From: Thioalkalivibrio sp.
Lineage (GTDB): Bacteria; Pseudomonadota; Gammaproteobacteria; SpSt-1174
Direction: 5' to 3'
NCBI GenBank assembly: GCA_011046015.1
Contig: DSBO01000164.1
Coordinates: 1 to 40,478 of the forward strand
Length of the DNA: 40,478 nt
Notes under the pieces: generated by a model
The model's input: only the letters and a program-made list of their open reading frames with translations
What the model was told of the DNA's origin: nothing
Database searches by the model: none
Part shown: in pieces, positions 1 through 40,478 of the stretch
How positions within the stretch are numbered: the stretch's first letter is position 1
Layout: each line of letters starts with the position of its first letter
Program-made: the position numbers and the translations under genes

Positions 1-820
1 CCATGGCCTCGCGCACGATACGCGTCAGCTGCCGTAGCGGGATTTCCCGGAGGATCAGCACCTCGACGACGAAGACATACACCGCCGTCACGGCAGCGGC
101 CTCGGAGATGGCGAAGTAGCCGCTGTAGATGCCGCCGAGCACGATGACGGGCAGGGGCAGCTCCCAGGCCGCCGCGCGCAGCGCCCGTCCCGCCGAGGGG
201 CGCGACTCGCCGGGGACGGCGAGCTGTGGCGGGCGTTGCCACATCGACCAGGCGGAGAGCAGGACGATCATGAGCAGCCCTGGCAACAGGCCGGCGATGA
301 ACAGGTCGTTGATGCTGACCGGTACCTCGAGCCCCAGTTGCTGAGCGACCACGCCGTAGAGAATCAACGGTAGCGATGGGGCGAACAGCAGACCGAGGCT
401 GCCGGAGCTGGTGACCAGGCCGAGGCTGAAGTGTTCGGTATAGCCAGCCTGTCGCAGTGCCGGATACAGCAGCGCGCCCAGGGCCACGATGGTGACGCCC
501 GAGGCACCGGTGAAGGCCGTGAACAGGGCGCAGGTCGCCAGTGCGATGATGGCCAGTCCGCCGGGCATCCAGCCGAGCAGCGCGTGGCTGAGATCCACCA
601 GGCGTCGTGGTGCGCCGCTTTCCCCCAGCAGGAAGCCGGCAAAGGTGAACAGGGGAATGGCCACCAGCACGGGCAGCTCGGCCAGCCGGTAGATCTCGAT
701 GGCCATGACCATGAGGTCGATGTCGGTGGCGTGGAAACCGGACATGGCGCCGGCGGCGATGACCACGAACAGCGGCGCGCCCAGCAGGGCGATCAGCAAC
801 AGGACGAGGGCGACGATCAT
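1..820 (-). CDS. dctM: TRAP transporter large permease subunit (DctM family), N-terminal part only; the gene runs off the left edge
   Basis: Manual reverse translation from ATG at 820 gives MIVALVLLLIALLGAPLFVVIAAGAMSGFHATDIDLMVMAIEIYRLAELPVLVAIPLFTFAGFLL..., a typical DctM N-terminus. ATGA start/stop overlap with dctQ (817-820). Absent from the ORF track because it has no stop codon inside the window. Confidence 0.85.
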   Translation of the reverse strand, partial: MIVALVLLLIALLGAPLFVVIAAGAMSGFHATDIDLMVMAIEIYRLAELPVLVAIPLFTFAGFLLGESGAPRRLVDLSHALLGWMPGGLAIIALATCALFTAFTGASGVTIVALGALLYPALRQAGYTEHFSLGLVTSSGSLGLLFAPSLPLILYGVVAQQLGLEVPVSINDLFIAGLLPGLLMIVLLSAWSMWQRPPQLAVPGESRPSAGRALRAAAWELPLPVIVLGGIYSGYFAISEAAAVTAVYVFVVEVLILREIPLRQLTRIVREAM

Positions 821-1311
821 GTGTGATCGCCATCCGCGCGCGGCGGTGCGCCTCGCAGCGCATGCAGCGCGAAGCGCACGGCAATCAGCGCGAACGACAG
901 TGGCATGATGCTCTCGGCGAGCCACAGCGGCAGGCCGTCGAAGGCGGTGATGCCCGTATCGAACTCCATGGCCACGAAACGCCCGCTGTGCCAGGCGATG
1001 AGGCCGCAGATGGCGGCGGCGAACAGGCGTGTGCCGGTGTAGGCCATGCGGTACAGGAGGGGAGGCAGTGTTCGCGACAGCAGGTCGACGGTGATGTGGC
1101 GGTCCTCGCGGGTGGCCGCCAGTGCGCCGAGCAGCCCCAGCCACAACACCATGATCTTGAGTAGCGGGTCGATCCACACCAGCCCCGAGTCGAACAGGTT
1201 GCGCAGGACGATCTGCAGGGCCGCGAGCAGGATCATGCTTGCGAGCAGCGAGGCCAGCACCGCGTCCTCGATGCGGTGCAACCAGCCGGCGAGTCGATCG
1301 AGCCCCTGCAT
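817..1311 (-). CDS. dctQ: TRAP transporter small permease subunit (DctQ family)
   Basis: 164-aa hydrophobic protein with about four TM segments, lying between the DctP and DctM genes. Start/stop overlap with dctM. Confidence 0.8.
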   Translation of the reverse strand: MQGLDRLAGWLHRIEDAVLASLLASMILLAALQIVLRNLFDSGLVWIDPLLKIMVLWLGLLGALAATREDRHITVDLLSRTLPPLLYRMAYTGTRLFAAAICGLIAWHSGRFVAMEFDTGITAFDGLPLWLAESIMPLSFALIAVRFALHALRGAPPRADGDHT

Positions 1312-1318
1312 GTCCTGT

Positions 1319-2338
1319 TCAGTCTGCCCGTGCCTGGGCCCGGTAGGTTGCCAGGTGGGAGCGGATCACGGTGAGCATGTCCGGCGAGTAGACGCCCCTG
1401 GTGCCGAGTCGTTCGATCGAGGTGTTGGCGATCTCGCGCCAGCGTATGAGCTCGTCGGGCGCGGGCGTGACGAACTCGATACCCTGGGCGGCCAGCACCT
1501 CGCGGGCCTTCCGGTTGTCGGTGCGGCTCTGCCTGTCGAGTTCGGCGAAGATGCGACCCATCACCTCGTTCAGGACGCGCTGGTCGCGAGCATCGATGCG
1601 GCGGTAGGCGCGCTGATCGATGATCATCATGCCCATGACGTAGATCAGCGGGATGTCGGTGACGGTCTTCATCCGCGTGTGCCACTGAAACGCGATCGCC
1701 GCGGTCGGCGTCGAGCCGATGGTGTCGATCAGCCCGGTCTGCAGGCCGGTGTAGACGTCGGAGATGGGCAGGGTGATGGGGCTGATGCCCACGGTCTCAT
1801 AGATGGCGGCCGTGATCTGGTCGCCCTGGGGCAGCCAGGACTTCTGGTTGCCCAGGTCCTCGACGCGGCGGATCGGCGCGTCGGACATCAGATAGGCAAA
1901 CCCCCCCTCGCTGAGCCCCACGACCTCGTAGCCCTTTTCCTTGAGGCCCTGGCTGAGCCGGTCATCCATGTGCCCGCGCACATAGTCCACCTCGTCGTAA
2001 TCGCGAAACAGCAAGGGCAGGCTATAGATCTGTGCGTCGGGGTAGATCTCCGCGATGCTGCCGGCCGTGAGTGCCCCGCCGTGTAGCTGGCCGATGCGGA
2101 TCTTCTTGAGCACGGCCTGGTCGGTACCCATGATGCCGCCGGGGTAGAACTTGAGCTTCACCCGGCCCTCCGTGCGTGTCTCGATCTCGGCAGCACCGTC
2201 GCGCATCGCATGCATCCACGAGGTGCCGTCCGGTGCGAGCGTGGCGATCTTGAGGGTGGTCTGGGCCTGCGCGCCGGCGGCGAACAGGCAGCCCAGCAGC
2301 AGGCTCATCAGGAGGATCGGGGCATGTCGGGACATCAT
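1319..2338 (-). CDS. dctP: TRAP transporter substrate-binding protein (DctP family), secreted
   Basis: Signal peptide MMSRHAPILLMSLLLGCLFAAGAQA. DctP-like sequence (TLKIATLAPDGTSW..., KFYPGGIMG..., LLFRDYDEVDYV). First transporter gene of the operon. Confidence 0.9.
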   Translation of the reverse strand: MMSRHAPILLMSLLLGCLFAAGAQAQTTLKIATLAPDGTSWMHAMRDGAAEIETRTEGRVKLKFYPGGIMGTDQAVLKKIRIGQLHGGALTAGSIAEIYPDAQIYSLPLLFRDYDEVDYVRGHMDDRLSQGLKEKGYEVVGLSEGGFAYLMSDAPIRRVEDLGNQKSWLPQGDQITAAIYETVGISPITLPISDVYTGLQTGLIDTIGSTPTAAIAFQWHTRMKTVTDIPLIYVMGMMIIDQRAYRRIDARDQRVLNEVMGRIFAELDRQSRTDNRKAREVLAAQGIEFVTPAPDELIRWREIANTSIERLGTRGVYSPDMLTVIRSHLATYRAQARAD

Positions 2339-2355
2339 GATTCCAGGGGTGGAGA

Positions 2356-3204
2356 CTAGAAGTAGTCGTCGGAGCCGGCCAGCAGTCTACGCGCATCGCG
2401 CTGGGCCAGGGTGTTGGTCAGGGTGAGGCGGTGTGCTTCCGGGGCGGCCGCGAGCACGTCCTCCAGCAGCCGGTCGTGCAGTTCCTGGTCGAACATCAGG
2501 CGGGCATAGTGCTGGGCGAACAGGACCTTGGCCATCAGGTCGCGGCCTTCCGACAGTTCGATCGCGCGCTCGAAGTGCGCGCGTGCCACCTCGGGCCTGC
2601 CGCCCATGGCCGGGGGCAGCTGGCTGTGTATGACGCCGAGGTACAGGTGGGCGCTGCCACCGTCGTGCTGTTCGTCGAGTTCCACCACGCGTTCGAGCAG
2701 GGCTCGGACCTTGGGCACGTCGGCCACTGCCTGCCAGTCGTCGCTGTGCTGCCGGATCCAGCCCGCCCATGCCGTCGCCAGGCCGTGCAGTACGGGGACG
2801 TCGTGCCCGCCAGTGGATCGCAGCGCCACCGTGAACGCATCGAAGGGTGCGTCCAGCGCCTCGCACAGGGCGGTGCGGCGGAGGCAGGCGGCGCGTTCGG
2901 CATACTCTCGGGCCCGTGTCGTCAGGCGTTGCGCACGCTCACTCTCATCGACGAACACGCTGGCGTAGGCCCCGTAGAGTCGGGCCCCGGCCAGCAGCAT
3001 CTCCGGGTTGTCCGGCTCGCCCTCGACGAAGCTGTCGATCAGCAGCAGGTAGGCCGGGGCGCCGTCCTTTACCGTTTGCGGGTCATCCTGGTTGAGGATG
3101 GCGACGGACAGGTTGTCGGCCATGCGGTTGGTCGCCGAGGTGATGATGTTGGCGCATCCGGTAGTGCCGAGCAGCAGGAGGACAGGGATCAGCAGGCGCA
3201 TCAT
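2356..3204 (-). CDS. TRAP-associated TPR-like lipoprotein (TatT family)
   Basis: Lipobox LLLLGTTGC. All-helical TPR-like sequence resembling TatT-component proteins. Ends 18 nt upstream of dctP on the same strand. Confidence 0.7.
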   Translation of the reverse strand: MMRLLIPVLLLLGTTGCANIITSATNRMADNLSVAILNQDDPQTVKDGAPAYLLLIDSFVEGEPDNPEMLLAGARLYGAYASVFVDESERAQRLTTRAREYAERAACLRRTALCEALDAPFDAFTVALRSTGGHDVPVLHGLATAWAGWIRQHSDDWQAVADVPKVRALLERVVELDEQHDGGSAHLYLGVIHSQLPPAMGGRPEVARAHFERAIELSEGRDLMAKVLFAQHYARLMFDQELHDRLLEDVLAAAPEAHRLTLTNTLAQRDARRLLAGSDDYF

Positions 3205-3271
3205 GTGGTTATTCTAGCGTATTCCGGCATCGGGCCAGTACTTTCGGCGCCGCAGCGCTAGTGACAGGACA

Positions 3272-4630
3272 TTAGATTCGCTCGATCACCTCGGCCAGGC
3301 GGTTGGCCGTGATGATCTCCATGTCCGGGATGCCCTTCTTCGGCGCGTTGGCCTTGGGCACGATGGCGCGCCTGAAGCCGTGCTTGGCTGCCTCCTTCAG
3401 GCGCTCCTGGCCATTGGGCACCGGCCGGATCTCGCCGGCCAGGCCGACCTCGCCGAAGGTGACGAGGTCGTGCGGCAGCGGGCGGCTGCGGAAGCTGGAC
3501 AGCGCGGCCAGCAGCACCGGAAGGTCGGCGGCGGTCTCGCTCACGCGCACCCCGCCTACCACGTTGACGAACACGTCCTGGTCGTACATGGCGATGCCAC
3601 CGTGGCGGTGGAGCACCGCCAGCAGCATGGCCAGGCGATTCTGCTCCAGGCCCACCGCCACCCGGCGCGGGTTGTTGGTGTGGCTCTCGTCCACCAGGGC
3701 CTGCACCTCGACCATCAGGGGGCGCGTGCCCTCGCGGGTGACCATGATCACGCTGCCGGATACCGGTTCCTCGTGGCGCGAGAGGAAGATGGCCGAGGGA
3801 TTGCTCACCGGCTTGAGGCCCTTCTCGGTCATGGCGAAAACGCCCAGCTCGTTGACCGCACCGAAGCGGTTCTTCACCGCCCGCAGCACGCGATAGCGTC
3901 CGCCCGGGTCGCCTTCGAAATAGAGCACGGTGTCGACCATGTGCTCGAGTACACGTGGGCCGGCAAGCGTGCCCTCCTTGGTGACATGGCCGACGATGAA
4001 CAGGGCGGTGTTGGTTTGTTTGGCGTAGCGCACGAGCTGGGCAGCGGCCTCGCGGACCTGGGCGACCGAGCCAGGCGCGGATTGCAGGAGTTCGGTATAG
4101 ATGGTCTGGATCGAGTCCACCACCATGACCTGGGGTCGTTCCTGGCTGGCAGCGGCGAGGATGCGCTCGACGCCGGTTTCGGTGAATAGGCGCAGGCCCT
4201 CGGTGGGCAGGCCGAGCCGGCGTGCGCGCAGGGTGACCTGCTGCAGCGATTCCTCGCCGGTGACGTACAGGCTCTTGAGGTCGGTGACGCTGGCGAGCGT
4301 CTGCAGCAGCAGGGTGGACTTGCCGATGCCTGGATCACCACCGATCAGCACCACCGAGCCGTGCACCAGGCCTCCGCCCAGCACGCGATCCAGTTCGTCC
4401 ATGCCCGTGGGGCTGCGCGGGTCCGCTTCCAGTGCCACCTCGTCCACCGAGCGGATGCGGCTCTCACCCGCGTAGCCGGCAAAGCGCGCGCCCCTGGCCG
4501 CGGTCGGGGCAGGGGCCGCGGGCATTTCTTCCATGGTGTTCCATTCGCCGCAGTCGGCACACTGGCCGGCCCATTTGCTGGCCACGGCACCGCAGGCTGT
4601 GCACTGGTATTGCTGCTTGGGTTTCGCCAT
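3272..4630 (-). CDS. radA: DNA repair protein RadA/Sms
   Basis: N-terminal zinc ribbon CTACG...CADCGEW, Walker A GGDPGIGKSTLLLQ, KNRFG motif, Lon-like C-terminal domain. 452 aa. Confidence 0.95.
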   Translation of the reverse strand: MAKPKQQYQCTACGAVASKWAGQCADCGEWNTMEEMPAAPAPTAARGARFAGYAGESRIRSVDEVALEADPRSPTGMDELDRVLGGGLVHGSVVLIGGDPGIGKSTLLLQTLASVTDLKSLYVTGEESLQQVTLRARRLGLPTEGLRLFTETGVERILAAASQERPQVMVVDSIQTIYTELLQSAPGSVAQVREAAAQLVRYAKQTNTALFIVGHVTKEGTLAGPRVLEHMVDTVLYFEGDPGGRYRVLRAVKNRFGAVNELGVFAMTEKGLKPVSNPSAIFLSRHEEPVSGSVIMVTREGTRPLMVEVQALVDESHTNNPRRVAVGLEQNRLAMLLAVLHRHGGIAMYDQDVFVNVVGGVRVSETAADLPVLLAALSSFRSRPLPHDLVTFGEVGLAGEIRPVPNGQERLKEAAKHGFRRAIVPKANAPKKGIPDMEIITANRLAEVIERI

Positions 4631-4633
4631 GGC

Positions 4634-5983
4634 TCAGTCTTCCGTCATCTGGCCGCCATACTGCGGCAGGCGGTCGCGCAGGCGCAGCGTCTTGATGGCG
4701 TTGTTCTTCACCTGCAGTACCTCGATCGGGTAGCCGGCGATCAGGAACGAGGTGCCGGGTTCGGGGATGGACTCCATGTGTTCCAGCACCAGTCCGTTGA
4801 GGGTGCGAGGGCCCTCGGTGGGCAGTTCCCAGCCCAGCGCCCGGTTGATGGCGCGGATATGCACGCCACCGTCGACGAGATAGCTGCCGTCGTCCTGTTC
4901 GTGCACGTCCCGGCCATAGTCGCCGGGTGCGGTGGTGAACTCGCCGACGATCTCCTCCAGCAGGTCCTCGAGCGTCACAAGTCCCTGGATGTCACCGTAC
5001 TCGTCGACGACCAGGCCGATGCGGCGGCGCTTCTTCTGGAAGTTCAGCAGCTGCTGGTTGAGGGGCGTGCTCTCCGGGATGAAATACGGCTCGCGCAGGT
5101 TGACCTCGACGTGCTCGCGCGTGAGTTCATCGCTCAGGATCAGATCCATGACCTTGCGCAGGTGCAGGAAGCCTAGCACGTTGTCGATGCTGCCGCGGTA
5201 GACCGGCAGGCGCGTGTAGCTGCTCTGCCGGATCTGTTCGACCACCTTGTCCCAGTCCTCCTCGAGGTCGATGCCGACGATGTCCTTGCGCGGGATCATG
5301 ATGTCCTCGACCGTGATCTTCTCCAGGTCGAGGATGCCGAGCAGCATCTTGCGATGGCGGCGCGGAATGAGGCTGCCGGCCTCGGCGACCACGGAACGCA
5401 GCTCCTCGCGGCTCAGGGCCTGGCCGGGACCACCCGCGTCGTGCAGGCCGAACACGCGCAGGATGGAATTGGCAAACAGGTTGACGAGCCATACCAGCGG
5501 GTAACTCACCACCAGAAGGGGGACGTACACGAACGCGGCCGGGAAGGCGATCTTCTCGGAATGCAGGGCACCGACGGTCTTCGGGGCGACTTCGGCGAAG
5601 ATCAGCAGGGCCAGGGTGAGCAGGCCGGTGGCAATCGCGATGCCGGCATCGCCATACAGCCGCAGGCCGATGAAGGTCGCCAGCTGCGTGATCACGATAT
5701 TGACCAGGTTGTTGCCCAGCAGGATCAGGCCGATCAGCCGGTCGGGCTGGCTCAGCAGACGCTGGGCGCGCATCGCGCCGGGATGACCCTGGTCGGCGAG
5801 GTGGCGCAGACGGTAGCGGTTCAGCGACATCAGCGCTGTCTCGGAACCGGAGAAGAAGCCCGAAAACAGGAACAGGACGAACAGCCCGCCGAACAGAAAA
5901 CCTAGGGGAATCTGGTCCAAGACGTCTGGAAACCGTGATATGGGTGATCGGAAATTAGACGGGCCGGGCGCCCCGGCTGTCAA
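4634..5983 (-). CDS. CNNM/DUF21-CBS-CorC_HlyC family membrane protein (YfjD-like); start uncertain
   Basis: FSGSETALMSLNRYRLRHL (DUF21), a CBS pair and a CorC/HlyC C-terminal domain. Position next to a ypjD-like gene and divergent from ffh, as in E. coli. The true start may lie downstream of 5983. Confidence 0.85.
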   Translation of the reverse strand: MTAGAPGPSNFRSPISRFPDVLDQIPLGFLFGGLFVLFLFSGFFSGSETALMSLNRYRLRHLADQGHPGAMRAQRLLSQPDRLIGLILLGNNLVNIVITQLATFIGLRLYGDAGIAIATGLLTLALLIFAEVAPKTVGALHSEKIAFPAAFVYVPLLVVSYPLVWLVNLFANSILRVFGLHDAGGPGQALSREELRSVVAEAGSLIPRRHRKMLLGILDLEKITVEDIMIPRKDIVGIDLEEDWDKVVEQIRQSSYTRLPVYRGSIDNVLGFLHLRKVMDLILSDELTREHVEVNLREPYFIPESTPLNQQLLNFQKKRRRIGLVVDEYGDIQGLVTLEDLLEEIVGEFTTAPGDYGRDVHEQDDGSYLVDGGVHIRAINRALGWELPTEGPRTLNGLVLEHMESIPEPGTSFLIAGYPIEVLQVKNNAIKTLRLRDRLPQYGGQMTED

Positions 5984-5999
5984 GGCGGGGGACGTGCTC

Positions 6000-6812
6000 T
6001 CAGGCCTGGCCCAGGATCAGTTCGATCACGAGCTTGCTGCCGAAGTAGGCCAGCATGAGAAAGACGAAGCCGCCCAGGGTCCAGCGGATGGCCTTGCGCC
6101 CGCGCCAGCCGAAGCGCCAGCGTCCGAACAGCAGGGTGGCGAACAGGCCCCAGGCCACGATCGAGAGCGCGGTCTTGTGGACCTGCTGCTGCGCGAAAAT
6201 GTCCTCGAGGTAGATGAAGCCGGTGATCAGGCTGGCGCTGAGCAGCACGAAACCAACGCCGAGCAGCTGGAACAGCAGGCATTCCATGTGTTGCAAGGGT
6301 GGCAGGGCGCGCAGCAGTCCGCCCGGACGATGGGTATGCAGGTGGCGATCCTGGAACCACAGCACCATGGCCTGCAGGGCGGCGAGCCCGAGCATGCTAT
6401 AGGCCAGCAGTGACAGGAAGATGTGGATGTCGAGGCCGCGCTGGCTCGAGGCCGGCGTGAAGCTGATCTCCGGGACGAAGCGATCCAGCAGCACGGCGAT
6501 GATCGCCAGCGGCAGCAGCAGCAGGCCGATGTTCTCGACCGGACGTTTGAGGCTTGCGAAGAGCAGCAGGGCGACCATCAGCCAGGTCACCGAGGAGAGT
6601 GCGTGAAAAAAGCCCAGATCGAGTCCCGCCGGGGTGAGCACGACGCGGTAGGCGACGACGGCATGCAACAGTACCGCCCCGCTCCAGGTGAGCAGCACCA
6701 GCTCGCGCGATATCGCTCCGTGGCCGGTGGCCAATGCGCGCACGCGCAAACCGATGGCGCCGGTGGTGGCCAGGTAGAGCGCGACCGCGAGCAGGCTGAG
6801 GGCAGTGATCAT
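6000..6812 (-). CDS. Cytochrome c assembly (CcsA/YpjD) family inner-membrane protein
   Basis: Polytopic membrane protein starting MITALSLLAVALYLATTG at an internal ATG (6812) of the 311-aa ORF. The upstream 41 codons lie in AT-rich promoter-like DNA. ypjD-like position next to ffh. Confidence 0.75.
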   Translation of the reverse strand: MITALSLLAVALYLATTGAIGLRVRALATGHGAISRELVLLTWSGAVLLHAVVAYRVVLTPAGLDLGFFHALSSVTWLMVALLLFASLKRPVENIGLLLLPLAIIAVLLDRFVPEISFTPASSQRGLDIHIFLSLLAYSMLGLAALQAMVLWFQDRHLHTHRPGGLLRALPPLQHMECLLFQLLGVGFVLLSASLITGFIYLEDIFAQQQVHKTALSIVAWGLFATLLFGRWRFGWRGRKAIRWTLGGFVFLMLAYFGSKLVIELILGQA

Positions 6813-6891
6813 GGGTGAGTCGGGTTGTTGTCCTTGTAGGGAAGTGATGATTGCATATTCGGTCCGTTGCGTGAACCTCGTAGCAACTCGT

Positions 6892-6920
6892 TTGCCGTAT
6901 TTGTGACGCCTTTTTATAGT
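6892..6920 (+). promoter_or_regulatory. Putative sigma70 promoter TTGCCG-N17-TATAGT for the phosphodiesterase-like gene
   Basis: Hexamers read at 6892-6897 and 6915-6920 in an AT-rich divergent intergenic region. About 60 nt upstream of ATG 6984. Confidence 0.35.
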
Positions 6921-6983
6921 CACTCCCCTCGACATCGTGTAGCATCGAAGTCAATCAGGGGAATTCTTAATGAATACAGCATC

Positions 6984-7751
6984 ATGCAGCTGACCGTACT
7001 GGGCTGTAGCGGCGGAATCGGGGCTGGGTTGGGAACGACCTCGCTGCTGATCGACGACGACATCCTCATCGACTGTGGAACCGGGGCCGGTCAGCTCAGC
7101 CTCGAGGCCATGGCGCGCCTGCGTCACGTCTTTATCACGCACACGCACCTCGATCACATCGCGGCACTGCCCCTGCTCATCGACACCCTTTTCGACCAGC
7201 TGCAGGGGCGCCCGCTCACGGTGCATGCCCAGCCCGAAAGCATCGAGGTGCTGCGTACGCACGTGTTCAACTGGCAGGTCTGGCCGGATTTCTTCGAGCT
7301 CCCCGATCGCGACCATCCGGTGGTGCGCTTCGAACCCATGTCGCCGGGCACGCCGGTCGAGCTCGGCGGGCGGACGCTGGAGATGATTCCGGTCAATCAC
7401 GCCGTGCCAACGGTGGGCTACTGCGTGCGCGGCGGTGAGTCGGTAATCGCCTTCAGTGGCGACACCACCAGCAACGACAGCCTGTGGGAGGCGCTGAACC
7501 GGGAGCCGCAACTGGACATGCTCATCGTCGAGTGTGCCTTCGCCAACGAGGAGCGGGCCCTCAGCGACATCGCGCGGCACTACTGCCCCGAGACCCTGGG
7601 CGTGGACCTGGCCAAGCTGCGTCATCGGCCGCAGACCTACATCACCCATCTCAAGTCCGGCGATGAGGAGCGCATCATGGCCCAGCTCCAGACCGGTATG
7701 CCCGAGCGGGGCCTCAGGCGCCTGCGCAGCGGCGACGTTTTCCAGTTATAA
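6984..7751 (+). CDS. MBL-fold hydrolase, class II 3',5'-cyclic-nucleotide phosphodiesterase-like
   Basis: MQLTVLGCSGG..., metal motif FITHTHLDHIAALPLL close to the class II cNMP phosphodiesterase signature HxHLDH. Start taken at internal ATG 6984 of ORF 6867..7751. Confidence 0.7.
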   Translation: MQLTVLGCSGGIGAGLGTTSLLIDDDILIDCGTGAGQLSLEAMARLRHVFITHTHLDHIAALPLLIDTLFDQLQGRPLTVHAQPESIEVLRTHVFNWQVWPDFFELPDRDHPVVRFEPMSPGTPVELGGRTLEMIPVNHAVPTVGYCVRGGESVIAFSGDTTSNDSLWEALNREPQLDMLIVECAFANEERALSDIARHYCPETLGVDLAKLRHRPQTYITHLKSGDEERIMAQLQTGMPERGLRRLRSGDVFQL

Positions 7752-7768
7752 TGTCCACCCCGATTTCC

Positions 7769-7799
7769 CGACGGCCCGCCGCCACGCGCTGGGCCGTCG
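7769..7799 (+). terminator. GC-rich hairpin (9-bp stem CGACGGCCC/GGGCCGTCG, 13-nt loop) between the phosphodiesterase gene and ffh; no U-tract
   Basis: Read directly from the sequence. Its function as a terminator or attenuator is unproven. Confidence 0.25.
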
Positions 7800-7817
7800 T
7801 CGCCATTGCGGAACAGC

Positions 7818-9176
7818 ATGTTTGAGAATCTCACAGATCGTCTAGCCGGCACCGTCAAGCGCCTGCGCGGCCAGACCCGGCTCACCGAGGACAACATCAA
7901 GGAGACCCTGCGCGAGGTGCGCATGGCCCTGCTTGAGGCCGACGTGGCCCTGCCGGTGGTCAAGGCCATCGTCGAGCACGTGCGCGAACGCGCGGTGGGC
8001 CAGGAGGTGCTGCAAAGCCTCTCGCCCGGCCAGGCCTTCGTCAAGATCGTCAACGACGAGCTCGTCCACATCATGGGCGATGCCAACGAGTCGCTGCATC
8101 TTGCGACCCAGCCCCCCGCCGTGGTGCTGATGGCCGGCCTGCAGGGTGCGGGCAAGACCACCACCGTCGGCAAGCTGGCGCGCTTCCTCAAGGAGCGCGA
8201 GCACAAGTCGGTGATGGTGGTCTCGGCCGACGTCTACCGTCCGGCCGCCATCAAGCAGCTCGAGACCCTGGCCGGCGAGGTGGGGGTGGACTTCTACGCC
8301 AGCGCCGCCGACCAGGACCCGCTCGCAATCGTCAATGGCGCCATCGATGCCGCGCGCAAGCAGTTCAAGGACGTGCTCATCGTCGATACGGCCGGCCGTC
8401 TGCACATCGACGACGAGATGATGGGCGAGATCCAGCGTATCCACACGGCCATCAAGCCGGTGGAGACCCTGTTCGTCGTCGACGCCATGACCGGTCAGGA
8501 CGCCGCCAACACCGCCAAGGCCTTCAATGATGCCCTGCCGCTCACCGGCGTGGTGCTGACCAAGGCCGACGGCGACGCCCGCGGCGGCGCCGCGCTGTCG
8601 GTGCGCCACATCACCGGCAAGCCGATCAAGTTCATCGGTGTGGGCGAGCGCTCCAGCGCGCTCGAACCCTTCCATCCGGATCGTATCGCCTCGCGCATAC
8701 TCGGCATGGGCGACGTGCTCAGCCTGGTGGAGGAGGCGCACCGCAAGGTCGACAAGGACAAGGCCGAGAAGCTCGCGAAGAAGATTCAGAGGGGCAAGGG
8801 CTTCGATCTCGAGGACCTGCGTGACCAGCTCCAGCAGATGCTTTCCATGGGTGGCATCGGTTCCCTGCTCGACAAGCTGCCCGGGGTCGGCAACGTGCCC
8901 GACGCGGTCAAGCAGCAGGCCAACGACGGGGAGATCAAGCGCATGATCGCCATCATCAACTCGATGACGAGGCAGGAGCGCCGCTTCCCCGATATCATCA
9001 AGGGGTCGCGCAAGCGACGTATCGCCGGCGGCTCGGGCACCCAGGTGCAGGACGTCAACCGCCTGCTCAAGCAGCACACGCAGATGAGCAAGGCGATGAA
9101 GAAGTTTTCCAAGGGCGGGATGGGCAAGATGATGCGCATGATGAAGGGCAAGATGCCCCCCGGCATGCCCTTTTGA
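7818..9176 (+). CDS. ffh: Signal recognition particle protein Ffh
   Basis: MFENLTDRLAG..., GLQGAGKTTT, DTAGRL, Met-rich M domain (MGKMMRMMKGKMPPGMPF). ATG 7818 preferred over TTG 7806. Confidence 0.95.
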   Translation: MFENLTDRLAGTVKRLRGQTRLTEDNIKETLREVRMALLEADVALPVVKAIVEHVRERAVGQEVLQSLSPGQAFVKIVNDELVHIMGDANESLHLATQPPAVVLMAGLQGAGKTTTVGKLARFLKEREHKSVMVVSADVYRPAAIKQLETLAGEVGVDFYASAADQDPLAIVNGAIDAARKQFKDVLIVDTAGRLHIDDEMMGEIQRIHTAIKPVETLFVVDAMTGQDAANTAKAFNDALPLTGVVLTKADGDARGGAALSVRHITGKPIKFIGVGERSSALEPFHPDRIASRILGMGDVLSLVEEAHRKVDKDKAEKLAKKIQRGKGFDLEDLRDQLQQMLSMGGIGSLLDKLPGVGNVPDAVKQQANDGEIKRMIAIINSMTRQERRFPDIIKGSRKRRIAGGSGTQVQDVNRLLKQHTQMSKAMKKFSKGGMGKMMRMMKGKMPPGMPF

Positions 9177-9218
9177 GCCCGCGTGGGGCGGGGGCACGCG
9201 CCTGTTGCCTGATTCCCC

Positions 9219-9246
9219 TTCACTTTTTTCCAAAAAGCTGTACAAT
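9219..9246 (+). promoter_or_regulatory. Putative promoter TTCACT-N16-TACAAT of the rpsP-rimM-trmD-rplS operon
   Basis: Hexamers read in the AT-rich ffh-rpsP spacer. Confidence 0.3.
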
Positions 9247-9336
9247 TCGCCGTCTATTTTCGCCGTGGTGTAGGCAGTAGCCCGGCGGGTATGCGGAATT
9301 TCCGAAAAATTGCTGTATTAACAAGGTCTTAGCTAA

Positions 9337-9591
9337 ATGATCAGCATTCGACTCTCTCGTGGCGGTGCCAAAAAGCGCCCCTTCTACCACATCGTGGTGA
9401 CCGATTCCCGCAAGCGCCGGGACAGCGGCTCCATTGAAACCCTGGGTTACTACAACCCGGTGGCCCGCGGTCAGGAGGTGCGTCTGCACGTCGAAGACGA
9501 TCGCATCAACTACTGGCTTGGGCAGGGTGCGCAGCCGAGCGATCGCGTGGCGGCACTGATCAAGCAGGCGAAGAAGGCCGCTGCGAACTAA
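9337..9591 (+). CDS. rpsP: 30S ribosomal protein S16
   Basis: [21 protein letters not shown]..., 84 aa, conserved operon position. Confidence 0.95.
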
Positions 9592-9603
9592 GCGCCCGCC
9601 CGC

Positions 9604-10122
9604 ATGACGATGGGTGGCGCTGACTCGCGGAAGCTGCTCGTCGGACGTATCTCGGGCGTCTTCGGCGTCCAGGGATGGGTGAAGGTCTATTCCGACACCG
9701 ATCCGCGAGACAACATCGTCCACTACCCGCGCTGGTATCTGAAGCGGGGCGGGGAGTGGCAGTCGGTCGAGGTGGAAGGCGGGCGCCTGCAGGGCAAGGC
9801 CGTGGTCGCCAAGCTCAAGGGCGTGGATGACCGTGATGCGGCGCTGCTGCTGCGCGGGGTCCAGATCGCCATCGACCGCGACGAACTCGACGAACTCGAG
9901 GCCGGCGAGTACTACTGGGACGACCTGATCGGCCTGCAGGTGGTCACGCTGGACGGGGTCGAGCTCGGCCGGGTCGAGCGACTGCTCGAGACCGGCGCCA
10001 ACGATGTCTTGGTCGTGGCGGGGGAGCGGGAACGCCTGATCCCCTACATCCGCGAGCAGGTGATCGCGGCGGTGGACCTGGACGCGGGCGAGATCCGCGT
10101 CGACTGGGACCCGGACTTCTAG
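9604..10122 (+). CDS. rimM: Ribosome maturation factor RimM
   Basis: [17 protein letters not shown]..., PRC-barrel C-terminus. Lies between rpsP and trmD. Confidence 0.9.
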
Positions 10123-10124
10123 CC

Positions 10125-10874
10125 ATGCGCATCGACGTGGTGACGATCTTCCCGGGGCTGGTCGAGGTCGTCGGCCAGGTCGGGGTGACCGGGCGTGCCG
10201 TGGACCGCGGTCTGCTGCGGCTCGCGACCTGGGACCCGCGTGACTACACGCAGGACCGTCACCGCACGGTGGACGACCGCCCTTACGGCGGCGGCCCCGG
10301 CATGGTGATGAAGGTGGACCCGCTGCGCGCCGCGATTCGCGATGCGCGCGCGGCGGGGGATGGCTCCGCCCGGGTGATCTACCTGAGTCCGCAGGGCCGC
10401 CGCCTGGATCAGGCGGCGGTGCGTGCGATGGCCGAGGCCGAACACCTGGTGCTGATCGCCGGGCGGTACGAGGGCATCGACGAACGCCTCGTCGAGGCCG
10501 AGATCGACGAGGAATGGTCGATCGGCGATTACGTGCTGAGCGGCGGCGAGCTGCCGGCGATGGTGCTGATCGATGCCGTGGCGCGCTTGCTGCCCGGCGC
10601 GCTGGGCGACGAGGAGTCGGCCCAGCAGGATTCATTCATGGCGGGTCTGCTCGATCACCCGCACTACACGCGCCCCGAGGAGATCGACGGGCGACGGGTA
10701 CCGGCAGTCTTGCTGGGCGGCAATCATGCCGAAATCGAGCGCTGGCGGCGCAAGCAGGCGCTGGGTCGCACCTGGCTGCGTCGTCCCGAGTTGCTGGAAT
10801 CCATGGATCTCAGTGACACGGACCGGCGACTGCTGGACGAGTACATACACGAGCACGCTGATAGATCAGAGTGA
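10125..10874 (+). CDS. trmD: tRNA (guanine37-N1)-methyltransferase TrmD
   Basis: [11 protein letters not shown]..., [24 protein letters not shown]. 249 aa. Confidence 0.95.
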
Positions 10875-10904
10875 CAGAATCAGGAATCTTTAGGGGTTGG
10901 TGCC

Positions 10905-11249
10905 ATGAGCAACATCATCGAGCAGCTTGAGCAGGAACAGATGACCCGGGAAATCCCGGCCTTTGGCCCGGGTGACACCGTGGTCGTGCAGGTGAAGGTC
11001 AAGGAAGGCGATCGCGAGCGTATGCAGGCGTTCGAGGGTGTCGTGATTGCCAAGCGCAACCGCGGCCTGAACTCCTCCTTCACCGTGCGCAAGATCTCCA
11101 ACGGCGAAGGCGTGGAGCGCGTGTTCCAGACCTACAGCCCGGTGGTCGGCGACATCAAGGTCAAGCGCCGTGGTGCCGTGCGCCGCGCCAAGCTCTACTA
11201 CCTGCGCGAGCGCAGCGGCAAGTCCGCCCGCATCAAGGAAAAAATCTAA
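10905..11249 (+). CDS. rplS: 50S ribosomal protein L19
   Basis: [13 protein letters not shown]...[16 protein letters not shown]...RRAKLYYLR. 114 aa. Confidence 0.95.
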
Positions 11250-11289
11250 GCCATCCGGCCAGCACCCCTCGGGGTGGTCGGGTACCAAC

Positions 11290-11322
11290 GGGCGCCCCGG
11301 GAGACCGGGGCGCCCGTTCGCG
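11290..11322 (+). terminator. Hairpin GGGCGCCCCGG-GAGA-CCGGGGCGCCC after rplS (11-bp perfect stem, weak U-tract)
   Basis: Read directly. Lies 40 nt after the rplS stop. Followed by GTTCGCGTCT. Confidence 0.45.
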
Positions 11323-11445
11323 TCTGGGGCGGGTTCGTGCATGGCGGTCTCGGGGTGGCGTACCGACGCCTGTCCCCCCGCACGCCCGTACCCTCAAAGC
11401 CCAAAGAACCGGCACTTCGTCTAGTCTTGTCTTGCACCGCCCGGC

Positions 11446-11451
11446 TACAAT
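11446..11451 (+). promoter_or_regulatory. Possible -10 element TACAAT upstream of the secreted repeat-protein gene
   Basis: CTACAAT read at 11445-11451. No good -35 element. If used, it favours ATG 11482 rather than 11458 as the start. Confidence 0.25.
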
Positions 11452-11481
11452 GCCGTCATGATCATGCCGCCTGAAACCGCC

Positions 11482-13227
11482 ATGAAGCGCCTTGCCCTCG
11501 TGTTCCTGCTGCTGTGCCTGAGCACGGCGGTGCAGGCGCAGCGCACGCCGCAGGAGATGACCGACATGGCGCGGGCCGGAGCGCCCGGGCTGGCGCTGTC
11601 CATGATGGACCGCCTGCAGCCGGATCGTGAGCGCCAGCAGTCGTCCTGGCTGGGCTGGGAGCGTGCGCGGCTGGAGATCCTGGAGGGAAGCGAGCGTTGG
11701 TCCGAGGTGGTGGATCGCGTCACGACCTACCCGACCGATCTGCCGCCGGAGTTCCTGGCCTGGGCCCAGACACGCCGCGCGGTGGCCGAGCTGGGCCTGG
11801 GGCGGGGCGAGGCGGCGCGCGAGGTCCTGCGCGACCTGATCTGGCAGGTGGTGCCCAGGCCGGAGCCGGCGGCGTTTCGCTACTGGCGTCGACTGGTGAT
11901 CGAGTCCTATGTGGTCGACGGTCGCCTGCGCGATGCCCATGCCGCCCTGCGACGCTATACCCAGGATTACGGTGAGCCCGGAGAGGAAGAGCGCATCCTG
12001 TGGGCGCGGGTGCTGCTGCGCGCTGGCGAGTCGACCCAGGCCATGCAGGTGCTCGACGGCGATACCCGCCCGGAGGCCCGTGCGCTGACGCTGCTCGGCG
12101 CCCTGGCCGCCCCCGCCGCCGACGCCGATGCCCTGCGTCAGAAGGCACAGGCGGCAGCAGGCGAGCCGGGACTGCGTGCGGCCGACCGTGCGCGCTTCTG
12201 GCTGGTGGCTGCCCGGGCCGCCGAACGGCAACAGGATGACATCCGCCGCGCCTGGTACCTGGAGCGGGCGCTGCGGCACGACCGCCAGCTGGGGGCGCGC
12301 GATGCCGTGTTCGCCTTCAGCGGTGACGCCCTCTGGGACAGCTACTTGCGCATCGGCCGCTCGCAGGGCAATCAGCGCCAGTTGCTGATCGGCGACGACG
12401 CTGCCTGGCTGGCCGCGGCGGCCGAGCTCGATGACAAGGCGGTACTGCAGCGCCGCGCCTATTTCGCCGTGGTGGCCCTGCAGGGGGCGGGCGTGCGCGG
12501 CCGCGACCAGGCCCATGCCGGGCTGATCCGTTCGCATCTGGCGGCCGATGGCGGAGACGAGGTGATTGCCGCCCTGTACCTGCAGGCGGCACGTTTTGCC
12601 GATTCCTCCGCGCTGCCCGGGGACGCCCGGCAGGTGTTGTCCGATTACGCCCTGGCCCGGGGTGACGTGCGGCTGGCCTCCTCGCTGATGGAAGGGGCGG
12701 TGCGGCCGCCCGCCGACGCGGATCCGTACCTGTGGCAGCTGCGCCGTGCCCGCATTCATATCCTCGGGGGCCACGAGGAGCAGGGCATCGATACGCTGTA
12801 CACCGTGCTCGCCCAGCACACCCATCTTGACAAGGACCAGGCCGACCGCTTCATGCAGGTCCTGTTCGACCTGCAGACGGCCCAGCGCCACGGGGCGGTG
12901 ATCACGCTGTTCACGGGGCTCGCGCCGCGCATCAGCGATCGCCAGCAGCAGCGCGAGGTGCTGTTCTGGCAGGCCGACTCGTACAAGGCGCAGGGCGATT
13001 TCGAGCGTGCCGCGTGGCTGTACCTGCGCTCGGCGGTGCTGCACGATCCGCATGCCTTCGATCCCTGGGCGCAGACCAGCCGCTTCTACGCGGCCGAGGC
13101 GCTGGCCGAGGCTGGCCACGTGGCGGATGCGCGTCGCCTCTACCAGCAGCTCCTGCAGGCGACCGGCGAGCCTGAACGCCAAGTGGTGCTGCGCCAGAAG
13201 CTCCAGGCCCTGCGCCTGCGGGAGTAG
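11482..13227 (+). CDS. Secreted all-helical (TPR-like) repeat protein, function unknown
   Basis: Signal peptide MKRLALVFLLLCLSTAVQAQ. About 580 aa rich in A/L/R/E with repeated helix-turn patterns. Very high GC3 in this frame, whereas the 751-aa antisense ORF looks like junk. The ORF track begins at 11458. Confidence 0.6.
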   Translation: MKRLALVFLLLCLSTAVQAQRTPQEMTDMARAGAPGLALSMMDRLQPDRERQQSSWLGWERARLEILEGSERWSEVVDRVTTYPTDLPPEFLAWAQTRRAVAELGLGRGEAAREVLRDLIWQVVPRPEPAAFRYWRRLVIESYVVDGRLRDAHAALRRYTQDYGEPGEEERILWARVLLRAGESTQAMQVLDGDTRPEARALTLLGALAAPAADADALRQKAQAAAGEPGLRAADRARFWLVAARAAERQQDDIRRAWYLERALRHDRQLGARDAVFAFSGDALWDSYLRIGRSQGNQRQLLIGDDAAWLAAAAELDDKAVLQRRAYFAVVALQGAGVRGRDQAHAGLIRSHLAADGGDEVIAALYLQAARFADSSALPGDARQVLSDYALARGDVRLASSLMEGAVRPPADADPYLWQLRRARIHILGGHEEQGIDTLYTVLAQHTHLDKDQADRFMQVLFDLQTAQRHGAVITLFTGLAPRISDRQQQREVLFWQADSYKAQGDFERAAWLYLRSAVLHDPHAFDPWAQTSRFYAAEALAEAGHVADARRLYQQLLQATGEPERQVVLRQKLQALRLRE

Positions 13228-13231
13228 CGCC

Positions 13232-13720
13232 GTGACCGCCACCGCCTGGCAGGCCGTCATTGACTCGCCGTTCGGCCGGCTCGCCATCCGGATCCGGGAG
13301 GACCGGGTGGCGGGAATCGACTGGGTGGGGGCGGACACGCCGCTCGAGCCGCCGGTCGATCCGGTTGCGCGCGAGGCGGTGGCGCAGCTGCGGGCCTGGT
13401 GCGCAGATCCCGCGTTTCGCTTCGACCTGCCGCTGGCACCGGCAGCCACGCCGTTCCAGGCGCGGGTGCGTGTGGCATTGTGCGCCATTCCCCCCGGCGA
13501 GATGCGCAGCTACGGCGATCTGGCCCGGGCGCTCGGCAGCAGCGCGCGGGCCGTGGGCGGGGCCTGCCGGCGCAATCCCGTGCCGCTGGTCGTGCCCTGC
13601 CACCGGGTGGTGGCGCGTCACGGTCTCGGCGGCTTCGGCGGCGCGGTGGAGGGTGAGCCCCTCGCCCTCAAGCAGCGGCTGCTCGATCACGAGCGGGCGG
13701 CGGGCGTGCCGACGCGCTGA
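13232..13720 (+). CDS. ogt: Methylated-DNA--protein-cysteine methyltransferase (Ogt/MGMT)
   Basis: Active-site PCHRVV, helix-turn-helix YGDLARALGSSARAVGGACRRNP. GTG start at 13232, 4 nt after the preceding stop. The upstream part of ORF 13007..13720 overlaps the previous gene out of frame. Confidence 0.85.
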   Translation: MTATAWQAVIDSPFGRLAIRIREDRVAGIDWVGADTPLEPPVDPVAREAVAQLRAWCADPAFRFDLPLAPAATPFQARVRVALCAIPPGEMRSYGDLARALGSSARAVGGACRRNPVPLVVPCHRVVARHGLGGFGGAVEGEPLALKQRLLDHERAAGVPTR

Positions 13721-13734
13721 GGCTACCCGCGTCT

Positions 13735-13763
13735 TTGACTTGCCCGCGCGGGCCTTGCAGAAT
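13735..13763 (+). promoter_or_regulatory. Putative promoter TTGACT-N17-CAGAAT upstream of the Sel1-repeat gene
   Basis: Hexamers at 13735-13740 and 13758-13763, read directly. Confidence 0.4.
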
Positions 13764-13806
13764 CGCGCCGGTCCCTTGACCCCTATCCATCGCCAACGAT
13801 TCCGAC

Positions 13807-14454
13807 ATGACCGACTTCAATACCGCTCTCGACGCCTGGCTTGCCGGTGACCGTGAACACGCCGTCCGCCTCTGGCAGGCGCTCGCCAATGCCGGCGATG
13901 CGCGTTCCCAGTACAACCTGGGCGTGATCCTCGACAGTGGTGAGGGCGTGGCCCGCGACCCGGCGCTGGCGGTGCACTACTACCGCCAGGCCGCCGAGCA
14001 GGGCTTCCCCGATGCCGCCTTCAACCTGGCCGTGATGCTGGATACGGGGGAGGCGGGCGAGGGCGGCCCGAACGAGGTCGCCCACTGGTTCTGGATGGCT
14101 GCGGAGCAGGGCAATGCGCAGGCGGCCTTCAAGCTGGGCCTGATGTACGACACCGGGGAGGGGCTGCCACAGGACTACGAGCAGGCCGCACGCTGGTACC
14201 ACCGAGCGGCCGAGGCCGGGCACGCCGAGGCGGCGAATAACCTGGCACGCTGTTTTGCACTGGGTAACGGCGTGGAGCGCAGCGACATCGAGGCCTACAA
14301 GTGGTACAACATCGCCGCCGAGCTGGGGCTGGTGAATGCCGTGCGCTACCGCGAGCGGGTGGCGAAGGAATTGCAGCCGGACGAGCGCCTGCGCGCCGGC
14401 GAATTCTCCCAGGCCTGGCTCCGGGCCTTCCGCGCGCGACAGCCGCGGGAGTGA
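13807..14454 (+). CDS. Sel1-like repeat (SLR/TPR family) protein with no obvious signal peptide
   Basis: Tandem roughly 36-aa units with the SLR signature (A..NLG.....G.GV..D...A..WY..AAEQG). 215 aa. Confidence 0.8.
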   Translation: MTDFNTALDAWLAGDREHAVRLWQALANAGDARSQYNLGVILDSGEGVARDPALAVHYYRQAAEQGFPDAAFNLAVMLDTGEAGEGGPNEVAHWFWMAAEQGNAQAAFKLGLMYDTGEGLPQDYEQAARWYHRAAEAGHAEAANNLARCFALGNGVERSDIEAYKWYNIAAELGLVNAVRYRERVAKELQPDERLRAGEFSQAWLRAFRARQPRE

Positions 14455-14467
14455 TCCGGCGGGCCGC

Positions 14468-15541
14468 TCAGCCTTCCAGCAGGGCCAGCACGCGGGCACG
14501 GGCGCCGACCTGCTCGCCCAGCCATTCCCGGGCGCTCGCGCCCAGCACCGCGGCCTCCTCGGGCGCATCGAACAGCGCCATGGCTCGCGCGGCCAGTGTG
14601 TCGACGTCCTCGGCGGCGGCCACCATCCCGGCGGCCACGGCCGCACGCACCAGCGGGTCGTCGCGCCGTGGCCCGACCAGCAGCGCGCGGCCGGACTGCA
14701 GGGCCGTGGCGAGGTCCGGGGCATGGTCGGCCTCCGCCGACAGGGTCGCGCCGGCCACGATCAGGTCCGGGCAGACATACAGCCCCTGGCGTACCTCGGC
14801 ACTCTCGATGAAATACACGCGGTTCTTGCGTGGCACATAGGAGGTGTACAGGCGCGAGTGGCGGATGGTGGGCATGCTGTACTTGATGGCGTCGTGATAG
14901 ACCCGCTCGTGCTGGGCGGGATCGGCCAGCGAGAAGAGCATGATGGCCGTCTTCTTGAGCAGGATCTCGAACAGCATGCCGTAGGCGCCGGTCACCTCGG
15001 CGGCACCTGCCATGGCCACGTAGAACACCGGGTGCTGGCGCTCGCGATATTCCTTGAAGCGTTCGCACAGGGTCGGGTCGAAGTCGGCATCGGGCAGGGC
15101 GTCGAGGCCGGGCAACGGGTCGCCGGTTGGCCGGGCGCCCGGAATGGCCGTGGCCCGCGCCCGCCCGCTGGTGGTGACGGCGCGACAGCCCGTGCCGGCG
15201 GCCTCGGGGCTTTCGGCGTTGAGCCAGAACTTGTCACCGCCGGCCTCGCGTACCAGGTCGTAGCGCCCATCCGCTTCGCCCAGCACGATCAGGCGGGCGG
15301 GGCGCAGCTTCTTCAGGCGCTTGCGGTCGGCCCCATGGGCCGCGGGCAGATCGACGCCGGCAAATCGCCCGTGGTATTCGCCCGGGCCCAGGTTGCCCAC
15401 GCCGACGGTGCCGAACCGCTCGGCCAGGGCGCCCAGGAAGCCATCGGCGCTGTGCAGGGTGTCGGTGTCGGCGATCACGAGTGTCGCGCCGACCAGCTCG
15501 CGCGGAATGCGTCCGGCGGTCAGGAAGTCGGTCAGTGCCAT
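14468..15541 (-). CDS. Divergent KdtA/WaaA-like (GT30-like) protein lacking an N-terminal membrane anchor; function uncertain
   Basis: Start taken at ATG 15541 (MALTDFLTAG...). The upstream 143 codons of ORF 14468..15970 run antisense through the neighbouring lipoprotein gene. By my recollection of Kdo transferases it shows a weak global resemblance, e.g. LIVLGEADGRYDLV...FWLNAES and C-terminal ...AAGMVAAAEDVDTLAARAMALFDAPEEAAVLG.... SD GAGGAG lies upstream. Confidence 0.55.
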   Translation of the reverse strand: MALTDFLTAGRIPRELVGATLVIADTDTLHSADGFLGALAERFGTVGVGNLGPGEYHGRFAGVDLPAAHGADRKRLKKLRPARLIVLGEADGRYDLVREAGGDKFWLNAESPEAAGTGCRAVTTSGRARATAIPGARPTGDPLPGLDALPDADFDPTLCERFKEYRERQHPVFYVAMAGAAEVTGAYGMLFEILLKKTAIMLFSLADPAQHERVYHDAIKYSMPTIRHSRLYTSYVPRKNRVYFIESAEVRQGLYVCPDLIVAGATLSAEADHAPDLATALQSGRALLVGPRRDDPLVRAAVAAGMVAAAEDVDTLAARAMALFDAPEEAAVLGASAREWLGEQVGARARVLALLEG

Positions 15542-15571
15542 GCGTCTTGGGTCTCCTCGTTGCGCCGGCGG

Positions 15572-15599
15572 ATTATACCGGGACCGAACGGGTAGCCAA
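15572..15599 (-). promoter_or_regulatory. Putative promoter TTGGCT-N16-TATAAT (minus strand) for the KdtA-like gene
   Basis: Reverse complement of 15594-15599 and 15572-15577, about 30 nt upstream of ATG 15541. Confidence 0.4.
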
Positions 15600-15616
15600 A
15601 CCCGAGGCCGCCGTGA

Positions 15617-15625
15617 TGGTATGAT
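15617..15625 (+). promoter_or_regulatory. Extended -10 element TGGTATGAT upstream of the lipoprotein gene
   Basis: TGnTATGAT read at 15617-15625, with GGAG Shine-Dalgarno before ATG 15662. Confidence 0.4.
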
Positions 15626-15661
15626 CTGGCCACCTGATTTCACGAGTTCGGAGTTCAAGAC

Positions 15662-16306
15662 ATGAAAGGCGCGCTGCTGGCGTTGGCCCTGATCCTCGCC
15701 CTCGCGGGCTGTGACGACCCGCGCACCATCGACGTGGCGGATCTGCCCTGGGCGGTCGAGGCCCTGCCGGACGGTAGTTCGCGGGTTTTCGGGGTGACGC
15801 TGGGCGAGTCGACGCTGCGGACCGTCGCCCAGACCTTCCGCTCCATGCCGGAGATCGCAATGTTCCACGAGGCGGACGGCACGCTCTACCTGGAGGCCTA
15901 CTTCGGTCGCATCACGCTGGGCGTGCTCGAGGCCCGCGTGGTCGCGCAGGTGGTCATCGACGACGAGCACCTGGCGGCCATGGCGGCGCGTGCGCCGAGC
16001 AATGAGCCCATGCCCAGCGGCGCGCGCAAGCTCGGCCTGACCGAGGCCGACATCCGGGCGGTGTATGACCTGCCGGTGCGGGCCCTCACCTACATTCCCA
16101 CCGCCCAGTACGATGCCCAGATCGTTGAGCAGCGTTTCGGCACGCCGGCCGAGATCCTGCCACTGAATACCACCCAGTCGTACTGGCTGTACCCCGACAA
16201 GGGGCTGGCGCTGCTGCTGGGTGAGGACGAGCGTGAGGTGCTGGAATACGTGCCCCCGCGTGAGTTCCCGGCGCTGCGGGCGCGCCTCGAGCGGACCGTG
16301 GAGTAG
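15662..16306 (+). CDS. Lipoprotein of unknown function
   Basis: Lipobox MKGALLALALILALAGC. High GC3. 214 aa. Confidence 0.75.
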   Translation: MKGALLALALILALAGCDDPRTIDVADLPWAVEALPDGSSRVFGVTLGESTLRTVAQTFRSMPEIAMFHEADGTLYLEAYFGRITLGVLEARVVAQVVIDDEHLAAMAARAPSNEPMPSGARKLGLTEADIRAVYDLPVRALTYIPTAQYDAQIVEQRFGTPAEILPLNTTQSYWLYPDKGLALLLGEDEREVLEYVPPREFPALRARLERTVE

Positions 16307-16315
16307 GGCCCGGAC

Positions 16316-16762
16316 ATGTCCCGACCCTTCTGGCAGGAAAAGACGCTGGCCCAGATGACGCGCGCGGAGTGGGAGTCGCTGTGCGACGGCTGTGCACGTT
16401 GCTGCCTACACAAGCTGCAGGACAGCGGTTCGGACGACGCGCGCGTCTATTACACCGATGTCGCCTGCCGCCTGCTGGACCCCGAGTCCTGCCGCTGCAG
16501 CGACTACGCCCACCGGCTCGAGCGCGTGGATGACTGCATCGACCTCGCGCGCGAGGACTTCGACCAGTTCCAGTGGCTGCCCTCGACCTGCGCCTACCGG
16601 CTGCTGGCCCAGGGCGGCGACCTGCCCGTCTGGCACCCGCTGGTGACCGGCGATCCGCAGTCCGTGCACGCCGCGGGCCAGTCCGTGCGCGGTCGCGTGA
16701 TCTGCGAGATCGAGGTGGCGGATGACGAGTTCGAGGACCACATCGTCGCCTGGGCCGAATGA
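16316..16762 (+). CDS. ycgN: YcgN family cysteine-cluster protein (UPF0260)
   Basis: [15 protein letters not shown]...[14 protein letters not shown]..., 148 aa, the typical length and motifs of YcgN. Confidence 0.85.
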
Positions 16763-16793
16763 CCAACGACAAGAACACGAACAAGGGAAACGG

Positions 16794-17818
16794 ATGACCG
16801 GACCGGCTGACACGCCCTTCGAACCCCTGGGCACCGCCCCCGAATCGGTGGCCATTGTCGGTGCGGGCATGGCGGGCCTGGCCTGTGCCACCTCGTTGGC
16901 GCTCGACATCCCCACGGTGCGGGTGTTCGAGCGTGCCATGCACGCCGGCGGGCGCATGGCCAGCTACCGCGCCCGCGGCTTCGAGTTCGACGCGGGCACC
17001 CAGTACTTTACCGCCCACGATGAGCTCTTTTGCGAGGCCCTGGAAGGCTGGCTGATGGAGGGCGTGGTGCAGCCCTGGCAGGGCTGGGTGGTGGAGGTGG
17101 ACCGGGGAAACTTCATGAGCCGCGACCACATGCCCCGCTACGTGGGCACCCCCAACATGGGTGCGCTGGCGCGTCATCTGGGCGAACTCTGCGAGGTGCG
17201 GGTGGGCACCGAGGTGATGCGGCTGGTCCCGGCGGAAGGCGGTCTGCGCCTGATCGATCGGATCGGTGAGGACCTGGGACGCTACGACCTGGTCGTGCTG
17301 GCGCTGCCGCCGGCGGCCGCGGCGCGTCTGGTCGAACCGCTCAGCCCCACGCTGGCGGCCCGGGTTGGCGGTGTACAGATGACTCTCTGCTGGACGGCCC
17401 TGCTGGGTTTCGACCAGCCGCTGGAGTTGCCCTATGACGCCGCCTACGTCGCCCGCTCGCCGCTCAACTGGATCGCCCGCAACAGTAGCAAGCCGCGCCG
17501 CGCCGAGCGTGAGGCCTGGGTCCTGCACGCCACGCCGGAGTGGACGGAGACGCGCCAGGACATGGAGCCGGAGGCGGTTATCCAGGCCCTGCTCAAGGCC
17601 TTCGAGGACGCCACCGGCCAGCGTCCGCCCAAGCCGCGCGTGCGCGCGGCCCGGTTCTGGAACGAGGCCATGCCGCTGGGCGGGCAGGACACGCCCTTCC
17701 TGTTCGATGCCGGCTCGCGGCTCGGGCTGTGCGGGGACTGGTGCATCTCGCCTCGCCTGGAAGGGGCCTTCCGTTCCGGCTGGTCGCTGGCCAACTTCGT
17801 GTTGGACGGGTGTGGCTG

Positions 17819-17819
<1 letters not shown>
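16794..17819 (+). CDS. FAD/NAD(P)-binding oxidoreductase, renalase-like (COG3380-type)
   Basis: Dinucleotide fold VAIVGAGMAGLACA, then GGRM.S.R....FD.G.QYFTA, SPLNWIARNSSKP, WVLHATPEW, CGDWC..PRLEGA. These match my recollection of bacterial renalase-like proteins. Start at internal ATG 16794. Confidence 0.7.
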
Positions 17820-18217
<398 letters not shown>

Positions 18218-18231
18218 GGATATTGGCGAAT

Positions 18232-19656
18232 ATGCGCATGAAGACCAGATTTAACTGCAAGTCGTTGAAAGACTTGATACTATACCTGTTTCGTTACCCT
18301 TTCCGACAAGACGGGTCCGTGTCGAACTCCAAGCCCCGCATCTACGCCCGGTCCGAGCACCCCATCTCCCGGGCCAACATCAGCCAGAATGCACTCAAGG
18401 TGCTGTACCGCCTGCACGAGGCCGGCTATCAGGCCTTCCTCGTCGGCGGCGGTGTGCGCGACCTCCTGCTGGGGCGGGAGCCGAAGGATTTCGATGTCGC
18501 CACGGACGCCAGCCCTGACGAGGTGCGCGAGCTGTTTCGCAACTGTCGCCTGATCGGGCGGCGCTTTCGGCTCGCCCACGTGCATTTCGGGCGCGAGATC
18601 ATCGAGGTCGCGACCTTCCGGGCGCCCCACGAGGATGAGGACGAAGCGGACAATGGCACCGCTGCCGTCACCGCCGACGACGGCCGTATCCTGCGCGACA
18701 ACGTCTACGGCACGCTGGACCAGGACGCCTGGCGGCGCGATTTCACCGTCAATGCCCTGTACTACAACATTGCCGACTTCTCGGTGGTCGATTTCGTCGG
18801 CGGCATGAAGGACCTCGAGCGGGGCCGGCTGCGCGTGATCGGCGACCCCGACGTCCGTTTTCGCGAGGATCCGGTGCGTATGCTGCGCGCCGTGCGTTTC
18901 GCCGCCAAGCTGGGCTTTCGCATCGACCCCGAGGTCGAGGCCGCCATGCACGAGCTGTCGGACCTGCTGGCCGAGATCAGCCCGGCGCGGCTGTTCGACG
19001 AGGTGCTCAAGCTCTTTCACGGCGGCAGCGCCGTGCAGACCTTCGAGATGCTGCGCCACTACGGCCTGTTCGCGCACCTGTTTCCGCTCACCGAGGAGGC
19101 GCTGGCCCACGAGGAGCAGGGTTTCCCCATCACCTTCGTCATGAATGCCCTGGCCAACACCGACGCGCGCATCAACGAGGACAAGCCGGTGACCCCGGCC
19201 TTCCTCTACGCGGCCCTGTTGTGGGAGCCGCTGCGCCACGAGGCCGAGGCCATCATGGCCGAGGACGACATGCCCGAGATCCCGGCCATGCAGCAGGCGG
19301 CGCACAACATCATGAGCCTGCAACAGCGCGCCACCTCGATCCCCAAGCGCTTCAGCCTGCCCATGCGCGAGATCTGGACGCTGCAGCCGCGCTTTCGCTA
19401 CAAGTCGGGCAAGCGTGCCCTGCGGCTGGCGGCGCATCCACGCTTTCGCGCCGCCTACGACTTCCTCTGCCTGCGCAGCCGCTCGGGCGAGTTGCCGCCG
19501 GAAGACTGCCGGTGGTGGACCGAGTTCCAGGAGACCGACGCCTCCGGCCAGCAGCAGCTGATGACCTCGGGCGGGGCGGCCGGCCGCGAGGGCGGCAAGC
19601 CGAAGCGCCGCCGGCGTCGCCGCCGGCCACCGAAGAAGGCCCCCAGTGGTGACTGA
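18232..19656 (+). CDS. pcnB: Poly(A) polymerase I (PcnB); start uncertain (ATG 18232 is the maximal start, GTG 18319 is favoured by composition)
   Basis: ISQNALKVLYRLHEAGYQAFLVGGGVRDLLLGREPKDFDVATDA...RLIGRRFRLAHV, basic C-terminal tail. Followed by folK, as in E. coli. Confidence 0.85.
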   Translation: MRMKTRFNCKSLKDLILYLFRYPFRQDGSVSNSKPRIYARSEHPISRANISQNALKVLYRLHEAGYQAFLVGGGVRDLLLGREPKDFDVATDASPDEVRELFRNCRLIGRRFRLAHVHFGREIIEVATFRAPHEDEDEADNGTAAVTADDGRILRDNVYGTLDQDAWRRDFTVNALYYNIADFSVVDFVGGMKDLERGRLRVIGDPDVRFREDPVRMLRAVRFAAKLGFRIDPEVEAAMHELSDLLAEISPARLFDEVLKLFHGGSAVQTFEMLRHYGLFAHLFPLTEEALAHEEQGFPITFVMNALANTDARINEDKPVTPAFLYAALLWEPLRHEAEAIMAEDDMPEIPAMQQAAHNIMSLQQRATSIPKRFSLPMREIWTLQPRFRYKSGKRALRLAAHPRFRAAYDFLCLRSRSGELPPEDCRWWTEFQETDASGQQQLMTSGGAAGREGGKPKRRRRRRRPPKKAPSGD

Positions 19657-19660
19657 GCCC

Positions 19661-20158
19661 ATGGACGGGACGGTCGCCTACATCGGGCTCGGCAGCAATC
19701 TCGACGACCCCGCGGCCCAGGTGGCGCGGGCACTGGACGAGCTCGCGGCCATCGACGGCCTCGAGGTGACCGCCTGCTCGCGGCTCTATCACAACCCGCC
19801 CATGGGGCCGCAGGACCAGCCGGATTACATCAATGCCGTTGCTCGTGTGCTCACCAGGCTGCCGGCCGAGGTCCTGCTGGATGAACTGCTGGCCATCGAG
19901 CAGGCCCACGGCCGGGTGCGCGGTGGGGAGCACTGGGGTCCGCGCACCCTCGACCTGGACCTGCTGGTCTACGGCGAGGCGGTGATCGAGACCGGGCGGC
20001 TCACGGTGCCGCACCCGGGGTTAGCCGAGCGCGCCTTCGTCCTCTATCCCCTGCAGGAGATCGAGCCCGGGCTTCGGATTCCGCGCCTCGGTGCCCTGGC
20101 CGAGCTGTGCCGGCGTTGCCCGCGTGACGGCCTGCGTCCACTGGACCCTGTGGCATGA
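19661..20158 (+). CDS. folK: 2-amino-4-hydroxy-6-hydroxymethyldihydropteridine diphosphokinase
   Basis: MDGTVAYIGLGSNLDDP..., GPRTLDLDLL. ATG 19661 matches orthologue N-termini; the ORF track starts at GTG 19646. Confidence 0.9.
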   Translation: MDGTVAYIGLGSNLDDPAAQVARALDELAAIDGLEVTACSRLYHNPPMGPQDQPDYINAVARVLTRLPAEVLLDELLAIEQAHGRVRGGEHWGPRTLDLDLLVYGEAVIETGRLTVPHPGLAERAFVLYPLQEIEPGLRIPRLGALAELCRRCPRDGLRPLDPVA

Positions 20159-20805
20159 GTCAGGACGTTCCCGCCTATATCGTCATCGAGGGTCCGATCG
20201 GCGTCGGCAAGACCACGCTGGCGCGGCGCCTGTCTCGGGACTTCGGCACCGAGCTGTTGCTGGAGGAGCCGGACGAGAACCCGTTTCTCGAACGCTTCTA
20301 CCAGGATCCGAAGGCCGGCGCCCTGCCTGCCCAGCTGTACTTCCTCATGCAGCGCGTGCGCCAGATGCGCGAGCTCAGGCAGGGGGACATGTTTCGTCCG
20401 GTGCGCATCGCCGATTTCCTCATCGACAAGGACCGCCTGTTCGCCGGCCTCACCCTGGATGCGGACGAGCTGGCACTGTACGAACAGGTCTACCAGCAGA
20501 TGACGATCGATGCGCCGATGCCGGACCTGGTTGTCTACCTGCAGGCGCCCGTGGAGGTGCTGCTGCGGCGTATCGCCGGGCGCGGGCGGCACTATGAGCA
20601 GTCCATCGATGCCGCCTACCTGCAGCGGCTGTGCGATGCATACACGGAATTCTTCTATCACTATAATGACACGCCCCTGCTGATCGTGAATGCCAGCGAG
20701 ATCGACCTGGTGAACCGCGAACCGGACTACCAGGCCCTGCTGGAGCAGATCCGCACCCTGCACAGTGGTCGCCACTATTTCAATCCGCTGCCGTTCGCCA
20801 TGTAA
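20155..20805 (+). CDS. Deoxynucleoside kinase family protein
   Basis: P-loop IVIEGPIGVGKTTLA, ...EEPDENPFLERFY..., dNK-like length of 216 aa. ATGA overlap with the folK stop. Confidence 0.8.
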   Translation: MSQDVPAYIVIEGPIGVGKTTLARRLSRDFGTELLLEEPDENPFLERFYQDPKAGALPAQLYFLMQRVRQMRELRQGDMFRPVRIADFLIDKDRLFAGLTLDADELALYEQVYQQMTIDAPMPDLVVYLQAPVEVLLRRIAGRGRHYEQSIDAAYLQRLCDAYTEFFYHYNDTPLLIVNASEIDLVNREPDYQALLEQIRTLHSGRHYFNPLPFAM

Positions 20806-20833
20806 TCAGGGTCAGCCCCGTACAGGATCACGC

Positions 20834-21649
20834 ATGAGTCGACACCAGGAAGTTCGCCGCACCACCGTCACCCGCCTGCAGAAGCTCAAGGCCGAAGGCG
20901 AGAAGATCGCCTGCCTGACGGCCTACGACGCGAGCTTCGCACGCGCGCTGGATGCCGCCGGCGTGGACGTGATCCTGGTCGGTGATTCGCTGGGCATGGT
21001 AGTACAGGGACATGACACCACCGTGCCGGTGACCGTCGAGGACGTGCTCTACCACACGCGCTGTGTGGCGCGTGGCTGCGAGCGCGCGCTGCTCATGGCC
21101 GACATGCCCTTCATGAGCTATCCCACGCCCGAGCGTGCCCTGGACAATGCCGCCCGCTTCCTGCAGGAGGGCGGGGCGCAGATGGTCAAGCTCGAGGGCG
21201 GGGCGGCGCAGGAGGCGACCGTGCGTCTGCTCGCGCTAAACGGCATCCCGGTCTGCGCCCACCTCGGTCTCAAGCCGCAGTCCATCCACAAGCTGGGGGC
21301 CTACCGGGTGCAGGGGCGCGAGGCGGCGGCTGCCGATGCCATGGTGCGAGACGCCCTCGCGCTGGCCGAGGCCGGCGCCGACCTGCTGCTGCTCGAGTGC
21401 GTGCCCTCGGCCCTGGCCGACCGGATCCGCGACGCCGTGACCATCCCGGTGATCGGCATTGGCGCCGGCGCGGGCTGCGATGGGCAGATCCTGGTTCTGC
21501 ACGACGTGCTGGGCCTGACCGGTGCGGGTGACATGCCGCGGTTTGCAAAGGACTTTCTCGCCGGCAACGACGGCATCGAGGCGGCGGTCCGCGACTACGT
21601 CGAGCAGGTCAAGGCGGGCCGTTTCCCGGCGGCCGAACACGCGTTCTGA
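20834..21649 (+). CDS. panB: 3-methyl-2-oxobutanoate hydroxymethyltransferase
   Basis: KIACLTAYDASFA, VGDSLGMVVQGHDTT, KLEGG. Start at internal ATG 20834. Confidence 0.95.
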   Translation: MSRHQEVRRTTVTRLQKLKAEGEKIACLTAYDASFARALDAAGVDVILVGDSLGMVVQGHDTTVPVTVEDVLYHTRCVARGCERALLMADMPFMSYPTPERALDNAARFLQEGGAQMVKLEGGAAQEATVRLLALNGIPVCAHLGLKPQSIHKLGAYRVQGREAAAADAMVRDALALAEAGADLLLLECVPSALADRIRDAVTIPVIGIGAGAGCDGQILVLHDVLGLTGAGDMPRFAKDFLAGNDGIEAAVRDYVEQVKAGRFPAAEHAF

Positions 21650-22542
21650 TGCGCCGTGCAGCGACCATCGCCGGCCTGCGCGAGGCGGTTGATGCGTGGC
21701 GTCGGCAGGGCATGCGCGTCGCCCTGGTGCCCACCATGGGCAACCTGCACGCCGGGCACCTGGCCCTGGTGGCCCGCGCCCGCGAACTCGCCGACCGGGT
21801 GGTCGTCTCCGTGTTCGTCAATCCCCTGCAGTTTGACCGGCCCGATGACCTGGCGGCCTATCCGCGCACGCTCGAGCAGGACGCGGCGGCGCTGGACGCG
21901 GTGGGCGCCGACCTGCTGTTCGCGCCCGCGGAGCGGGAGGTCTATCCGGCCGGGGGCAGCCTCACCCGCATCGAGGTCGAGGGCGTGACGGCGGTGCTGG
22001 AGGGGGCGGCGCGCCCCGGGCATTTCACCGGTGTGGCCACGGTGGTCGCCAAGCTCTTCAACATGGCCCAGCCCGACGTGGCGGTGTTCGGCGAGAAGGA
22101 CTGGCAACAACTGCTGGTGATCCGGCGCCTGGTCGCCGACCTCGACTTTCCCGTGGTCATCGAGGGCCTGCCCACCGTGCGCGAGGCCGACGGCCTGGCC
22201 CTGAGCTCGCGCAACGGCTACCTCGCGCCCGAGGAGCGGCAGCGCGCGCCGCGGCTCTACGCCACCCTGGTGCAGCTGGTCGAGGCCCTGCGCGCGGGGG
22301 AGGACGACATCCCCCGCCTCGAGGCCCAGGCCGGCGAGGCCCTTGAAAAGGCGGGCTTTCGCCCCGACTACATCAGCGTGCGCCGCGCAGCGGATCTGGC
22401 CCTGCCCGGGCCGGCGGATCGCGAACTCATCGTGCTCGCGGCGGCCTGGCTGGGGCGGGCGCGCCTGATCGACAACCTCCCCTTCGAGCTGTCCGGGGCT
22501 CCGGGGGACGCCCCCCGCGAAGGTTTGAAGCAGGCGCACTAA
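21649..22542 (+). CDS. panC: Pantoate--beta-alanine ligase
   Basis: VPTMGNLHAGHLALV, FVNPLQF, FGEKDWQQ. TGATG overlap with panB. Confidence 0.95.
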   Translation: MRRAATIAGLREAVDAWRRQGMRVALVPTMGNLHAGHLALVARARELADRVVVSVFVNPLQFDRPDDLAAYPRTLEQDAAALDAVGADLLFAPAEREVYPAGGSLTRIEVEGVTAVLEGAARPGHFTGVATVVAKLFNMAQPDVAVFGEKDWQQLLVIRRLVADLDFPVVIEGLPTVREADGLALSSRNGYLAPEERQRAPRLYATLVQLVEALRAGEDDIPRLEAQAGEALEKAGFRPDYISVRRAADLALPGPADRELIVLAAAWLGRARLIDNLPFELSGAPGDAPREGLKQAH

Positions 22543-22620
22543 TCCCGCATAATTGTCGATCCGGTCGGCCATCAGGGTCGCCGGTCTGACGTTCAACAGC
22601 GATACCGAGGTTTTACAGGC

Positions 22621-23001
22621 ATGCATCTGACCCTGCTCAAGGCCAAGCTGCACCAGGCGCGCGTGACCCACGCGGAGCTGGAGTATGAGGGTTCCTGCGC
22701 GATTGACGGGCGGCTGCTCGACACCGCCGGTATCCATGAGTACGAACAGATCCAGATCTACAACATGAACAACGGCGAACGGTTCACGACCTATGCCATC
22801 CGTGCCGAGGACGGCAGCGGTGTCATCTCGGTGAACGGCGCCGCTGCGCGGCTCGCCTCCCCCGGCGACCGCGTCATCATCTGTGCCTACGCGCAGATCG
22901 ACAAGGCCGAGGTGGCCGAGTTCAAGCCCAACCTCGTCTACGTCAACGAGCGTAACCAGATCACCCGCACCAGTCACCAGATCCCGGTGCAGGCCGCCTG
23001 A
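22621..23001 (+). CDS. panD: Aspartate 1-decarboxylase
   Basis: [29 protein letters not shown] (self-cleavage Gly-Ser). 126 aa. Confidence 0.95.
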
Positions 23002-23013
23002 GGCGGCCTGCAC
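22987..23013 (+). terminator. Perfect 12-bp hairpin GTGCAGGCCGCC-TGA-GGCGGCCTGCAC with the panD stop codon as its loop; no U-tract
   Basis: Read directly from the sequence. Confidence 0.35.
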
Positions 23014-23463
23014 GCACCCGCACCGCGCCCCCCGGTCACGGGTGGGCCGGGCCGCGGGGCCCGAAAGCAATCCTCACGCCACAGGCGCCTGCCTGGTCCC
23101 ATACCCCCGCCGCGGCGGATGCAAAAAAGCAGTCGAAGTGCGGCGTCGCATGGCGCGTAGCCGGTGATCCGGGGAAGGCGGGCCGCCTGCAGACCGTGCG
23201 CCCGGGCGATTCTGCGGATCTACACCATGTTCATGACGGCGTCTCCCGTGGGCAGACTGTCGTGGCAAACGTCGTTCCCGTGACGTGATCGCGCGATTTC
23301 CATCGGTTCCGGTGGCCCCTTGCGGGTGCATCCGGGGGATCGGCGCCCCCGCGGCGTGCATGCGGTCCGGGGATTCGGGCGGCGGACACGGGGCCAAGTG
23401 TGAACGGCATCACGTTTTGTCGCCGCCGCCTGTGAACCCATTCATGTTCCGCGGTTTTTCACG

Positions 23464-23491
23464 TTGTATGACGGCGGGCTGGAATTAATAT
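23464..23491 (+). promoter_or_regulatory. Putative promoter TTGTAT-N16-TAATAT for the small secreted Sel1 gene
   Basis: Hexamers at 23464-23469 and 23486-23491 in the only AT-rich part of the panD-Sel1 spacer. Strong SD AAGGGGAGG before ATG 23547. Confidence 0.4.
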
Positions 23492-23546
23492 TGCAGTACA
23501 ACAAAATGAATGACACGACCACCACGAGAGCAAAGGGGAGGCCAGG

Positions 23547-23948
23547 ATGACGAAAGTCATGATTGCTCTTGCGATGTTGATGTGCGGCGTGGTGACGCTG
23601 GGCATGACCCAGCAGGCCGTCGCCAGTGATTCGGTCGAGCTCTACGAGCGCGGGCTGGATCAGCTGTACGGTAGCAACGGCGCGGAACAGAACCCGCAGG
23701 AGGCCGTGCGCTGCCTGACCGAACTCGCAGAGAGGGGATGGGCCATCGCCCAGTTCAAGCTGGGTGAGATCTACCACCAGGGGATAGGGGTCGCGGGTGA
23801 CCGCGTCGAGGCCTTCAAATGGTACTCGCAGGCGGCCCGCCAGCATTACCTGCCGGCCGAGGAACGGCTGGCGGAGCTCAGAAAGGAGATGGACTCCCGG
23901 GAACGGCGTGACGCCGCGCGTGTCGCCGTCCTCGATACGCGGATCTGA
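23547..23948 (+). CDS. Small secreted Sel1-like repeat protein
   Basis: Signal peptide MTKVMIALAMLMCGVVTLGMTQQAVA. SLR units (AQFKLGEIYHQGIGVAGDRVEAFKWYSQAARQ). 133 aa. Confidence 0.75.
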   Translation: MTKVMIALAMLMCGVVTLGMTQQAVASDSVELYERGLDQLYGSNGAEQNPQEAVRCLTELAERGWAIAQFKLGEIYHQGIGVAGDRVEAFKWYSQAARQHYLPAEERLAELRKEMDSRERRDAARVAVLDTRI

Positions 23949-24001
23949 CGCGTCCGCGCCCAAACGGAATCAACCAGTTTGCTTTGCATTGTCCGGCATT
24001 A

Positions 24002-24030
24002 GCCCCCTCATCCGAGGGGGCATTTTTTTG
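24002..24030 (+). terminator. Rho-independent terminator GCCCCCTC-ATCC-GAGGGGGC followed by ATTTTTTT, lying between the convergent Sel1 and ppc genes
   Basis: 8-bp GC stem plus a T7 tract, read directly. On the minus strand the stem is preceded by an A-tract, so it may also serve ppc. Confidence 0.75.
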
Positions 24031-24063
24031 CCCGGCCGTTTCCTGGCTGAAAAGCGCCGGCAC

Positions 24064-26889
24064 CTAGCCGGTGTTGCGCATGCCGGCCGCGATGGCGTTG
24101 ATGCTGCGCAGCAGCGGGCTCAACCAGGCGGCGTTCATGGTGGCATCCAGGTCAATGGAGCGCGTGCGTCGGATCAGGGTGATCTGGATGTGGTTGAGCG
24201 GATCCAGGTACGGGTTGCGCCGTGACAGCGAGAGTGCCAAGGCCTCGTTTTCCGCCAGCAGGTGGTCTTCCTGCACCACCTCGAGTACGTTGTTCACCGT
24301 ACGTTCGTATTCATCCCGCACCTTGCCGAAGATGCCTTTCGCCTGCTCCGGCCTGCTGCTGAGCTGGGCGTATTCCTCGGCGGTCTCCATGTCGGCCTTG
24401 AACAGCGACATCTGCACGTTGCTCAAGAGTGCGCGGAAGTAGGGCCAGTCGCGGTACATCTGGCGCAGGCGCTCGAGGTTCTCCGAGTCGTCCTGGCGCA
24501 CGCGCTCCAGCGCCGAACCGATGCCGTACCAGGCGGGCAGGGTATGGCGTGACTGCGCCCAGCCGAATACCCAGGGAATGGCGCGGATCGAGCCCTTGGA
24601 GCGGTCGGTCTGCTTGCGATGGGAGGGGCGCGAGCCGATGTTGAGCTGGCCGATCTCCATCACTGGTGTGACCTCGTAGAAGTAGTCGAGGAAGCCGGCG
24701 GTACGGTCCGTGAGGTCGCGGTAGCTATCCTCGCCGTACTGCGACATCTTCTCCATGATGCTCTTGGATGCGGCCGGTTCGGCGATCGATTTCTCCACCA
24801 GGCCGCGGCTGGCCTTGAGCAGGCCGGTGGCGCCCATGGTGAGCTCGTAGGCGGCCGTCTCCACGTTGCTGTACTTGTACGACAGCACCTCGCCCTGTTC
24901 GGTGAACTTGATCTGGCCGTGTACCGTGCCGGCCGGCTGGGAGAGGATGGCCTCGTGGGTGGGGCCGCCGCCGCGACCCACCGTGCCGCCGCGACCGTGA
25001 AACAGGCGGCATTCCACGCCGTGCTCGCCGGTCAGGCGGATGATGTTCTGCTGGGCCTGGTAGAGGTTCCAGGAGGAGGAGATGATGCCGCCGTCCTTGC
25101 AGGAGTCGGAGTAGCCGAGCATGACCTCCTGCAGGTTGCCTGCCACGCGCAGCAGCGCGGCATAGGTCGGGTTGCCGAGCAGGTCGGTGAGCACCTGTTC
25201 GACGTGCTTGAGGTCCTCGATGGTCTCGAACAGCGGGGAGATCAGGATGTCGCAGAACCATTCGCCGTCGCGTTGGCCGGCCAGCCCGGCCAGGCGCGCC
25301 AGCAGCATGACCTCCATCACGTGGCTGGCGGTATGCGTCATGGAGATGACGTAGGTGCCGAAGGTATCGGGGCCGGCTTCTTCGCGCATGCCGGCCATCA
25401 CGCCAAACGTCGCCAGGGTCTCGCGCGCCTGCTCGCCCAGGGCACCGGTGTCCACCGCCGGCAGCGCGTCCTCGCTGATCAGGCGACTCAGTGCCTCCAG
25501 GCGTCCCGCCTCGTCCAGCCCGCGGTAGTCGAGCTCGGGGGCGATCTGCGCTAGGATCTCCACGACCGCGTTGGTGTGCACGGTGGATTCCTGGCGGATG
25601 TCCAGGTTGAGCAGGTGAAAGCCGAAGCTTTCCACCAGGCGAATCAGGTCCTTGAGCCGTCCGTTGGCGATGTTGCCGTCGCCGTGGCTCGTGAGCGACT
25701 CGTGCATCACGTACAGGTCGGCCAGGAGCTCCTGCGGGGCGGCATAGGCCACCGACGGGAGCACGGCACGCTCGCCCTCCAGGCGCCGGCGCACGGTCTT
25801 GAGCGTCTCGCGCAGGCGATAGGCGATGAAATAGAGCTTACGGCGGTAGGGCTCGGTGCGGAACCGGTCGGGGTAGCCGCCGAACACCAGGTTGCTGATG
25901 CCCTCATCCTGCGCGAGGCTCTCGATGAAGGCCTCGGAGGGCTGGCAGAGCAGGATGGAGTGGGTGAGGATGTGGCGCAGTGCGTCGACGTGCTTGAGGT
26001 ATTCCTCCAGCACCTCCTGCATCTGCAGGCGCACGGCCAGCTCGGTGACGTCCGGGGTGACGTTGGGATTGCCGTCGCGGTCGCCGCCGATCCAGGAGCC
26101 GAAGCGGATGAAGCTCGGCACCTCGATCACCGGGGAACCGTCCTCGCGCAGCCCGTAGGTACGGCGTACCGCCTTCTCGAAGAAGCGGTAGGTGGTGGGC
26201 ACCGCCTCGAACAGGCTCTCCTGGAAATAGAACAGGCCGTACTTGATCTCGTCGCGCACCTGCGGTTTCTTGGTGCGCACCTCGTTGGTGCGCCACAGGA
26301 TCTGGATCTGGGTCTGCAGCTCGTCGGTGATGTCCTGGCGCTCTTCCTTCGACAGCTTCGGGTTGTCGAGTTTGTTGCTGGCGAGGAAGATGCGGCGCTG
26401 GGCCTCCATGATGGAGCGGCGACGGGCCTCGGTCGGGTGCGCGGTGAACACCGGCATGTAGCGTAGCTTCTCGATCAGCGTCTGCACCTGGCCGGGGTCG
26501 ATGCCCTGGTCGTGAAACTCGCGCAGGGTGTGGTCGAAGGAACCGCGCCATAGCGGGCCACCCGCGTGCAGCTGGCGCCGGCGCCAGCGGTGTGCCCAGG
26601 CCTCCTCGGCGATGTTGGCCAGCATGAAGTAGATGCTGAAGGCGCGGATGACCTGCTCCAGGGTCTGGACATCGAGGTCGTCGATGAAGGCCATCAGCTT
26701 CGCGCGCCGGGCGGGGTCGTCCTTCTTGCGCAGGCCGATGTAGCCCTTGCGCAGCTTCTCCACCGCATCGTAGACCGCCTGGCCCGCATGATCGCGCAGC
26801 AGGTTGCCGAGCAGCGTGCCCAGCAGCTTGACGCGTGAGCGCAATTCCTTGTCCTGCGGTCCGGTTTGCGTGTTCAGTGCAGCATTCAT
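24064..26889 (-). CDS. ppc: Phosphoenolpyruvate carboxylase
   Basis: VFTAHPTE, MLGYSDSCKDGG, FHGRGGTVGRGGGP, C-terminal ...GMRNTG. Start at internal ATG 26889 (MNAALNTQ...). Confidence 0.95.
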   Translation of the reverse strand: MNAALNTQTGPQDKELRSRVKLLGTLLGNLLRDHAGQAVYDAVEKLRKGYIGLRKKDDPARRAKLMAFIDDLDVQTLEQVIRAFSIYFMLANIAEEAWAHRWRRRQLHAGGPLWRGSFDHTLREFHDQGIDPGQVQTLIEKLRYMPVFTAHPTEARRRSIMEAQRRIFLASNKLDNPKLSKEERQDITDELQTQIQILWRTNEVRTKKPQVRDEIKYGLFYFQESLFEAVPTTYRFFEKAVRRTYGLREDGSPVIEVPSFIRFGSWIGGDRDGNPNVTPDVTELAVRLQMQEVLEEYLKHVDALRHILTHSILLCQPSEAFIESLAQDEGISNLVFGGYPDRFRTEPYRRKLYFIAYRLRETLKTVRRRLEGERAVLPSVAYAAPQELLADLYVMHESLTSHGDGNIANGRLKDLIRLVESFGFHLLNLDIRQESTVHTNAVVEILAQIAPELDYRGLDEAGRLEALSRLISEDALPAVDTGALGEQARETLATFGVMAGMREEAGPDTFGTYVISMTHTASHVMEVMLLARLAGLAGQRDGEWFCDILISPLFETIEDLKHVEQVLTDLLGNPTYAALLRVAGNLQEVMLGYSDSCKDGGIISSSWNLYQAQQNIIRLTGEHGVECRLFHGRGGTVGRGGGPTHEAILSQPAGTVHGQIKFTEQGEVLSYKYSNVETAAYELTMGATGLLKASRGLVEKSIAEPAASKSIMEKMSQYGEDSYRDLTDRTAGFLDYFYEVTPVMEIGQLNIGSRPSHRKQTDRSKGSIRAIPWVFGWAQSRHTLPAWYGIGSALERVRQDDSENLERLRQMYRDWPYFRALLSNVQMSLFKADMETAEEYAQLSSRPEQAKGIFGKVRDEYERTVNNVLEVVQEDHLLAENEALALSLSRRNPYLDPLNHIQITLIRRTRSIDLDATMNAAWLSPLLRSINAIAAGMRNTG

Positions 26890-26995
26890 AGACAAAACGA
26901 TCCCCCGCGGCTCGTGGCCGGTGGTGTGCTCGATTGGAAGAAGTCCCCCCGCACGGGGCGCAAAACGCGCCAGCCCCGGGCAAAAACAGCCGCAC

Positions 26996-27026
26996 ATTAT
27001 ACCGTGGGGAGCAGGAGCGATGGCAA
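26996..27026 (-). promoter_or_regulatory. Putative ppc promoter TTGCCA-N19-TATAAT (minus strand)
   Basis: Reverse complement of 27021-27026 and 26996-27001. The spacer is long, so confidence is low. Confidence 0.3.
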
Positions 27027-27067
27027 CCCGGGCCCGCGAGGCCTGGTCTTTCGCCCGCGTGGCGGGC

Positions 27068-28525
27068 TTAGTGGGGCTGGCGAATCAGCGACTTGTACAG
27101 GTCGCGATAGGCGCGGGCGCTGCGCTGCCAGCTGAAGTCGCGGATCATGCCCTGCTGCATCAGGCGTCGCCATGCGGCAGGGCGCGCATAGAGTTTCAGT
27201 GCGCGTTGCAGGGCCTCGCGCAGGGCCAGCGGGTCGTCCAGCTCGAAGCTGAAGCCGGTGGCCGTCCCGTCCTTCAGGGTCGCGGGGGTGCTGTCGACGA
27301 CGGTGTCGGCCAGCCCGCCGGTACGGCGTACCACGGGCGGGGTGCCGTAACGCAGGCTATACATCTGGTTCAGCCCGCAGGGCTCGAAGCGCGAAGGCAT
27401 GACGAAGAGGTCAGCGCCGGCCTCGACGAGGTGGGCGTGTCCTTCGCTGTAGCCGATGTGACCCGCCACGCGGTCGGGGAAGGTGGCGATCAGGTCACGC
27501 ACGCGCCGCTCCAGGGCCGCCTCGCCGGTGCCGAGGATTACCAGCTGCAGGTCTTCCTGCGCCAGCAGCGGCAGCACGGCGTCGAGCAGCAGGTCGACGC
27601 CCTTCTGCTCCACCAGGCGGCCGATGAAGGCGAACAGCGGGGTGCGCGCGCGGACGGGAAGTCCGAAGGCCTCCTGCAGGGCATGCTTGTTGCTTAGTTT
27701 CTGTTCGAGCGTGTCGCTGCTGTAGGGCGTATGGATGTAGGGGTCGGTCTGCGGATTCCATTCCTCGTAGTCGATGCCGTTGAGGATGCCGGTGAGCCGG
27801 TCGCGCCGGTAGGCGAGCAGCCCCTCGAGGCCGTAGCCGTGGCGCGGGGTCTGGATCTCCTCGGCGTAGCTCGGGCTCACCGTGGTCAGGTGGTCGGCGA
27901 ATACCAGCCCGCCCTTGATGAAGGACAGCTGGCCGTGGAACTCGAGGCCGTCGATGTGCCAAAGGCCCGAATCCAGGCCCAGTTCTGCCAGGGTCTGTGG
28001 CGGGAACAGGCCCTGGTAGGCGAGGTTGTGGATGGTGAACAGGGTGCCCGGGCGCTCGTCATGGGCGGCGAGCAGGGCGGGCACCAGGCCGGTCTGCCAG
28101 TCGTTGCAGTGCACGACGTCCGGCTGCCAGTCGAGCCCCGCCTGGTTCAGCGCCGCGCGCACCACGGCCTGGGCGAAGAGACCGAAGCGCAGCGCGTTGT
28201 CCTGCCAGTCACGCCCGTCGGGGGCGCGGTAGGGGTCGCCGGCGCGCTCGAAGAACAGCGGCGCATCGACCAGGTACAGCGGCAGCCGCGTGGAGGGCAG
28301 GCGACCGCGCAGGATGCGCACCGGCCCCGGGAACGGGGGTAGCTCCAGCTCCGCCATGACGCGCAGGCGCGCGACGCGTTCACGCGCCGCGGGATAGGCC
28401 GGCAGGATCAGGCGCACGTCCTGGCGCAGTGCCTTGAGCGCGCGCGGCAGGCTGCCGCTGACATCGCCGAGGCCCCCGGTCTTGATCAGGGGGAAGGCTT
28501 CGCTGGTGGCAAACAGGATTTTCAT
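27068..28525 (-). CDS. glgA: Glycogen synthase (ADP-glucose type)
   Basis: MKILFATSEAFPLIKTGGLGDV..., 485 aa, GT5 architecture. Confidence 0.95.
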   Translation of the reverse strand: MKILFATSEAFPLIKTGGLGDVSGSLPRALKALRQDVRLILPAYPAARERVARLRVMAELELPPFPGPVRILRGRLPSTRLPLYLVDAPLFFERAGDPYRAPDGRDWQDNALRFGLFAQAVVRAALNQAGLDWQPDVVHCNDWQTGLVPALLAAHDERPGTLFTIHNLAYQGLFPPQTLAELGLDSGLWHIDGLEFHGQLSFIKGGLVFADHLTTVSPSYAEEIQTPRHGYGLEGLLAYRRDRLTGILNGIDYEEWNPQTDPYIHTPYSSDTLEQKLSNKHALQEAFGLPVRARTPLFAFIGRLVEQKGVDLLLDAVLPLLAQEDLQLVILGTGEAALERRVRDLIATFPDRVAGHIGYSEGHAHLVEAGADLFVMPSRFEPCGLNQMYSLRYGTPPVVRRTGGLADTVVDSTPATLKDGTATGFSFELDDPLALREALQRALKLYARPAAWRRLMQQGMIRDFSWQRSARAYRDLYKSLIRQPH

Positions 28526-28652
28526 GACAGGCGGGTTCGAAACGGCTCGATGCGGATTTCACCAAAGCGTTACACGCGTGTGGCACGGTGGACGGGCCGT
28601 TCGCGAAGGTGCTTTACTTTACGGAAATATCAACGAGCAAGCGAGGGTTAAC

Positions 28653-29564
28653 ATGCAGCTGGCAATGATAGGCCTGGGACGCATGGGCGGCAATATGGCG
28701 CGGCGTCTGTCGCGTGCGGGACACAGCGTGGTGGGCGTGGACCGCGACCCGGCGGTGGCTAAGCGGCTCGAGCAGGAGGATGGCGTCGTCCCGGCGGCCA
28801 CGGTGGCTGAGGCCATCGGCCGGCTGGAGGCGCCGCGCGTCGTGTGGCTCATGCTGCCGGCCGGGGAGATCACCGAGCAGACCCTCAAGGAGATGATTCC
28901 GCTGCTCGAGCCCGAGGATATCGTCATCGACGGCGGCAACGCCTGGTATCGGGACAGCATCCGCCGCGGACAGATGCTGGCCGAGCATGGCATCCGCTAC
29001 GCGGACGCCGGTACCTCGGGCGGCGTGTGTGGGCTGGACAACGGCTACTGCATGATGGTGGGCGCGGAGGCGTCGGTGTTTCGTACCATCGAGCCGGTGA
29101 TCCGCGCGCTCGCCCCGGGCGAGGACCGCGGCTGGGCGCACGTGGGGCCGGTGGGTTCCGGTCACTTCACCAAGATGGTCCACAACGGCATCGAGTACGG
29201 CATGATGCAGGCCATGGCCGAGGGGCTGGCGATCCTCAAGGCCAAGGAGGAGTTTGCGCTCGATCTGGCGCAGATCACCGAGATGTGGCGCCACGGCTCG
29301 GTGGTGCGCAGCTGGCTGCTGGACCTCACCGCGGAGGCCTTTGCCCAGGACCAGGAGCTGGCCGACATCGCGCCGGTGGTGGCCGATTCCGGCGAGGGCC
29401 GCTGGACGGTGCTGGAGGCCGTCGAGCTGGGTGTGGCCGCACCGGTAATCGCGGGCTCGCTGTGGACGCGCTTCGACAGTCAGGATGACGAGGCCTATGG
29501 CAACCGCGTACTCGCGATCATGCGGCGCGCCTTCGGCGGTCACGCCATTACCAAGGGCGACTAG
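28653..29564 (+). CDS. gnd: 6-phosphogluconate dehydrogenase, short (~300 aa) decarboxylating type
   Basis: MQLAMIGLGRMGGNMARRL, GSGHFTKMVHNGIEYGMMQAMAEG. Start at internal ATG 28653 of ORF 28434..29564. Confidence 0.85.
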   Translation: MQLAMIGLGRMGGNMARRLSRAGHSVVGVDRDPAVAKRLEQEDGVVPAATVAEAIGRLEAPRVVWLMLPAGEITEQTLKEMIPLLEPEDIVIDGGNAWYRDSIRRGQMLAEHGIRYADAGTSGGVCGLDNGYCMMVGAEASVFRTIEPVIRALAPGEDRGWAHVGPVGSGHFTKMVHNGIEYGMMQAMAEGLAILKAKEEFALDLAQITEMWRHGSVVRSWLLDLTAEAFAQDQELADIAPVVADSGEGRWTVLEAVELGVAAPVIAGSLWTRFDSQDDEAYGNRVLAIMRRAFGGHAITKGD

Positions 29565-29570
29565 GCGGCA

Positions 29571-31055
29571 ATGCCCATCGAGCCCTGCACCTTCGTTATC
29601 TTCGGCGCCACCGGCAACCTCGCCGCCCTCAAGCTGCTGCCCGCGCTCTATCACCTGGAAGAGGACGGGCGACTGCCGGCGGGCGTCAAGGTGCTCGGGG
29701 TGGGGCGTCGCGACTGGAGCGCCGACGACTGGCGGGTCGAGGTCGAGGCCCATCTCGCCACGCGGGCCCGCAAGGGTGGGCTCGATGCCGAGGTCTTCGC
29801 GCGCTTTCGCCAGCGACTGCACTTCCAGCGGGGCGACCTGCGCCAGGACGCGGACTACGCGGCCCTGCGCCGACGCCTCGACGAGGATGCGGCCCTGCCC
29901 GCCCATGCCGTGTTCTACATGGCCATCCCGCCGGCCGAATATGCCGAGGTGGCGCAGCGCCTGGCCGCGCAGGGCCTGCACGAACAGGGCCGGGGCTGGC
30001 GCCGGCTGGTGGTGGAGAAGCCCTTCGGATACGACCTCGAGAGCGCCCAGACCCTGGAGCAGAGCCTGCACCGGCACTTCACCGAGCAGCAGATCTTTCG
30101 CATCGATCATTACCTGGGCAAGGGCACGATCCAGAATATCCTCGTGTTCCGTTTCGCCAACCTGCTGCTCGAGCCGCTGTGGAACCGCAACTACATCGAC
30201 CACGTACAGATCGTGCACGCCGAGTCGCGTGGCATCGAGGGGCGAGCGGCCTACTACGATGGCGCGGGCGCGCTGCGCGACATGATCCAGTCACACCTGC
30301 TGCAGATGCTCACGCTGGTGGCGATGGAGCCGCCGTCCTCGCTCGAGGGCGAGGCATTGCGCGACGAAAAGGTGAAGGTGCTGCGTTCCATTCGCCCCAT
30401 CACGCCCTCGGCCGTGCACGATCACGCCTTTCGCGCCCAGTACGCGCGGGGCGCGGTGCACGATGAAAGCGTGCGCGCCTACCGCGAGGAGGAGGGCGTC
30501 GCGCCCGACAGCCTCACCGAGACCTATGCCGCGCTCAAGCTCTACATCGACAACTGGCGCTGGCGCGGCGTGCCCTTCTACCTGCGCACGGGCAAGCGCA
30601 TGGCGACCGACAGCGCGATGGTGAGTATTCGCTTCAAGTATCCGCCGCAGCAGCTGTTTCGCGACACCACCATGGACCGCATCCGTCCCAACTGGCTGCT
30701 GCTCGGCATCCAGCCCGACGAGTGCATTCGCCTGGAGATGCAGGTGAAGCACGCCGGGCTCGAGATGAAGGCGCGGACCACCCAGCTCGATGCCAGCTAC
30801 TGCGCGCACGACGACGTGAAGATCGATGCCTACGAGGCACTCTTGCTGGACGTAATACAGGGTGAGCGCTCGCTGTTTCTCCGCTATGATGAGGTTGAGT
30901 GGGCCTGGCGCGTGGTCGACCCCGTGCTCAAGGTGTGGAACAACGAACGCGAGTTCATCCACAGCTACCCGGCGGGCAGCTGGGGGCCGGCGGAATCGGC
31001 GCGACTGTTTGATGCCGACGACCAGGCCTGGCGCAACAGCGTTGACAAGGAATAA
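29571..31055 (+). CDS. zwf: Glucose-6-phosphate 1-dehydrogenase
   Basis: [34 protein letters not shown]. 494 aa. Confidence 0.95.
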
Positions 31056-31114
31056 CCCAAGGGCATGCAACCACCGTCTCCGGTACGCGATCAGTCACGG
31101 GGTGACGACGATCG

Positions 31115-32767
31115 ATGACGATCCCGACGACCACATCCGGCTGGGCGCACCTCGCGGCGCATTACGACGCGATGAAGAATCGCCACATGCGCGATTTCTT
31201 CCGCGACGACCCCGAGCGGTTCGACCGCTACACGGTCCGCTTCGAAGACATTCTGCTCGACTATTCCAAGAACCGCGTGGTCGACGAGACCCTGCAGTAC
31301 CTGTTCGAGCTCGCGCGCGAGATGGCGGTCGAGGAGTGGCGCGACGCCATGCTGCGCGGCGATCCGATCAACAACACCGAACAGCGTGCCGTGCTGCACA
31401 CCGCGCTGCGCCATCGCGGCAGCACCCCGGTCTATCTCGACGGCGAGGACGTGATGCCGCTGGTGCGCGGCGTGCTCGCGCGCCTGCGCGCATTCTCCGA
31501 ACGCGTGCGCAGCGGCGAATGGAAAGGCTTTACCGGCGAGCCGGTCACGGATGTCGTCAACATCGGCATCGGTGGCTCCGACCTCGGGCCGCGCATGGTC
31601 TGCGAGGCGCTCAAGCCCTATGGCCACGAGCGCCTGCGCCTGCACTTCGTCTCCAACGTGGACGGTACCGACATCAGCGAGACCCTCAAGCGGGTCGATC
31701 CGCGTACGACGCTGTTCATCATCGCCTCCAAGACCTTCACCACCCAGGAGACGCTGACCAACGCCCACACCGCGCGTGACTGGCTGCTGCAGGCCTGCGC
31801 GGGCGATACCTCGGCCATCGCCCGGCACTTCGTCGCCGTGTCCACCAACCGCGAGGGGGTGACCGGTTTCGGCATCGATGCCGAGAACATGTTCGAGTTC
31901 TGGGACTGGGTGGGCGGGCGATACTCGCTGTGGTCGGCCATCGGACTGCCCATCGTGCTCGCCGTGGGTATGGACCGCTTCGAGGAGCTCCTGGCCGGTG
32001 CGCACGCGATGGATCGGCACTTCCAGGAGGCCGAACTCGAAGCCAACCTGCCGGTGATCCTGGCCCTGCTCGGTGTGTGGTACAACAACTTCTTCGGCGC
32101 GCAGGCGCATGCCATCCTGCCATACGATCAGTATCTCTCGTTGCTGCCGCGCTACCTGCAGCAGGCCGACATGGAGAGCAACGGCAAGTACATCGACCGC
32201 GACGGACGTCGTGTCGGTTATTCCACCGGCCCCATCATCTGGGGTCAGGCCGGCACCAACGGGCAGCACGCCTTCTACCAGTTGATCCACCAGGGCACCA
32301 AGCTGATCCCGGCCGACTTCCTCGCCCCCGCCGAGTCGCACCACCCGGTGGGTGAACATCATCGCATCCTGCTTTCCAATTTTTTCGCCCAGCCCGAGGC
32401 GCTGATGAAGGGGCGCAGCCTTGCCCAGGCGCGCAAGGAAGTGAAGAAGCTCGGTCTCTCGCCGGAAGACATGGACGTGCGCCTGCCGCACATGGTCTTC
32501 GAGGGCAATCGCCCCACCAATAGCATCCTGTTCCGCAAACTCACGCCGCATACCCTGGGCGCGCTCATCGCCATGTACGAGCACAAGATCTTCACCCAGG
32601 GCGTGATCTGGCATGTGAACTCCTTCGACCAGTGGGGCGTGGAGCTGGGCAAGACGCTGGCGAAGAAGGTGCTGAAGGAGCTGAGGGACGACGCGCCGGT
32701 GGAGGGGCACGATGCCTCCACCAACGGGCTCATCAACTACTACAAGGCGTTGCGCGGCGAGTTGTGA
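31115..32767 (+). CDS. pgi: Glucose-6-phosphate isomerase
   Basis: [46 protein letters not shown]. 550 aa. Confidence 0.95.
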
Positions 32768-32880
32768 GTTGCAAGTCGCAAGTTACAAGTCGCGGGTCGT
32801 GGGTCCGTTGCGGCGGGCGCGGCCCACGTCCTATTTTGACGGTCTTGTAACTTGCGACTTGTGACCCGCGACGTCTTGCC
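32764..32880. repeat. Two inverted arrays of degenerate heptamers (GCAAGTC-like) with an 18-bp perfect inverted core (32772-32789 / 32844-32861)
   Basis: Left array is gtgagtt gcaagtc gcaagtt acaagtc gcgggtc gtgggtc (32764-32805). Right array, read on the reverse strand, is gcaagac (gtc) gcgggtc acaagtc gcaagtt acaagac (32880-32845). CAAGTCGCAAGTTACAAG equals the reverse complement of CTTGTAACTTGCGACTTG. Confidence 0.85.
32798..32837 (+). terminator. pgi terminator-like hairpin (CGTGGGTCC...GGCCCACG) followed by TCCTATTTT
   Basis: Read directly. It sits in the loop between the two heptamer arrays. The queG stop codon (32831-32833) lies in the T-tract. Confidence 0.55.
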
Positions 32881-33949
32881 CGTGCCGCGCCAGCGCCCAG
32901 TGCACATGCTCGCGCACCAGTGCCGAGGGGTCGGCGGCGCGTGATCTGAGCGCGCTGACAACGGCCTCGCTGGTCGGGGCATTGCCCAGGGCCACGGCGA
33001 TGTTGCGCAGCCAGCGTTCGTGGCCGATGCGCCGGATCGCCGAGCCTTCCATGCGTGCGAGGAATTCCGCCTCGTTCCAGGCAAACAAGTCGCAGAGGCT
33101 GGCCGCGTCCAGGCCGTGGCGGGCGGCGAAGTCGGCGAGTTCGGTGGGTTGGGAGAAACGGTTCCAGGGGCAGACCAGCTGGCAGTCGTCGCAGCCATAG
33201 ATGCGGTTGCCGATCAGTGGGCGGAATTCCTCGGGGATCGGGCCCTGCAGCTCAATGGTGTGGTAGGAGATGCAGCGCCGCGCGTCGAGTTGATACGGGC
33301 CGACGATGGCCCGGGTCGGGCAGGCCTCGATGCAGGCGGTGCAGGTGCCGCAGTGCGCCTCGCCCGGTGCGTCAACCGGCAGGGGCAGGTCGGTATAGAG
33401 CTCGCCGAGGAAGTACCAGGAGCCGGCCTCCCGGCTCAGCAGGTTGGTGTGCTTGCCGATCCAGCCCAGTCCCGCCTTCTCGGCCAGGGCCTTTTCCAGC
33501 ACCGGCGCGCTGTCCACGAAGGCGCGGTAGCCGAAGGGGCCGGTCGCTGCCTTGATGCGGTCGGCCAGGCGTTGCAGGCGGTTGCGCATCAACTTGTGGT
33601 AGTCACGCCCCAGCGCGTAGCGCGAGATGTAGGCACGGTTGCCGTCGTCCAGCACCGATTCGGCCGGCGCCGCACCGGGCGGGCGGTAGTCCATGCGCAC
33701 GGAGATCACGCGGACCGTGCCGGGCACCAGCTCGGCCGGCCGGCTGCGACGCGTGCCGTGACGCGCCATGTACTCCATCTCGCCGTGCCAGCCGCGATCC
33801 AGCCAGTCGAGCAGGCGCGCCTCGTGTTCGGCGAGATCCGTGTCGGCGATGCCCGCCGCGCTGAAGCCGAGCTCAACGGCCCAGCGCCGGATGTCGGCGG
33901 CGAGTGCGGCGGGGTCGAGGTGGGGACGGGTCACGGTATCGGCGGTCAT
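32831..33949 (-). CDS. queG: Epoxyqueuosine reductase QueG
   Basis: CGTCTACIEACPT and CDDCQLVCPWN ferredoxin motifs, GWIGKHTNLL, HEAT-like C-terminus. Start at ATG 33949 (MTADTV...). The rest of the 926-aa ORF is antisense to nnr. Confidence 0.9.
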   Translation of the reverse strand: MTADTVTRPHLDPAALAADIRRWAVELGFSAAGIADTDLAEHEARLLDWLDRGWHGEMEYMARHGTRRSRPAELVPGTVRVISVRMDYRPPGAAPAESVLDDGNRAYISRYALGRDYHKLMRNRLQRLADRIKAATGPFGYRAFVDSAPVLEKALAEKAGLGWIGKHTNLLSREAGSWYFLGELYTDLPLPVDAPGEAHCGTCTACIEACPTRAIVGPYQLDARRCISYHTIELQGPIPEEFRPLIGNRIYGCDDCQLVCPWNRFSQPTELADFAARHGLDAASLCDLFAWNEAEFLARMEGSAIRRIGHERWLRNIAVALGNAPTSEAVVSALRSRAADPSALVREHVHWALARHGQDVAGHKSQVTRPSK

Positions 33950-33964
33950 CACGGGCTGCAGGTC

Positions 33965-33973
33965 TGGTAAAGT
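33965..33973 (+). promoter_or_regulatory. Extended -10-like element TGGTAAAGT in the queG/nnr divergent spacer
   Basis: Read directly. About 50 nt upstream of ATG 34022. Confidence 0.3.
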
Positions 33974-34021
33974 GTAACGTCTTATGGCTGCCCACTTCAT
34001 TGCCGCGTGCCGGATCAGCGC

Positions 34022-35523
<1,502 letters not shown>

Positions 35524-35527
<4 letters not shown>

Positions 35528-35997
35528 ACGACGTAGCGAGCACCCGAATGTACCGGGTCGAGTCCGCCGAGGCCATGGAGGCGCTGGGGGCGCAGCTGGC
35601 GAGCGCCGCACGCGCGCCGCTGGTGGTGTTCCTCGAGGGTGAGCTGGGTGCCGGCAAGACCACCCTGGTGCGCGGCTGGCTGCGCGAGCTGGGGCACGCG
35701 GGGGCGGTGAAGAGCCCCACCTACACCCTGGTCGAGCCCTACGAACTGCCGGGCGGAAATGTCTATCATTTTGATCTGTATCGACTTTCCGATGCCGAAG
35801 AGCTGGAGTACATGGGCATCCGCGAGTACCTCGCGGGCGATGCCGTGGCGTTGATCGAGTGGCCGGAACGGGGGCGGGGCGTGTTGCCGGGCGCCGACCT
35901 GGTCGTGGCCATCGCCTATCGCGCGGAGGGGCGCGATGTCCGTCTGGGCGCCCTGACGCCAGCCGGGCAGGCCATGCTGGGGCGGCTCCTACCCTAG
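35524..35997 (+). CDS. tsaE: tRNA t6A37 biosynthesis ATPase TsaE
   Basis: FLEGELGAGKTTLVRG, SPTYTLVEPY, HFDLYRL. ATGA overlap with the nnr stop. Confidence 0.9.
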
Positions 35998-36117
35998 GAT
36001 ATTTCGAGAAAGTTCGCCTATCTATATAAAATCATTGGATTTTGGGCTTGCTTTTCTGATTTGATTGCCTACACAATACTCACGGGCACCAGAATTTCGC
36101 CCGGGGAGGCTGTGACA

Positions 36118-37479
36118 GTGGGTATATCGAGGCACAATGCGCATCGCCGCTTGTTCCTGCGGCGTCTGATCGCCATGTCGGCCGGGGCGTCGGCCGCCCT
36201 GACGGCGCCGCGCCTGTTCGCCAGCGAGCCCGTGGTCGTCAGCGGCGTGCGCTTCTCGTCCCAGAATGGCGCGACCCGCGTGGTCTTCGACCTCAGCGGC
36301 GCCAGCGACCACAGCATCTTTTCCCTGCACGGTCCCGAGCGCGTGGTGCTCGATCTCAAGAACGCCCGGGTCCGTGACGCCCTCGACCTCTTTGCCCTGC
36401 CCAATTCCGTGGTCCGGCAGATCCGCCATGCCCCGCGCAATACCACCGACCTGCGCGTGGTGCTGGATCTGAAATCCGCCGTCAAACCACGTAGCTTCCT
36501 GCTCAAGCCCGACCCGGGTAGCGGTGCCGGGTATCGCCTGGTCGTCGATCTGGAGACCGGCTCGGGCGCGCAGCAGCCCGTGCTGACCGCCAACGGTGCC
36601 GATACCTCGGCCCTGCGTGATGTCATCGTGGCCATCGACGCCGGGCACGGCGGGCGCGACCCGGGCGCGGTGGGCAAGCTGGGCACCCGCGAGAAGGACG
36701 TGGTGCTGGCCGTTGCGCGCAAGCTCGAGGCCCTGCTGAAGAAAGAGAAGGGCATCAAGCCCGTGCTGATCCGCAGCGGCGACGAGTACCTCGCCCTGCG
36801 CGAGCGGATTCGCCGGGCGCGCGTGGCCAAGGCCGACCTGTTCGTCTCCATCCACGCCGATGCCTCGCCGGACTCCCGCGTACACGGCTCCTCCGTGTAC
36901 GTGCTCTCGCAGAACGGGGCGACCAGCGAGGCGGCCCGCTGGCTGGCCGAGCGTGAGAACTCGGCCGACCTGATCGGCGGCGTGAGCCTGGACGACAAGG
37001 ACGAGTTGCTCGCCTCGGTGCTGCTGGATCTCTCGCAGTCGGCCACCATCGAGGCCAGCATGGATCTCGCCGGTGACATGCTGGCCGAGCTCGATTCCGT
37101 GGGCCAGATCCGTCGCCGGCGCATCGAGCAGGCCGGCTTTGCCGTGCTCAAATCGCCGGATATCCCCTCGGTGCTGGTGGAGACCGCGTTCATCAGCAAC
37201 CCGACCGAAGAGAAGCGTCTGCGTACGCCCGCCCACCAGCAAAAGCTGGCCGAGGCGCTGCGCAACGGGGTGGTGCGTTACTTCCGCGGCCACGCACCGC
37301 CCGGCACCTGGCTCGCCCAGGCCCGTGACAACCGCTACGTGATCCGCAACGGCGACACCCTGTCGCACATCGCGGACCGCTTCCGGGTGAGCATCAACGA
37401 CCTGCGTAGCGTCAACGGCCTGCGCAACGACCGCCTACAGGTCGGCCAGGTGCTGATGATCCCCTCCAGCGATACCTGA
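36118..37479 (+). CDS. amiB: N-acetylmuramoyl-L-alanine amidase with Tat-like signal, AMIN domain, amidase_3 domain and C-terminal LysM
   Basis: RRLFLRRLIAMSAGASAALTAPRLFA, VAIDAGHGGRDPGAVG, LysM YVIRNGDTLSHIADRF...VGQVLMIP. GTG 36118 follows GGGGAGG; the ORF track starts at TTG 36061. The symbol is assigned from the tsaE-amiB-mutL synteny. Confidence 0.8.
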   Translation: MGISRHNAHRRLFLRRLIAMSAGASAALTAPRLFASEPVVVSGVRFSSQNGATRVVFDLSGASDHSIFSLHGPERVVLDLKNARVRDALDLFALPNSVVRQIRHAPRNTTDLRVVLDLKSAVKPRSFLLKPDPGSGAGYRLVVDLETGSGAQQPVLTANGADTSALRDVIVAIDAGHGGRDPGAVGKLGTREKDVVLAVARKLEALLKKEKGIKPVLIRSGDEYLALRERIRRARVAKADLFVSIHADASPDSRVHGSSVYVLSQNGATSEAARWLAERENSADLIGGVSLDDKDELLASVLLDLSQSATIEASMDLAGDMLAELDSVGQIRRRRIEQAGFAVLKSPDIPSVLVETAFISNPTEEKRLRTPAHQQKLAEALRNGVVRYFRGHAPPGTWLAQARDNRYVIRNGDTLSHIADRFRVSINDLRSVNGLRNDRLQVGQVLMIPSSDT

Positions 37480-37485
37480 TTGCGC

Positions 37486-37521
37486 GTGCCGCGCCGCGCC
37501 ATCGGGCGGCGCGGTGCTTTA
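37486..37521 (+). terminator. Terminator-like hairpin after the amidase gene (12-bp GC-rich stem with two G-U pairs, 8-nt loop) followed by TTTAT
   Basis: 37486-37497 pairs with 37506-37517, read directly. Confidence 0.45.
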
Positions 37522-37552
37522 TGCCGGCGGCGTGAGTCTATATTCTTCACGC

Positions 37553-39345
37553 ATGCCGATTCGACAGCTCCCCCCGCAACTCATCAACCAGATCGCCGCC
37601 GGCGAGGTGGTCGAGCGCCCGGCCTCCGTGTCAAGGAACTGCTCGAGAACAGCCTGGACGCCGGTGCCACGCGCATCGTCATCGACGTGGACCAGGGCGG
37701 CGTCAAGCGCATCCGCGTCCGCGACGATGGCGTCGGCATCCCCCGTGAGGAGCTGTCTCTCGCGCTCAGCCGCCACGCCACCAGCAAGATCGGCAGCCTC
37801 GACGACCTGGAGCGGGTACGCAGTCTCGGCTTTCGCGGCGAGGCGCTGCCGAGCATCGCGTCGGTCTCGCGCCTGACGCTCACCTCGCGCACGGCGGATG
37901 CGGCCAGCGGCTATCGGCTGGCCAGCGACGGGGCCGAGGTCTTCGGCGAGCCCGAGCCCGCCGCTCACCCGCAGGGCACCACCATCGAGGTGGCGGATCT
38001 CTTCTTCAATGTGCCCGCGCGGCGCAAGTTCCTGCGCAAGGAGGCCACCGAGTACGGGCACCTGGAGCAGGTGGTCAGGCGCATCGCGCTCAGCCGTTTC
38101 GACATCGGCATCGAGCTCAGGCACAACGGCCGTTCCGCGTTCGCGCTGCGTCCGGCCCCGACGCGCGAGCAGCAGGAGCGGCGTATCGGCGAGGTCTGCG
38201 GCCCGGTCTTCATCGAGAACGCGGTGCACGTCGATTACGTCTCCGGCGACCTGCGCATCCGCGGCTGGATGGGACTGCCCACCTTCTCGCGCAGCCAGGC
38301 GGACCTGCAGTACTTCTACGTCAACGGCCGCATGGCGCGTGACAAGGTCATCACCCACGCGATACGCCAGGCCTACCAGGACGTGCTCTATCACGGCCGC
38401 CAGCCGGCGTTCGTGCTGTTCTTCGAGCTGGACCCGGCGCTGGTGGACGTCAATGCCCATCCGACCAAGCACGAGGTGCGTTTCCGCGAGCAGCGCCTGG
38501 TACACGATTTCCTCTACCGCACCCTGCATCAGGCCCTGGCCGACATCCGTCCGGCGGCGGGGGAGGAGCCGGGCTACCCGGCGCTCGGGTTCGATCCGGC
38601 CGCGGCCGGCGAAGGCGGGGGTGCCGTGCCGGCGGCCCCGTCGGCGTGGGCGCCGCCGCGCCAGGGCGTCATGCCGATGGCGGCGATGGAGCAGGTGGCG
38701 GCCTACGGGGCCCTGCACCAGGCCGGCGCCGTGCCGTCGCCGGCCGCCGCCGGCGACGAGCTGCCGCCGCTCGGCTACGCCCTGGCCCAGCTGCACGGCA
38801 TCTACGTGCTGGCACAGAACGCTCATGGCCTGGTGCTGGTGGACATGCATGCCGCCCACGAGCGCATCACCTACGAACACCTGAAGACCGCCTGGGACAG
38901 CCAGCAGGTCACCTCGCAGCCGCTGCTGGTCCCGCTCACGGTGGCCGTCAGCCGACGCGAGGCCGATGCCGCCGAGGCGCAGACCGAGACCTTCCGTGCC
39001 CTGGGCTTCGAGGTCGGGCGCATGGGTCCGGAATCGCTGGTGATCCGCGCGGTGCCGGCCCTGCTGCGCCATGCTGACGTCGAGGCCCTGCTGCGCGACG
39101 TGCTGGCCGACCTCCTGGAGCACGGCCAGAGCGCGCGGGTACAGCAGTCCATCAACGAGCTGCTCGGGACCATGGCCTGTCACGGCTCGGTGCGCGCCAA
39201 CCGGCGCCTGACCGTCCCGGAGATGAATGCCCTGCTGCGCGATATGGAGCGCACCGAGCGCAGCGGCCAGTGCAATCACGGGCGGCCCACCTGGGTGCAG
39301 CTCAGCATCGACCAGCTCGACCGCCTGTTCATGCGTGGGCAGTAG
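37553..39345 (+). pseudogene. mutL: DNA mismatch repair protein MutL, interrupted by an apparent 1-nt deletion (frameshift) at about 37630
   Basis: ATG 37553 encodes [26 protein letters not shown] in one frame. The continuation [24 protein letters not shown]...[14 protein letters not shown]...[11 protein letters not shown] is in the frame of ORF 37480..39345. The junction reads GTGTCAAGG where GTGGTCAAGG is expected. Confidence 0.85.
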
Positions 39346-39348
39346 GGC

Positions 39349-40314
39349 ATGGTCGCGACGAGCGGGCAGGGGGCGGAGGTGCCCCCGTGCATCTTCCTCA
39401 TGGGGCCGACCGCCTCGGGCAAGACGGACCTCGCCGTGGCGCTGGTCGAGGCCCTGCCCTGCGAGATCATCAGCGTCGACTCGGCGCTGGTGTACCGCGG
39501 CATGGACATTGGCACGGCCAAGCCCGATGCGGCCACCCTGGCGCGCGCCCCGCATCGCCTCATCGACTTTCTCGATCCGGCCGAGAGTTATTCTGCCGCC
39601 CGCTTTCGCGCCGATGCCCTGCGCGAGATCCGCGACATCCACGCCGCCGGCCGTGTGCCGCTGCTGGTGGGTGGCACCATGCTCTATTTCCGCGCCCTGC
39701 AGTACGGGCTCTCCGAGCTGCCGGCGGCCGACCCGGCGGTGCGTGCCCGCCTCGATGCCTGGGCCGCGCGGGAGGGCTGGGCGGCCCTGCACGCGCGCCT
39801 GGCCGAAGTGGACCCGGTCTCGGCCGCGCGTATCCACCCCAACGACCCGCAGCGCCTGCAGCGCGCGCTGGAGGTCTTCGAGGTCACGGGGCGGCCGCTG
39901 TCGGCCTTTCATGCCCGCGGCCGGGCGGGGGATTTCGACTGCCGCCTGCTCAAGTTCGGTCTGCTGCCGCGCGACCGGGCCCTGCTGCATGCGCGCATTG
40001 CGGCGCGCTTCGAGCAGATGCTGGCGGCGGGGCTAATGGACGAGGTACGCGGCCTGCGCGCGCGCGGTGACCTGGATATCGGCATGCCTTCGATGCGTTC
40101 GGTGGGGTACCGCCAGGTCTGGGAGCATCTCGAGGGGAACTATGATTACGCCACCATGGTCCGAAAGGGCATCGCGGCCACCCGCCAGCTTGCCAAGCGT
40201 CAGCTCACCTGGCTGCGTTCCGAGTGCGACGTCGAGCCGCTGACCATCGAGTCCCTGGATCCACGCGCGGTGATCGACCGGGTAGCCGCCTTCCTCGACG
40301 CCGGAGGAAAATGA
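39349..40314 (+). CDS. miaA: tRNA dimethylallyltransferase
   Basis: [41 protein letters not shown]. 321 aa. Confidence 0.95.
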
Positions 40315-40322
40315 GACCCGTG

Positions 40323-40331
40323 TGCTACAAT
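40323..40331 (+). promoter_or_regulatory. Extended -10 element TGCTACAAT upstream of hfq
   Basis: Read directly just after the miaA stop. hfq promoters close to or inside miaA are known in E. coli. Confidence 0.35.
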
Positions 40332-40432
40332 GCGGAAAATAAATCGGTTTTTCTCATGAACTGCAGTAAGCTACGGCCATCGGCCACCATGCGCCCGCTC
40401 ACCTTATAAAACCAAGACAGGAGCCACAGGCA

Positions 40433-40478
40433 ATGTCAAAAGGGCAGACCTTACAAGAACCCTTCCTGAACACGCTGC
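40433..40478 (+). CDS. hfq: RNA chaperone Hfq, first 15 codons only (runs off the right edge)
   Basis: MSKGQTLQEPFLNTL matches the conserved Hfq N-terminus. SD AGGAG lies upstream. Follows miaA. Confidence 0.9.
   Translation, partial: MSKGQTLQEPFLNTL

Follow-up and report, generated by a model that had tools for sequence, protein, structure and literature searches.

A single-base break in mutL, private to one metagenome contig, beneath a 621-residue open reading frame

Does the mutL locus of the window analysed here (the whole stretch of DNA, 40,478 bases in length) encode a complete MutL and, if it does not, does the break belong to the DNA of a living strain, to the making of the contig, or to a change of frame that the cell itself carries out? 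The locus is covered by a long open reading frame (ORF) that scores as MutL, and the two frames that this ORF overlies are described first.

The two frames of mutL and the ORF that covers them

The true start of mutL is ATG 37553 on the forward strand. Frame A, which opens there, reads codons 1–26 (37553..37630, +; assigned from the MutL profile, the orthologue alignment and GC3) and continues into an out-of-frame tail, SRNCSRTAW... (37631..37876, +), that ends at TGA 37874–37876. Codon 26 is GTG 37628–37630 and is followed in frame A by TCA AGG AAC. Read from 37630 in frame B, the frame of the ORF 37480..39345, the same DNA gives GTC AAG GAA CTG... and stays open to the stop, and mutL codons 27–597 with their stop codon (37630..39345, +) carry the rest of the GHKL ATPase, the transducer and the C-terminal domain. 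In frame A, G37630 closes codon 26; in frame B it opens codon 27. One G added after 37629 or 37630 gives an uninterrupted protein of 597 residues that contains ...PASVVKELLEN.... A preliminary description had placed the MutL N-terminus in the frame running from ATG 37553 to a stop at 37876, and all remaining MutL sequence in the frame of the 621-residue ORF. The coordinates and sequence of the first are as claimed, and the second is confirmed by the sequence, the NCBIfam profiles and GC3.

In the NCBIfam searches (MutL profile NF000949, cut-off 750 bits; TIGR00585 is the related profile), the frame-A peptide matches positions 1–27 of the MutL profile (E = 1.6e-10), frame B matches from position 23–28 to the end, and the repaired protein matches from position 1 with 905 bits. 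A comparison with the MutL family had been proposed as a check on the frame switch; the profile matches do break, at codon 26/27. GC3 changes frame at the same place: over codons 1–26 frame A has 0.88 and frame B 0.44, and past the junction frame B has 0.90 and frame A 0.72. Over the remainder of mutL the codon bias is undisturbed and no second lesion was found in codons 27–597. A search of the junction for a direct-repeat or hairpin mechanism gave nothing beyond chance.

The window's MutL has Pfam HATPase_c_3, HATPase_c, DNA_mis_repair and MutL_C, and its N-terminal domain aligns from residue 1 with the LN40 structures of Escherichia coli MutL (E = 1e-131). The CNHGRP motif and the second C-terminal endonuclease motif are present and are invariant in the orthologue alignment. 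We take the motifs D[QM]HA(X)2E(X)4E and C(P/N)HGRP to mark the MutH-independent, endonuclease-type MutL found in Pseudomonas, and judged by its sequence the window's mutL is of this type. Residues 1–26 align with residues 1–26 of the E. coli N-terminal-domain structures, and residues 12–26 (N12–V26) are invariant in 15 orthologues. In the window these 26 residues, in frame A, are not contiguous in frame with the ATPase core, residues 27–597 being in frame B. The locus is a mutL gene that, as written, encodes no complete MutL.

The ORF that covers the break (37480..39345, +; 621 residues, TTG start) is a chimera of a 73-nt spacer, codons 1–26 read out of frame and codons 27–597 read in frame. 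Its TTG directly adjoins the stop codon (TGA 37477–37479) of the upstream gene, which encodes an AmiB-type N-acetylmuramoyl-L-alanine amidase (36118..37479, +; AMIN, Amidase_3 and LysM domains; called at 453 residues in all sibling contigs), just as the preliminary description had stated. The amiB–mutL intergenic spacer (37480..37552, +) makes up codons 1–24 of the ORF. GC-rich hairpins (inverted repeats at 37489–37514) and a weak terminator-like site (37518–37536) lie in it, and it is identical in the sibling contigs described below, where mutL begins at the ATG. The 78 nt after the spacer are mutL codons 1–26 out of frame, and the description was right to call the first 50 or so residues of the ORF out-of-frame sequence: the 5' 150 nt consist of the spacer and then of out-of-frame codons. 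Downstream lies miaA (39349..40314, +), the product of which is identical in the sibling contigs and served to retrieve them. The gene order amiB–mutL–miaA–hfq is conserved, including in three outgroup contigs.

The warning that gene callers would take the locus for an intact MutL holds for the public record of this contig. P0122 (JGI/IMG, 621 aa) is the public gene call and begins at TTG 37480; it is recorded on a single contig of 40,478 bp, equal in length to the window, which is thus an IMG metagenome contig in its entirety. In the 90% identity cluster of this MutL it stands with two other members, both of 597 residues. The call passes both Pfam, in which all four MutL domains are found with scores nearly those of the intact protein, and NCBIfam, in which frame B alone reaches 848.5 bits against the cut-off of 750. 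The NCBIfam matches begin only at ORF residue 47–51.

A further reading is that the deletion is real but harmless, MutL being made from TTG 37480 or GTG 37486, or from a downstream restart, in a form that still supports mismatch repair. Some 50 foreign, Arg-rich residues would then stand in for residues 1–26. Frame B does keep motif I (E29, N33) and all later domains, and its score lies above the family threshold. The residues that it lacks, however, include the invariant stretch 12–26, and the N-terminal segment of a GHL ATPase monomer contacts the ATPase/nucleotide site of its partner (PMC3724809). Neither TTG 37480 nor GTG 37486 is preceded by a Shine–Dalgarno-like sequence, the extension crosses the spacer hairpins, and the next in-frame start, GTG 37687, removes motif I. 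We regard a functional product of this kind as most improbable.

Comparison with sibling assemblies and outgroups

Relatives were retrieved as contigs encoding the window's exact MiaA, TPR protein, DctP (338 aa) and G6PD, together with an intact MutL. Four sibling assemblies were obtained, ERZ27245514 (k141 names), ERZ1742330 (NODE names), Logan SRR7787771 and JGI 3300022547; they may share read sets, and differ from one another at several sites. The outgroups, at 85–87% protein identity, were GCA_014762505 (a MAG named Chromatiales bacterium), ERZ4891810 and JGI 3300031111. As a side observation, JGI 3300022547 also yielded the type MAG `Anaeroferrophillus wilburensis'. In the genome collection the best match to the repaired MutL, among the matches listed, is 64% identical. 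Exact-pattern scans of the metagenome collection with either allele and with the shared downstream sequence returned no matches, the collection evidently being without these contigs.

Together, the sibling contigs cover window positions 1..40478 at 99.92–100% identity, and over these 40,478 bases the only indel that separates them from the window is the G at 37630. In the DNA alignment with the four sibling assemblies and three outgroup contigs, the window reads GTGTC where all relatives read GTGGTC. The deletion site (37630..37630, +) is a single G against GG in the relatives, located by the alignment and the pairwise differences; the preliminary description had put the missing G near 37630, and the alignment fixes it there. 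The window's deletion allele is GTGTCAAGG. All four sibling assemblies read CCGTGGTCAAGG and encode a MutL of 597 residues, and GTGGTCAAGG stands at the junction in the four sibling assemblies and the three outgroup contigs alike, with intact MutL proteins of 595–598 residues. Apart from the break, residue 90 alone distinguishes the window's MutL from the sibling proteins; in the case of P0001, residue 218 differs as well. No other indel against the near-identical contigs was found in the whole window, in agreement with the earlier statement that mutL is its only disrupted gene.

As four siblings and three outgroups carry GTGGTCAAGG and an intact MutL, the mutL break is private to this contig. 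It is neither programmed frameshifting nor an old or lineage-wide pseudogene. A real lesion must be very recent, and the rest of the gene has no second defect. The comparison with sister strains that the preliminary description had called for finds mutL in a single frame, with the G present, in seven of seven relatives. The description had further held that a close relative carrying GTGGTCAAGG would point to an assembly error. Four assemblies do carry it, but the error is not thereby proven, because a real deletion private to one strain would look alike.

The same comparison bears on the proposal that programmed −1 ribosomal frameshifting or transcriptional slippage restores a full-length MutL. 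A −1 shift that re-reads G37630 gives exactly PASV-VKELLEN, and the recoding product would span ...ERPASVVKELLEN...; this agreement is, though, the trivial outcome of losing one G of GG. The gene runs through this site in one frame in all seven relatives, four of which are 99.9% identical, and no two-frame arrangement is conserved. No X XXY YYZ heptamer occurs at 37620–37640. Frame A contains a single such heptamer, C CCC CCG at 37570, 55 nt upstream of the site; the intact genes have it too, and a shift at that point would cost the protein residues 8–26. The predicted fold of the 100 nt downstream (37634–37733) is no better than that of shuffled sequences (z = −0.78), and there is no long A or T run on which transcription could slip. 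Known cases of programmed −1 frameshifting, of the dnaX or IS-element type, share with the window two overlapping frames and a −1 shift that gives the full protein; the window site differs in having no slippery heptamer, stimulatory structure or conservation, and in that its relatives are in frame. The preliminary description had thought programmed frameshifting unlikely for want of a slippery heptamer; here the seven in-frame relatives exclude it, and to recoding in any form we assign next to no probability.

The sibling comparison also shows that the window carries its own version of mutL. A base 190 bp from the deletion (37819..37819, +) is C in the window, making codon 90 CGC (Arg), and T in all four siblings, making it TGC (Cys). 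Because the outgroups read CGC, as the window does, the window's Arg90 is ancestral and the siblings share a derived change. Residue 90 is variable among MutL orthologues. The base was considered as a sign of pseudogene decay and was rejected as such, the outgroups making the Arg codon ancestral. The window is thus a distinct haplotype at mutL, from a strain that none of the siblings represents there, and the siblings cannot show that the window's strain has the G.

Outside mutL, two private substitutions were found in 40 kb of the window (11339 and 18022, both transitions). Each sibling has 0–3, and the window is no higher. No mutator footprint in the form of an excess of private substitutions is visible in the 40-kb window, a result of very low power given the few counts. 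At 36125 and 38207 the window groups with JGI 3300022547, and at 40257 with SRR7787771. This mosaic of shared polymorphisms points to recombination between strains that occur together, or else to consensus paths that are chimeric.

A real allele or an artefact of assembly

The preliminary description had left two causes side by side, an error of assembly and a genuine lesion in mismatch repair. Both still stand. We put the probability that the sampled strain really has the deletion in its DNA, as a very recent null allele, at roughly 0.52, and prefer this explanation; that it is a consensus or assembly artefact, with no cell carrying the deletion and a normal 597-residue MutL in the organism, has a considerable probability that falls short of one half. 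Rough prior arithmetic gives 0.4–0.6 for the real allele, and is sensitive to the assumed indel error rate and the assembly pipeline.

In the artefactual case, the G would have been lost in sequencing, error correction, bubble resolution or contig merging of a low-coverage, strain-mixed metagenome. When a highly conserved gene in a public metagenome contig shows an isolated frameshift, the cause is often an artefact, and several observations fit such an origin: the G is present in every other assembly of the population and in every outgroup, the private substitutions of the window show no excess, and the gene is perfect apart from the break, with the rest of mutL and its codon bias intact, exactly as an artefact would look. 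The allele rests on one consensus in one contig, and protein look-ups found no second record of its product. Coverage of the organism is low in at least one sibling sample, at about 8–10x (the SPAdes cov values in ERZ1742330 are 7.9 and 9.9).

Against an artefact, and for a real deletion, is first the quality of the remaining sequence. The deletion is the sole indel in 40.5 kb and sits in a mere GG, with no long homopolymer at the site, while the 76 homopolymer runs of at least 5 nt in the window, 16 of them of at least 6 nt, all match the siblings in length. A C6 run within mutL, 55 nt upstream of the deletion, is likewise intact and as long as in the siblings. Sibling against sibling, 144.7 kb of pairwise alignment holds 27 mismatches and no gaps. 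Moreover, mutL makes up 1,794 of the 40,478 bases, and a uniformly placed error would strike it with a probability of only 4.4%; the gene is also among the few conserved ones in which null alleles arise repeatedly in nature. Finally, the deletion is linked over 190 bp to a true private polymorphism, the Arg90 codon.

The ends of the contig have a bearing on how it was assembled. Window base 1 falls within a minus-strand gene for a dctM-like TRAP permease. Three sibling contigs start at this same base, ERZ27245514 k141_257745, ERZ1742330 NODE_624 and JGI 3300022547 Ga0212126_1018832, and the shared start spans MEGAHIT-style, SPAdes-style and JGI assemblies. The coincidence points to a junction just left of base 1 that varies between strains. 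Because the start base is common to differently assembled contigs, we infer that it is an assembly-graph branch point in a strain mixture and that the window is a short-read graph assembly. Isolated 1-nt deletions in unique sequence are rare in short-read (de Bruijn) graph assemblies, and membership of a class with a very low indel error counts against an artefact.

At its right end, position 40478, the contig stops inside hfq, at about codon 15. The four sibling contigs run past this point and agree with one another over 1.8 kb or more. Coverage may have given out there, or the window's sample may contain another species with a k-mer in common. An abrupt end where the siblings continue without polymorphism is compatible with thin coverage nearby and, to that extent, with an artefact.

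Two further features of the window were recorded. The pgi–queG spacer (32761–32872) holds a 29-nt imperfect inverted repeat with arms 54 nt apart and a 17-nt perfect core, AAGTCGCAAGTTACAAG / CTTGTAACTTGCGACTT; contigs of three other assemblies start or end at 32700–32843, and their last bases disagree there. At about 6984–7751 (+), between a cytochrome c assembly gene and ffh, lies a gene for a 255-residue protein of metallo-β-lactamase fold, annotated in siblings with Pfam Anti-Pycsar_Apyc1, Lactamase_B and PDEase_II.

Single-base assembly indels that give rise to pseudo-pseudogenes resemble the present case in that one base is affected, in one contig, in a perfect conserved gene that is intact elsewhere. 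They differ in that the window site is no long homopolymer and the indel is the only one in its contig, in the zero rate among the siblings, and in the contig-private true polymorphism beside the deletion. The mutL and mutS mutators described from cystic fibrosis Pseudomonas aeruginosa, E. coli and Salmonella offer the other parallel: a small, early frameshifting indel is private to one strain while other members of the population keep an intact gene, and loss of repair is what would be expected from the MutH-independent, endonuclease-type mutL of the window. The difference is that the window's allele is known from one metagenome consensus alone, and its host is an uncultured Chromatiales-like organism and no pathogen.

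What the break would mean

If the deletion is real, the preferred explanation would run as follows. A strain belonging to an uncultured Chromatiales-like population, and also bearing the ancestral Arg90 codon, would have lost one G from the GG that spans codons 26/27 of an endonuclease-type mutL with no other defect. Ribosomes starting at the true ATG would make a nonsense peptide of 107 residues, and any product of the long ORF would be without residues 1–26, the segment that reaches into the ATP site of the partner subunit. With these residues lost from any product, the allele would be mismatch-repair null and the cells that carry it mutators. Null alleles of mutL and of mutS are found repeatedly, in nature as well as in the clinic. 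That a naturally occurring mutator subpopulation has here been caught in a metagenome assembly, with the null on the Arg90 haplotype coexisting with repair-proficient Cys90 strains, is a possibility to which we give almost an even chance.

A real allele and an artefact are both known kinds of thing, the finding is an ordinary one, and neither outcome alters what is known of mismatch repair. What the finding offers in practice is a warning about a mis-called public protein: the 621-residue record is a chimera with 50 spurious residues, from which the true N-terminus is absent, and nevertheless it scores above the MutL thresholds. If the break proves to be an artefact, the locus would be a clean example of a long ORF hiding a frameshift from gene callers. 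If it is real, it would add a modest field case of a segregating mutator allele, from an environmental population and not from the clinic or the laboratory.
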